Shown: positions 1-40,000 of the stretch, in pieces
Position numbering within the stretch: position 1 is the first letter of the stretch
Layout: every line of letters begins with the position of its first letter
Source: Geofilum sp. OHC36d9
GTDB lineage: Bacteria; Bacteroidota; Bacteroidia; Bacteroidales; Marinilabiliaceae
Assembly: GCA_052400685.1 (NCBI GenBank)
Contig: JBQTGJ010000020.1
Length of the DNA: 40,000 nucleotides
Reading direction: 5' to 3' (one strand)
Made by a program: the position numbers and the translations under genes
The notes under the pieces: generated by a model
The model's database searches: none
Seen by the model: the letters and a program-made list of their open reading frames with translations, nothing else
Told to the model about the DNA's origin: nothing

Positions 1-768
1 ATGTTTAAAATTGAGGTCTTTGGCAATTGCGAGATAATAATTAAAACAGAAAATAATAAGAACAGCGGTGAGCAAGACAATGGCCAATGCAATAAATTGG
101 TTATCGAGAAGAAGAAATGGCAATATCAATAACGTCACGGTAATAAGGTACGAAATACCTGTGTAGATAGCCGATTTCCCCGCGGTTTCATCCCCCTCTG
201 CTTTGGATGACAAAAATTCGGAAGCTGCCATAGATAGAGCCGCCGAAATACCGGTAACCAACCCAACCAAAGAAATAATCCGTGAATCGGCCAAAGCCAG
301 GGTGAAACCGGCCAGAGCACCAGTCAGCTCAACCAGGGCATCGTTAAGACCCAACACAATGGACCCCACATATTGCAAATGGCTTTCTTCCAGCATATTC
401 AAAACCGACTTTTCATGTTCGGCTTCCTCCTTGGCCAGCTGTTCTGCTTCGGGGTAATACTGCGACAGAATCTGATAATTGCCGGAACCTGTACCCTCTT
501 TTTTCTCCATTAACTTTAACACAAAAGTTAACCCTAAAACACGAACCAAAAAAAGCGTGCGGAAGATACGCCATTTGTCGGGTTGAAGCTTAACGCCGGT
601 TTTAGTTTCCCAAAAACGGGCATGCCCCAGTTCCTGGTCTCCAATACGATTCAAAACAGACTTATTAGTCTCATTTTTACTTCGTTTAGCCAGCGCCTTG
701 TAAATATGATATTCAGTGATCTCAGTCTTCTGTGACTTAAGAGCATATTTTATAGCTTTCGGATCCAT
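1..768 (-). CDS. VIT1/CCC1-family Fe/Mn transporter with N-terminal ferritin-like domain; 3' end cut by window edge
   Basis: Not in the ORF track because no stop lies inside the window. Reverse-strand ATG at 766-768, frame open to nt 1. Translation: MDPKAIKYALKSQKTEITEYHIYKALAKRSKNETNKSVLNRIGDQELGHARFWE..., then GSIVLGLNDALVELTGALAGF...SMAASEFLSSKAEGD, a pattern typical of VIT1 membrane domains. Confidence 0.7.
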   Translation of the reverse strand, partial: MDPKAIKYALKSQKTEITEYHIYKALAKRSKNETNKSVLNRIGDQELGHARFWETKTGVKLQPDKWRIFRTLFLVRVLGLTFVLKLMEKKEGTGSGNYQILSQYYPEAEQLAKEEAEHEKSVLNMLEESHLQYVGSIVLGLNDALVELTGALAGFTLALADSRIISLVGLVTGISAALSMAASEFLSSKAEGDETAGKSAIYTGISYLITVTLLILPFLLLDNQFIALAIVLLTAVLIIFCFNYYLAIAKDLNFKH

Positions 769-874
769 AAAGAATAATTTAAATGAGTAAATATAAAGGT
801 TAAAATTACAGTTAATTTTAAGACGTTGTAACTCCAGACACCAGAATTTGTAAAGGAAACTATCAAATAGTATT

Positions 875-1178
875 TGTCTATAAAGTCAACAACTTCGTTA
901 TGCTTGTACTATAAACTGTCATTTACGAAAAGGAAACGCCTTGATTTTTATGCCTTCGCAAGCCTTGTATTTGAAGTTTATATTTCAAACACTTAGGTTT
1001 ATGGACATGCGCTAAATATTTGACCTGCCTTTTCAAGGCGAAATTTATTATTCAATATGGGCTCCCAAGGCGTTGCCGTTGGGCTGAAGTAATTTGCACT
1101 TTCAGTGCGGAAAGCCACAAAAAGCATAATTTTACGGATGTAGAAAGTGATTGTCTAAAAACTCTTGGGCAAAAAAAA
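875..1178 (+). repeat. Mosaic intergenic repeat, modules M1+M2 (copy 1)
   Basis: Aligns by eye with 29128-29392, 15668-15895 and 37936-38210. Contains short hairpins with TTC/GTT loops: GCCTTTTCAAGGC, GGCGTTGCC, GCACTTTCAGTGC. Ends with ...ACGGATGTAGAAAGTGATT. Confidence 0.65.
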
Positions 1179-1325
1179 TAACATTATTATAGACAAACAC
1201 ATTAGCCCTAAGGGAGAAAGTCAAACAGCTATACAAGCTATTTCAAGGCTATTTATGACATATGGGATTAGAATAAAATCATCGGGTAAACAGGCAAATA
1301 AAAAATCTGCTTGTCGGAATATTAT

Positions 1326-1595
1326 ATCGATTGCGAGGTAAAATATGGTTGCATTTATCTTTTGGCTGGTGCCCTTTCAGGGCGATAAAACAACGGATAA
1401 TCACACCACAGGACGAGGTCCTGTGCTAATGACTACAAGGCTTTCAGCCTTGATTTGTGCTTGTCTATAAAGTCTACGACTGCGTTATACTTGTACTTAA
1501 AATAGGTATTTACAAGTGTATGCTCACATTTTTCGGACGGAGGGAGCCGTAAATTTGAAAGTTTACAACTCAAACACCTGACTTTATGGACAGGT
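1326..1595 (+). repeat. Mosaic intergenic repeat, modules X+M1 (copy 2)
   Basis: 1364-1455 closely matches 28888-28978 (GGCTGGTGCCCTTTCAGGGCGATAAAACAACGG...AAGGCTTTCAGCCTTGAT). It has three hairpins: GCCCTTTCAGGGC, CACAGGACGAGGTCCTGTG and AAGGCTTTCAGCCTT. Next comes an M1 module (TGTCTATAAAGTCTACGACTGCGTTATACTTGT...TTTATGGACAGG). Confidence 0.65.
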
Positions 1596-1690
1596 ACGAC
1601 ATCATCCACAAAATAAATATCCCGATTCATTGCGAAGCTATCATCTTTTATATAAATTACAATCATCTCAAAGATTACATTATAATCAAT

Positions 1691-2863
1691 ATGACAACTA
1701 ACACGGACTTAGAACCAGACAACCGACAGATTGTCCACATGGATATGGACACTTTTTTCGTATCGGTAGAACGCCTTCAGAACAGCCGTCTGAACCACCG
1801 GCCCATCATCATAGGGGGCCTGTCTGATCGCGGTGTTGTAGCCGGATGCAGCTACGAAGCGCGCTCGTTTGGCGTTCACTCGGCCATGCCCATGCGTCTG
1901 GCACGACAGCTGTGTCCGGAAGCCGTTTTTATACGTGGCGACATGGATAGCTACAGCCGTTACTCAAACATGATAACCGACATCATCGCCGAAAAGGTGC
2001 CTGTATACGAAAAAGCATCTATTGATGAACATTACATTGACCTTACCGGGATGGATCGTTTTTTCGGCACGCTAAAATTCAGCCATGAATTACGGCAAAC
2101 CATCATTCGCGAAACAGGGCTCCCCATCTCCTTTGGTTTGTCAGTGAACAAAACGGTGTCAAAAATAGCCACCGGAGAAGCCAAGAGCGGCACCTCCCGT
2201 GAACTGTTTGTGGCGCGCCACCAGGTACAACCCTTCCTCAACCCCCTATCCATCAAAAAAATCCCCATGCTGGGACCAAAAACCTTCAGGCTGCTACGTT
2301 CCATGGGCATCGAAAATATACAAACACTCGGGCAGGTTCCCCCCGATATGATGGAACGGGTACTGGGCAAAAACGGCATTGACTTATGGCAAAAAGCCCA
2401 TGGCGTTGATCCCTCACCCGTGGAACGCTACTATGAGCGAAAATCTATCGGCTCAGAAGAAACCTTCGAAAAAGATACCACCGACCTTCGTTTTTTAAAC
2501 GAATGGCTGGTTCGCATCACCGAGAAACTGGCCTTTGAGCTACGCGCTTCCAACAAACTAACAGCCTGTATCACGGTAAAAATAAGATATGCCGACTTTA
2601 ACACGCACACCATTCAAAAACGCATTCCCTACACCTCCTTCGATCACATACTCATACGTGAAGCCAAGGAACTGTTGCTCCGCCTTTATACCCGGCGTGT
2701 GCTGGTGCGCCTCATCGGCGTCCGGCTCAGCCATTTAGTGTCGGGAACGCAACAGCTCAACCTGTTTGAAGACACTCCTGAGCAGGTACATCTCTATCAA
2801 GCCATGGACCGGATACGTAAAAAATTTGGCGTTGATGCTGTGGGACGGGCAGCAGGACGCTAA
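1691..2863 (+). CDS. dinB: DNA polymerase IV (Y-family translesion polymerase)
   Basis: IVHMDMDTFFVSVERL..., GVVAGCSYEARSFGVHSAMP, SIDEHYIDLTG and a C-terminal little-finger region. The ORF-track start at 1586 lies inside the repeat, so the ATG at 1691 (MTTNTDLEPDNRQIVHMDMD) is preferred. Confidence 0.9.
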   Translation: MTTNTDLEPDNRQIVHMDMDTFFVSVERLQNSRLNHRPIIIGGLSDRGVVAGCSYEARSFGVHSAMPMRLARQLCPEAVFIRGDMDSYSRYSNMITDIIAEKVPVYEKASIDEHYIDLTGMDRFFGTLKFSHELRQTIIRETGLPISFGLSVNKTVSKIATGEAKSGTSRELFVARHQVQPFLNPLSIKKIPMLGPKTFRLLRSMGIENIQTLGQVPPDMMERVLGKNGIDLWQKAHGVDPSPVERYYERKSIGSEETFEKDTTDLRFLNEWLVRITEKLAFELRASNKLTACITVKIRYADFNTHTIQKRIPYTSFDHILIREAKELLLRLYTRRVLVRLIGVRLSHLVSGTQQLNLFEDTPEQVHLYQAMDRIRKKFGVDAVGRAAGR

Positions 2864-2865
2864 AG

Positions 2866-2935
2866 TTTGAGCTATAAAGTCCAACTCCGTCGTTATGCTG
2901 GCTCTCTAAACGGTCATTTACATTTGCTCATGGAT
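2866..2935 (+). repeat. Partial M1 module of the mosaic repeat
   Basis: GAGCTATAAAGTCCAACTCCGTCGTTATGCTGG...GGTCATTTAC...CTCATGGATG parallels TGTCTATAAAGTCAAC..CGTTATGCTTGT...GTCATTTACG...ATGGACAGG of the other copies. Confidence 0.4.
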
Positions 2936-2954
2936 GAACAAACCGTTATATTTG
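2919..2954 (+). promoter_or_regulatory. Candidate Bacteroidota-type promoter of the nikR operon (-33 TTTG, -7 TAnnTTTG)
   Basis: TATATTTG at 2947-2954 fits TAnnTTTG. A TTTG at 2923-2926 lies about 20 nt upstream. The ATG is at 2991. Confidence 0.3.
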
Positions 2955-2957
2955 CTC

Positions 2958-2972
2958 ATTCGTGTTACGAAT
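2958..2972 (+). promoter_or_regulatory. Palindrome ATTCGTGTTACGAAT just downstream of the -7 box; possible operator (contains GTGTTAC)
   Basis: 5-bp arms ATTCG/CGAAT around TGTTA. GTGTTAC (2962-2968) equals one half-site of the GTGTTAC-N13/14-GTAACAC NikR box as I recall it from comparative genomics, but no matching second half-site is present. Confidence 0.2.
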
Positions 2973-2990
2973 TTACAAAAACGTATTATT

Positions 2991-3413
2991 ATGAGCGTTG
3001 TTCGATTTGGGGTTTCACTTGAACAGGAACTGCTTGAAGCGCTGGATGACTTTGTTGTTAAGAACAAATTCACCAACCGCTCACAGGCCATTCGTCAGCT
3101 GATAGCCGACCATACTGCACGCACCAAATGGATGTGTAACAACCAGGTGGCAGGTTCCATCACTCTCATTTACAACTTTCACAAACGAAATATAACGGAA
3201 CAGATATTTCAAATACAGCATGCCAACCAGTCCTTGATTTTGGGGTCTCAGCATTTTAATCTCGGTAATGATAATTGCATGCAAATGATAGCTATAAAAG
3301 GCGAAGCCTGCCAACTCACCAATCTGTCCGATCAACTCATTGCGATAAAAGGCATTCATCACGGCAAGCTCACCATGAGTCGCACCGAACAAATACACAA
3401 CTCAGAAAAATAA
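2991..3413 (+). CDS. nikR: Nickel-responsive regulator NikR (ribbon-helix-helix plus C-terminal metal-binding ACT-like domain)
   Basis: MSVVRFGVSLEQELLEALDDFVVKNKFTNRSQAIRQLI (CopG/RHH), then H- and C-containing ...QHANQSLILGSQHFNLGNDNCMQMIAIKG...IKGIHHGKL. Start moved to the ATG at 2991. Confidence 0.8.
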   Translation: MSVVRFGVSLEQELLEALDDFVVKNKFTNRSQAIRQLIADHTARTKWMCNNQVAGSITLIYNFHKRNITEQIFQIQHANQSLILGSQHFNLGNDNCMQMIAIKGEACQLTNLSDQLIAIKGIHHGKLTMSRTEQIHNSEK

Positions 3414-4540
3414 TGACAGCTATCCACCCAATAGCAATGAAGCTACGTCAACGCACTTCCTTAACAGGTTTCATAAAAAGTATCGGAATCATCTTCTTTA
3501 TGCTGTTGTTGAGTTGTAAAACCGGTTCCCCCTCCCCGTCCACCCAAAACATCACCATTGACGATCTGCTTGGGCGGACGGTTTCGGTTCCGCAAAACAT
3601 AAAAAGAATAGTGGGGCTAAATCCCGGGGCACTGCGTTTATTAGTTTATATGAATGCCGTTTCGCTGGTGTCGGGCGTTGAAGATGTAGAACAACGCTAC
3701 GGTCGTCCCTACGCCATGGCGTATCCACAGCTGGCCGAAAAACCGGTCATAGGCCCCATGAAGGGCGGCGATGCCGAACTGTTGACGGTCAATCATCCGG
3801 ATGTCATTTTCATCACTTACGCCACAGCAGGTCAAGCCGATGCGTTACAGCAAAAGACAGGCATCCCCGTCATCGTACTCAATCCAGGCAATTTATCGAC
3901 GCAACGCCCCCTTTTCGATCAGTCATTGCGCCTTATCGGACAAGTACTTGACCGCACAACGCGAGCCAATTCACTTATCCGTTTTATAGACAGACAAACC
4001 AAAAGGCTAAAAAAGCTGGGAGCAACAGCCCCCTGTCAGCCCGCAGTTTATCTTGGAGGCGCCTCCTACAGCGGGGCGCGCGGTATCACCTCCACGGTTC
4101 CACAATTCGAAGCATTCTCATTTCTCAACGCCCACAATGTGGCCAACGGCATAGCATTACCGCCGGCTTCGGGCAGCATACGGGGATACACCATCGATGC
4201 AGAACAACTTATCAACTGGAACCCCGACCATCTGTTTATCGATGCCGCCGGATTAGCCCTCGTAGCCCCGCAAATAGCCCCCGGCACGCCACTTCATGAC
4301 ACCCTTGATGCCATTCAAAACAATAATGTACATACCCTCATGCCCTATAATTGGTACGGCACCAACTACGAATCGGTGTTAGCCAACGGCTGGTTTGTGG
4401 CGTCGGTGCTATATCCCGGTATGAATATCGATTTTGAGGCCGAAAGCCGTGCTGTTTACAAGCAGTTTTTAGGCGTTGATATTTTTGATAAGATGACAGC
4501 AACGTACCAGGGCTGGCTAAAACATGCGTTTCATGATTGA
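3413..4540 (+). CDS. ABC transporter substrate-binding lipoprotein, metal-chelate (FecB/BtuF, Peripla_BP_2) type
   Basis: The ATG overlaps the nikR stop (TAATG). Signal/lipobox ...FFMLLLSCKTG. RIVGLNPGALRLLVYMNAVSLVSGVE is typical of siderophore/cobalamin-type binding proteins. Confidence 0.75.
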   Translation: MTAIHPIAMKLRQRTSLTGFIKSIGIIFFMLLLSCKTGSPSPSTQNITIDDLLGRTVSVPQNIKRIVGLNPGALRLLVYMNAVSLVSGVEDVEQRYGRPYAMAYPQLAEKPVIGPMKGGDAELLTVNHPDVIFITYATAGQADALQQKTGIPVIVLNPGNLSTQRPLFDQSLRLIGQVLDRTTRANSLIRFIDRQTKRLKKLGATAPCQPAVYLGGASYSGARGITSTVPQFEAFSFLNAHNVANGIALPPASGSIRGYTIDAEQLINWNPDHLFIDAAGLALVAPQIAPGTPLHDTLDAIQNNNVHTLMPYNWYGTNYESVLANGWFVASVLYPGMNIDFEAESRAVYKQFLGVDIFDKMTATYQGWLKHAFHD

Positions 4541-5576
4541 ACAACAACTAACACAACAGCGCCTCAAACGCAACCTGCTACTAACAGGCTCATTAATCGT
4601 TCTGCTACTGCTAACACTTGTTGGTTTATCGGTTGGCAGCTCCAACCTGCCCATGGGCGAAATCCCGGCTATGCTTTTAGGTCATACCAATCATACCGCC
4701 GCACAGGTATTGTTTCATATCCGTATACCACGGGTATTAGCCGCCATCCTGTCGGGCGTTGCGTTGGCCATCTCCGGCTCCGTTATTCAAACCGTTATAC
4801 GTAACCCCCTGGGCTCGCCCTACACATTGGGTTTAAGTGCCGCCTCGATGTTTGGCGCGGCCCTGGTCATTGTTGTATCCGGTTATTTGATGCCCCTGTC
4901 AGGCACCAGTCCATATCTCATCACCATCTCAGCCTTTCTCATGGGTTTGCTGTGCGCTTTATTTATTACCGCCCTGGCACGCTGGCGGGGGGCATCGCCC
5001 GAAACACTTATCATAGCAGGTATTATCCTGTCATCGTTATTTAATTCGGGCACTTCGTTGCTTCAATACTTTTCCAATGACACCGAACTGACCGCCATCG
5101 TTTCATGGATGTTTGGGGATCTGGGAAAAGCCGATGGCAATAATGTCAAACTGTTACTGATAGTGGTGATACCATCAATGGTCTATTTTATCTACAATGG
5201 TTTTTCACTCGCCGCCCTCAATGCCGGCGATGAAGTGGCGCAAAGCCTGGGGGTTAAAGTTAACCGGTTACGTATTATCAACATCCTGGTGGCCTCGCTT
5301 TGCACTGCGGTTACGGTGGCTTTTTTCGGCATCATCGCGTTTGTAGGACTCATCATACCCCATATAACGAGGCGTCTGATAGGTTCCAACGAGCCGACCG
5401 TCATTATCGGCTCAGCCATCCTTGGGGCGATATTTCTGTTACTAAGCGATATTATAGCCCGCACCGTAGCGGCACCCATTGTTATACCAGTGGGCATTAT
5501 CACTTCATTTGTCGGCGCCCCATTCTTTCTGTATCTGCTCATCATCCACATCAACCATAAAAGGAACAAACAATGA
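4524..5576 (+). CDS. ABC transporter permease, FecCD/BtuC family
   Basis: About 9-10 hydrophobic segments. RIPRVLAAILSGVALAISGSVIQTVIRNPLGSPYTLGLSAAS is the FecCD signature region. Overlaps the upstream gene. Confidence 0.85.
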   Translation: MRFMIEQQLTQQRLKRNLLLTGSLIVLLLLTLVGLSVGSSNLPMGEIPAMLLGHTNHTAAQVLFHIRIPRVLAAILSGVALAISGSVIQTVIRNPLGSPYTLGLSAASMFGAALVIVVSGYLMPLSGTSPYLITISAFLMGLLCALFITALARWRGASPETLIIAGIILSSLFNSGTSLLQYFSNDTELTAIVSWMFGDLGKADGNNVKLLLIVVIPSMVYFIYNGFSLAALNAGDEVAQSLGVKVNRLRIINILVASLCTAVTVAFFGIIAFVGLIIPHITRRLIGSNEPTVIIGSAILGAIFLLLSDIIARTVAAPIVIPVGIITSFVGAPFFLYLLIIHINHKRNKQ

Positions 5577-6352
5577 CGTCGTCCGACCTGCTATTTAAGG
5601 ATCTGAGCTTTTCGTACCGCCAGAAGCACGTGCTAAAAAATATCTCCGGACAATTTTTATCCGGCGGTTTTTACGCCCTCATAGGTCCCAATGGAAGCGG
5701 TAAAAGCACCCTGCTAAAGACGCTTAACGGAATTTTAGCACCTCAGTCGGGTCACATCTTCATTAATGATAAAGAACTGACTGACATACCCCTCAGGGAA
5801 ATGGCACGGACCATAAGCTATGTGGCTCAATCGTCACAATCAATCTATCCGGGAACGGTTTACGACACGGTGATGCTGGGACGCCGGCCGCATGTAAGCT
5901 GGCATCCCTCAGCCGCCGACCGCGATGTGGTATTTCAAACAATGAGACAGCTTAAAATAGATCATCTGGCATTCAGGAATATCAATGAGTTGAGTGGCGG
6001 AGAGCAACAACGGGTTCAAATAGCACGTTCGTTAGCCCAGCAGCCACGCATCATGCTTCTTGATGAACCCACGTCGAGCCTCGACCTTAAACATCAGATA
6101 GAGGTCATGGAAACACTCTCTGACATCTCAAAAAGTAACATCACCATTATTGTGGCCATTCACGATTTGAACCTGGCACTCAGATATGCCAACCAGTTCA
6201 TTCTCCTGAAAAACGGTCATATTATCAGGCAAGGCGGCAAAAATATTATGACGCGCGAAAACCTTCAAAAACTATACGACACAGACGTCACCATGGTCCA
6301 ACACAACGGACAATCTTATGTATTACCATTAACAAGCAACTATGAAAATTGA
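5573..6352 (+). CDS. ABC transporter ATP-binding protein (FepC/BtuD-like)
   Basis: Walker A GPNGSGKST, signature LSGGEQQRVQIARSL, Walker B IMLLDEPTSSLD. ATGA overlap with the permease. Confidence 0.9.
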   Translation: MTSSDLLFKDLSFSYRQKHVLKNISGQFLSGGFYALIGPNGSGKSTLLKTLNGILAPQSGHIFINDKELTDIPLREMARTISYVAQSSQSIYPGTVYDTVMLGRRPHVSWHPSAADRDVVFQTMRQLKIDHLAFRNINELSGGEQQRVQIARSLAQQPRIMLLDEPTSSLDLKHQIEVMETLSDISKSNITIIVAIHDLNLALRYANQFILLKNGHIIRQGGKNIMTRENLQKLYDTDVTMVQHNGQSYVLPLTSNYEN

Positions 6353-7442
6353 ATTCACACCCATCGGCATTGTTAAAAATGAAATAACACAACCCAGGGA
6401 AGGCTTCACCAGGAAGCATCTGACCAGCGAAATAGAAGTATATCCGTCATTTGCCGAAGGGCTGTTGCGGTTAGAGGAACACACGGCTATCGACATCCTG
6501 TTTCATTTCAGCCAATCGAAAGGATACAAACTGGTAACCCCGATTTACACGGGAGAAATAAAAGGGGTATTCGCCTCCCGCAGTCCCCACCGGCCCAATG
6601 GCATTGGTGTGACCACCGTCAAACTGATGGCCATCAACAACAACCGACTCACCGTTTCGGGGCTGGATGCCATGAATGGCACGCCTGTTTTGGATATTAA
6701 ACCCAGCGATAACACTTTTTTTGAGACGAACACGCAAAGTGCCGGAATCACGCAACAACGTCTTAAAAGCAATCCCCGGTCGATACTCATCAGACACATC
6801 AAAAGCGAAGATACAGAACAACTGCTGATGGATGCGGCCCGGATGCATGGCCATTTTTGTCCGGGGTTGGCAATGGGTGTGATGGCCGCCACCCGTGCGG
6901 TCAACGAACTAAACAACAGTTCCGACGGTCTGGAAGATGTGCTGGCCATTACTGAAACCAACAGCTGCTTTGCCGACGGCATTCAATATGTAACAGGCTG
7001 CACATTTGGTAACAATGCTCTTATATACCGCGATTTAGGCAAAACAGCTTTCACCCTGGCTTCACGAAATGGTAAAGGCATTCGCATCAGCGTAAAAAAT
7101 GATTTCAGACAAGTGCTTGAAAAAGTTAATCCCGACTACCAGAGGTTGTTTGAGGCCGTCATTGTTAAACAAAATCACGATGAAAAACTGAAGCAGCAAT
7201 TTAAAGAAGCGTCCAGACAACGGTCGTTCAGCACGCTTGAGTTACCGTTTGACGACCTGTTTAAAATAGAACATAAAACGGTGGAAATACCACCCCTTGC
7301 CCCCATTCACGAAAGCGTGACCTGCCAAAAATGTGGCGAGAGCGTGATCAGCACCAGAAGCGTAACAATAGAAGGCCAAACATTATGCCTGGACTGCGCC
7401 CACCAAAAAACGGGGACTCTCAGCGGGCACGGGATTGGTTGA
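6342..7442 (+). CDS. Fusion protein: TrmO/TsaA-like (YaeB) N-domain plus FmdE-family C-domain with terminal Cys pairs
   Basis: N-terminal part: IGIVKNE...GVFASRSPHRPNGIGVTTVKL...LDAMNGTPVLDIKP (TsaA/TrmO beta-barrel). C-terminal part: HGHFCPGLAMGVMA (FmdE) and CQKCGE...CLDCA zinc-ribbon-like end. Confidence 0.7.
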   Translation: MKIEFTPIGIVKNEITQPREGFTRKHLTSEIEVYPSFAEGLLRLEEHTAIDILFHFSQSKGYKLVTPIYTGEIKGVFASRSPHRPNGIGVTTVKLMAINNNRLTVSGLDAMNGTPVLDIKPSDNTFFETNTQSAGITQQRLKSNPRSILIRHIKSEDTEQLLMDAARMHGHFCPGLAMGVMAATRAVNELNNSSDGLEDVLAITETNSCFADGIQYVTGCTFGNNALIYRDLGKTAFTLASRNGKGIRISVKNDFRQVLEKVNPDYQRLFEAVIVKQNHDEKLKQQFKEASRQRSFSTLELPFDDLFKIEHKTVEIPPLAPIHESVTCQKCGESVISTRSVTIEGQTLCLDCAHQKTGTLSGHGIG

Positions 7443-7603
7443 TAAATTGGGGCTTTATTGTTGAATCCACTCCGATAACCTATTCTGGCGTATTATTAAC
7501 TAAAATAATAACTGAATATCAGCACCTTAAAAAATTAAAATTCAACAGAATGGACTTCTCGGAGTGGACCCATAATTAAGAATTCCGACTCTATGGACAG
7601 GCA

Positions 7604-7804
7604 CTATTTAGATTTAAGTGAGTTATTCCACACAACGGTTGAGGGTAACAAACGTTTGGGAATGCGGCCTACTTTCCTAACCCCACGAGCACCAATAATC
7701 CCAACCATTCGGCTATCCCATGAGACATTTTCGTATAAATAACGTTTAAAATCTGTTGTCGTATTATGTAAAAGCGTCTCAAATTTCTGATATAGTGTTC
7801 TCAT
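7604..7804 (-). pseudogene. N-terminal fragment of an AAA-family ATPase (AAA_14/DUF4143-type)
   Basis: MRTLYQKFETLLHNTTTDFKRYLYENVSWDSRMVGIIGARGV... stops matching where the P-loop GKT should follow. The ORF ends at a fragment of the mosaic-repeat junction motif (7593-7601). Confidence 0.4.
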
Positions 7805-8216
7805 AATTTAGGTATACTATTTTTCACAAAAGGACAAAATGCACAACAAAATCAACAATTTATTTATTTAATGTTCAATCTGATATGCAATCCGCTTCTT
7901 TTCACTTGGCGGTAACGCCCCCATAACGCCAAAATCGTTTAAACCACTAAAAAAATATTGTATTTATCTTGTCTTTTGCCGGTAATTTCCGGAAAAACAA
8001 ACCCTGAATTTACTAATTCGCTGCTATTTACCAACTAAGTTGAACAAAAACAGCCCCCATACTAAGATGAGAGCCATGGTGTATTGAGAACAAATCTTCA
8101 AAAATAAACCTTCTCCGCTTGGGGAGAAGACTTAGTCCTTAGGGAAGAATCATACTGCCATCGGGGAGGATCGTGCGCCCCGAGTGTCACCAAGAGGTCG
8201 CCGTTGCACATTTTTG

Positions 8217-16881: not shown

Positions 16882-17491
16882 TATTATGAATTTTGCCCAT
16901 TTTAGGTATTATGTGAATAAGGAATTGTTGGTTTTTATATTCATCTTTCCCAGAATATTCCCTGATTCCTTCGGTACCACTACCAGAAATTTGAATTTCA
17001 CAATCTATCGCATTAAAGATTATACCATTTGATTTCCAAAAGCGATAAAGAGACAAAGCCCTTTCATAGCTAAGTTCGTAATTGCGTGAATAATTATCTT
17101 TCGATGCCATACCTTCAATTACAACAAGATACTTAATATCAAATTTCTCAAAATTCTGCTGATTTTTAAGCTCAGTTATTAAATTCGAAATAGAATTACC
17201 CACTTTAATTAAATATTTATAATATTTGGGGTTGATGTAAGAACTGCCACTCTGAAATTGAATTTGCTTATTTAATTTGAAGCGTTTGTATTCTGGTTGG
17301 TATTCAAAATACTCTTCTGGCAATTTTTGAACGGCAATATGTAATTCTTGAATTTTTACTAGTTGTTCCTTAATATCCTCGATGTTGTACTTTAAATACC
17401 CAATTGTAACGACAAATAGCACAAGCATCACAAAAAACAGACTTGTCATCAAATCAGAATAACTTATCCAAAAAATATTATCCTTTTTCAT
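16871..17491 (-). CDS. MotB/ZorB-like protein 2 (TM plug with conserved Asp plus OmpA-like C-domain)
   Basis: FWISYSDLMTSLFFVMLVLFVV (compare MotB [21 protein letters not shown]). C-terminal NYELSYERALSLYRFWKSNGI...ISGSGTEG is OmpA-like. TAATG overlap with the upstream gene. Confidence 0.7.
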   Translation of the reverse strand: MKKDNIFWISYSDLMTSLFFVMLVLFVVTIGYLKYNIEDIKEQLVKIQELHIAVQKLPEEYFEYQPEYKRFKLNKQIQFQSGSSYINPKYYKYLIKVGNSISNLITELKNQQNFEKFDIKYLVVIEGMASKDNYSRNYELSYERALSLYRFWKSNGIIFNAIDCEIQISGSGTEGIREYSGKDEYKNQQFLIHIIPKMGKIHNNEE

Positions 17492-18210
17492 TAATTCGAT
17501 CTATTTTGGACTTTCGGAATAATTTGAATAGAAAATCGTTTGTTATTTTCTTCTAAATTATCTCTGCATAGGCCATTAAAGCCACTACCACAAAGCATTA
17601 TTTCAGTATTGTATTTCCGCAGATCGATGTTGTTTTTGTTCCATAAATCATACACGGCTAATGCTCGCTCGAAGCTCTTTTTATAACCATATTTATTGTC
17701 AACACTATAAGATCTATCATAAGTATTTGCCATATTTCCTTCAATGACTAATAAATATGATAATTCAGGAGTTTTCATATATAGATCTTTCAGAAAATCC
17801 TCTATTTCATAGCCAATATTTATAGTAGTACTTACAAACTTTCTTTTTATAACCGACTTATTAGGTTCAAAAATTTCTTGTCCAAGTAGATCTTTAACTA
17901 GGTACTTTTTACAATTAGGAAGGTAAATAAACTTACCGCTTTCTTCTAGAGGTTTAAATTGTTCTTCAATTTTCAGTAATTTATCTTGTTGTTTTACTGT
18001 AATAATTAATTTTTCATTGGCGGTTTTAAGTTCTGTTATAAGTGTTTCTGTTTCCTGCTCTTTTTCTCTCAACTGCGTAATTAATTCTTCATTGTTAAAC
18101 ATTTGGTTTTTTAAATAACCTATTGTAACGACAAATAGCACAAGCATCACAAAAAACAGACTTGTCATCAAGTCAGAATAACTTATCCAAAAAATATTAT
18201 CCTTTTTCAT
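17491..18210 (-). CDS. MotB/ZorB-like protein 1 (TM plug, coiled-coil linker, OmpA-like C-domain)
   Basis: The N-terminal 34 aa are identical to the paralog. A coiled stretch follows (QLREKEQETETLITELKTANEKL), then KKSFERALAVYDLWNKNNI...LCGSGFNG. Confidence 0.7.
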   Translation of the reverse strand: MKKDNIFWISYSDLMTSLFFVMLVLFVVTIGYLKNQMFNNEELITQLREKEQETETLITELKTANEKLIITVKQQDKLLKIEEQFKPLEESGKFIYLPNCKKYLVKDLLGQEIFEPNKSVIKRKFVSTTINIGYEIEDFLKDLYMKTPELSYLLVIEGNMANTYDRSYSVDNKYGYKKSFERALAVYDLWNKNNIDLRKYNTEIMLCGSGFNGLCRDNLEENNKRFSIQIIPKVQNRSN

Positions 18211-18689
18211 TAATTCGACTTTAGTTCATAAATCCAGTATAAAAGAATTAGTCCAAGGTTAATTAGAATTAGTAAAAGGCCTAATAAAAAAAGGACAATT
18301 GAGGAAGGAGAAATGAAAAAGAAATAAATCAATGAAAAAATTACTAATTCGGTTATCAATTCAATTTTATTGCCAATTTGTTGTGAAAGCTGCAGGTAGC
18401 AGCAGATAGTGTACAATATAACCCATACTACAGCTATAATACTTAGTAAAATTGTACACATCTTTCCTATTACTTTTACAACAAGAGGTAATGCAACATC
18501 TGAATAAAATAATGAAAAAAGATTCGGGAGTTTAAAAAAGTCAAAGGAAGAACCACTTTCTTCAAATAAAGGATTAAAAACCGCCCCATACGTCATTAAT
18601 GAAAACCCAAGCAAAAGTATTGGGATCAAGGCAATAATTAACAAGGTTTTTTCCCAACCTTGTAATGTTTTGATAAGATTCAAACGCAT
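18210..18689 (-). CDS. Small polytopic membrane protein (about 4 TM)
   Basis: Hydrophobic segments LLIIALIPILLLGF, CTILLSIIAVVWVILYTICC, LVIFSLIYFFFI and LFLLGLLLILINLGLILLYW. Translationally coupled on both sides. Confidence 0.6.
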   Translation of the reverse strand: MRLNLIKTLQGWEKTLLIIALIPILLLGFSLMTYGAVFNPLFEESGSSFDFFKLPNLFSLFYSDVALPLVVKVIGKMCTILLSIIAVVWVILYTICCYLQLSQQIGNKIELITELVIFSLIYFFFISPSSIVLFLLGLLLILINLGLILLYWIYELKSN

Positions 18690-18690
18690 A

Positions 18691-20223
18691 TTAAAATATT
18701 TTCTTTATTACTTTAACAAGGCTAACAGAGCCATCTGACCCTTTAGAAATCACGTGTTTGGAGAAACTTCCATTTGTAGGTACTTTGCTGTTTCGTGACT
18801 GACGATTTCTTAAACCAGCCTCAATAGAACTCAATTTGTCCAACAACGATTGATTTTGCTGCATATTTTTAATGGAACTATTAATATCTTTCATCAGTTC
18901 CAAATTGTCAAGTTGGTTAAACTTTGGAATTGAATCAGAATAAGCATCTTTAAATGATTCAATATATTGAGAGGTAATATTATTCAGATTCCCTTCAATG
19001 TGTTTATAAATACTTTCCAGTTTTTCCTCGTGACTACCGGCACTTTTATACAGGTTACTGATCATTTCTTCGGTTCTGTTTTTTAAAGCATTAATAGATT
19101 CTTCAAAGTGCGATTCTACGATTCCAACAGATTTCAAGGCGGCATTTCCTGAATTTTCAATTTTATCAAAATGGGCAGAAAGAAATCTTGTTAATTGCCT
19201 TGATTCAACGAGAGTGTCATCAATACCGTTTATAACTTTATTAACATCTGATGTACGGTTGGCAAATTCCAGCAGTTGAGAAGTTATTCGCTCCATATTG
19301 GCTATGTAAGCAGAAAACTTGTTGAGAGATTCCATATTGTTTTCCAACTTCTCAAAGAGTTCTAAATTCCATTTTGAAACTTTTAGAACTTCCATATTGT
19401 CAACTTTTTCGATTACATCTTTTTGTAATTCAAGATTTTCACCTGTTTGATTCGCAGCTGTTAACACATTGTCCGAAATATTAGTTGCAACTCTCGCAAA
19501 CCTGTCTAAGCTTGCTTTTAAGCCAGAGACTCCTGTATCTTCGGCCTTTATCAACTCAGGAAGAAGCTTGGCTTGCATATAAGTTAACTGCTCATTTTTA
19601 TCTTTCTGCACAATGCGTCTGGCTTTTTTATAGGAAAAAGAAGAAAGATATGTTGTACAAGCTAACCCCGACAAACTACCGAGCATTGCAATTTTAACAC
19701 CACCGATTAAATCATTAACCCCTAAAGAAAATCCATCTCCATTTAATTCAGGCATTGAGAATAAACCGAAAATAATACCAATCATTGTTGCCGCAAGGCC
19801 TAAATAAAGAGGAAGTGTTACTGATTGCGATATCTCGTCGTCTTTAACAGCTATTTCTCTGTCAACAATATCTTTTATAATGCTAAAATTAACTGCAGCA
19901 CCATAATTATTAATGAGATAAGTATTTATTGCTTTCTTGATTTGAGAAATAACTTCATTTCTTCCTTCGGTATCAATCAAGGACAATTTTACGATGTCAT
20001 CATCTGCAATTTCAGAAAAGGATTCTTCATATTGAACATCGGTTGAATCAAAATCAACAGCCCCAATTTTTTCTTTCTCAACAAAACCAGTTCTTAGAAA
20101 TAGCTTAAATGAAAAGATGTTTTTTAATTTAGAGATATTCAAATGCACCTTGTAGGTGTGAAGTAATTGATATATAATAACTCCAACAATTATTGCTATT
20201 TCTATTTTATGCCAAAGATTCAT
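18691..20223 (-). CDS. MotA/ExbB/TolQ-family channel protein with long C-terminal helical tail (ZorA-like architecture)
   Basis: TM1 is IEIAIIVGVIIYQLL. A ~110-aa loop follows, then LPLYLGLAATMIGIIFGLFSM...GVKIAMLGSLSGLACTTYLSSF (compare ExbB/TolQ PxxGLxGTVxGIxxxF...GIxxALxxTxxGL). The remaining ~300 aa are E/K/L/N/S-rich and predicted helical. Confidence 0.6.
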   Translation of the reverse strand: MNLWHKIEIAIIVGVIIYQLLHTYKVHLNISKLKNIFSFKLFLRTGFVEKEKIGAVDFDSTDVQYEESFSEIADDDIVKLSLIDTEGRNEVISQIKKAINTYLINNYGAAVNFSIIKDIVDREIAVKDDEISQSVTLPLYLGLAATMIGIIFGLFSMPELNGDGFSLGVNDLIGGVKIAMLGSLSGLACTTYLSSFSYKKARRIVQKDKNEQLTYMQAKLLPELIKAEDTGVSGLKASLDRFARVATNISDNVLTAANQTGENLELQKDVIEKVDNMEVLKVSKWNLELFEKLENNMESLNKFSAYIANMERITSQLLEFANRTSDVNKVINGIDDTLVESRQLTRFLSAHFDKIENSGNAALKSVGIVESHFEESINALKNRTEEMISNLYKSAGSHEEKLESIYKHIEGNLNNITSQYIESFKDAYSDSIPKFNQLDNLELMKDINSSIKNMQQNQSLLDKLSSIEAGLRNRQSRNSKVPTNGSFSKHVISKGSDGSVSLVKVIKKIF

Positions 20224-20224
20224 A

Positions 20225-21601
20225 TTAGTAGAGTTTTATCTTAATTTTATTTTCAGTGTCAATCATCCAACGATCATTTAAACGAGTCACTTTGCCGCTA
20301 TGAATTAGTCCGATTTTTGTGGCAGTAGATGAATTTGTAATGTTTTCGATATCGCAAACAGGCTTTAAGTAGGATTCTAAGCGGTTAATTGCCCTTTGGT
20401 CTCTATCGCCCGACAAATAAAACAGTTCCCCTTTGGTTGAAGATTCTTTAAATTCAATCTTGAAATATTTTTTCCCATCATTTGAAATCTCACCATTTGA
20501 AATTAGAAAGCTGCCATCACTTTCGGGCATTGAAAAATAAATCTTTTTTATTTGTTTTGTTGGCTGGTCTAGAGCGCTTTCTGATAGGGCATTATATGTA
20601 TCTGCTTTACCCTCATCCTTCGAAATAAATTTTTGTTCAACCCTTTTTTTTAAATCAGCGTTTTCTTCCGAAAGTTCTTTCGTTTTCTTTTCTAAGGATG
20701 ATATTTTTTTTCGTAGATCGTCAATACCGCTACCTCTGTTGGTATTAGCTAATTGACATTCCTTTTTATACTTGCTTTTTTGTTTTTGTAAGCAAAATAC
20801 AACTCTTAAATATCCAAATAAGAATCGTTTATTATTTCCCGCTTGTGAATAATCATTGTATTTCCGTTCATCTTCTTCATTGACAATCGACTTAATCTTG
20901 TTTTTGGTAATTAAAAAAATAAAAAGCCCTCCAATCATAAGCCCTGTAATGAAAACACCTCCGTATAAAAAAATTGTATTACTAAGAATCTGATTTGTAT
21001 TTCTTTTTTGGGTTAATTTTGGTTGTAGGTCTTTTTTAGGTATTTTATCTTCGATCTTAACAGATTCCGATTTATTTTCAATTAATTTTTTTGCTTCTTG
21101 ATGAAATGCAGAAAGAGATTGATTATACTTAAGAACTATCTCCTTTGTTTTTTCGTTCCAATAGTCATGATTATTGTTGCGACCTGGAATTACAGTTACT
21201 AAATCATTACTACCTGGTTTTGTACATCTAAAAAAAGACTCATTCAAAGGTATTTTACTCTCAAAATTCTTTTTCAGAGGGACGAAAAGTTTCTTTCTGG
21301 TTCCACTCCAGTAATTCTCATTTAAGAACTTTGAAATTTGAGTGAAAGTTGGTAGTGTTTCTTTTAAATCAATATCTTGAATAAAAGCTTCGAAGTATTT
21401 GTCTTTACCAACTATTTCATTTTTTGCAGCTGATTCGCCCACAGTAGTGATATAATCTTGCATATATGCATAGGTCGCTTCAATTACACCTCTCTTAGCC
21501 CAATAATTATATGCTTCTGTTGAATCTTTGAACAGGCTTTGTGCAAATGAACCTTGCACAAAGCCTGTTAATATGATAAAAAATATTAGTCTTTTATTCA
21601 T
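20225..21601 (-). CDS. Bitopic membrane protein: signal peptide, ~190-aa exo-domain, TM, cytoplasmic coiled coil plus C-domain
   Basis: MNKRLIFFIILTGFVQGSFAQ; TM IFLYGGVFITGLMIGGLFIFLI; DDLRKKISSLEKKTKELSEENADLKKRVEQ. No recognisable enzymatic motif. Confidence 0.55.
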   Translation of the reverse strand: MNKRLIFFIILTGFVQGSFAQSLFKDSTEAYNYWAKRGVIEATYAYMQDYITTVGESAAKNEIVGKDKYFEAFIQDIDLKETLPTFTQISKFLNENYWSGTRKKLFVPLKKNFESKIPLNESFFRCTKPGSNDLVTVIPGRNNNHDYWNEKTKEIVLKYNQSLSAFHQEAKKLIENKSESVKIEDKIPKKDLQPKLTQKRNTNQILSNTIFLYGGVFITGLMIGGLFIFLITKNKIKSIVNEEDERKYNDYSQAGNNKRFLFGYLRVVFCLQKQKSKYKKECQLANTNRGSGIDDLRKKISSLEKKTKELSEENADLKKRVEQKFISKDEGKADTYNALSESALDQPTKQIKKIYFSMPESDGSFLISNGEISNDGKKYFKIEFKESSTKGELFYLSGDRDQRAINRLESYLKPVCDIENITNSSTATKIGLIHSGKVTRLNDRWMIDTENKIKIKLY

Positions 21602-24600
21602 CGTCCGTTTTCTTTTCAGCGAGTGCGTAAGACAATTTATTTAGTATTCCTATTAAAGGATAAAAGAACAAAGTTTCTTCTATTTTAGAGTCTGGCTTTT
21701 TGTAGTATGCTTGTATTCCCCTTACAAGAAAATCATTTATTCCTGATTCTCTTTCTTGTTGAAAAATTGAATAGGCATCAGTCTCTATAATGTATTTTGA
21801 CTCTATATTAATGGTTTGAATATACTCATCTAAGATTGAATAAAAATCTTTGATGGTTTCTTCAATTTGTAATTTGTGTGTGTCATTCAATTCTCCATAT
21901 TTTGGAATGTTTTGGACATCCACTTCTCTATCAAACACTTTTCCCCAGCTATCATCCTGAGTACCACCAATCCAGAATTTAATTGGTGATTCTTTTATGC
22001 TGTCGTCAAGATTAGCTTTTAATGCTCCTTTACAAGTAACTTCTTTAGGAATAGATGACAGTTTTATTTGTAGTTTTTCTCTTGATTTTTCGCTGTAAAC
22101 ACTTTCAAAAATGTATTGAAACAAATTTGAAATATTTTTCAAATTTGAGGATGCATCAATAATTGATGCTGATTTAGACGCTGTACCACTTAATAAGACA
22201 TGTTTAGGAATACCAATACCTGATTTTTTAAGCAGGTTCGCAGAATAGTAAGCGATCGCTCCATAAAACACGAATATTGAAAGTTTCAACCTATTATTCT
22301 TTTGCAGTAACCTTGTATAGCTAAATTCATTTGACTCATCTTTTTCCAGTGCAAAAAGGAAACTACTAAAATCGGAGGAGTTTTTTCTGGTGTTTAATAT
22401 ATTGTCTAAAATTCCTTTTAATTGTCCAAATTCATTTTTATCAGTGCTTTTAATCGCATCTAAAGCTGCATCTTTAAATGTCTTAACAAAGCCATTTCTA
22501 TCCGAGTTGTTCTTAAATTCATCGGAAGGATACCCATCTCCAAAAATAGCATTGCCGGCAAACTTAAAAGAAGAGATCAGTTTTGCTTTTTTATCATCTT
22601 CATCAAACACCGCAATATCAGATGAACCACCACCAATGTCAATTGATAAGCTTAAACCAGCTACAGAGGATTTGTAATATAAATAAGGAGCAATACTCTC
22701 AGGTATGCTTTTTATTCCGGTATCCGAATTTTGTTTAAACGCCCTTTGATAAACATTCTTCCAGAGTCTGGAAAACACTTCCAGTTCTCCTTCATCCATA
22801 CTTACCGGATAAAACCAGGTAATTGTTGAATTTGCAGGGCTACCACCTAATTGAAGTGTTTTGTAAAATGCAATTGTCGTTAAAAATTCTAAATACGATT
22901 CAACTTTCTTTTCATCAATTGTATTTGCATAATTGCTCCATTTTAACTGAGTGTTTAGTTCAAGGTAGTTTGGCACACTTCGTTTTTCAAGTAGCAAATA
23001 ATTATTAACCTGTCTGATAATATCTACTTTGTTATTAAAATCAACGTCTTTATTATGAACAAGGGCAGACCTTAGAGGAAACCTTAATCCGTTACCATTT
23101 GAAAACACAAATGGTAAAATTTCTTGCTCAAAAGTATTCTCATTTTCAATATACACCGGGTCAATACCACTTGCGTTTCTGTTAATTAGTGATTGCCAAA
23201 GAGGTTTAGTTGGTGTGTTGTCAAGAGAAATTGAATCATTATCTCCAAGTTTGTATTCAATATGGGTATTTGTTGTACCGAAATCAATCGCAAAATTTAC
23301 TTTGGATGTTCCTTTGGCTGTATTCATTATTGGTATAACAAACCCAGTTTTTGAGTTTACAGAAATACCAAATGCCTCAGGCTGATTTTCTACTTTAAAA
23401 TATTTACTGACTAATTCACCTCCACCTCCGGGATTTCTCGTAATTGCAGAATTAGTCAATTGTTGCTCACCATTTTTAAATGTGGTTAAACTTATTTTAT
23501 TTGATTCATCTAAACTGTAATCAAGTAAGCCGATGATATGTGTTAATTCGAAATCATTTGATTTTAAAAATGGAAAAATAGCTAAATGCACATCTAATTT
23601 CTCAATATTTTTGTCAGCTGTAGAATATTGCCTCTTAAATATAATTTCGCCCCCTTTAACCGGTATTTTAAGCTCAGCATCCACATTTCCACCAGCGCGT
23701 TCTTTTAGGCTTAAATATTGATTCGCTTTTTCTGCCTTAAAATATTTAAAAAATGTTGATGATAAAGGCAAAAGGTGTTTTTTTGAACCGCACGTAATAA
23801 ACTTTGAATCGTCAATTGGGTATGGCAATTCAATAATTTTATCTTCAAAAAAATTGCCAATTGTCAACCAATAATACGGGTCATTTTGTATCGGTAATTT
23901 TGATTTATTTGGTACATCTGTGTTTTTATAGACAATCTGTGTTTTTTCATCCCACAAGATACCTTTAGTTGTATATGTCCATTTCTTTGAAAATGGATAT
24001 TGGGGTAAAATAAGAGGCTTAACTTCATTGTACAAAAAATCAGACTTGATAACAAAATCACTTTCAGTAGAGATGCTCCCTGTATCAGTTTCCTGAACGC
24101 CAAGTTTTATATTCAACACTTCACAAATATCATTTTCATTCTCTAATACTGTGCAAGCTTTGTATTCTGTCAGATGGCTAGCTTCTATATCTGTAATTTT
24201 CCGATTTAAGTCTCCACTCAAATGTTCTTTTACCTTTTCCAGATACTCGTAAACTTCGGGGAAATAATGAGCAAATTTAGGCTGTTTAGCTAAGGTGTAA
24301 AAGTATTCAATAAAAGACGATTCTCTTTCTGACAAAGGCGCATACTCGTTATCAAAAAGTTTGTCTTGCCCTATGCGAATATCCAACTTACTTGTTACTT
24401 TTCTTACGTCAGGAGAAGCGAAAAACAAGGTGGCAGGAGAAGTGCCGCCAATAATGTTGTTCGTTTCTTTATTCAGAATAAAATACAATCTATTTGTTTT
24501 CTCAAAATTGTATAATACTTCATTACCTATTTCGTCCTCTTCTACACTATCCTGATTCCAAAATAATTGAAGCGTATCAACGTATTTTTTGTGTATTTTG

Positions 24601-24944
24601 TTACCATTCTCTTTTAACTCTTTAAATCTATCTTTAGGACTCCAGGCAATAATGCGAATTTTACTGCCGAATTTTGGAGAAGTAAAGAAAAGTTGAGCGA
24701 CATCAAGCGCATCAGACACCAATTTATGGTGGGCTGTATTGCCTTTTATTTTATTCTCTGAAACCCACTTAAACGCAGATTTTACCAAATCAATTGTTGC
24801 AAAGGGTGTCGGAATAGATGTTGCAACGTCTTTACCTTCTGTTTTTATTGTCTTCAGTTGGTCAGAAGTAATTATCCCACTTTTAAACCACCCTGTTTCT
24901 TCTGTGATACCTCCTTCGTGGAGTCTGAATATTTTTTTAGCCAT
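21594..24944 (-). CDS. Large protein (1116 aa) with actin/Hsp70-like (ASKHA) ATPase domain in its C-terminal half
   Basis: Phosphate-1 NFAIDFGTTNTHIEY (nt 23265-23285 encode DFGTTNT). Phosphate-2 LSIDIGGGSSDIAVF (nt 22617-22640). Adenosine-like HVLLSGTASKS. The ~540-aa N-terminal region has no motif I recognise. Confidence 0.65.
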   Translation of the reverse strand: MAKKIFRLHEGGITEETGWFKSGIITSDQLKTIKTEGKDVATSIPTPFATIDLVKSAFKWVSENKIKGNTAHHKLVSDALDVAQLFFTSPKFGSKIRIIAWSPKDRFKELKENGNKIHKKYVDTLQLFWNQDSVEEDEIGNEVLYNFEKTNRLYFILNKETNNIIGGTSPATLFFASPDVRKVTSKLDIRIGQDKLFDNEYAPLSERESSFIEYFYTLAKQPKFAHYFPEVYEYLEKVKEHLSGDLNRKITDIEASHLTEYKACTVLENENDICEVLNIKLGVQETDTGSISTESDFVIKSDFLYNEVKPLILPQYPFSKKWTYTTKGILWDEKTQIVYKNTDVPNKSKLPIQNDPYYWLTIGNFFEDKIIELPYPIDDSKFITCGSKKHLLPLSSTFFKYFKAEKANQYLSLKERAGGNVDAELKIPVKGGEIIFKRQYSTADKNIEKLDVHLAIFPFLKSNDFELTHIIGLLDYSLDESNKISLTTFKNGEQQLTNSAITRNPGGGGELVSKYFKVENQPEAFGISVNSKTGFVIPIMNTAKGTSKVNFAIDFGTTNTHIEYKLGDNDSISLDNTPTKPLWQSLINRNASGIDPVYIENENTFEQEILPFVFSNGNGLRFPLRSALVHNKDVDFNNKVDIIRQVNNYLLLEKRSVPNYLELNTQLKWSNYANTIDEKKVESYLEFLTTIAFYKTLQLGGSPANSTITWFYPVSMDEGELEVFSRLWKNVYQRAFKQNSDTGIKSIPESIAPYLYYKSSVAGLSLSIDIGGGSSDIAVFDEDDKKAKLISSFKFAGNAIFGDGYPSDEFKNNSDRNGFVKTFKDAALDAIKSTDKNEFGQLKGILDNILNTRKNSSDFSSFLFALEKDESNEFSYTRLLQKNNRLKLSIFVFYGAIAYYSANLLKKSGIGIPKHVLLSGTASKSASIIDASSNLKNISNLFQYIFESVYSEKSREKLQIKLSSIPKEVTCKGALKANLDDSIKESPIKFWIGGTQDDSWGKVFDREVDVQNIPKYGELNDTHKLQIEETIKDFYSILDEYIQTINIESKYIIETDAYSIFQQERESGINDFLVRGIQAYYKKPDSKIEETLFFYPLIGILNKLSYALAEKKTDDE

Positions 24945-24945
24945 T

Positions 24946-26439
24946 TTAAACTTGTTTTAAAAGGTTGTTTTTACTTAATACATTTTCAGTTGATTTACCG
25001 AAAACCTTAATAAGTGTTGTGTGTCTTTTCTCAGGAGTGGATCTAAAGCCTATTTCAGTAATCAACTTACAGTTTTCAACATCAATAGATTTAAAACTTT
25101 TATTTCCTTTTCCTTCATCACCTTTTACTAAGTTCAAAGCATCATCCCAGTTTACTTTATTATATGGACTAAAAGCGGGTTTATTATCTTCCATTTCATT
25201 TAGCCATTCAATAAAATGCTTATTAAAAGCATCAATCTGAATTTTATATTCCGAACTATTAAAATATTGTTTGTCTAAAAATGAATTCTCGGACTTTTTA
25301 ACCAGCTTAATATTGCTTTTTGTCCACCTTGAAACATTAATAGCTTTTGGCAAACCAATATTCAGGTATTCGGAGAACAGTTTATATTTGGTCAATGGTT
25401 TAGCAATATTTTTTTGATTATTTAGGTTCAAATCCCCAAAAACGATTGATTCTGTGTCATTTTCAATTCCAAACTCTTTTACCTGAGTTTCATTACTGGT
25501 CTTATCAATATTTTCACAAAAGTCAAAAATTGCTAATGCACCTGCCATTTCTAAAAAGTGAGCATTATTCTTTTGCTCCTTTCCTCCAACAGCATATTCA
25601 AAGTGTTTAGCATTTCCTCTATTTCCAATAAAATAAAGAGAATTAATTTTATTCTGCTTAATAATTGTTCTGTTGTAATAATCGATGGCAATTTTGGCCT
25701 TATCCTCAAATGAATCGGAGTTAATTTCATCTTTTTTGTTTAGTGCAAAATAAGGTAGATAGGTTATGCCTCCAATTGGCGCTTCCTTAATTTTTGCACT
25801 GTTAGGCAAATCGGAATTTCCTCTTAAATTTTTTAATAGTAAAGGGAATCCTGCCGCACCTGTACCACCAAATATTGAGTTAATAATAAAAACGGCATCA
25901 TCGTCATTAAATGTTTGTCCAAATCGTTTAAAGTCATCCGAATCGGTAAATTGGTTTAAAACAATGGCGCCCATATTGGGATTTCCTTTAAAGCCAACAT
26001 TCAAATTGGAGTTCAAATTTTTGTCAGAATATAAAAGCCTGGTAAAATTTTTATCGTCTTTTGAATTTTTGTAATCATCATCAAGTGTATTAAAACCAAT
26101 GTACTGTCCAAATGTACTTTGATCAACATCATTTAAACTGAACTGAAAATAATCTGAATTAACTACCGATGATTTATTTGCTAACTCATTAACAGTTTTT
26201 ATTTCCTGAGAAAAGAAATCATCGGGTTGGTCGACTTGGTTTCTTATTTGTTGATATAACTTTAAAATATCTTTGGTTCTGTTCAGATCACCATTGCTTG
26301 TATCAGGGTCAATAATAATTGGAATAACCGTATCAAAATCATTTTTAAATTTGCATCCAGAAGCTAATAACATTGTTAATGCCTTTAAAACTCGAGAACC
26401 TGTCCCTCCAATTCCGAATATGTATATTTTTTTTGCCAT
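24946..26439 (-). CDS. Divergent tubulin/FtsZ-superfamily GTPase-like protein
   Basis: N-terminal KKIYIFGIGGTGSRVLKAL (nt 26395-26415 encode GIGGTGS; compare FtsZ GVGGGGxNA). IIIDPDTSNGDL (compare NTD). T4-like FIINSIFGGTGAAGFPLLL (nt 25849-25872; compare GGGTGTGAAP). No T7 NxDxxD loop found by eye. Confidence 0.6.
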   Translation of the reverse strand: MAKKIYIFGIGGTGSRVLKALTMLLASGCKFKNDFDTVIPIIIDPDTSNGDLNRTKDILKLYQQIRNQVDQPDDFFSQEIKTVNELANKSSVVNSDYFQFSLNDVDQSTFGQYIGFNTLDDDYKNSKDDKNFTRLLYSDKNLNSNLNVGFKGNPNMGAIVLNQFTDSDDFKRFGQTFNDDDAVFIINSIFGGTGAAGFPLLLKNLRGNSDLPNSAKIKEAPIGGITYLPYFALNKKDEINSDSFEDKAKIAIDYYNRTIIKQNKINSLYFIGNRGNAKHFEYAVGGKEQKNNAHFLEMAGALAIFDFCENIDKTSNETQVKEFGIENDTESIVFGDLNLNNQKNIAKPLTKYKLFSEYLNIGLPKAINVSRWTKSNIKLVKKSENSFLDKQYFNSSEYKIQIDAFNKHFIEWLNEMEDNKPAFSPYNKVNWDDALNLVKGDEGKGNKSFKSIDVENCKLITEIGFRSTPEKRHTTLIKVFGKSTENVLSKNNLLKQV

Positions 26440-26449
26440 TGTGTTTTAT

Positions 26450-26899
26450 TTAAAAAGGTAAGTGAATTTGGATTTTGCTGAATTGCTTTAATATTAAGCT
26501 ATAAATAAAACCAACAACAATGCCGAGCAAACCATTGAATAAAGCATATTCAAATGGTAATGTTTTGGCAAATTCTTCATAACCTGATTCAGGATATGCT
26601 AATGCATCAATCAGATCCTGGTTGTTTGATAAGAATATTTCATTATTCGAAATACCCCAAGAAATGCCTCCAGTTAACAGGGATGCAATAATTAACCATA
26701 AAAACCAATGCCGGAATTTCCCATAAGGAGATTTCCATAAATAATAGAAAGCAGCGAACAATATTAATGGAACGAGTACAAAAGTCAAGCCTAGTAGAGT
26801 ATAGCCCCCGGAATCATATAAAGTGTTAAAAATCAACCCAAATTGAGGGTCGTACAGGTTAAACAAAGACTCATAAATAGTTGCGAAAAGGTCATTCAT
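26450..26899 (-). CDS. Small membrane protein (about 3 TM)
   Basis: Hydrophobic segments GYTLLGLTFVLVPLILFAAFYYLW, WFLWLIIASLLTGGISW and LFNGLLGIVVGFIYSLIL. Confidence 0.55.
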   Translation of the reverse strand: MNDLFATIYESLFNLYDPQFGLIFNTLYDSGGYTLLGLTFVLVPLILFAAFYYLWKSPYGKFRHWFLWLIIASLLTGGISWGISNNEIFLSNNQDLIDALAYPESGYEEFAKTLPFEYALFNGLLGIVVGFIYSLILKQFSKIQIHLPF

Positions 26900-26905
26900 A
26901 ATACT

Positions 26906-28198
26906 TTATTTAATAAGTTCAAACTTAAAGGTGACAATGTTAGATTCTTGGTTTTTATATTGATAAGCTTCACTAATTGCATTAATTAGGAACTTAAAAC
27001 CGAAAGTATGAGAGGTGTCTCCGACAATATCACTTTCATCATCACTGTTTGTTTCCACAATCCAATTTGGAATCGTGTTTTTTAAAGAAATTTCGAGTTG
27101 ACATAATGGACTTCTCTCTGTCCCAACCGTGATTAGATGAGTCGGGGTGAAGTTTAAACCAAAAAGTTTTATATCACCTATTTCAGAAACAGCTTTAATT
27201 GAGAAATTTGAATTATCACATATATAATTATCAACTGATGTGAGATAGGAATCTGAAAATGGCAACGCAGAATAATCTGTTGCTAATGTAAAATGGAAAC
27301 CTTGTCCCTTTCTATCTGATTTTACGCTAACCAATTTATTTCTATCTCTTTTGTCAAATCTAAAATCACCGACTTTGTTATGTGCAACGGCCTGATACGG
27401 AACCTCCAATTCACTGTTTTTTAAGAATCTAGCGACATCAGAAAAGCCTTTAAGGCTTTTAATATAATCATCGTTGAAATATTCATTTAACAATTCGGTT
27501 TCACCAAAAATCCAAACATAAAAAGGTCTGTCTTGCGATAATATTTTGACACCACCTGTAACAGGGAAATATTTTCCATCAAAATGAGATTTCAACTTTA
27601 TGATAATTGTTTGTAAATCACCTGTATTTAATCTTTCAATAAAACGGCTTCTTGTTTCACGTCCTTCTGTTGATAGCGCATTCATTGGCGCTTGAGGTTT
27701 ACCAATATCGTAAATAGCATCTGAAATTAGAATTGAAACAGTATCGTTTTTTGCGCGAGATAGAGCTAATTGAAACATTAAGTTGAGATTACTTTTAGTA
27801 ACGTCACCACAATTAAAACCTGTCAAATTTAATTTGTCTTTCAGGTAAGCCGGATTATTTCCAATATTTGTAATTTTTATTTTTTGCCCACCATTAACAA
27901 AATAAAATTCCCGTTTTGTATTTTCTTCCGCAAAACGAGGTTTTTCTGCTAATTCTGAAACAACGTCAACATATTCAGTAAAACCATTAACGTATCCAAA
28001 CATACTTCCTGAATTTTCTAAATAAAATACTGCTTTCTCCACATTCCTTTCCATAGAAGCGTTGGACGCATTTTTAACAAAACCTATTTGGTTTTCTGTT
28101 TGTTTTTTGGTTTCAGAATTACTTAATCTTTCACTTCTATTTTTACAGCTTGAAGTAAAAATCAAAAGAATAAGAATCAGGTAAAAGTAGAATCTCAT
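26906..28198 (-). CDS. Lipoprotein with von Willebrand A-like domain (degenerate MIDAS)
   Basis: Lipobox LLIFTSSC. AVFYLENSGSMFGY (compare DxSGS with E for D), GDVTKSNLNLMFQLAL (MIDAS Thr position), VSILISDAIYD (compare TDG). The first gene of the operon. Confidence 0.45.
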   Translation of the reverse strand: MRFYFYLILILLIFTSSCKNRSERLSNSETKKQTENQIGFVKNASNASMERNVEKAVFYLENSGSMFGYVNGFTEYVDVVSELAEKPRFAEENTKREFYFVNGGQKIKITNIGNNPAYLKDKLNLTGFNCGDVTKSNLNLMFQLALSRAKNDTVSILISDAIYDIGKPQAPMNALSTEGRETRSRFIERLNTGDLQTIIIKLKSHFDGKYFPVTGGVKILSQDRPFYVWIFGETELLNEYFNDDYIKSLKGFSDVARFLKNSELEVPYQAVAHNKVGDFRFDKRDRNKLVSVKSDRKGQGFHFTLATDYSALPFSDSYLTSVDNYICDNSNFSIKAVSEIGDIKLFGLNFTPTHLITVGTERSPLCQLEISLKNTIPNWIVETNSDDESDIVGDTSHTFGFKFLINAISEAYQYKNQESNIVTFKFELIK

Positions 28199-28849
28199 AA
28201 TTGAAATATCTTAATGTTAAATCTTTGATCAAATGGTGAAAATCCCTTGCCTTAATCGGTGCAGGCATTCTACATCTTTTGAAAAATTTGGTTTATGGGG
28301 TTAGAGTATGGCATGTGTGCTGTCTTCTTCAGCTGTCCAAAAAGGTATCTGCAGCCGGGCAAAAACTAATTTTTCTTGCACCAAGCTTCAACCAAAGAGC
28401 CATTTTGGTCCGTATTTTTAATAATTAAATTCGGGTTTCAAGTTTAATATCTCTCTTTTTTACTTTTAGTTATAAAATGTACATAACGTTATTATTGTAT
28501 GTTAACTAAAAGCCCTATTGTATTTATATTGTATTCCGGTTGTTTCCAAAAAAGAGGTACAAATTTACTAAAATGAAATATTTTGAGAAAAGTCAAACGA
28601 AAAAAAAATTGAACAAAAACTATAAATGTTTAAATAAGTATCTCAATCTCTTAATTTTACAAATATTCAAAAACGGCTATGGGGGGCTTTACTCGCTTAA
28701 TCCTTTTTCGGATGGCACAAATTTTGAATTTGAGGGTTTATGGCTAAAGCCCTCCGCGCCGGTGTGGAAAGCAGACAGTATATTATAGCTGTCACCCATT
28801 ACAAATCTACGCCGGCGGAAGGAATAAACAATGCCTTACGCGTTATTCT

Positions 28850-29395
28850 ATCAGTTGCGAGTTGAAATCGGGCTGATCTTGCTTTGAGGCTGGGGCCCTT
28901 TCAGGGCGATAAAACAACGGGTGATCATACCACAAGGCGATGCCCTGGGCTAACGCTACAAGGCTTTCAGCCTTGATGGGGGCTTGCAAGGAAAGGACAA
29001 CCTCTGCGTTTGCTTACTTTTAAATCGGATATCTACGGGTGGCAACTCACTTTTGCCGGACTTCACAGGCCTTGAATTTGAGCTTTATATTTTAAACACT
29101 TGGTTGATGGACAGACTCTATTTAGTGTTTGTCTATAAAGTCAACTTCTGCGTTATGCTTGTCATAAAAACAGTCATTTACGAAAAGTAAACTCCTTGAT
29201 TTTTATGACTTCACAGGCCTTGAATTTGAGCTTTATATTTTAAACACTTGGTTGATGGACAGGCTCTATTTACATGAGCGGCCTTTTCAATGCGAAATTT
29301 CTGATTCGGGATGGGATTCCAGGGCGTTGCCGTTGGGCTGAAGTTATTTGCACTTTAAGTGCGGTGAGTGGCAAAAGTATGATTTTACGAATGTA
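28850..29395 (+). repeat. Mosaic repeat cluster X+M1+M1+M2 (copy R, right flank of the AT-rich operon)
   Basis: 28888-28978 matches 1364-1455 (X). 29029-29125 and 29207-29392 match 15638-15853. M1 is tandemly duplicated (the GACTTCACAGGCCTTGAATTTGAGCTTTATATTTTAAACACTTGGTTGATGGACAG block occurs twice). Confidence 0.75.
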
Positions 29396-30395
29396 AAAAG
29401 AGTCTGCTTCTAAAGTGGAGCTTCTGCGTTGAACTGACTTTTTTGTGATATCGGATTTTATTTTCTTCAATTACAATTGTGACGGTATTACAATGGCTTG
29501 GATACGTCACCGTAAAAGCTTGCAAGTCGATCAAATGAATGTGAGCCTGCTTGTTGTGGTAGAAACCACTGCATTCAATTATTCCTAAAGGCGAATAGCG
29601 CGTTACTTTAAGCAGCGACTTAACCGTTTCGATATGAAACCAGGAACCGGCTCCTTCACCTGCCAGCCATTGTGCATTTTCAGGTATGGAGGAATGTTTT
29701 TCGGGCTGTGGTAATGTCGATTTCAAAAACTCTCTATGAGGTTTTAGAGACGGACAAACGGGTTGTATACCACTCAGGTTTTCAATAACCGTTTGATTTC
29801 CGAAGGCATGTACATTGTTCATCGGCGTTGGTGTGAGCGGGACCATGAAATTCAACCGGAAAAGCTGTTTAAAATTGAGTTTCCCTGCCCTCAACACCGA
29901 ATTTACAAAACGGGAACAGTTGCTCCCCCTGTATCGGAAAGGGCCATAAGGAATAGGACTTTTAGCCTGTAATTGCAACGCTTTGGCATAAGCCTTTTTA
30001 AAATTGATTGGGGCATACGAGGCATGTAATTTCCCTTCGCCATGGCATGCCGGGTTTTGTTGAAGTTCAATCAATATCTCGTTGAAATTCAACAGCATTT
30101 TGCCATTCGTGGATATCCATGGTAAAGTGTGTACGGTTAAATCGGGGTCGGTAATTGCCCCACGTGCCCTTCCGTGCTGAAAGGGTGAATGATACCGCCC
30201 AAAATCGAAATAAAAACATTTTTTATGTTGACTGTCGACCAATACCAGAGCGGCATGTCCGGCCTGGTAATAATTATTTTTGCTGATACCTATACCTGAA
30301 GTGATCCATTCGTACCAGCCCCCAGCCTGTTTACAGTATGTTTCGGGCCAGGCAATGGCGATGGCAAATCCTGTTTGTTTATTATTCGTGGTCAT
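29385..30395 (-). CDS. Conserved hypothetical protein (336 aa)
   Basis: Long ORF with an ATGA overlap to the NRDE gene. Its last ~15 codons and its stop lie inside the repeat, so the native C-terminus may differ. Confidence 0.65.
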   Translation of the reverse strand: MTTNNKQTGFAIAIAWPETYCKQAGGWYEWITSGIGISKNNYYQAGHAALVLVDSQHKKCFYFDFGRYHSPFQHGRARGAITDPDLTVHTLPWISTNGKMLLNFNEILIELQQNPACHGEGKLHASYAPINFKKAYAKALQLQAKSPIPYGPFRYRGSNCSRFVNSVLRAGKLNFKQLFRLNFMVPLTPTPMNNVHAFGNQTVIENLSGIQPVCPSLKPHREFLKSTLPQPEKHSSIPENAQWLAGEGAGSWFHIETVKSLLKVTRYSPLGIIECSGFYHNKQAHIHLIDLQAFTVTYPSHCNTVTIVIEENKIRYHKKVSSTQKLHFRSRLFLHS

Positions 30396-31111
30396 AGCTG
30401 AATCGTATGGTTGGTGTTTTTGATTAAATCGTAATAACTCATTTCCAACTTACTGCCTTCATGAATTATTTGCGTGGTGCTAACTGTTTTTAATTCCCCC
30501 TCGCGCATCATGATCACATTAACCGTGCTATCGTTGGTGTGTTTACCGGAATGAAACTGAAGCAAACCAGAAGCCGTGGGGTGCATTTTGCTCTCTTTCA
30601 GAAACTGATTGAACCAAACTTTGCGCTCCTTTCGGTTGGCAGCGGAATACAATGTTACCGACGACCAAATGTAAGAGTGCCTGGTGTCAAGTTGCCTATT
30701 GTGTTTGTCATTCCCATCCCAAATCAATTCGCTGAAGGAGGTCATTTCATTGCCATCAAAATCGATAGTCAACAAGGTGAATGGTTCGGTATGTGCAAGC
30801 GCTTCAGCAGTGAGAAACTGATCGGGATTTAACCCGGACCCGGCGGCATCAATTAATACTTTGCCCCTGCTGTGGGTGTGAAATGCTTGTTTGGTATGAG
30901 GTACGAAAGCGCCGTTGAGCAAACAAACCACACGTCCTTTATTGCTCATGGCAATCCACGAACCGCCGGCCACCGCATCTTTGGGATAGCAAAGAATGAC
31001 ATCGTCCCGGCGGTATTTGTGAGGGATAATGGTTTCACGAAAAGCCTTCTCGTCGCGGTTCGAGGTAAGAACAAACCCCTGGGGTTGCGGTATGTATGTT
31101 ACTGTGCACAT
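30392..31111 (-). CDS. NRDE-family protein
   Basis: MCTVTYIPQPQGFVLTSNRDEK... with the eponymous NRDE motif and an N-terminal Cys2. Confidence 0.85.
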   Translation of the reverse strand: MCTVTYIPQPQGFVLTSNRDEKAFRETIIPHKYRRDDVILCYPKDAVAGGSWIAMSNKGRVVCLLNGAFVPHTKQAFHTHSRGKVLIDAAGSGLNPDQFLTAEALAHTEPFTLLTIDFDGNEMTSFSELIWDGNDKHNRQLDTRHSYIWSSVTLYSAANRKERKVWFNQFLKESKMHPTASGLLQFHSGKHTNDSTVNVIMMREGELKTVSTTQIIHEGSKLEMSYYDLIKNTNHTIQL

Positions 31112-31605
31112 GAGTTGTTGCGGTAACGAATGGTTGAATAGGCCACGCCAAATTGTTCATCGACCAGTTGTATCCGGCCGGTGGCAATCAACCCGATTTT
31201 AATGATGGCCTGATGATGAATGCTGTGTTCTATGCAATAGGCCAATTCACGTCCAACCGATGTAAAAATCCGGTTATCCATGATTTCATCGGTTGAGGCC
31301 TCGACTTCCATCAATATCCGGCTATTCAAATCGAGTGTATTTATACCCGCAATAATCCGGTTAATGGTTTCAATGGCGAAATGGGTGTTTTGAGCTATGC
31401 GGCCATCACGTTCACGGCGGTCGTAACTGATTACCCCGGTAAACGAACCCGAAACCAACAACAGATAAAACTCCAGAATATGGCGGTAATGCTCACCAAT
31501 TGAGGCTCCGGACAGCACTTCGGGACGCGCCGAATAATCATCGCTGTTCAATTTTTCTAACAAAATGCGCAATTGGTTAAGGTTGTGTTTGGCCGTTTCT
31601 ATCAT
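31099..31605 (-). CDS. DinB/YfiT-like four-helix-bundle (DinB_2) family protein
   Basis: SIGEHYRHILEFY...YCIEHSIHHQAIIKIGL: His-rich helix pattern of the DinB superfamily. Confidence 0.65.
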   Translation of the reverse strand: MIETAKHNLNQLRILLEKLNSDDYSARPEVLSGASIGEHYRHILEFYLLLVSGSFTGVISYDRRERDGRIAQNTHFAIETINRIIAGINTLDLNSRILMEVEASTDEIMDNRIFTSVGRELAYCIEHSIHHQAIIKIGLIATGRIQLVDEQFGVAYSTIRYRNNSCAQ

Positions 31606-31611
31606 GGCTAA

Positions 31612-32199
31612 CTATTTAACAGCGTGTAACTTTTTAAAAGGATTCTCAATTCCGGCGAATCCTAACAATTCATTGTAATCAACATGATCGTCGAGATGCT
31701 TACCGTAATGAGCTTTCACAATTTTAAAATTTTCGTCGATAAAGAAATCGGCAGGTAAAAGGGACATGCTGGCATCTTTATCCTTTTCGGCGGGTAAGCC
31801 TAATTCTTTGGCTTCGCGATTGGCTGTTTTCATATCGGCTGAAAGCATGGTACGAACAACGCCCATCATGGATGTTCCCACCCCGTATTGGTCGTAAATT
31901 TCCTTCTTCGGATCGCCAATCAAGGGCCACGGACTAATTCCACGGTGAAAAGCACTTTTCTTCAACGTTTCGGCCGGGCTTTCGAACAAAAACAACAACT
32001 GAACATCCTTCTGTTTAAAACTGATATTGTTCAGCATAATTTGGTGCACCCGCCGGTTACAAAACGGACAATTTACGTTGCGAAAAAAGCCTATTGCGAT
32101 TTTCTTTCCTTTGAAATCGGACAGACGTACTTGTTTTCCATAAATATCGACCGCTTTGAAATCGGGGGCTGTTTGACCTGCTTGAATCTTCATAATCAT
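31612..32199 (-). CDS. Peroxiredoxin-like / AhpC-TSA redoxin family protein
   Basis: GQTAPDFKAVDIYGKQVRLSDFKGKKIAIGFFRNVNCPFCNRRV (thioredoxin fold with CPxC). Confidence 0.8.
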   Translation of the reverse strand: MIMKIQAGQTAPDFKAVDIYGKQVRLSDFKGKKIAIGFFRNVNCPFCNRRVHQIMLNNISFKQKDVQLLFLFESPAETLKKSAFHRGISPWPLIGDPKKEIYDQYGVGTSMMGVVRTMLSADMKTANREAKELGLPAEKDKDASMSLLPADFFIDENFKIVKAHYGKHLDDHVDYNELLGFAGIENPFKKLHAVK

Positions 32200-32288
32200 C
32201 TATTTTTAAGAGCTATTTTATCTATTTTAAAAGAATAGACGGAGAAAGTTTAATTCCTGACAAGGAAGAAAACGTCCCCTAAATTCCA

Positions 32289-32729
32289 CTACTTGTAAAA
32301 AAAGCCGTAAACAAAAGGATAAATTTTACAAGCCACACAAAAGCCGAACGCTGCCTCCAGAAATGAAAAGAGGCCAAGCACTCCGGCAACGGCCAAAGCC
32401 AAAGTGTTTAATCCAAATAATGTTGCCACCAAAACCACACTGGTAAGGAGCAGACCTATGCGGGCTGCAAATATTTTAGGACCGGCGTTGATCAATTGTA
32501 CCTCTACCGGCAGCAACTTCACAATTTGTTTTGATGTGATACCCACCAGACTATATTGTGCCAAGCTGGAGCCTCTTAACAGAAAGTCGATAACCATAAA
32601 CGCCATAAACCATAAAGAACCGGTATAAGCAAAAACGATTAGGAAAAGAACCGTAAATGCGGCGTTGATCCTGGCCACTTGTTCGTTTATTTTTCGTTCG
32701 GATATGGGGCAAAATGCGTATGTCTTCAT
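32289..32729 (-). CDS. DUF4395-type membrane protein
   Basis: FCPISERKINEQVARINAAFTVLF... with four hydrophobic helices and C-terminal FGFCVACKIY. Confidence 0.65.
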   Translation of the reverse strand: MKTYAFCPISERKINEQVARINAAFTVLFLIVFAYTGSLWFMAFMVIDFLLRGSSLAQYSLVGITSKQIVKLLPVEVQLINAGPKIFAARIGLLLTSVVLVATLFGLNTLALAVAGVLGLFSFLEAAFGFCVACKIYPFVYGFFYK

Positions 32730-32819
32730 ATTTCAATTTTATTTGTTTGGGGAATAGACGTGCCACTTTGTCGAACCTGACAAAAAAATATTCTTTTAAT
32801 TTTTAATGGGCTGTGAGCT

Positions 32820-33254
32820 CTATTTCACCGATTGCCCCAGATCTAAAAATTGCTCAGGAGTATGGTAACCCATGGACTTTTTCACCACTTTGCCATCGCC
32901 ATTAATGAATAGTAAAGTTGGATAAGCCGTGACCTGATAATCACGTGCTAAAGAAATCCCCTCCCCTTTTTCACCGTCGAGGGCTACATTTATAAAACGA
33001 TTGTTGTATAAACTGCCAACTTCTGCATTCGTAAAGGTGTTTGCCTTCAGCATTTTGCAAGGAGGACACCAGCTGGCCGAGATATCGAGAAAAATTAGTT
33101 TGTTTTCTTTTTTTGCCAATTCAAGCGCCTCGTTCCAAGTCCCCTGATGAAAATTGATGCCTTTGGCTTCTTCTTTCCCGGCGGCACTCATCTGAAGCGA
33201 GACCGCAAAAATAAAGATGAAAAGCCCTGATGCTATTTTTTTCAACTTGTTCAT
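32820..33254 (-). CDS. Secreted thioredoxin-fold protein (WCPPC)
   Basis: Start moved to MNKLKKIASGLFIFIFAVSLQMSAA (signal peptide). IFLDISASWCPPCKMLK. Confidence 0.8.
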   Translation of the reverse strand: MNKLKKIASGLFIFIFAVSLQMSAAGKEEAKGINFHQGTWNEALELAKKENKLIFLDISASWCPPCKMLKANTFTNAEVGSLYNNRFINVALDGEKGEGISLARDYQVTAYPTLLFINGDGKVVKKSMGYHTPEQFLDLGQSVK

Positions 33255-33285
33255 TGTATTCTGATCTTTTAGATTAGTAAACTTT

Positions 33286-33858
33286 CTATTGTTGATATTC
33301 GGAATGAACAGTAACTTCAACGGTCCTGGCAATATTCGATGCAGGTTTGCCACCAACGAAGGTGATTCCATAATCGGCCAATGTAATGTTGAATTTACCT
33401 GATACACTTACCGTGTTGCCTTTGACCGTGATAGTAGCAGATTCATTTATCGGATTTGTTTTCCCTTTAATGGTCAGGTCGCCTGTTACTTTTGCCTGAT
33501 AGATGCCATCTTTTGAGAAGTCAATTTCTGTAATATTGGTGATTTTTCCTTTTAGCTTTGCCGTTGGAAATGCTTTGGTGTCAAGAAACTTACCGCTATT
33601 GAAATGCTTTTGCATCAACGCCTTTTCAAATTCGAAACTTTGCATGGGCACTGAAAAAATGCTCTCGCCGGTTGCTGTGCTTAAGGTACTCACCGAAGCG
33701 AAATTGTTGGCTTCAATGTTTTCGGCCGGTGTGGTCGAAAAGAATCTGATATGCGTTTTGGTCGATTTCAGTTTTGCAGTCGCCTGTGCAAACGTAGTTG
33801 TGACCGCACTAAGGAGTATAATACTCAGTATTAAGCTAATTCGTTTCATGATATTCAT
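33286..33858 (-). CDS. YceI-family periplasmic protein
   Basis: Signal peptide MKRISLILSIILLSAVTTTFAQ. THIRFFSTTPAENIEANN...GDLTIKGKTNPI pattern of YceI-like lipid-binding beta-barrels. Start may be at 33849. Confidence 0.8.
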   Translation of the reverse strand: MNIMKRISLILSIILLSAVTTTFAQATAKLKSTKTHIRFFSTTPAENIEANNFASVSTLSTATGESIFSVPMQSFEFEKALMQKHFNSGKFLDTKAFPTAKLKGKITNITEIDFSKDGIYQAKVTGDLTIKGKTNPINESATITVKGNTVSVSGKFNITLADYGITFVGGKPASNIARTVEVTVHSEYQQ

Positions 33859-33894
33859 TTTTAAATGGTTATTACTTTAATCTGTTTTCAAGTT

Positions 33895-34356
33895 TTAAAT
33901 GACCAGTGTGCAATTGTTGAGAACAACATCCTGATATAATTCCATGTCAGTATCGTAGGATGCGCCGGCATTGATTACCCCTTTCACAGTAACGGTTGCT
34001 CCAGGGGAAAGCGCGACAACATCGCCACTGAATGTGCAGCTAACACCAGCCTTATCGTTTTTACCTTGGAGGATAATAACTTTCTTACCCGAAAAATCTT
34101 CGGCAATTTTGTGGATGGTACCGGTTACTTCCATAATTTTGGAGTCGCCATCGGATGCCAGATATTTTTCATTGGCCGCATCTGCATTTTCAAGATATTC
34201 GGCAACCAAAGCCTTAGCCGTTATCTGGTAATCGGTTTTAGCAGATTGTACATTGCGATGTGGCATATTAAACAGGTAGAAGCCTGTTGCCCCGGCAATT
34301 ATAATTCCGGCAACAGCAGTTATGATTCCAATTCGTATAATCTTTCTTCGTTTCAT
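33895..34356 (-). CDS. Membrane-anchored OB-fold protein (tRNA_anti-like family)
   Basis: N-terminal TM IGIITAVAGIIIAGATGFYLF, NMPHRNV, ...ANEKYL...IMEVTGTI..., typical of this Bacteroidota family. Confidence 0.55.
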   Translation of the reverse strand: MKRRKIIRIGIITAVAGIIIAGATGFYLFNMPHRNVQSAKTDYQITAKALVAEYLENADAANEKYLASDGDSKIMEVTGTIHKIAEDFSGKKVIILQGKNDKAGVSCTFSGDVVALSPGATVTVKGVINAGASYDTDMELYQDVVLNNCTLVI

Positions 34357-34482
34357 GTTCGTTTAATTTATTTTGTACCCAAACAGTCGGGGAAAAAGAA
34401 AAACCTGACATTTAAAATGATTTGTCCTGAAATATTTTCAGATGTATAGACGGCGTTTGCTTTCGATCCTGACAAAAGAAGT

Positions 34483-34791
34483 TTATAATTTTTCGAACGC
34501 CGATATCAGGAGTTCTTTTTTGACCAATCCATAGTGACTAATGAGCATGCGTCCTTCTTTGTAAATAACCAAATTAGGCACAGTTGCCAACTTCAGCTCT
34601 TTCACCAGCTTGTTGCTGGCATCGACGTTTATTTTCACAATGGTGATCAAATCCTTATACTCCGACCTCAGGCTGTCGATCATGGGCATCATTTGTCGGC
34701 AAGGCGCACACCACGGGGCGTAGAAGTCGAGATAGGAAACAACCAATGAAGCATCAGGAATGGCGCTATCAGTTAGCCCCGCCGTTTTCAA
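34483..34791 (-). CDS. Thioredoxin (WCAPC); start uncertain (TTG, no upstream ATG)
   Basis: VVSYLDFYAPWCAPCRQMMPMIDSL...VPNLVIYKEG. The frame is open upstream only to a TAA and contains no ATG. Confidence 0.6.
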   Translation of the reverse strand: MKTAGLTDSAIPDASLVVSYLDFYAPWCAPCRQMMPMIDSLRSEYKDLITIVKINVDASNKLVKELKLATVPNLVIYKEGRMLISHYGLVKKELLISAFEKL

Positions 34792-34882
34792 AGCATTGAG
34801 GTATTTATCTTCGTTGTATGCTTCGGGTGCAAATTAATTAACGTAACAGTTTATTCTTCGTAGAAAATGACTTTAATGCGGC

Positions 34883-35149
34883 TCATCTTAGCGTCTTTTC
34901 GGTGATTTGTTCAGGGCATTTACCGCGGTTGGCCAATATTGAAGAGTACAGCGAAACACAAAAGGGAACGAAAAATGTGAGCAGGACTTTGTAAAAATAC
35001 AGTCCGGTAAATGATAGTCTGAAAAGTTGGGGATTATTGATTAAATTAAGGATAATACCCACAATAACAGCCACGCTGATCGCCCTTTTAAACGATGCTT
35101 CAGTAATCAAACGTTTTTTTAAAATTGTTGTTGTCGAAGTTGTCCCCAT
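34883..35149 (-). CDS. Small membrane protein, NrtS-like
   Basis: AISVAVIVGIILNLINN...LLTFFVPFCVSLYSS resembles, from memory, the NrtS family pattern VVGTxLNLINQ...VPFxVSxY. Confidence 0.45.
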   Translation of the reverse strand: MGTTSTTTILKKRLITEASFKRAISVAVIVGIILNLINNPQLFRLSFTGLYFYKVLLTFFVPFCVSLYSSILANRGKCPEQITEKTLR

Positions 35150-35150
35150 T

Positions 35151-35414
35151 TTATTCTGTTTTAAGCTTCCTAATAATTTCCTGTTTCAGCTTTGATACAT
35201 CAACCTGAATAGCTTGATTTTTCAGATGTTTCTGAATGCCATGCTCTAAAACAGTACTTTGTTTCTCGTAGTCAGCGCAAGCCTTACACATCGATTTGTG
35301 TATTTTTAGTTGCAATCGCTCTGAAAACGAAAGCTTAAAATGGAATTGTTTTTCGATCAACTCAGTTGCCCTGAGACAAGACAAAAAGAGCAGGTGCATT
35401 ATTTTCGTCATCAT
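35151..35414 (-). CDS. Putative zinc-binding anti-sigma factor (HxxxCxxC motif)
   Basis: IHKSMCKAC fits H-x3-C-x2-C. Lies immediately downstream of the ECF sigma gene (12-nt gap). Confidence 0.5.
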   Translation of the reverse strand: MMTKIMHLLFLSCLRATELIEKQFHFKLSFSERLQLKIHKSMCKACADYEKQSTVLEHGIQKHLKNQAIQVDVSKLKQEIIRKLKTE

Positions 35415-35426
35415 AGTTTTTCAATT

Positions 35427-35978
35427 TTAATTGTACCAGTTCTTTTCAACACAATCACGCAACTGAAGTTTAGCCCTGTGTACTATCTGCCAAAAATTGG
35501 ACGGCGTGATTCCCAATTCCTGACAAATTTCTTCGCTATTTTTTTCCATCAGGTATTTCAATTTAACCGAAGTGTTCCACTTTTCAGGTAAAGCATCCAG
35601 ACACTTTTTTAATACTTGCTGAAATTCAGAGTCATCGAGCAGGTGCTCTTCAGCGTCGATGTGCCAGTCGTTTGGCTTTCGTTGCTCCTGCCAGCCTCCA
35701 TCGTGTTCAAAGAAGCTGGAAAAAGATTGATCATCAACAGATACGGTTTGGTGCACCTTTTTACGGTAATGATCGATGATTTTGTGATTTAGAATACTAA
35801 AGAGCCACGTTTTAGGAGAACTCTCTCCTTTAAATGAGTCCATTTTTTCGGTGGCCGAAAGGAAGGTATCCTGAACTAAGTCCATGGCCAGCTCACTGTT
35901 TGAAACCTTGTACAACGCCCATTTATAAAGGTCGGTAGTGTAGTTTTCTACCCATGTTGTTAGTAGATTAGTTGGCAT
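35427..35978 (-). CDS. ECF-type RNA polymerase sigma-70 family factor
   Basis: Region 2 DLVQDTFLSATEKMDSF...WLFSILNHKIIDHYRK. Region 4 EEICQELGITPSNFWQIVHRAKLQLR. Confidence 0.9.
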   Translation of the reverse strand: MPTNLLTTWVENYTTDLYKWALYKVSNSELAMDLVQDTFLSATEKMDSFKGESSPKTWLFSILNHKIIDHYRKKVHQTVSVDDQSFSSFFEHDGGWQEQRKPNDWHIDAEEHLLDDSEFQQVLKKCLDALPEKWNTSVKLKYLMEKNSEEICQELGITPSNFWQIVHRAKLQLRDCVEKNWYN

Positions 35979-36065
35979 GGTTCATTTTTTATTTTTAATT
36001 ATTCAACTTTTATTGTAAACTTTTACCCCTTCTATGCGGATAAAAAAGTGGAACAGTTTATTTAT

Positions 36066-36180
36066 AAATTTTCATCCCTATTGTCCGTAAAAAATAAGCT
36101 CTTCATTTAAGTGTTCAGGCCGCACTGGCTTTTTAACGGCAATTCCTTGAGGTGGAAAGCAACCCTAAGGTAACTCAAAA
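36066..36180 (+). repeat. REP-like repeat, left copy flanking the Y1-transposase pseudogene
   Basis: CTATTGTCCGTAAAAAATAAGCTCTTCATTTAAGTGTTCAGGCCGCACTGGCTTTTTAACGGCAATTCCTTGAGGTGGAAAGCAACCC matches 36799-36864 plus 37010-37050. Confidence 0.5.
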
Positions 36181-36294
36181 TTTTTGAACTCACTCGCATT
36201 AAAGTTGGGTTTTAATCGATTCCGAAGGGATGAAATAATGGTAGCAAATCGGACAACAAATTTATATAAATCCGGAAGTGGAGATATAATCAAT

Positions 36295-36746
36295 CTATTC
36301 AATCAAATAAATATTTTTCATTGTATTCAATTCAAATTTAAACAATTTCAAATATTCTTCTCTAAATGAATTTATTTTATGATGTTCGTCCTGATTCAAA
36401 ATATAGTTGTAGACATTCTCTATTTGTGAATGAGAATATGGAAAAGCTCCGTAACCCTCCTGCCAAAAAAATTTTCTTTCACCAATTTTCTATTATGAAT
36501 AAAATTAGATGCATTATTATTTATGTCTCGCACCAAGTCTTAAATAGCAATAGATGGTTTTAAACCAATAAAAGCATGAATATGATCAGCGATGCCATTT
36601 ACAATAATTGTTTTTTAACCTTTGTCTTTTATAATGCCCGAAATGTATTTATGCAATTCATTGCGCCATAATCTGGAAATCAGATTTCCTCTGCCTTTTA
36701 CGGCAAAAACAACTTGAATATAAATTGGTGAGAATGTTCCAGACAT
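36295..36746 (-). pseudogene. IS200/IS605-type Y1 (HUH) transposase, RAYT-like, inactivated
   Basis: Translation: MSGTFSPIYIQVVFAVKGRGNLISRLWRNELHKYISGIIKDKG*KTIIVNGIADHIHAFIGLKPSIAI*DLVRDINNNASNFIHNRKLVKENF[frameshift]WQEGYGAFPYSHSQIENVYNYILNQDEHH. It keeps the HUH (HIH) and Y motifs but has two in-frame stops and a -1 frameshift in the A7 run at 36465-36471. Confidence 0.75.
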
Positions 36747-36786
36747 ATATTCATTTTTTATTTCACCCCTTCGGCGTTGGGTTAAT

Positions 36787-37200
36787 CAATATTTATCACT
36801 ATTGTCCGGTAAAAAATATATTCTCCATTTAAGTGCTCAAGCCGCACCGGCTTTTACTTTTTTTCTACAGCAAAAAAAAGTAAACAAAAAATGCCGCCGC
36901 TGCAAGTAATTTCCTAAAAATCAATTTCATTGTCTAAAATCCGGGAACTCGCTTCGCTCAAACAGCCCGGATTTCTTTACGCCAATAAAATTGATTTTCT
37001 TAACGGAAATTTCTTGAGGCGGAAAGCAACCCCAATATCTCCTAAAATCTCTGACTATCACATTGGATCTGGGTTCTAATCATTTCTCTAAATTTTTACC
37101 GGACACCAATGAATATTTATATTCTTCTATAATCATATCATCCCTTCGGCGTTTGTGGATACTTTTATCATAGGACAATCATCATATTTCCCTTTCGGAG
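36787..37200 (+). repeat. REP-like repeat cluster, right side of the Y1-transposase pseudogene
   Basis: A second copy of the 36066-36180 unit, interrupted by a ~145-nt insert. It also carries several CCCTTCGG-type mini-hairpins (about 36767, 37143, 37190). The same motif is inverted at about 36214. Confidence 0.5.
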
Positions 37201-37223
37201 ACTGATTTTCTATTCTTTATTGA

Positions 37224-37787
37224 TTACTTAATCACAAAAGTTTTCATAATATCTTCTGCTACCGATACATATTTATCATATTGATTTAATTCACAGGTCA
37301 AAGTCAACACGTAAGCTTTTTTATTCTCAACCCAATAAAGTTGTTGCCATTTTAAATCAAATCGACCTTGCTTCCCTGTATAAATCACTTTTTGAAACGC
37401 CTTGTTTTTATGGGTTAATCTTTGGGACAATATTAAATTACCGTCTGTAATCATTGTCTTAATCTGTTCTTCTGAAATCTCAACATACTTATCAAGGTCA
37501 ATATTTTGTCCGGATAAATCTTGTATCAGCAAATTTATATTTTCTCTAAATGAGTCTTGTTGAGAAATTTGGTTCGATAATAGAATGAAACTCAACCCCA
37601 TTTGTCCAGATCTATCCAGATTAAAGGTATCGGGATACTGAATTGAATAATCGGACTCGTCAAGAGATATCCAACTTCCTGATGTTTCAGCTTTAACGTC
37701 TTTTTTTGACTCTATTTGAGAGGATTGTCCACAAGCAGCCAATGCCACTATCAAAGCGAAAAATCCAAATAGTTGTAATTGTCGCAT
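37224..37787 (-). CDS. Hypothetical lipoprotein
   Basis: MRQLQLFGFFALIVALAACGQSS (lipobox). 187 aa with no recognised domain. Confidence 0.6.
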   Translation of the reverse strand: MRQLQLFGFFALIVALAACGQSSQIESKKDVKAETSGSWISLDESDYSIQYPDTFNLDRSGQMGLSFILLSNQISQQDSFRENINLLIQDLSGQNIDLDKYVEISEEQIKTMITDGNLILSQRLTHKNKAFQKVIYTGKQGRFDLKWQQLYWVENKKAYVLTLTCELNQYDKYVSVAEDIMKTFVIK

Positions 37788-37935
37788 TTTATCTTCTTAA
37801 TTTTATTAATTGAAATTTTATCTATCTACTATTTCTTATTGACTTCGTTGCTTTCTGTAAAAACAAATACCGAATTTACGAATTCACTGATATTTACCAA
37901 AAAGGTTAATCAAAAATGGCTAATAATTAGATGGG

Positions 37936-38210
37936 GCTGCTTATAAAATTCATCTACTGCGTTGTGCTTGCTGTGATAATAAATATTTACTGGGGTCAAC
38001 TCATGTTTTCCGAGCCACACAAAACTTTAACAAGCCTTTAATTTGCAACATCTGATCCCGATGCATTTAGGCAAGTAGCATTTATGTGAGCGACCTTTTC
38101 AGGACGAAATATTTTATTCAATACCGTTTCCCAGAGTGTTGCCCTGGACTGAATTAATTTTCACTTTCAGTGCGAAAAGTGGCAGAAGCATGATTCTACG
38201 GATGTAGATC
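37936..38210 (+). repeat. Mosaic repeat M1+M2, divergent copy
   Basis: GCTTATAAAATTCATCTACTGCGTTGTGCTTGCT...GACCTTTTCAGGACGAAATATTTTATTCAATACCG...TCACTTTCAGTGCGAAAAGTGGCAGAAGCATGATTCTACGGATGTAGA is collinear with copies at 875 and 29128. Confidence 0.6.
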
Positions 38211-38265
38211 CAGCCCCACCGCGCTGGCTCTGATTTCGTATAAAACACAATATCTTACAGTACCC

Positions 38266-39904
38266 CTATTTTTCTTCTGGTCTAACATAATCCCAGTAAC
38301 ACCTTCCATTGAATTCAGAAGATGTAAGACACCGCAATTGTACCATTGAGGATTCACCACTATTAAAAACACCTTTAAACTCAACCCATTGGCCAACCTT
38401 GCTGTTCGCATCAAGCTCAAACCGACACGTCTTATCAAATGCACCATTGGTATCGAATATTGCTTTGCCAATGGTCCCCTTATCAACTTTTAACAATACA
38501 CTTAACTGGTAAATTGTATTTGGAGTAATCTGCACCTTTTGAATCTTCTCCTTTGGTCTTTCTGATCCTTTGTATTGCAATGAATAATAACCTTTTGCCG
38601 TATTGTCACGGCACCATGTATATGCTTTTGGAGATTTATCTACCCAAAATTTAATTTGATTTTGGGTAGCGAGCTCAAAGGATGAATTTTTGACCAGGTT
38701 ATTTATTTTTGCTTTATAAATTTTAAGTGAAGAAATTATATCGTTACAGCCTATTGCATTTAAGTCAATCCTGTCTTCCTGAAAAAGCCATGATTTCCCC
38801 TTAAAATCATCTTTTTCAAAACATTCGACCATATAACCTTCCGGCATTTGAATGGAGGATATTGCTTTAGGCGTAATACCACGTTTCAGCATTTCAGCCT
38901 GATTATATTCACCAACGGGTAAAGTTCCGAACATTTCATTAAAGTTAATGTCGTTATGAAAAGTTGGGAGTTTTACACCCAACGTCTGTTTTACCATTTG
39001 AATAGTACCGTCTTCATTAAAATAAACAGGGTCGAAGCAAATGGACCGTTGTGGCGCAATTCCTCCCGAAAGATTCCCGTTGTGATAAAAAATATACCAC
39101 TGGTCATTATATTCAACTATTGAACCATGCATGGTAATCACATCGGTATGCTCAAGAATCAGACCTTTGGGCTCCCATGGTCCTAATGGACTGTCACTCA
39201 TTGAATACTGCATTTGGTTGTAAGGCCGATGATGATCCGGGTAGATCATATAATATTTGCCTTTACGCTTGAACACAAACGGACCTTCGCGATGTTCGTC
39301 GACTCCGGTCTGATGAACCATTTCCCCTTCAATTTCCATCATATTATCTTTAAGTTTAGCGGCATAACACTTAGCATGCACAACCGCATAAAGATAAGCT
39401 TGTCCGTCATCGTCAATGAAAACAGATGGATCGCAAAAGGTCTCCCCCCCCTTTCACATATCCCTGTACTTTAAAATCAGAAGCAGGCATTTTGCTGGTT
39501 GCCACACCTATCTCCCAAACCATATCTGCATTTTTATGAGGGAAATAAAAAAAATAGATTCCATCGTTATAGACACAATCTGGGGCCCACATATAACCTC
39601 CTTTTTTGGTTCCCCAAGGAATATCCCTCGAATGAAGAATTTCGCCATGATCTTTCCAGGTCATCATGTCATTGGTTGAGAATACATGGTAGCCATCCAT
39701 TTTGGCATATCCCTTTGCGGGCGCAACATCAGTGGAAGGATAAACATACAAACGCCCGTCTTTCCAAACATGCGCCGATGCATCGGCTGTAAACATGTGA
39801 CTTACAACAGGGTTTGAACGACGATTTTGGGCGATAGAGAATATTCCAAATGCAAAAAATAAAATCAGTGAAAAGATTAAAAAATTATTGGTTTGGTTTT
39901 TCAT
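38266..39904 (-). pseudogene. Glycoside hydrolase family 43 with C-terminal CBM-like domain, reading frame broken in a G8 tract
   Basis: N-terminal ORF (39413-39904) has a signal peptide and WAPDCVY...GVATS. C-terminal ORF (38266-39381) has REGPFVFKRKGKYYMIY and ...NSSFE...W (CBM4_9-like). Reading through with 7 rather than 8 G restores ...YVKGGETFCDPSVFIDDDGQAYLYAVVHAK... Confidence 0.8.
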
Positions 39905-39921
39905 TTTTATGCTTTATTCTA

Positions 39922-39999
39922 CTATTTAATATCCACTGTCAAAAATATTTCTTGCTGCTCACGAACGACTTTCAACTTAAGCGGTGCGGATTGCTCACT
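39922..39999 (-). CDS. C-terminal 25 codons of an upstream gene running off the window
   Basis: Open frame SEQSAPLKLKVVREQQEIFLTVDIK* ending at TAG (39922-39924). Too short to identify. Confidence 0.25.
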   Translation of the reverse strand, partial: SEQSAPLKLKVVREQQEIFLTVDIK

Positions 40000-40000
40000 C

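Follow-up and report, generated by a model that had tools for sequence, protein, structure and literature searches.

[quoted passage not shown] A long cytoplasmic tail is a feature of ZorA that MotA, ExbB and TolQ do not have, and residues T147 and S184 of ZorA make up the ion-selectivity filter (PMC11946911). Beta structure in the membrane-proximal cytoplasmic domain is a Zorya-type trait (PMC12505986; the beta-hairpin also PMC11946911). Divergent tubulin homologues have been placed in a different kind of operon, the 'FtsZl1-centred membrane remodelling system' proposed by Makarova and Koonin (2010). Additional file 5 of that article shows Deinococcus FtsZl1 followed by 'MotA/TolQ/ExbB' and OmpA genes, a MotA-like link that was neither discussed nor analysed there (PMC2875224).

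The DNA analysed here is a stretch of 40,000 nucleotides from Geofilum sp. OHC36d9 (hereafter the window), in which a ten-gene operon brings a ZorAB-like motor together with a tubulin-like GTPase and an actin-fold ATPase. To our knowledge, this combination has not been studied before, and a literature search for Zorya or ZorA together with tubulin or FtsZl1 found nothing relevant. The evidence presented below makes it very probable that the product of the sixth gene is the A subunit, assembled as a pentamer, of a PMF-driven 5:2 membrane motor of the ZorAB type. All coordinates are positions in the window and all features lie on the minus strand.

Topology and tail of the 510-residue protein

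The ORF at 18691..20223, which runs from ATG to stop, encodes the ZorA-like A subunit of 510 amino acids, identical to the NCBI hypothetical protein ACT3CD_14805 of Geofilum sp. OHC36d9. The ORF does not reflect chance, because a profile search recovered homologues in 1068 50%-identity clusters at E<=1e-3 (571 at E<=1e-30). Kyte-Doolittle hydropathy placed transmembrane (TM) segments at residues ~5-23, 135-157 and 170-195, in agreement with the initial annotation of this DNA, which had described one N-terminal TM, a loop of about 110 residues and two further TMs. TM1 (20155..20211) lies within an AF2 helix spanning residues 2-34. The cytoplasmic membrane-proximal domain that follows (residues ~24-134; 19822..20154) was modelled with a beta-hairpin (41-49/77-85) and helices 90-105 and 113-135, and its residues N100 and Y102 are invariant across 62 diverse family members. 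TM2 (residues ~135-157; 19753..19821) and TM3 (residues ~170-195; 19639..19716), both placed by hydropathy and conserved in the alignments, carry the motifs P138-L-Y-L-G142-L-A-A-T146-M-I-G149-I and G175-xxx-A179-xxx-S183-xx-G186-L187, respectively, with T190 further along TM3; T146 and S183 are each conserved in at least 90% of the 62 members. The MotA_ExbB-type pattern reported for these two helices is indeed present, except that its trailing 'GIxxxF' is one residue out. The AF2 model has a pLDDT of 70-88 across most of residues 1-225, with a drop to 50-56 in the 50-80 loop; within the membrane-proximal domain, block values span about 50-87 and are lowest in this loop.

Beyond TM3 lies a helical tail (residues ~196-475; 18799..19638), all-helical in the AF2 model and continuous with TM3. 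The modelled helices comprise residues 165-230, which join TM3 to the tail, 232-275, 278-324, 327-365, 370-431 and 441-475, at a low tail pLDDT of 43-70. Only 3 prolines occur within residues 205-510, a region rich in S, L, N, K and E. Family-averaged hydrophobicity showed a period of 3.65 residues over positions 205-475 and of 3.45 over 278-365, a stretch covering most of the heptad example given earlier (residues 265-304), and both periods beat 300/300 shuffles. The remainder (18694..18798) is a linker ending in the motif ...VIKKIF, modelled with low confidence (pLDDT <50 for residues 474-500; short helix at 502-509), although F510 is conserved in at least 90% of alignment A1. The tail had been described as uninterrupted, rich in E/K/L/N/S and heptad-like. 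Composition, helicity in AF2 and a coiled-coil-type periodicity were all recovered, but the tail is not strictly uninterrupted, residues 476-501 being predicted as non-helical. It is conserved in the family, where its length co-varies. The use of such a tail as a hallmark setting ZorA apart from MotA, ExbB and TolQ is consistent with PMC11946911.

Relationship of the membrane core to ZorA

The window protein on its own gave no match to Pfam MotA_ExbB (PF01618) at E<=0.1 or to the PADLOC ZorA1/2/3 and NCBIfam models at E<=1, and its full-length profile retrieved no stator among PDB sequences. Among the 62 family members, MotA_ExbB matched 17 (best E 1.9e-5) and individual ZorA1/2/3 models up to 14 (best E 1.9e-14); relatives matching these models directly show 22-57% identity, and those from the same cassette type gave weak ZorA-model matches (5e-7 to 1e-3). 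Part of the ZorA-HMM matches of relatives fall in the tail, where helical-repeat composition could explain them.

When the PDB was searched with phmmer or with the full-length profiles A1 and A2, coiled-coil proteins (apolipoproteins, designed bundles, IpaD) dominated the results and ZorA appeared only at E 0.012. This swamping was removed by trimming the family alignment to the TM-proximal residues 86-232. Run against all PDB sequences, the resulting core profile A3 found ZorA best, at 2.6e-4 to 2e-2 (EcZorA 2.2e-3), with TolQ at 6e-3 and ExbB at about 2, and its HMM alignment set T146 on EcZorA T147 and S183 on EcZorA S184. In a Foldseek search of the AF2 model against the PDB, four E. coli ZorA chains came top (E 3.9e-4 to 1.5e-3, prob 1.00); ranks 1-37 were occupied only by ZorA, TolQ or ExbB, and MotA and PomA appeared at ranks 40 and 44. 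At about 1e-4 the Foldseek E-values are modest, and the arbitrary modelling of the monomer tail (pTM 0.37) keeps the TM-scores low. Foldseek, the core profile and the matches of family members support the proposed ZorA-like architecture, though only beyond the level of the single sequence. The literal refuting condition of the initial annotation, a TM2-TM3 region that does not align with MotA_ExbB profiles, goes against the window sequence taken alone; some of its relatives do match MotA_ExbB and ZorA models, and the family core profile matches ZorA and TolQ.

ZorB-like partners

Two ZorB/MotB-like B subunits are encoded downstream. Type 1 (239 aa; 17491..18210) matches PADLOC ZorB1 at E 1.8e-12, and type 2 (206 aa; 16871..17491), which has an OmpA-like domain, at E 1.5e-16, with a Pfam OmpA match at E 1.8e-5 and EcZorB (8qyd_F, E 8.9e-4) as its best genuine PDB match. 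The B partners have a single N-terminal TM and an OmpA-like domain, and they match ZorB, not ExbD or TolR. Channel Asp13 of the type 1 subunit is invariant in 43/43 orthologues. PPR proteins also matched the ZorB-like protein and were rejected, their scores being sums of sub-significant repeats. By homology, the motor would have a 5:2 stoichiometry and a pentameric tail, depend on the PMF and bind peptidoglycan.

A conserved operon with cytoskeletal NTPases

The ten genes are separated by gaps of -11 to +10 nt. The first encodes a 430-aa lipoprotein (26906..28198; 32/43 loci) with an invariant Cys18, for which neither Pfam nor the PDB provided an assignment. Its ENSGS...SDG motifs had made a vWA identity conceivable; this was rejected, as no vWA match was obtained with Pfam on 13 orthologues or with a profile against the PDB. 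It is followed by the ORF of a 149-aa membrane protein (26450..26899), found in 31/43 loci and missing only where the contig ends. The third product is a 497-aa tubulin/FtsZ-like GTPase (24946..26439). Its Pfam Tubulin match is sub-threshold (E 1.1e-5), and all 12 other orthologues tested match the same model (13/13 in total). Tubulin_2 matched 7/13 orthologues (best 2.6e-6) and the window protein at E 7e-4 over residues 9-50 only, all below Pfam thresholds. The GGTGAAG T4-type motif of this protein aligns with CetZ. The 1116-aa protein encoded next (21594..24944) combines a conserved N-terminal half of unknown fold with a C-terminal actin-fold (MreB/Hsp70-like) ATPase; its AF2 model (pLDDT 79.9) matched MreB, the DnaK NBD and actin at E 3e-9 in Foldseek, and the motifs DFGTTNT and DIGGGSSD are invariant. 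The tubulin- and actin-like neighbours named in the initial annotation were thereby borne out by Pfam and Foldseek, respectively, and the two genes are fused in several clusters. Between them and the ZorA-like gene lies that of a 458-aa bitopic protein (20225..21601; 40/43 loci) with a signal peptide, a variable periplasmic part, a TM, a coiled coil and a conserved C-terminal domain.

The gene between those of the ZorA-like and ZorB-like proteins encodes a 159-aa multi-pass membrane protein (18210..18689), a clade-specific accessory whose ORF is found in 8/43 related loci and which matched no family in Pfam, PADLOC or NCBIfam. The last gene specifies a 258-aa trypsin/HtrA-like serine protease with a lipoprotein signal (16105..16881; Pfam Trypsin_2 E 1.5e-24), also matched by the PADLOC RT-protease domain. 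This 3' module is variable: other loci carry protease orthologues or alternative protease/SNase genes, and in many cassettes lipoprotein protease and/or SNase nuclease genes stand at the 3' end. The presence of such genes means that the tubulin- and actin-like proteins may be transducers, not effectors. In the interval 15130-16105, from the protease gene to IS21, a search for an SNase remnant found none and only an IstB-like fragment was seen.

The order lipoprotein, small TM protein, tubulin-like GTPase, 1116-aa actin-fold ATPase, bitopic protein, ZorA-like and ZorB-like protein is held in all 43 loci as far as contigs reach, and also in five members at only 24-32% identity. As far as can be read from gene order, synteny shows the motor to be the membrane module of the ten-gene operon, acting as one functional unit, and its strictness supports a functional link of the tail with the tubulin- and actin-like proteins. 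The PADLOC scan of the ten operon proteins returned ZorB models and the RT-protease domain only, with none of ZorC, ZorD, ZorE, ZorF or ZorG and no other PADLOC system. To judge by this gene content, the operon is not Zorya of type I-III, because ZorC/D/E/F/G are absent.

Mobility of the cassette and its alternative explanations

The operon is horizontally acquired. Its GC content is 31.9%, versus 39-45% in the flanks, and the window cassette adjoins IS21 and a group II intron RT. Strict patterns recovered 40 loci from 185,579 species genomes; as the search used A1 (A2 being too diverse), these represent the closer relatives. One related cassette lies between integrase and HTH_17/DUF3876 genes, others are close to Type ISP and HipA genes, and in an integrase island that includes PDC-S02 a distant ZorAB-like pair has a DarT-domain protein as its neighbour. 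No homologue was detected in the phage collection. Upstream of the Geofilum cassette, the neighbours are housekeeping genes. The integrase, Type ISP, HipA, DarT and PDC-S02 contexts, the variable 3' modules, and the IS21 and RT beside the window cassette are hints of a role in conflict.

The same ZorAB-like motor could also belong to a housekeeping-type machine for membrane remodelling or envelope maintenance, not an immune one, in which, as an FtsZl1-centred remodelling system, it would give PMF energy and a peptidoglycan anchor to cytoskeletal filaments engaged in shaping or repairing the membrane. In line with this, the tubulin-like protein matches the FtsZl1 Pfam family, Tubulin_2, in about half of its orthologues, the Deinococcus operon places FtsZl1 beside genes of the same two kinds, the majority of the components are membrane-associated, and the core is without a known defence effector. 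We nevertheless regard this reading as unlikely, since the cassette is sporadic and mobile, with only the 40 strict-pattern loci, its GC is low relative to the host, integrase and IS elements adjoin cassettes, the protease and nuclease genes at the 3' end are interchangeable, and both motor subunits are more closely related to Zorya proteins than to Tol or Exb ones. Very improbable is an ExbB/TolQ-type energiser of an outer-membrane process, with TonB/TolA-like force transduction and a tail that is an unrelated add-on. The three-TM topology is that of ExbB and TolQ, whose chains are strong at Foldseek ranks 5-37, and TolQ is also found with the core profile, but ZorA precedes both in fold and profile searches alike, the OmpA-domain partner is MotB/ZorB-like, no TonB- or TolA-like gene was seen in the cassette, and the conserved tail co-varies in length across the family. 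A motility stator for Bacteroidota surface movement, analogous to flagellar MotA/PomA or gliding GldL/AglR, can practically be dismissed: MotA and PomA are among the weaker Foldseek matches, GldL, a protein with two TM helices whose partner GldM is not of the OmpA type, matched only the coiled-coil tail region of profile A2 (E 0.063) and was rejected as a homologue because this match was judged compositional, no flagellar or gld genes were seen near the window cassette, and the cassette is a low-GC island as rare as described above.

Proposed mechanism and its implications

The ZorAB-like motor may work as follows. A dimer of the ZorB-like protein(s), whose genes are the second and third downstream, would be enclosed by TM2 and TM3 of the A subunits; these partners carry channel Asp13 and an OmpA-like domain predicted to bind peptidoglycan. 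TM3 runs on into the ~280-residue helical tail, and five such tails would bundle into a structure extending at most about 40 nm into the cytoplasm. By analogy with Zorya, an envelope disturbance would set the motor free or switch it on, and the cytoskeletal NTPases would sense how the tail rotates or changes its conformation, leading to local filament assembly and membrane remodelling or to control of the 3' lipoprotein protease or nuclease. That the tail passes envelope perturbation to the tubulin/actin-like proteins, as was initially suggested, is plausible. The biological role would most likely be conflict or anti-phage defence; a defence role of the cassette is what we infer.

Taken as a whole, with motor identity, functional unit, mechanism and role combined, this account is the best explanation and somewhat favoured. 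Its mechanistic part and the conflict or anti-phage role fall a little short of an even chance. More tentative, and on the doubtful side, is the specific proposal of a fourth, cytoskeleton-coupled Zorya-like machine, a proton-driven rotary motor of ZorAB type anchored to peptidoglycan, whose pentameric tail would signal directly to the tubulin-like GTPase and the actin-fold ATPase so that a breach of the envelope leads to filaments or remodelling and/or to protease or nuclease release. Against the best explanation stand the failure of the window protein to match MotA_ExbB or ZorA models and of its full-length profile to find a stator in the PDB, the modest Foldseek E-values and low TM-scores, the lack of ZorC/D/E/F/G or another PADLOC system among the ten proteins, and the tail position of some ZorA-HMM matches of relatives. 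The lipoprotein signals on the protease and nuclease, which point to action outside the cytoplasm, unlike that of Zorya effectors, also count against it, as do the housekeeping genes upstream in Geofilum.

The family is sizeable (~1000 clusters at 50% identity) and annotated only as 'hypothetical protein', which reveals a gap in Pfam, NCBIfam and PADLOC. As a natural variant in which the tail is shorter and the partners are wholly different, the operon offers a comparative handle on the job of the ZorA tail in Zorya signalling, and it provides a testable hypothesis for divergent tubulin homologues, which have been without a function since their description in 2010. Should the cassette prove to serve defence, tubulin- and actin-like NTPases would for the first time be core components of such a system, and ZorAB modularity would extend past nuclease effectors. 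Should the cytoskeleton-coupled reading be true, it would provide the first example of a rotary, ion-driven motor linked to cytoskeletal NTPases of prokaryotes, and also a function for FtsZl1-type tubulin homologues, which have long been orphans.

Comparison with known systems

Flagellar MotA/PomA and gliding GldL belong to the same motor superfamily, as reflected in weak fold matches. There are four TM helices in MotA, along with a cytoplasmic domain that binds the rotor, and two TM helices in GldL; neither protein has this tail or gene context. With TolQ and ExbB (PDB 8ODT, 5SV0) the window protein shares the three-TM fold of the 5:2 motor superfamily and the glycine-threonine pattern of TM2/TM3. 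By contrast, TolQ and ExbB lack a long tail, their partners are TolR/ExbD and TolA/TonB, not OmpA-type ZorB/MotB, and their operons are chromosomal and housekeeping.

The FtsZl1-centred operons (PMC2875224) resemble the present one in associating a divergent tubulin/FtsZ-like GTPase with OmpA-like and membrane proteins. Their hallmark partners (vWA protein, P-loop GTPase and kinases) are not demonstrable in the window operon, which for its part belongs to a cassette with a ZorA-type tail, an actin-fold ATPase and protease/SNase modules not described in PMC2875224.

ZorA (E. coli type I, PDB 8QYD; Shewanella, 8VVN) is the best fold and profile match of the 510-aa protein. Both have three TMs, a beta-hairpin in the membrane-proximal cytoplasmic domain (AF2 strands 41-49 and 77-85), Thr in TM2 and Ser in TM3 at the ion-filter positions (T146/S183 versus T147/S184), a long helical tail continuous with TM3 (AF2 helix 165-230, with helices on to 475) and an Asp-bearing, OmpA-domain ZorB-like partner. 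They differ in that the window protein has ~15% identity to ZorA and is missed by all curated ZorA HMMs, and in that its tail has ~280 helical residues versus ~500 in EcZorA, roughly 40 nm versus 70 nm if extended. Unlike in Zorya, the gene of the 159-aa membrane protein separates the ZorA-like from the ZorB-like genes, of which there are two paralogues, and the partner genes encode a tubulin-like GTPase, an actin-fold ATPase, a lipoprotein and bitopic proteins in place of ZorC/D, ZorE or ZorF/G. The operon most likely represents a new variant on the Zorya plan, in which a proton motor anchored in the envelope is coupled through its tail to cytoskeletal NTPases.

Results

The ZorA-like gene is an ORF of 510 aa at 18691-20223 (minus strand), whose product has the same sequence as a Geofilum sp. 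OHC36d9 (Bacteroidota) entry named 'hypothetical protein'. The initial annotation had proposed three TM segments followed by a long helical tail with heptad-like periodicity. Hydropathy analysis bore out this topology, locating TM1 at residues ~5-23, TM2 at ~135-157 and TM3 at ~170-195, and leaving a tail of 305 residues that contains three prolines and has a high content of S, L, N, K and E. The motifs quoted for TM2 (P138, G142-L, T146, G149) and TM3 (G175, A179, S183, G186-L187) were also found. In an AlphaFold2 monomer model built with a 30-sequence alignment, the N-terminal 225 residues were of moderate confidence (pLDDT mostly 70-88; ~50-56 in the 50-80 loop) and comprised a beta-hairpin (41-49, 77-85), two helices, TM2 and a TM3 helix (165-230) continuous with the tail. 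The latter was predicted to be helical as far as residue 475, at low confidence, as would be expected when an oligomeric bundle is modelled as a single chain. Consistent with the proposed periodicity, family-averaged hydrophobicity showed a period of 3.65 residues over 205-475 and a heptad-like one of 3.45 over 278-365, each exceeding all 300 shuffles. Residues 476-510 (18694-18798) consist of a variable low-confidence linker and a conserved short amphipathic C-terminal motif (consensus ...VxKKLF; ...VIKKIF in this protein), of which F510 is kept in at least 90% of an alignment of closer relatives. This terminal motif resembles C-terminal docking peptides of cytoskeletal proteins.

The relationship to ZorA was analyzed at the levels of sequence, profile and fold. 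The family comprises 1068 clusters at 50% identity (E<=1e-3), whose members carry neither Pfam domain nor name. The anticipated alignment of the TM2-TM3 region with MotA_ExbB or ZorA profiles failed for the single sequence, which gave zero matches to Pfam MotA_ExbB, all PADLOC ZorA models and NCBIfam, but held for its relatives, for a core profile and for the fold. Among 62 diverse members, 22-57% identical to the protein, 17 matched Pfam MotA_ExbB and up to 14 matched individual ZorA1/2/3 models (best E 1.9e-14); for members with a verified cassette, matches to ZorA models had E-values of 5e-7 to 1e-3 and lay partly in the tail. Searches of PDB sequences with full-length profiles were swamped by coiled-coil proteins. 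A core profile (residues 86-232 of 26 diverse members), run against all 177,635 PDB sequences, retrieved ZorA (2.6e-4, 6.6e-4, 2.2e-3), TolQ (6e-3) and ExbB (~2), with nothing else ranked above. In a Foldseek comparison of the AlphaFold2 model with the PDB, four E. coli ZorA chains ranked first (E 3.9e-4 to 1.5e-3, probability 1.00), followed by TolQ, ExbB and Shewanella ZorA; the ZorA/TolQ/ExbB group filled hits 1-37, MotA and PomA ranking 40 and 44. The core-profile alignment paired T146 and S183 with T147 and S184 of E. coli ZorA, which contact ZorB Asp26 as the ion-selectivity filter; mutating both abolishes defence (PMC11946911). Each of T146 and S183 is conserved in at least 90% of the 62 members. 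Fold, profile and transitivity through relatives are three independent routes that agree on the ZorA-like architecture put forward initially. Because of this agreement, and because its cytoplasmic domain contains beta structure, a trait separating Zorya-type proteins from other MotA homologues (PMC12505986), we conclude from sequence and model that the protein is a divergent A subunit of the ZorA-like kind, falling outside the curated ZorA families.

Two genes downstream encode ZorB-like proteins, type 1 (239 aa; 17491-18210, minus strand) and type 2 (206 aa; 16871-17491, minus strand), both scoring best with PADLOC ZorB1 (1.8e-12 and 1.5e-16, respectively) and more weakly with OmpA and MotB_plug. 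The best genuine PDB relative was E. coli ZorB (8qyd_F, 8.9e-4), followed by two further ZorB-type B-subunit chains from ZorAB structures; MotB, ExbD and TolR were absent from the PDB matches. Asp13, in the motif Y/F-S/T/A-D-L-M, was invariant in the 43 orthologues (43/43) with an available N-terminus. The 5' ends of the two genes are near-identical (88/90 first nt; first 34 aa identical), and beyond ~nt 100 the genes are unrelated at the DNA level. The tandem arrangement occurs in the window only: the 42 other loci with a ZorB-like gene have a single copy each, either type 1 or type 2. This suggests an intermediate of recombination or cassette swapping, or else a B subunit that is a heterodimer.

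The ZorA-like gene is the sixth of a ten-gene minus-strand operon running from 28198 down to 16105, with intergenic gaps of -11 to +10 nt. In 43 related loci, mostly from Bacteroidota, the order 430-aa lipoprotein, 149-aa TM protein, tubulin-like, ~1100-aa, bitopic, ZorA-like and ZorB-like was kept wherever the contig extends. This order, and with it the strict linkage to the NTPase genes, also held in five members just 24-32% identical to the window protein. Forty genome loci were recovered with strict peptide patterns, so the family is under-sampled by them. The first gene (26906-28198) encodes a lipoprotein with an invariant Cys18 and conserved ENSGS and SDG motifs; these resemble a vWA MIDAS site, but HMM searches gave no support for a vWA identity.

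Pfam Tubulin matches were obtained for all 13 proteins examined, the 497-aa protein and 12 orthologues, and 7 of the 13 matched Tubulin_2. The 1116-aa protein gave a good AF2 model (pLDDT 79.9), whose C-terminal half resembles MreB, the DnaK NBD, BeeR, actin and ParM (E 3e-9 and below; 520 structural matches at E<=1e-3). The protein carries the invariant motifs DFGTTNT and DIGGGSSD. Residues 1-46 (24807-24944) are among its best conserved, with many invariant positions, and have AF2 pLDDT <50; judging from the model, they may be an interaction peptide folding only on a partner. In several independent clusters the tubulin-like and ~1100-aa actin-fold proteins are fused into proteins of ~1555-1660 aa (L027:3185-7870, in another genome; P0316, P0319, P0367, P0383 and P0387), a Rosetta-stone relationship suggesting that both act as one unit.

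At the 3' end of the cassette, ~25/46 loci carry a lipoprotein trypsin-like protease, a retropepsin-like Asp protease and/or an SNase nuclease, which are interchangeable and may be fused, adjacent or separate. The window has the trypsin-like protease only (16105-16881, minus strand); other such lipoprotein genes lie at L044:12804-13997, L045:13963-16115, L046:12411-13445 and L001:12750-13280. A similar leader follows the lipobox Cys in these lipoproteins (e.g. SGCSGCSPSGRR, ACTGSSPSGRR, SCNSCSPSGR), and may represent a common docking or sorting motif.

The GC content of the operon (31.9%, vs 39-45% in both flanks) points to horizontal acquisition. Downstream lie an IstB-like fragment (15363-15500, directly adjacent), a complete IS21 (istA 12805-14373, istB 14404-15129) and a group II intron RT/maturase (10402-11652); upstream genes are of housekeeping type. 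Directly upstream (29385-31111, minus strand) are genes for a TseH-like (type VI effector-like) and DUF6695 protein and a TANGO2-family protein, not kept beside the cassette in other genomes. Farther away, what looks like a single GH43 gene, interrupted by a frameshift or a stop, spans adjoining minus-strand ORFs: 38266-39381 matches the C-terminal part of Pfam Glyco_hydro_43 (147-288) and 39413-39904 its N-terminal part (3-114). On a Sunxiuqinia chromosome the cassette has an integrase on one side and HTH_17/DUF3876/DUF5712 genes on the other, and further copies are close to Type ISP restriction and HipA genes.

A distant pair was found on Parabacteroides distasonis plasmid NZ_OY725823.1 (L047, 9770-13892): a 498-aa ZorA-like protein (29% identity, E 1e-22; matching PADLOC ZorA1 directly at 1.4e-7) and, just after it, a 198-aa ZorB-like protein (ZorB1 3.9e-10). 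Directly before the pair are genes for a 419-aa protein with a DarT domain (DUF4433) and a 222-aa protein weakly similar to SduA; the island also encodes an integrase and PDC-S02, a PDDEXK nuclease. The pair may be a further, so far undescribed, Zorya-like variant. Since it adjoins a DarT-domain protein in a PDC-S02 island, the cargo varies, as with Zorya, among ZorAB-like pairs near the window protein in sequence.

Discussion

By analogy with solved ZorAB structures, the ZorA-like and ZorB-like proteins would assemble 5:2 into a peptidoglycan-anchored motor with proton-driven rotation, and its pentameric tail could reach up to ~40 nm. We speculate that the tail might signal to the tubulin-like and actin-fold NTPases, perhaps via the C-terminal ...VIKKIF motif; a role of the operon in defence is equally speculative. 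The main rival explanation leaves the molecular identity unchanged and assigns the operon to membrane remodelling (PMC2875224). Both the type of partner and the surrounding genes make an ExbB/TolQ-type role or a motility role unlikely.

The only precedent found, in which a tubulin homologue adjoins a stator pair, comes from a study of 2010 and was never discussed: its Additional file 5 lists FtsZl1 (DR_0538, 1070 aa), for Deinococcus radiodurans and D. deserti, just ahead of a 411-aa 'MotA/TolQ/ExbB membrane protein' and an OmpA-family protein (PMC2875224). The literature searched held no paper linking Zorya or ZorA with tubulin-like proteins or FtsZl1. We regard the partner set as the new element of this ZorAB-type motor. 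The window protein shares with ZorA homology at the fold and profile levels and the filter residues, and the operon shares with Zorya a ZorAB-type motor; by contrast, the partner set differs, none of the ten operon proteins matching ZorC/D/E/F/G or any other PADLOC system.

Follow-up and report, generated by a model that had tools for sequence, protein, structure and literature searches.

Gene cluster and genomic setting

The window analysed here is a stretch of 40,000 nucleotides of Geofilum sp. OHC36d9 (contig JBQTGJ010000020.1), and all features described below lie on its minus strand. The gene of interest (21594..24944; stop codon 21594-21596) is an ATG-to-stop ORF encoding a 1116-residue protein with an actin/Hsp70-type (ASKHA) ATPase core, and its translation is 100% identical to the 'hypothetical protein ACT3CD_14815 [Geofilum sp. 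OHC36d9]' of NCBI (P0001). No Pfam, NCBIfam or PADLOC model matches the protein. Homologues were found in 1770 clusters (50% identity) at E<=1e-3 and in 906 at E<=1e-30, and nearly all of the 150 homologue clusters listed are about 1100 aa long. The family occurs in at least 542 of 185,579 species genomes, almost throughout in Bacteroidota, and represents a real, widely conserved and still unnamed protein. The protein is devoid of transmembrane (TM) segments (maximum Kyte-Doolittle 19-residue mean of 1.25), as claimed for its N-terminal extension in an earlier sequence-only reading of this DNA; it is soluble and cytoplasmic.

The gene belongs to a conserved seven-gene core with the order lipoprotein, three-TM protein, tubulin-like GTPase, ASKHA protein, bitopic membrane protein, ZorA-like protein and ZorB-like protein. 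The first gene (26906..28198), present in 63/66 loci, encodes a 430-aa lipoprotein (lipobox FTSSC) with a vWA/MIDAS-like motif, E61-N-S-G-S65 ... D160, of which E61, S63, S65 and D160 are invariant in 30 orthologs; the vWA assignment is by motif only, with no support from Pfam and PDB searches. It is followed by a gene for a 149-aa protein with three TM segments by hydropathy (26450..26899), and the same position holds a 149-aa gene in loci L080-L085. The tubulin-like and ASKHA genes come next. The start of the bitopic membrane protein gene (20225..21601) overlaps the stop of the ASKHA gene by 8 nt, ATGAATAA, in line with the overlap reported previously. Hydropathy places a signal/TM segment at residues 5-24 of this 458-aa protein and a TM segment at 205-234, with a cytoplasmic coiled coil, and its length across loci ranges from 205 to 460 aa.

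The ZorA/MotA-like stator subunit (18691..20223; 510 aa, with a long helical tail) is assigned from its orthologs, of which 7/26 match PF01618 (MotA_ExbB) with a best PADLOC ZorA score of 8.7e-8, and from profile matches in the PDB to the TM region of the ZorA-type structures 8vvn (3.3e-4) and 8qyh (0.027). Similarity to ZorA is low and does not extend beyond the TM region, and the window's own protein is itself without a match in Pfam or PADLOC. A gene for a 159-aa polytopic membrane protein, recognized by hydropathy (18210..18689), was detected in few loci only and is mostly not conserved. Two tandem ZorB/MotB-like paralogs of 239 and 206 aa (16871..18210; PADLOC ZorB 1.5e-16 and 1.8e-12), to which the direct PADLOC matches in the window cluster are limited, carry the plug/TM Asp motif YSDLMT; their 5' ends share a 118-nt repeat and the 206-aa copy has an OmpA-type peptidoglycan-binding domain (Pfam OmpA 1.8e-5). 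The ZorA-like protein is present in 54/58 loci and the ZorB-like protein in 49/58. The core is usually followed by a variable 3' gene, which is in the window that of a 258-aa exported trypsin/HtrA-like serine protease (16105..16881; lipobox SLSGC; Pfam Trypsin_2 1.5e-24), which other genomes swap for SNase, trypsin-SNase, transglutaminase-like, EEP or retropepsin-like lipoproteins. A hydrolase gene downstream of the core was detected in a minority of loci (trypsin-like in 22/58), several having unrelated genes there.

The operon has a lower GC content than both flanks in 35/40 loci. In the window, an island of 31-33% GC, against about 38-50% in the adjacent flanks, is bracketed by direct repeats that are 99% identical and is adjoined by IS21 and group II introns; integrases or transposases also flank the cluster at L080, L082, L083 and L058. 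The cluster is therefore a horizontally mobile conserved core. The flanks of 20 loci (150 ORFs) consist mostly of housekeeping genes, with an occasional defence gene (for instance GmrSD in two), and the classic defence-island signature is absent from them. A TseH-like toxin gene also adjoins the island in the window.

Architecture of the ASKHA protein

Residues ~546-1010 (546-1010 in our delineation, 21915..23309) are predicted to fold as an actin/Hsp70-type nucleotide-binding domain. Using Foldseek against the PDB, the AlphaFold (AF2) model of the protein (pLDDT 83.3, pTM 0.73) found 477 matches at E<=1e-3, headed for the core by the DnaK nucleotide-binding domain (NBD; PDB identifier 8w1m, 1.5e-8) and followed by MreB, BeeR and actin, with a probability of 1.0 and TM-scores on the target of 0.4-0.57. 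Of the FtsA/MreB-like flavour suggested earlier, the FtsA part is not supported, FtsA being absent from the best 50 of the 477 structural matches. At the phosphate-2 motif, a profile search against the PDB weakly matched MreB and the actin-like BeeR (PDB identifier 8r2n; E 0.14), and the Pfam FtsA model matched far below threshold (E = 0.086).

The phosphate-1, phosphate-2 and adenosine motifs recognized by the sequence-only reading are all present in the order it gave. Conservation was assessed over 141 representatives with 29-46% identity to the window protein, and residue counts are out of 142 sequences. In the phosphate-1 motif AIDFGTTNTHIEY (residues 552-564, 23253..23291), D554 and G556 are invariant and T557, N559 and H561 are conserved in >=95%; in the phosphate-2 motif SIDIGGGSSDIAVF (residues 767-780, 22605..22646), which aligns to the DIGGGT of BeeR and MreB and has the family consensus D-I-G-G-G-T-T-D, D769, G771, G772 and D776 are invariant. 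The adenosine-motif region HVLLSGTASKS (residues 915-925, 22170..22202) is marked by P913 (141/142), S919 (137/142) and G920 (142/142). Between the phosphate motifs lies a connect-1-like motif, PESIAPYLYY (residues 748-757, 22674..22703; E749 142/142, S750 135/142, P753 141/142), in which E749 would, from the order of the motifs, be equivalent to Hsp70 E171/E175; by the same token K668 and E749 are the putative counterparts of the catalytic Lys and Glu of Hsp70. The conserved set predicted for ATP binding and hydrolysis (D554, K668, E749, D769, G771-G772, D776 and S919-G920) is complete. As the Hsp70/actin catalytic residues are invariant across 141 diverged relatives, the ASKHA core predicted by the model is confirmed.

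D554 and D769 lie 215 residues apart, as against about 186 for the equivalent positions of E. coli DnaK and about 143 for those of actin. What had been taken for an insertion of about 200 residues between the phosphate motifs is therefore mostly ordinary subdomain IB together with the remainder of IA at an essentially normal Hsp70-like spacing, and perhaps 30-70 residues are extra. We also considered a chance motif match or a non-gene, for which the sequence-only searches, being non-significant (Pfam FtsA 0.086; profile against PDB 0.14), are a point in favour. The probability of this reading is negligible, as it is refuted by the structure model, the 477 structural matches, the invariant catalytic residues and the 1770 clusters; a non-gene is also countered by the length of the ORF, the chance of 1116 stop-free codons being about 1e-41 (33% GC; stop-codon probability of 0.081 per codon).

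The protein begins with a peptide (residues 1-45, 24810..24944) that is conserved, yet predicted to be disordered or flexible, with pLDDT <50 in both models. Its SIPTPFA motif (residues 43-49, nt 24798-24818) extends just beyond the end of this segment, and W19, I33 and S43-A49 are conserved in >=95% of the 141 representatives. A family-specific alpha/beta region of about 365 residues follows (residues 46-410, 23715..24809; pLDDT mostly 80-95), in which D81, D132, G166-x-T-S-P170 and R207 are invariant among the representatives. Foldseek searches of PDB and BFVD found no structural relative of this region, the matches being limited to the beta-sandwich part. The latter, an all-beta Ig-like sandwich preceding the ATPase (residues 411-545, 23310..23714), has 11 consecutive strands in the model and weakly matches Ig domains over about 130-230 columns (KIT, 8e-4; CD22, 2.5e-3, probability 1.0); its placement is inferred, as the Foldseek tables are without query coordinates. 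C-terminal to the core is a helical extension (residues 1011-1116, 21597..21914; helices 1021-1109 at pLDDT 82-94), closed by a conserved EETLFFYPLIG helix with F1093 and F1094 in 140/142. Since the N-terminal half is present at full length in essentially every relative, over more than 900 sequence clusters, it forms part of one fixed architecture and is not the outcome of domain accretion, and its earlier description as a region 'fused' to the ATPase is misleading.

Association with a tubulin-like GTPase

The gene upstream (24946..26439) encodes a 497-aa GTPase of the tubulin/FtsZ superfamily (Tubulin_2/FtsZl1-like). In the window it matches Pfam Tubulin at 1.1e-5, below the gathering score, and among its orthologs PF00091 is matched by 30/30 and PF13809 by 27/30; the GIGGTG and SIFGGTGAAG loops are invariant. 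Its TAA stop is separated from the ATG of the ASKHA gene by a single base, so that the orientation is the reverse of that proposed earlier, where the ASKHA stop was placed 2 nt before the tubulin-like start. The tubulin-like gene lies upstream of the ASKHA gene in 71/74 loci, the median gap being 3 nt (<=30 nt in 62/71). End-to-end fusions of the two are seen in at least seven diverged protein clusters (P0049, P0052, P0100, P0116, P0120, P0126 and P0137) and at genome loci L024 and L025 of two assemblies, and at the junction the C-terminus of the tubulin is joined to residue ~4 of the ASKHA protein. The ASKHA protein is an obligate, dedicated partner of a divergent tubulin/FtsZ-like GTPase, which bears out the partnership expected by the earlier reading. 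The N-terminal half would be a candidate sensor or adaptor, as also proposed there, and an adaptor role towards the tubulin-like protein is plausible because the junction lies at residue ~4 and the conserved disordered peptide comes next. Taken as a whole, that earlier interpretation is partly supported, and its observation is confirmed.

Possible function of the cluster

The ASKHA protein probably belongs to an undescribed conflict or envelope machine, because its gene follows that of the tubulin-like GTPase in a mobile, envelope-spanning cluster around a Zorya-like proton motor. By analogy, we give about an even chance to a mobile conflict system that resembles Zorya and employs two paired NTPases of cytoskeletal type. 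In such a system, a peptidoglycan-anchored, proton-driven 5:2 stator would sense perturbation of the envelope and signal via its cytoplasmic tail as in Zorya (PMC11946911), and the part of ZorC/D as cytoplasmic responders would fall to the GTPase-ATPase pair. Within this pair, the tubulin-like subunit would be held by the N-terminal module of the 1116-aa protein, whose ASKHA core would bind and hydrolyse ATP and so switch the complex or drive its polymerisation. Through the bitopic membrane protein, which is translationally coupled, this state would then be passed on to the vWA-like lipoprotein and the hydrolase, acting on the periplasmic side, and the likely role would be in conflict, as a defence against phage or invaders. 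A constant core with variable effectors is a pattern of conflict systems (Kaur et al. 2020, PMC7159879), and for this reason the variable exported hydrolases that follow the constant core are counted for the conflict reading. The 'effectors' here are, however, exported lipoproteins and ZorC/D are cytoplasmic; therefore an envelope or secretion function fits at least equally. Also against the conflict reading weigh the restriction of direct PADLOC matches to the ZorB-like proteins, the weak resemblance of the stator subunit to ZorA and the flanks of mostly housekeeping genes.

One such function, which we regard as somewhat unlikely, is that of a housekeeping-type membrane-remodelling cytoskeleton, in keeping with the FtsA-FtsZ analogy of the earlier reading: the tubulin-like GTPase would polymerise at the inner membrane, the ASKHA protein would tether or organise it like FtsA, and the stator with its OmpA-like anchor would link all this to the wall in order to form vesicles, repair the envelope or change the shape of the cell. 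Makarova and Koonin (2010, PMC2875224) proposed a membrane-remodelling role for FtsZl1 operons, and their supplement holds both a Deinococcus operon of the order hyp-hyp-FtsZl1-MotA-OmpA and a giant Hsp70-like protein beside FtsZl1 and vWA genes in Magnetospirillum. The tight coupling and fusions of the tubulin-like and ASKHA genes, the mostly membrane or envelope nature of the components by hydropathy and the mostly housekeeping flanks point the same way. Against this stand the island-like, patchy distribution with low GC in 35/40 loci and frequent integrase or IS neighbours, the lineage-dependent 3' hydrolase gene, and the lack of FtsA-specific features in the best 50 of 477 structural matches, in Pfam (sub-threshold) and in the C-terminal tail; with detection in at least 542 of 185,579 species genomes, nearly all of them from Bacteroidota, the function is also not a core one.

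A variant of the Zorya-like explanation, differing in molecular action and in our view unlikely, makes the ASKHA core an Hsp70-like chaperone or switch, a nucleotide-gated clamp that would remodel or disassemble the polymer of the tubulin-like protein, or else other proteins of the cluster, and whose clients would be bound by the N-terminal beta-sandwich region. The DnaK NBD is indeed the best Foldseek match, phosphate-1 DFGTTNT is nearly identical to the DLGTTNS of DnaK, D-x-G-G-G-T-x-D occurs at Hsp70 spacing, and the motifs are spaced by 215 and 150 residues, similar to DnaK with 186 and 146. Tubulin and HSP70 families have, moreover, each been predicted in conflict systems, as separate sub-systems (Kaur et al. 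2020, PMC7159879). MreB, BeeR and actin score nearly as high, however, so the fold does not discriminate; the NBD is followed by about 100 helical residues only, without an Hsp70 substrate-binding domain or lid, and DnaJ and GrpE genes are absent from the cluster. Still less probable is a machine for export or surface delivery, in which the stator-powered complex and its cytoplasmic NTPases would export, position or activate the terminal lipoprotein hydrolase for nutrient scavenging or inter-bacterial antagonism. The variable 3' gene products, proteases or nucleases, all have lipoprotein signal peptides, 5:2 motors power envelope transport in the Ton, Tol and GldLM/type IX secretion systems, and the TseH-like toxin gene lies beside the window island; but the hydrolase is found in a minority of loci, a Pfam search found no outer-membrane channel or secretin-like component, and the ordinary Lol/Sec routes are enough for lipoproteins.

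Comparison with known systems

The ASKHA core has its fold in common with the DnaK NBD, MreB, BeeR and actin, with which it shares phosphate-1 DxGTTN and phosphate-2 DxGGGTxD, their order and Hsp70-like spacing, and likewise conserved acidic and Lys residues, while the identity is only about 12-15% and the Pfam models all score below threshold. Relative to the actin/Hsp70 branch, the protein adds about 545 N-terminal residues including the Ig-like sandwich, an all-helical IIB region and the helical C-terminal extension of about 100 residues, and its adenosine motif has F/L-S-G in place of G-G; the substrate-binding domain of Hsp70 is absent. As in FtsA-FtsZ, the gene of an actin-fold ATPase adjoins that of a tubulin-fold GTPase and the two evidently work together. 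There are differences from that pair: the GTPase gene comes first here, the cluster is not dcw and lies outside any division cluster, the GTPase is without the FtsZ C-terminal domain, the ASKHA protein has no evident membrane-targeting tail of the linker-plus-amphipathic-helix type and a Pfam FtsA E-value of 0.086, and some lineages have the two proteins fused, whereas no such fusion of FtsA with FtsZ is known.

In FtsZl1 (Pfam Tubulin_2) operons (PMC2875224), a divergent tubulin-like GTPase is accompanied by envelope proteins as here, and the order of the genes recurs in Deinococcus DR_0536-0540 (a hypothetical and a small hypothetical protein, FtsZl1, MotA/TolQ/ExbB, OmpA). That work describes no actin/Hsp70-like component, though Magnetospirillum amb2961 is a giant Hsp70-like protein beside FtsZl1 and vWA genes, and the context of its Bacteroides examples (in B. 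caccae a protein of 913 aa next to a cysteine protease) is unlike that of the present cluster. The GTPase here, of only about 495 aa, does not have the C-terminal coiled-coil and alpha-helical regions that FtsZl1 possesses and is instead followed by the 1116-aa ASKHA protein. The DO-GTPase/GAP1-N2 systems of Firmicutes and Actinobacteria (PMC7159879) also combine a predicted conflict role with tubulin- and HSP70-family NTPases, vWA proteins and membrane components. Their defining DO-GTPase and GAP1 are, however, absent from the present cluster, and tubulin and HSP70 occur there in distinct sub-systems, the HSP70 being accompanied by GrpE and DnaJ. The cluster departs from Zorya in that homologs of ZorC, D, E, F and G are missing and the partners are the tubulin-like GTPase and the ASKHA ATPase; it also encodes additional membrane proteins and a lipoprotein of the periplasm, and its hydrolases are exported and not cytoplasmic. 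What it has in common with Zorya is a MotA-like subunit that extends into the cytoplasm as a long helical tail and a MotB-like one that combines a plug/Asp TM segment with a peptidoglycan-binding domain of the OmpA type; the partner proteins are likewise soluble and cytoplasmic, and the genomic context is again mobile.

The ASKHA ATPase core

The open reading frame at 21594-24944 on the minus strand runs from ATG to TAA over 1116 codons without interruption. At the GC content of the region (33%) a stop-free run of such length is expected by chance with a probability of ~1e-41, and the translation matches, residue for residue, a database protein of Geofilum sp. OHC36d9 annotated as "hypothetical protein", which places the window in the genome of a marine member of the Bacteroidota; the gene called by the sequence-only reading is therefore real. 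The protein has no TM-like segment, as had been stated for its N-terminal extension. Searches of Pfam, NCBIfam and PADLOC returned nothing significant for it, the Pfam FtsA model (PF14450) reaching E = 0.086 and 13.6 bits against a cutoff of 31.8, and phmmer found no match to it in the PDB. A 29-sequence profile searched against the PDB picked up the actin-like BeeR (PDB identifier 8r2n; E = 0.14) and MreB (E = 0.79), over the DIGGG motif only. Structure prediction by AlphaFold2 with the family alignment (mean pLDDT 83, pTM 0.73) recovered the proposed fold: Foldseek gave 477 PDB matches at E<=1e-3, led by the nucleotide-binding domains of DnaK, MreB from several species, BeeR and actins, with E-values from 1.5e-8, a probability of 1.0 and TM-scores on the target between 0.4 and 0.57. 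Thus, structure prediction together with Foldseek settles the ASKHA identity of the protein, for which sequence methods alone fall short. In the predicted structure, two RNase-H-like lobes (IA/IIA with IB/IIB insertions) form the nucleotide cleft characteristic of the actin/Hsp70 clade of ASKHA proteins, to which the protein, as modelled, belongs. The FtsA flavour earlier ascribed to the core was not borne out, as FtsA is missing among the top 50 Foldseek PDB matches and its Pfam score is insignificant.

Conservation was assessed in an alignment in which the ASKHA protein was joined by 141 relatives, each representing a 50%-identity cluster and only 29-46% identical to it. Residues D554, G556, K668, W669, E749, D769, G771, G772, D776 and G920 are invariant in these 142 sequences, T557 is retained in 140/142, and conservation of N559, H561 and S919 reaches 95% or more. 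All three motifs quoted in the sequence-only reading were located, at residues 552-564, 767-780 and 915-925. The phosphate-1 (DxG[ST][ST]) and phosphate-2 (DxGGG[ST]xD) motifs follow one another in the expected order with their acidic residues conserved, and S919-G920 is conserved at the position of the adenosine motif, but as SG instead of the usual GG. The distance between the phosphate-1 and phosphate-2 aspartates is about 186 residues in E. coli DnaK. Here it is 215, near the Hsp70 spacing, and the 200-residue insertion that had been claimed between the two motifs falls away. As judged from the alignment, the catalytic constellation of Hsp70 and actin is present, in the form of D-x-G-G-G-T-x-D with its 7-residue Asp-Asp spacing and a Glu and a Lys conserved ahead of it; K668 and E749 would correspond to the Hsp70 Lys and Glu, an equivalence drawn from motif order and not from superposition. 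Given this conserved constellation, the core very probably has ATPase activity, as a member of the actin/Hsp70 clade.

The N-terminal half and the C-terminus

Nearly all of the best 150 cluster representatives are 1080-1220 aa long and can be aligned end to end, and residues 1-100 and 351-400 are as highly conserved as the ATPase motifs. Hence the N-terminal half is not an accreted domain; the extension had been described as fused to the core, whereas the full-length architecture is kept across the family. A separate model of residues 1-548 (pLDDT 84) resolves it into three parts. Residues 1-45 are modelled with low confidence yet contain the near-invariant W19, I33 and S43-I-P-T-P-F-A49. Residues ~46-410 form a confident alpha/beta region without a Foldseek match in the PDB or BFVD, and residues ~411-545 form an all-beta region. 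For the N-terminal module as a whole, Foldseek against the PDB and BFVD gave weak matches to Ig domains only (best E = 8e-4, most over ~130-230 aligned columns). These likely stem from residues ~411-545, a placement we infer since the Foldseek tables carry no query coordinates. The ~365-residue region lacking a structural relative is, on the model, a candidate new fold.

The SIPTPFA segment (residues 43-49, nt 24798-24818) is at least 95% conserved in a stretch that AlphaFold cannot place, and lies ~40 residues past the point at which natural fusions join the tubulin-like protein. It may loosely recall the short conserved partner-binding peptide at the C-terminus of FtsZ. At the other end of the protein, the ATPase core is followed by only ~100 helical residues, the beta-sandwich being N-terminal instead. 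The C-terminal helix (1094-1109) is packed with a pLDDT of 82-90 and has no disordered linker, the last 4 residues alone being disordered.

Pairing with a tubulin-like GTPase

The gene for the 497-aa tubulin-like protein (24946-26439) had been described as starting 2 nt from the stop of the ASKHA gene. The order is in fact reversed: the tubulin-like gene lies upstream, its stop 1 base before the ASKHA ATG. Its product has the invariant loops GIGGTG (T1-like), GFKGNPNMG (T3-like) and SIFGGTGAAG (T4-like), and its orthologs match the Pfam models Tubulin (PF00091; 30/30) and Tubulin_2 (PF13809; 27/30), in all cases below gathering scores. The second of these models, Tubulin_2, covers the FtsZ-like proteins of Makarova and Koonin, a family whose function was still uncharacterised in 2023 (PMC9871819).

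Of the genome loci recovered with the family alignment, 79 were examined, and 74 of these have at least 2 kb of upstream sequence. A tubulin-like gene is upstream in 71/74, at a median intergenic distance of 3 nt and within 30 nt in 62/71; loci with larger gaps resemble frameshifted copies or carry an insertion. Three loci lack it; in L058, the one of them inspected, its place immediately upstream is taken by an integrase gene. In seven protein clusters (representatives P0049, P0052, P0100, P0116, P0120, P0126 and P0137) and in two genome loci (L024 and L025) the two proteins form a single polypeptide, in which a complete tubulin-like protein is followed by a short linker and then by the ASKHA protein from residue ~4. 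Identity of their ASKHA parts to the window protein is only 39-56%, and the fusions are thus diverged and maintained and not sequencing artefacts. They are strong evidence, at the level of sequence, for a physical complex whose interface would involve the N-terminus of the 1116-aa protein. In unfused loci, the tubulin-like partner is 463-521 aa long. The dedicated partnership put forward by the sequence-only reading is upheld by this linkage and by the fusions; taken together, the observations of that reading were confirmed, and its interpretation is supported in part.

Organization of the gene cluster

The ASKHA gene belongs to a ten-gene cluster, all on the minus strand. It begins with a 430-aa lipoprotein (26906-28198) bearing an invariant E-N-S-x-S ... 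D motif that resembles a vWA MIDAS; Pfam and a PDB profile search found no match for this protein, whose vWA assignment is putative. A 149-aa protein with 3 TM segments by hydropathy (26450-26899) precedes the tubulin-like and ASKHA genes. The ASKHA gene is followed by that for a 458-aa bitopic protein with a cytoplasmic coiled coil (20225-21601), translationally coupled to it through the 8-nt overlap noted earlier. Next is a 510-aa ZorA/MotA-like protein (18691-20223) with ~300 helical residues after its TM core. Its orthologs match MotA_ExbB (PF01618 in 7/26) and PADLOC ZorA (best 8.7e-8), and its profile finds the TM region of ZorA in the PDB at E from 3.3e-4 to 0.27, aligning to the TM core of the ZorA-type structures 8vvn and 8qyh; the window protein itself has no match in Pfam or PADLOC. 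A 159-aa membrane protein, recognized by hydropathy (18210-18689), is not conserved in most loci. Two tandem ZorB-like genes follow (16871-18210; PADLOC ZorB 1.5e-16 and 1.8e-12; NCBIfam ZorB1 about 4e-6, far under the curated cutoff), with a YSDLMT Asp motif and, in the 206-aa copy, an OmpA domain (Pfam OmpA 1.8e-5). The product of the last gene (16105-16881) is a trypsin/HtrA-like protease (Pfam Trypsin_2 1.5e-24) that carries a lipobox.

The two ZorB-like copies have their first 34 residues in common, with a 118-nt repeat at 17382-17499 and 18101-18218 (94% identical), and are diverged thereafter. A coiled-coil linker is present in the 239-aa copy, the upstream one, for which no OmpA match is significant, and other loci mostly have a single ZorB-like gene.

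Gene order is maintained across loci (lipoprotein, small TM protein, tubulin-like, ASKHA, TM protein, ZorA-like, ZorB-like), with the lipoprotein detected in 63/66, the ZorA-like gene in 54/58 and the ZorB-like gene in 49/58 loci. The gene after the ZorB-like one varies by lineage. It is trypsin-like in 22/58 loci, and elsewhere we find a trypsin-SNase fusion, an SNase with an M50B peptidase, a transglutaminase-like protease, an EEP nuclease/phosphatase or a retropepsin-like protease (loci L037, L040, L041, L045, L047, L080 and L082). Among the N-termini inspected, lipoprotein signal peptides are present in the window protease and in the transglutaminase-like and EEP examples, and absent from the retropepsin-like ORF as called. 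In locus L083, an IS1595-family transposase gene (16249-17283) separates the ZorA-like gene from those for the small membrane protein and the ZorB-like protein, so that in some genomes the cluster tolerates, or suffers from, the insertion of IS elements.

Mobility and distribution

In the window the cluster is an island of 31-33% GC between adjacent flanks of roughly 38-50%, and cluster GC is under that of both flanks in 35/40 loci. Direct repeats of ~215 nt (15638-15853 and 29177-29392; 99% identical over 186 nt) bracket the ten genes exactly, with a partial copy at 29029-29124 and a diverged one at 953-1138. An Rfam search of the repeat gave no match; it could mark the ends (attL/attR) of an integrated element, or belong to a dispersed repeat through which recombination takes place. 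An IS21-family element (12720-15199; istA 12805-14373, istB 14404-15129) with 42-nt imperfect inverted repeats (12720-12761, 15158-15199) adjoins the island, beside which are also two group II intron copies (9675-12122, minus strand). The complete one has an RT/maturase ORF (10402-11652) between the Rfam matches to D1-D4 (12008-12122) and domain V/VI (10302-10377), and immediately adjacent is a short ORF-less copy (D1-D4 10133-10255, domain V/VI 9675-9750). Repeats at 9814-10014 and 11691-11892, 71-73% identical, are apparently shared flanks of both copies. In other genomes, tyrosine integrase and excisionase-like genes adjoin the cluster (L080, L082, L058), as do transposases (L083).

Just outside the island, a minus-strand gene (29385-30395) encodes DUF6695 joined to a TseH-like domain of type VI secretion effectors (Pfam 4.7e-42); genes for TANGO2, DinB_2 and a peroxiredoxin come after it. 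A Pfam scan of 150 flanking ORFs revealed no consistent defence neighbours, the rest being unrelated housekeeping genes. The case for defence therefore depends on mobility, ZorAB-likeness and the variable hydrolases.

The family is carried by at least 542 of 185,579 species genomes, almost all of them Bacteroidota, including the gut genera Parabacteroides and Prevotella, and spans about 1770 sequence clusters. It is absent from the phage collection searched, occurs on one unannotated Prevotella megareplicon among plasmids, and is found in IMG/VR on 6 contigs only, so the ASKHA gene is not a phage gene. Near-identical or typical Bacteroidota-type clusters also occur in MAGs labelled Gracilibacteria, Hyphomicrobiales, Bacilli and Methanomethylophilaceae (L003, L021, L064 and L077), and the match coordinates and scores of L064 (Bacilli label) are identical throughout to those of L062 (Bacteroidales label). 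The non-Bacteroidota labels most likely reflect binning contamination and not cross-phylum transfer.

Proposed function

The ASKHA ATPase retains its catalytic residues, is obligately paired and occasionally fused with a tubulin-like GTPase, and is encoded, like this partner, in a mobile cluster that spans the envelope and includes a ZorAB-like module and variable exported hydrolases. The proton motor of Zorya, a 5:2 complex anchored to peptidoglycan, detects perturbation of the envelope and passes the signal through the ZorA tail to cytoplasmic partners (PMC11946911). By analogy, the GTPase-ATPase pair may receive its signal from the stator encoded here. Through its N-terminal module the ASKHA protein would grip the tubulin-like subunit, and ATP would serve to switch or polymerise the complex; the coupled bitopic protein would probably relay the resulting state to the lipoprotein and the hydrolase in the periplasm.

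On this analogy we give a role of the cluster in conflict or defence about an even chance, and favour it because a constant core is combined with a variable hydrolase in a mobile context. Its main rival is a membrane-remodelling cytoskeleton, as read by Makarova and Koonin and by the sequence-only reading, which we regard as rather improbable; Hsp70-like chaperone action of the ASKHA protein and a dedicated export machine are further possibilities. In its most specific form, which we consider speculative and doubtful as a whole, the conflict or defence reading would have a proton-driven, wall-anchored ZorAB-like rotary stator controlling the tubulin-like GTPase together with its actin/Hsp70-like ATPase partner. 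Both NTPases, sometimes one polypeptide, would co-assemble via the unique N-terminal module of the ATPase, and their nucleotide-dependent assembly would gate exported nuclease or protease lipoproteins against invaders. Such a system would be a form of prokaryotic immunity built from both cytoskeletal NTPase folds and spread on mobile elements through Bacteroidota.

The ASKHA ATPase and its unique N-terminal module define, within a new variant of FtsZl1/Zorya-type envelope systems, a new, large family that has neither a name nor a Pfam or NCBIfam model and on which our searches found no literature. It is noteworthy for the obligate pairing, fusions included, of tubulin-like and actin-like proteins, for the link to a ZorAB-like motor and for its broad distribution. 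The two great cytoskeletal NTPase folds are here combined, apart from cell division, in a pair that is obligate and sometimes fused, and the long-uncharacterised FtsZl1/Tubulin_2 proteins gain a concrete partner and a testable context. If the Zorya analogy is true, ZorAB-like sensors would have a completely different class of downstream partner, and ZorA-tail signalling could be tested in a second, independent system.

Comparison with known systems

Membership in FtsA, whose fold has subdomain 1C in place of 1B, is rejected on the sub-cutoff Pfam score (13.6 versus 31.8 bits) and the lack of FtsA in the top 50 Foldseek PDB matches. FtsA also has an amphipathic membrane-targeting helix after a flexible linker, whereas the C-terminal helix of the ASKHA protein is packed and without a linker. 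While FtsA is encoded beside ftsZ in a division/cell-wall cluster, the ASKHA gene resides in a repeat-bracketed low-GC island and its neighbour is Tubulin_2-like, not FtsZ. A canonical Hsp70 chaperone is likewise rejected, with no Pfam HSP70 match and no beta-sandwich substrate-binding domain and helical lid after the NBD; Pfam and NCBIfam detect neither DnaJ nor GrpE among the ten cluster genes. A DO-GTPase/GAP1 conflict system is rejected too: such systems use tubulin or HSP70 components, but differ in phyletic range and in their core, which consists of a TRAFAC-class DO-GTPase and GAP1 (PMC7159879). No P-loop GTPase or comparable protein is detected by Pfam or NCBIfam among the cluster genes, the absence of GAP1 being judged by architecture only, as neither database has a GAP1 model. 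Literature searches on FtsZl-1, on Zorya with tubulin-like, FtsZ or actin-like proteins, and on tubulin with MotA, OmpA or defence found no description of this cluster.

Zorya resembles the present cluster in its stator, of which ZorB, with a MotB-like plug/TM Asp and a peptidoglycan-binding domain, has a counterpart here and ZorA a putative one, but none of its type-defining soluble proteins is present here: no other cluster protein has a PADLOC match to ZorC/ZorD, ZorE or ZorF/ZorG. The FtsZl1 GTPase (~900-1100 aa) has a long coiled coil and an alpha-helical C-terminal domain, whereas the partner here, at 463-521 aa, is without them. The supplement of the study describing FtsZl1 operons (PMC2875224) lists Deinococcus clusters of a hypothetical, a small hypothetical, FtsZl1, MotA and OmpA, in the same order as here, and an Hsp70-like giant protein of Magnetospirillum adjoining FtsZl1 and vWA genes, neither case being discussed there as an actin/Hsp70 partner. 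These operons are the closest described gene contexts, and partial computational precedent for the context of the family already exists.

Follow-up and report, generated by a model that had tools for sequence, protein, structure and literature searches.

The tubulin-like protein g3 of Geofilum sp. OHC36d9 is a very divergent member of the tubulin/FtsZ superfamily that keeps the whole nucleotide-binding face, from T1 to T6/H7, lacks both the T7 loop with helix H8 and the FtsZ-type C-terminal sheet domain, and carries a helical domain in their place. Its gene is the founding member of an obligate pair; the C-terminal half of the partner (g4) is predicted to be an ASKHA-fold ATPase. The two belong to a ten-gene operon (g1–g10) on the minus strand of a 40,000-nt window of contig JBQTGJ010000020.1 (GCA_052400685.1); this window is the whole stretch of DNA analyzed, and all positions refer to it. 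In FtsZ and tubulin filaments, T7 completes the GTPase site of the neighboring subunit, and to our knowledge every well-studied protein of the superfamily hydrolyzes GTP through a T7 inserted into the pocket of the next subunit. Here, a large, strongly conserved family has kept the GTP pocket while losing T7 and the C-terminal domain, and its genes are tied to that of an HSP70/actin-fold ATPase, which poses a testable question: Can the tubulin fold serve as a partner-activated switch or as part of a heteropolymer?

The g3 gene (24946..26439, minus strand) encodes 497 aa from an ATG start, with a tubulin/FtsZ-superfamily GTPase domain followed by the helical C-terminal domain. The sequence-only reading of this window had reported the same reading frame, with a G-box near the N-terminus and T4-like motifs in an order and spacing resembling FtsZ, and these claims were borne out by the profile and structure comparisons below. 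Residues 3–21 read KKIYIFGIGGTGSRVLKAL, residues 41–52 IIIDPDTSNGDL, and residues 187–205 NSIFGGTGAAGFPLLLKNL. The T1 loop (G-box) is GIGGTGSRV at residues 9–17 (26389..26415, minus strand), with G11, G12, T13, G14, and R16 invariant in alignments A2 and A7; the T4 signature SIFGGTGAAGFP at residues 188–199 (25843..25878, minus strand) is invariant in the same two alignments, and its GGTGAAG (191–197) pairs with GGGTG(T/S)G of FtsZ and CetZ in both hhalign and HMMER. A T3-like loop, VGFKGNPNMG at residues 148–157 (25969..25998, minus strand; G149, F150, G152, P154, and G157 invariant), was paired by hhalign with LGAGANPEVG of Escherichia coli FtsZ; the earlier reading had passed over this loop (GFKGNPNMG, 149–157). 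A T2-like DPD and the T5 loop LPYF are also kept, and ~80 residues are inserted between H2/S3 and T3 (residues 69–148). The core helix H7 was predicted by DSSP of the AF2 model at residues 295–313 (25501..25557, minus strand). G285, Q289, N291, and H294 before this helix and E297 inside it are invariant, and from the order of the elements we infer that they mark the T6/H7 base-contact region.

In the Pfam and AlphaFold comparisons that the sequence-only reading had suggested, Tubulin (PF00091) matched residues 4–208 with E=1.1e-5 over profile positions 1–137 of 190, below the family cut-off (26.3 vs. 33 bits), and no FtsZ_C (PF12327) match was found; phmmer against the PDB gave E=0.12. The AF2 model (pLDDT 85.8, pTM 0.90) retrieved FtsZ, CetZ, tubulin, and TubZ exclusively at Foldseek PDB ranks 1–39 (probability 0.92–1.00), with low TM-scores of 0.25–0.31 over the query. 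The sequence-only reading had named best matches to non-tubulin folds as the result that would overturn it; the earliest such match appeared at rank 40, with a probability of 0.54. FtsZ, CetZ, TubZ, and tubulin, the best structural matches of g3, have the same GTPase-domain fold and the same succession of T1–T6; in g3, five loops stand in the correct order and spacing.

The g3 family comprises 1,765 clusters at 50% identity (E<=1e-3), at least 4,025 clusters at 90% identity match g3, and relatives are encoded in at least 584 species genomes, mostly of the Bacteroidota. They are scattered over Bacteroidota, Chlorobiota, Ignavibacteriota, Leptospiraceae, Campylobacterota, and Acidobacteriota, and cultured hosts include Parabacteroides distasonis, Bacteroides vicugnae, Algoriphagus, Spirosoma, and Flavobacterium species. 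Among 30 sequences of 34–71% identity (A2) the g3 motifs are invariant, and the T1–T6/H7 residues are unchanged down to 22% identity, cyanobacterial relatives included (A7). Since they are invariant across so large and diverse a family, the motifs are not due to chance.

A canonical T7 is missing, as the sequence-only reading had claimed. The motif NxDxxD is absent from g3 outside T5: A scan of the whole protein for N.D..[DE] returned the single match NSDSFE at residue 240. This is the string INSDSFED (residues 239–246) that the same reading had singled out as the only similar one; it lies at the T5/H5 boundary in the AF2 model, with an Asp that the family does not conserve. The strand after H7 (319–322; AF2 DSSP) begins after a linker of only 5 residues, so there is no space for T7 and H8. 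In canonical FtsZ, CetZ, TubZ, and tubulin, T7 reads NxDxx(D/E) and is followed by the H8-S7...S10 domain, whereas in g3 helices take the place of that domain (residues 339–490; 24970..25425, minus strand). DSSP of the AF2 model places them at residues 339–366, 396–418, 450–460, and 469–490; W412 within this domain is invariant (A7) and E415 near-invariant.

The gene g4 (21594..24944, minus strand) encodes a protein of 1,116 aa, the N-terminal ~545 residues of which form alpha/beta and beta-rich domains. A g4-type gene lies directly downstream of the g3-type gene in every locus where this was scored (74/74). At the present locus the junction reads TAA-A-ATG, with 1 nt between the genes, and the two are translationally coupled. 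The aligned proteins P0121 and P0318 are g3–g4 fusions, and P0122, P0321, P0369, P0385, and P0389 are probably fusions as well, going by their lengths of 1,534–1,652 aa; fusion of g3- and g4-type genes arose several times independently. The pair is also found on cyanobacterial plasmids. Adjacency, the 1-nt gap, and recurrent fusion thus strongly support g4 as the partner of g3. The sequence-only reading had named the adjacent actin-like protein as one candidate for a partner that activates the GTPase, and the partnership stood on genetic grounds; the likeness did not quite, the predicted ASKHA-fold domain being nearer to the HSP70 nucleotide-binding domain (NBD) than to actin.

This predicted ATPase domain spans approximately residues 545–1110 (21615..23312, minus strand) and was recognized by Foldseek and by motifs: AIDFGTTNTHIEY (552–564), SIDIGGGSSDIA (767–778), and LLSGTASK (917–924) are invariant in alignment A3, the phosphate-1 (DxGxT) and phosphate-2 (DxGGGxxD) motifs being present as DFGTTN and DIGGGSSD. 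Together with the adenosine motif and the duplicated RNase-H-like fold, these are the marks of the ASKHA superfamily, to which the domain conforms. Foldseek placed HSP70/DnaK NBDs first (E 2e-7, TM 0.48, target-normalized), and MreB, BeeR, and actin ranked below them. By sequence profile alone g4 had no significant match to the ASKHA families; Pfam gave a weak FtsA match (E=0.086). The N-terminus of g4 carries a conserved RLH..GWF..TSIPSPFARIDLV segment. The AF2 model of g4 has a pLDDT of 80.8, with residues 1–45 below 50.

Eight further genes make up the operon, whose ZorAB-like stator, lipoprotein, and protease genes had no place in the earlier reading. The first gene, g1 (26906..28198, minus strand), encodes a 430-aa lipoprotein (lipobox ...SSC, Cys18), a homolog of which is found upstream of the tubulin-like gene in 74 of 75 loci. 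Its pattern ENSxS ... ILISD, with E61, S63, S65, and D160 conserved (alignment A5), resembles a vWA MIDAS; neither Pfam nor a PDB profile search gave a vWA match, and we therefore speak of a MIDAS-like motif only. The 149-aa multi-pass membrane protein g2 (26450..26899, minus strand), an ORF with no family match, is detectable between g1 and g3 in close loci and in some distant ones, and cyanobacterial plasmids have an ORF of 156–169 aa at this position. Downstream of g4, g5 (20225..21601, minus strand) is a weakly conserved bitopic membrane protein of 458 aa: A signal peptide and a periplasmic N-terminal part lead into a single TM helix, and beyond it come a cytoplasmic coiled coil and a C-terminal domain that is rich in beta structure. 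Its Pfam matches are coiled-coil-type noise only; in Spirosoma-type and cyanobacterial loci g4 is likewise followed by proteins of g5-like layout.

The stator-like subunits follow. The 510-aa g6 (18691..20223, minus strand) is a proton-channel subunit of the MotA/ExbB superfamily with a coiled-coil tail of ~280 residues, an architecture like that of ZorA. Its best non-coiled-coil PDB matches with profile A4 were ZorA chains (8vvi and 8vvn, E 1.6–2.1e-4; 8qyk and 8qyh, E 0.01), which are weak and cover the TM region 141–202 only (~60 residues), and its tail matched coiled-coil proteins; 8VVN and 8VVI are ZorAB structures. Pfam MotA_ExbB matched 6 of 27 g6 members, and no PADLOC ZorA model matched g6. 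Next to it lies g7 (18210..18689, minus strand), a 159-aa polytopic membrane protein that occurs in close relatives only. Two MotB/ZorB-like subunits, g8 (239 aa; 17491..18210, minus strand) and g9 (206 aa; 16871..17491, minus strand), are identical over their first 34 residues and both have the TM Asp, which in g8 is conserved within SYSDLMT. PADLOC ZorB1 matched g8 with E=1.8e-12 (residues 2–85) and g9 with E=1.5e-16, in both cases partially and far below the NCBIfam equivalog cut-offs; g9 has an OmpA-type peptidoglycan-binding domain (Pfam OmpA, E=1.8e-5), and g8 no recognizable OmpA domain. These ZorB-like genes were the only ones in the operon that PADLOC recognized. A g6-type gene is encoded in 46 of 57 loci and a MotB/OmpA-like gene in 43 of 57; the MotA/MotB pair was undetected in 11/57 (~1/5) and on the cyanobacterial plasmids, so that the system can evidently do without a stator. 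Most genomes nevertheless have in this operon a bitopic membrane protein, a ZorA-like subunit, and one or two subunits of the ZorB/MotB type, often joined by a protease. The last gene, g10 (16105..16881, minus strand), encodes a 258-aa trypsin-like (HtrA-type) serine protease (Pfam Trypsin_2, E=1.5e-24). This type of protease occurs in 18 of 57 loci, is fused to SNase in L004, and is a variable accessory or effector-like component.

The operon is horizontally mobile. It forms an island of 31–33% GC between flanks of 38–50% GC, and an IS21 element and a group II intron lie close by; in Psychroflexus an integrase adjoins the module, in cyanobacteria the pair is carried on plasmids, and one MAG encodes two copies of the g3-type gene. 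Adjacent genes vary among loci and include trypsin, trypsin-SNase, retropepsin-like and LAS-type peptidases, and EEP nucleases. Among the closest flanking ORFs, known defense genes (AbiE, Cas6/Cmr1, PDC-S02, mad2) were found near the module in ~5 of ~55 loci.

The operon logic parallels that of the vWA–FtsZl1–membrane protein–MotB operons described by Makarova and Koonin (2010; PMC2875224), who could not identify T6-H7/T7 in FtsZl1. Both operons encode membrane proteins and one of the MotB/OmpA type; to the upstream vWA protein of the FtsZl1 operons corresponds g1, with its MIDAS-like motif. Both tubulin-like proteins have a highly divergent GTPase domain, in which T1–T5 can be recognized but T6-H7/T7 and the FtsZ C-terminal domain cannot, and a helical region after it; T6/H7 of g3 is placed by position. 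FtsZl1 measures ~900–1,100 aa, with an extended coiled coil and a helical C-terminal domain, whereas g3 has 497 aa, no coiled-coil match, and the helical domain only. Against the FtsZl1/Tubulin_2 profile (PF13809), g3 scored 19.3 bits (cut-off 27) over residues 9–50 only; its cyanobacterial relatives, named tubulin-like in RefSeq, exceeded the threshold, L089 with 40.8 bits. Alignment of A2 with the canonical FtsZl1 Npun_AF098 by hhalign covered 23 columns (T1 only) with a probability of 5%. No member of the g3 family is in the 2010 FtsZl1 list, and an HSP70-fold partner of the g4 type is not among the families associated with FtsZl1 there (PMC2875224).

With Zorya the operon shares MotB-like subunits, with the TM Asp and peptidoglycan binding through an OmpA-type domain, and soluble cytoplasmic partners encoded alongside; g6, a MotA-superfamily protein whose cytoplasmic coiled coil is long, resembles ZorA in layout and weakly in its TM sequence. 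These partners differ: Zorya has ZorC/ZorD, ZorE, or ZorF/ZorG, none of which PADLOC found in the g3 operon, where a tubulin-like GTPase and an HSP70-fold ATPase are encoded instead, and unlike Zorya some of the g3-type loci do without a stator. The operon would extend the range of ZorAB-type stators to new cytoplasmic partners. Predicted conflict systems also use tubulin and HSP70 modules (Kaur et al. 2020; PMC7159879): The DO-GTPase/GAP1-N2 systems resemble the g3 operon in having NTP-dependent assembly components of the tubulin superfamily or HSP70 family, TM components, and peptidases. They also include vWA proteins; g1 has a MIDAS-like motif only. They are, however, defined by TRAFAC-clade DO-GTPases and GAP1, whereas none of the ten proteins here has a Walker A motif or a P-loop GTPase family match; and tubulin and HSP70 are alternative themes in those systems (Firmicutes, Actinobacteria) but an obligate pair here, mainly in Bacteroidota. 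FtsZ–FtsA likewise places a tubulin-superfamily gene beside an ASKHA-fold gene. The gene order of g3–g4 is the reverse, however, and the pair lies outside the dcw cluster in a mobile accessory module; g4, three times as large as FtsA, has HSP70-like motifs and fold rank and a 545-residue N-terminal extension.

Taking these data together, we lean, with modest confidence, toward g3 being a GTP-binding switch that works with its ASKHA partner in a trans-envelope and most likely conflict-type system. Going by its loops, g3 would bind GTP and would not complete the active site of its neighbor in the way FtsZ and tubulin do; because of this inability it would be no self-activating cytomotive filament but a GTP-dependent switch, or an assembly module, within a heteromeric complex that includes g4. 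This complex would form the cytoplasmic end of a trans-envelope apparatus that the ion-driven stator energizes or triggers. By analogy with Zorya, and in view of its mobile, patchy, and effector-variable context, this apparatus would most likely be an anti-phage or anti-invader system, in which a perturbation of the envelope may be relayed to NTP-dependent assembly and so lead to the deployment of proteases or nucleases. We know of few defense systems tested in Bacteroidota, and a role in defense would add a cytoskeleton-fold mechanism to the immunity of this group. A bolder version, which we put forward only tentatively, is that the operon represents an immune or conflict machine of a class not recognized before, which would span the envelope, be coupled to the ion-motive force, and resemble Zorya except in its cytoplasmic partners; in it, g3–g4 would be an obligate heteromeric NTPase linking a ZorAB-type motor to protease or nuclease effectors. 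The two proteins might then form a mixed filament, or the ASKHA partner might supply the activating element that g3 lacks, possibly through the conserved, unstructured RLH..GWF segment at the N-terminus of g4. In that case the two great cytoskeletal folds would, for the first time in bacteria, be functionally coupled within a single complex.

The same parts could also make up a housekeeping-type machine for envelope or membrane remodeling, serving vesicle formation, envelope repair, surface transport, or gliding-like movement. The Myxococcus Agl-Glt machinery combines a TolQR-like motor with MreB, a GTPase, and a vWA lipoprotein, and offers a loose analogy. All non-enzymatic components of the operon are membrane or periplasmic proteins. 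The core sequences are highly conserved, members assigned to different bacterial orders sharing 66–90% identity, which is unusual for an immune sensor, and PADLOC defense matches are sparse in the operon and its flanks; both observations tell against a conflict system. The shared operon logic of FtsZl1 systems (vWA, tubulin-like, membrane protein, MotB) points in the same direction, and the compact g3 module revives the membrane remodeling proposed in 2010 for FtsZl1-vWA-OmpA operons (PMC2875224). A housekeeping role nevertheless seems to us doubtful, as it accords poorly with the patchy cross-phylum spread, the low-GC island, the plasmids, IS elements, and integrases, and the paralogous copies in one genome; moreover, the variable terminal proteases and nucleases, including the trypsin-SNase fusion, resemble effectors, and the stator subunits are closest to ZorA/ZorB of a defense system.

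It is unlikely, in our view, that g3 is instead a self-polymerizing, FtsZ/TubZ-like cytomotive filament with g4 as an FtsA-like tether or regulator, the role of T7 being taken by another residue of the C-terminal domain or by E322. E322 (in KEFG; 25474..25476, minus strand) is the candidate for a minimal T7 substitute: It ends the strand 319–322, 9 residues past H7, and is the only post-H7 acid invariant in the Bacteroidota-type family (alignments A1 and A2), where G324 is also invariant or near-invariant. It follows F295 by 27 residues, the same spacing as that of F182 and D209 in FtsZ. Because E322 is invariant at about the T7-equivalent distance, a cryptic minimal T7 at this residue is possible. 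The perfectly conserved nucleotide face is what an active GTPase would show, and FtsZ–FtsA, together with the weak Pfam FtsA match of g4, provides a precedent for an actin-fold partner. However, the cyanobacterial relatives L089 and L091 have replaced E322 while retaining all other loops (alignment A7), so that no post-H7 acid is conserved once they are taken into the alignment. The short H7–strand linker leaves no room for T7 and H8, the FtsZ-type C-terminal domain that helices replace provides much of the longitudinal interface, and the Foldseek TM-scores are low.

Could the tubulin-like domain be a degenerate pseudo-GTPase, a dead scaffold serving as structural platform for g4? Conflict systems often contain inactive NTPase domains (PMC7159879), and both T7 and the canonical C-terminal domain are gone; yet the phosphate- and base-contacting loops T1, T3, T4, T5, and T6/H7 are invariant down to 22% identity, which argues for selection on nucleotide binding and makes such a scaffold very improbable. 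That g3 is a non-tubulin, Rossmann-like fold with chance glycine-rich loops, as sequence scores short of the family cut-offs might suggest, is scarcely credible given that the 39 best structural matches are all of the tubulin superfamily, that the loops keep their order and spacing, and that weak Pfam matches recur in diverse members of the family, to Tubulin in 28 of 30 and to Tubulin_2 in 26 of 30.

The open reading frame named in the sequence-only reading exists (24946-26439, minus strand, 497 residues); it is the third gene, g3, of a ten-gene operon (g1-g10), and the strings quoted from its product lie at residues 3-21, 41-52, 187-205 and 239-246. That reading had missed a further T3-like loop, GFKGNPNMG at residues 149-157, which aligns with GAGANPEVG of FtsZ. 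These motifs are not due to chance, given the large related family in the databases and in species genomes. A word-indexed search retrieved at least 4,025 clusters at 90% identity, the best 120 of which are 66-90% identical and all named 'hypothetical', and HMMER, run exhaustively against 1.84 billion representatives, retrieved 1,765 clusters at 50% identity with E<=1e-3, of which 468 reach E<=1e-30. When one genome per species was scanned, 584 genomes or more proved to encode relatives, the majority from Bacteroidota, with others from Chlorobiota, Melioribacteraceae, Balneolaceae, Leptospiraceae, Sulfuricurvum and Pyrinomonadaceae; several cultured species carry one, among them Parabacteroides distasonis, Algoriphagus faecimaris and a Spirosoma species. 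No homologue was found in the phage genomes searched, and an origin from a PhuZ/TubZ-like phage protein is therefore rejected. One Spirosoma MAG (isolate FBaNitRs1_30, loci L044 and L062) encodes two divergent copies, which share 44% and 38% identity with the window protein and each precede a giant g4-type partner (see below), indicating that the module can occur as paralogous systems within a genome. Near-complete operons, 72-77% identical to that of Geofilum, were also observed in a Candidatus Gracilibacteria MAG (L010) and a Hyphomicrobiales MAG (L011); their presence in CPR and alphaproteobacterial bins reflects either very recent transfer or mis-binned Bacteroidota contigs.

Sequence comparisons are consistent with g3 belonging to the tubulin/FtsZ superfamily, yet remain under the family thresholds. 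Pfam Tubulin matches residues 4-208 (E=1.1e-5; 26.3 bits, cut-off 33) and Tubulin_2 the N-terminus only (E=7e-4); among 30 members with 34-71% identity, Tubulin is matched by 28 and Tubulin_2 by 26, none strongly. HMMER comparison of PDB sequences with the g3 protein and its family profile gave marginal CetZ matches over T3-T4 only, and the same loops were the sole part aligned by hhalign between the family profile and E. coli FtsZ, an alignment which is uninformative on H7 or T7. A confident AlphaFold2 model made from the diverse alignment (pLDDT 85.8, pTM 0.90) has as its best 39 Foldseek matches in the PDB exclusively FtsZ, CetZ, tubulin or TubZ (best E-value 2.7e-4, probabilities 0.92-1.00), with the first other fold at rank 40 (probability 0.54). 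Non-tubulin Rossmann folds, which the sequence-only reading had named as the outcome that would speak against a tubulin-like identity, are thus absent from ranks 1-39. Given the modest TM-scores of 0.25-0.31 over the query and 0.40-0.44 over FtsZ and CetZ, the likeness to these proteins is limited to the GTPase domain.

Within the model, S1 (3-10), T1 and H1 (11-26) are followed by S2 (35-43), a T2-like DPD and H2 (50-68), and then by an insertion of approximately 80 residues (69-148). T3 (148-157), H3, S4 (182-188), T4 and H4 (192-207) come next, then S5 (222-227), T5 (LPYF), H5 (242-260) and S6 (267-271), and a long T6 region leads into H7 (295-313). Beyond a short strand at 319-322 the remainder is dominated by helices (339-366, 396-418, 450-460 and 469-490). 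The residues invariant in the diverse alignment are G11, G12, T13, G14, R16 and D44 in the N-terminal part; G149, F150, G152, P154, G157, S188, I189, G191-G194, G197, P199, P229 and Y230 from T3 to T5; and G285, Q289, N291, A293 and E297 in the T6/H7 region. Most of these are kept in cyanobacterial relatives with an identity of only 22-23%, and the invariance of the loops is what selection on nucleotide binding would be expected to produce. It should be noted that the C-terminal helices (family-profile residues 357-479) gave marginal, non-significant matches to F-BAR (PACSIN) proteins (E 1.2-1.8), which we dismiss as probably noise from helical composition (E>1); a membrane-binding role for g3 of this type would suit the operon context.

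The protein thus has a tubulin fold with a conserved GTP pocket, and the sequence-only reading was also right that it lacks T7, the NxDxxD/E synergy loop. The only match to NxDxx(D/E) in the whole protein is NSDSFE at residue 240, which lies at T5/H5 and has an Asp that varies among relatives. Only five residues separate H7 from the next strand (319-322), and no FtsZ_C-type domain was found with Pfam or in the AlphaFold2 model. With such a linker and a helical remainder, the protein lacks both a T7 motif and the space for T7 and H8. As to mechanism, the principal alternative is that g3 forms a canonical filament in which E322 (KEFG) would serve as a cryptic T7. This residue is invariant within the Bacteroidota-type family, and its distance from the start of H7 is about that of the T7 aspartates of FtsZ; however, it is replaced in cyanobacterial relatives that retain all other loops, so that it is no catalytic element common to the whole family.

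The second element of the module is g4 (1,116 aa, 21594-24944, minus strand), which begins one base past the g3 stop codon (TAA-A-ATG). A g4 homologue lies downstream of g3 in all 74 loci with sufficient downstream sequence, and the two also occur as single polypeptides: alignment of P0121 (1,558 aa) and P0318 (1,658 aa) shows a tubulin-like part, a short linker and an entire g4-type protein, and five further clusters are candidate fusions by their length of 1,534-1,652 aa (P0122, P0321, P0369, P0385 and P0389). Some of these clusters might be artefacts of frameshifts or of assembly, errors that a gap of 1 nt between the two genes would make easy. No significant match to g4 was found in Pfam, NCBIfam or PDB sequences. 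The motifs AIDFGTTNTHIEY, SIDIGGGSSDIA and LLSGTASK, all invariant in the family, read like the phosphate-1, phosphate-2 and adenosine motifs of HSP70, and the AlphaFold2 model (pLDDT 80.8) matches best the nucleotide-binding domains of HSP70/DnaK (E 2e-7), with MreB, BeeR and actin ranked below. The 'actin-like' neighbour of the sequence-only reading thus holds at superfamily level, whereas the motifs and the ranking of folds make 'HSP70-like ASKHA' the more exact label. The partner of g3 is an obligate, sometimes fused, ASKHA ATPase, and the core of that reading, a tubulin-like protein without T7 and with its partner next door, is correct. The first approximately 545 residues of g4 comprise domains without family assignment. 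Few stretches of g4 are as well conserved, even in distant homologues, as its extreme N-terminus (RLH..GWF..TSIPSPFARIDLV), which comes directly after the tubulin-like C-terminus in the fusion proteins; residues 1-45 have a pLDDT below 50 despite this conservation, and we note only as a lead that this segment may bind, and fold on, its partner.

The ten operon genes, all on the minus strand, run from 28198 down to 16105 (12.1 kb). Neighbouring genes are separated or overlap by no more than 11 bases, and the set forms an island of 31-33% GC between flanks of 38-50%. Besides g3 and g4, the operon encodes a lipoprotein with a conserved ENSxS...ILISD pattern (g1, 430 aa), membrane proteins of 149 aa (g2) and 159 aa (g7), a bitopic membrane protein (g5, 458 aa), a MotA/ExbB-superfamily channel subunit with a coiled-coil tail of approximately 280 residues (g6, 510 aa), two MotB/ZorB-like proteins (g8, 239 aa, and g9, 206 aa, the latter with an OmpA domain) and a trypsin-like protease (g10, 258 aa). 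The likeness of g1 to vWA proteins is kept solely as a resemblance of motifs, as Pfam (26 members) and PDB profile searches gave no support for it. Outside coiled-coil proteins, all PDB profile matches of g6 are ZorA (8VVI and 8VVN, E~2e-4; 8QYK and 8QYH, E~0.01), and Pfam MotA_ExbB is reached by 6 of the 27 members of its family. PADLOC scores g8 and g9 as ZorB (1e-12 and 1e-16). These two are tandem paralogues (16871-18210, minus strand) with identical first 34 residues (MKKDNIFWISYSDLMTSLFFVMLVLFVVTIGYLK), including the transmembrane Asp, and 106 identities in the first 120 nt; their C-terminal parts are unrelated. In most other loci there is just one MotB-like gene. NCBIfam gave no specific match to the operon proteins. 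Taken together, the genes form an envelope-spanning set with a ZorAB-like stator.

Among the species genomes, a g1 homologue precedes g3 in 74 of 75 loci, and MotA-like, MotB/OmpA-like and trypsin-like genes are found in 46, 43 and 18 of 57 loci, respectively. In a Spirosoma/Cytophagales subset the stator is missing, and the genes after g4 encode a g5-like protein and a protease of retropepsin-like type; a LAS-type peptidase is encoded at a Sulfuricurvum locus. The terminal protease of Psychroflexus sp. CAK57W (L004, 18832-20025) combines trypsin and staphylococcal nuclease (SNase) domains in a single protein of 397 aa, and the module in this strain has a phage-type integrase 7 kb upstream. 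The core, comprising a small TM protein, a tubulin-like protein of 503-511 aa and a protein of approximately 1,100 aa with the HSP70-type motif DLGGGTSDISIW, is found in distant versions on cyanobacterial plasmids (L089, Gloeothece verrucosa PCC 7822 plasmid Cy782204, 8505-16788; L091, Synechococcus sp. NIES-970 plasmid1, 7017-13847). The Gloeothece tubulin-like protein scores above the Pfam Tubulin_2 threshold, and RefSeq names it, with a misspelling, 'tubulin-like doman-containing protein'.

Among known systems, the FtsZl1 operon, which in cyanobacteria encodes vWA, FtsZl1 (~1,085 aa), a membrane protein B7 (~524 aa) and a COG1360 MotB (Makarova and Koonin 2010, PMC2875224), follows the same logic as the window operon. 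In FtsZl1, T1-T5 are recognisable, T6-H7/T7 and the C-terminal domain are not identifiable, and polymerisation by a novel mechanism or none at all was suggested (PMC2875224). However, g3 aligns with the canonical FtsZl1 Npun_AF098 over T1 only and is therefore not filed as FtsZl1; it also has half the length, lacks the coiled coil and falls under the PF13809 cut-off. Neither a g3-type protein nor an HSP70-fold partner is present in the lists of that study. In its Supplement 5 (for example Ava_1847-1850, Cyan8802_4287-4290 and MAE_58760-58800), the unassigned 'membrane-associated protein B7' of ~524-549 aa directly precedes the COG1360 MotB gene, and by size and position may be an unrecognised g6-like MotA/ZorA subunit. 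The stator architecture is common to Zorya and the window operon, in which the soluble partners that define Zorya were not found. In Firmicutes and Actinobacteria, tubulin and HSP70 modules have been assigned to DO-GTPase/GAP1 conflict systems (Kaur et al. 2020, PMC7159879), whose P-loop GTPase has no counterpart here; no P-loop protein was detected in the operon, and membership is therefore rejected. A full-text literature search found no description of the combined tubulin-like, HSP70-fold and ZorAB-like module. The g3 family forms a large new branch of the T7-less tubulin-like proteins, hitherto uncharacterised, with a ZorAB-like stator and an obligate HSP70-fold partner that had not been described before; the system belongs to a kind already predicted in silico and is not a categorically new entity.

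We propose that g3 would act as a GTP-dependent switch or assembly module in a heteromer with g4, which would sit at the cytoplasmic end of a trans-envelope apparatus. For the module as a whole we favour a conflict (defence-type) role, for five reasons. The low-GC island adjoins an IS21-family element (IstA-like transposase and IstB, E=2.4e-53; 12805-15129, plus strand) and the reverse transcriptase/maturase of a group II intron (RVT_1 4.5e-39 and GIIM; 10402-11652, minus strand); an integrase adjoins the module in Psychroflexus; cyanobacteria carry it on plasmids; it has a scattered distribution over several phyla, with two copies in one MAG; and the proteases and nucleases at its end vary, EEP nucleases and the trypsin-SNase fusion among them. 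As to function, the principal alternative is membrane remodelling, the reading Makarova and Koonin gave to FtsZl1 operons. Several observations weigh against a conflict role: the core is conserved to an unusual degree, some lineages dispense with the stator, and PADLOC, run on all ten operon proteins, recognises as system genes only the ZorB-like ones, its other result being a trypsin similarity to RT-protease models. A defence-island test found only a few defence genes among 149 flanking ORFs, which is suggestive and not decisive; that such genes are only occasional in the flanks weighs against a conflict role.

At the opposite flank of the operon, 29385-31111 (minus strand) encodes a protein that combines a TseH-like type VI secretion effector domain (4.7e-42) with a C-terminal DUF6695 domain and may represent another conflict-related locus; the next gene encodes a TANGO2-family protein.
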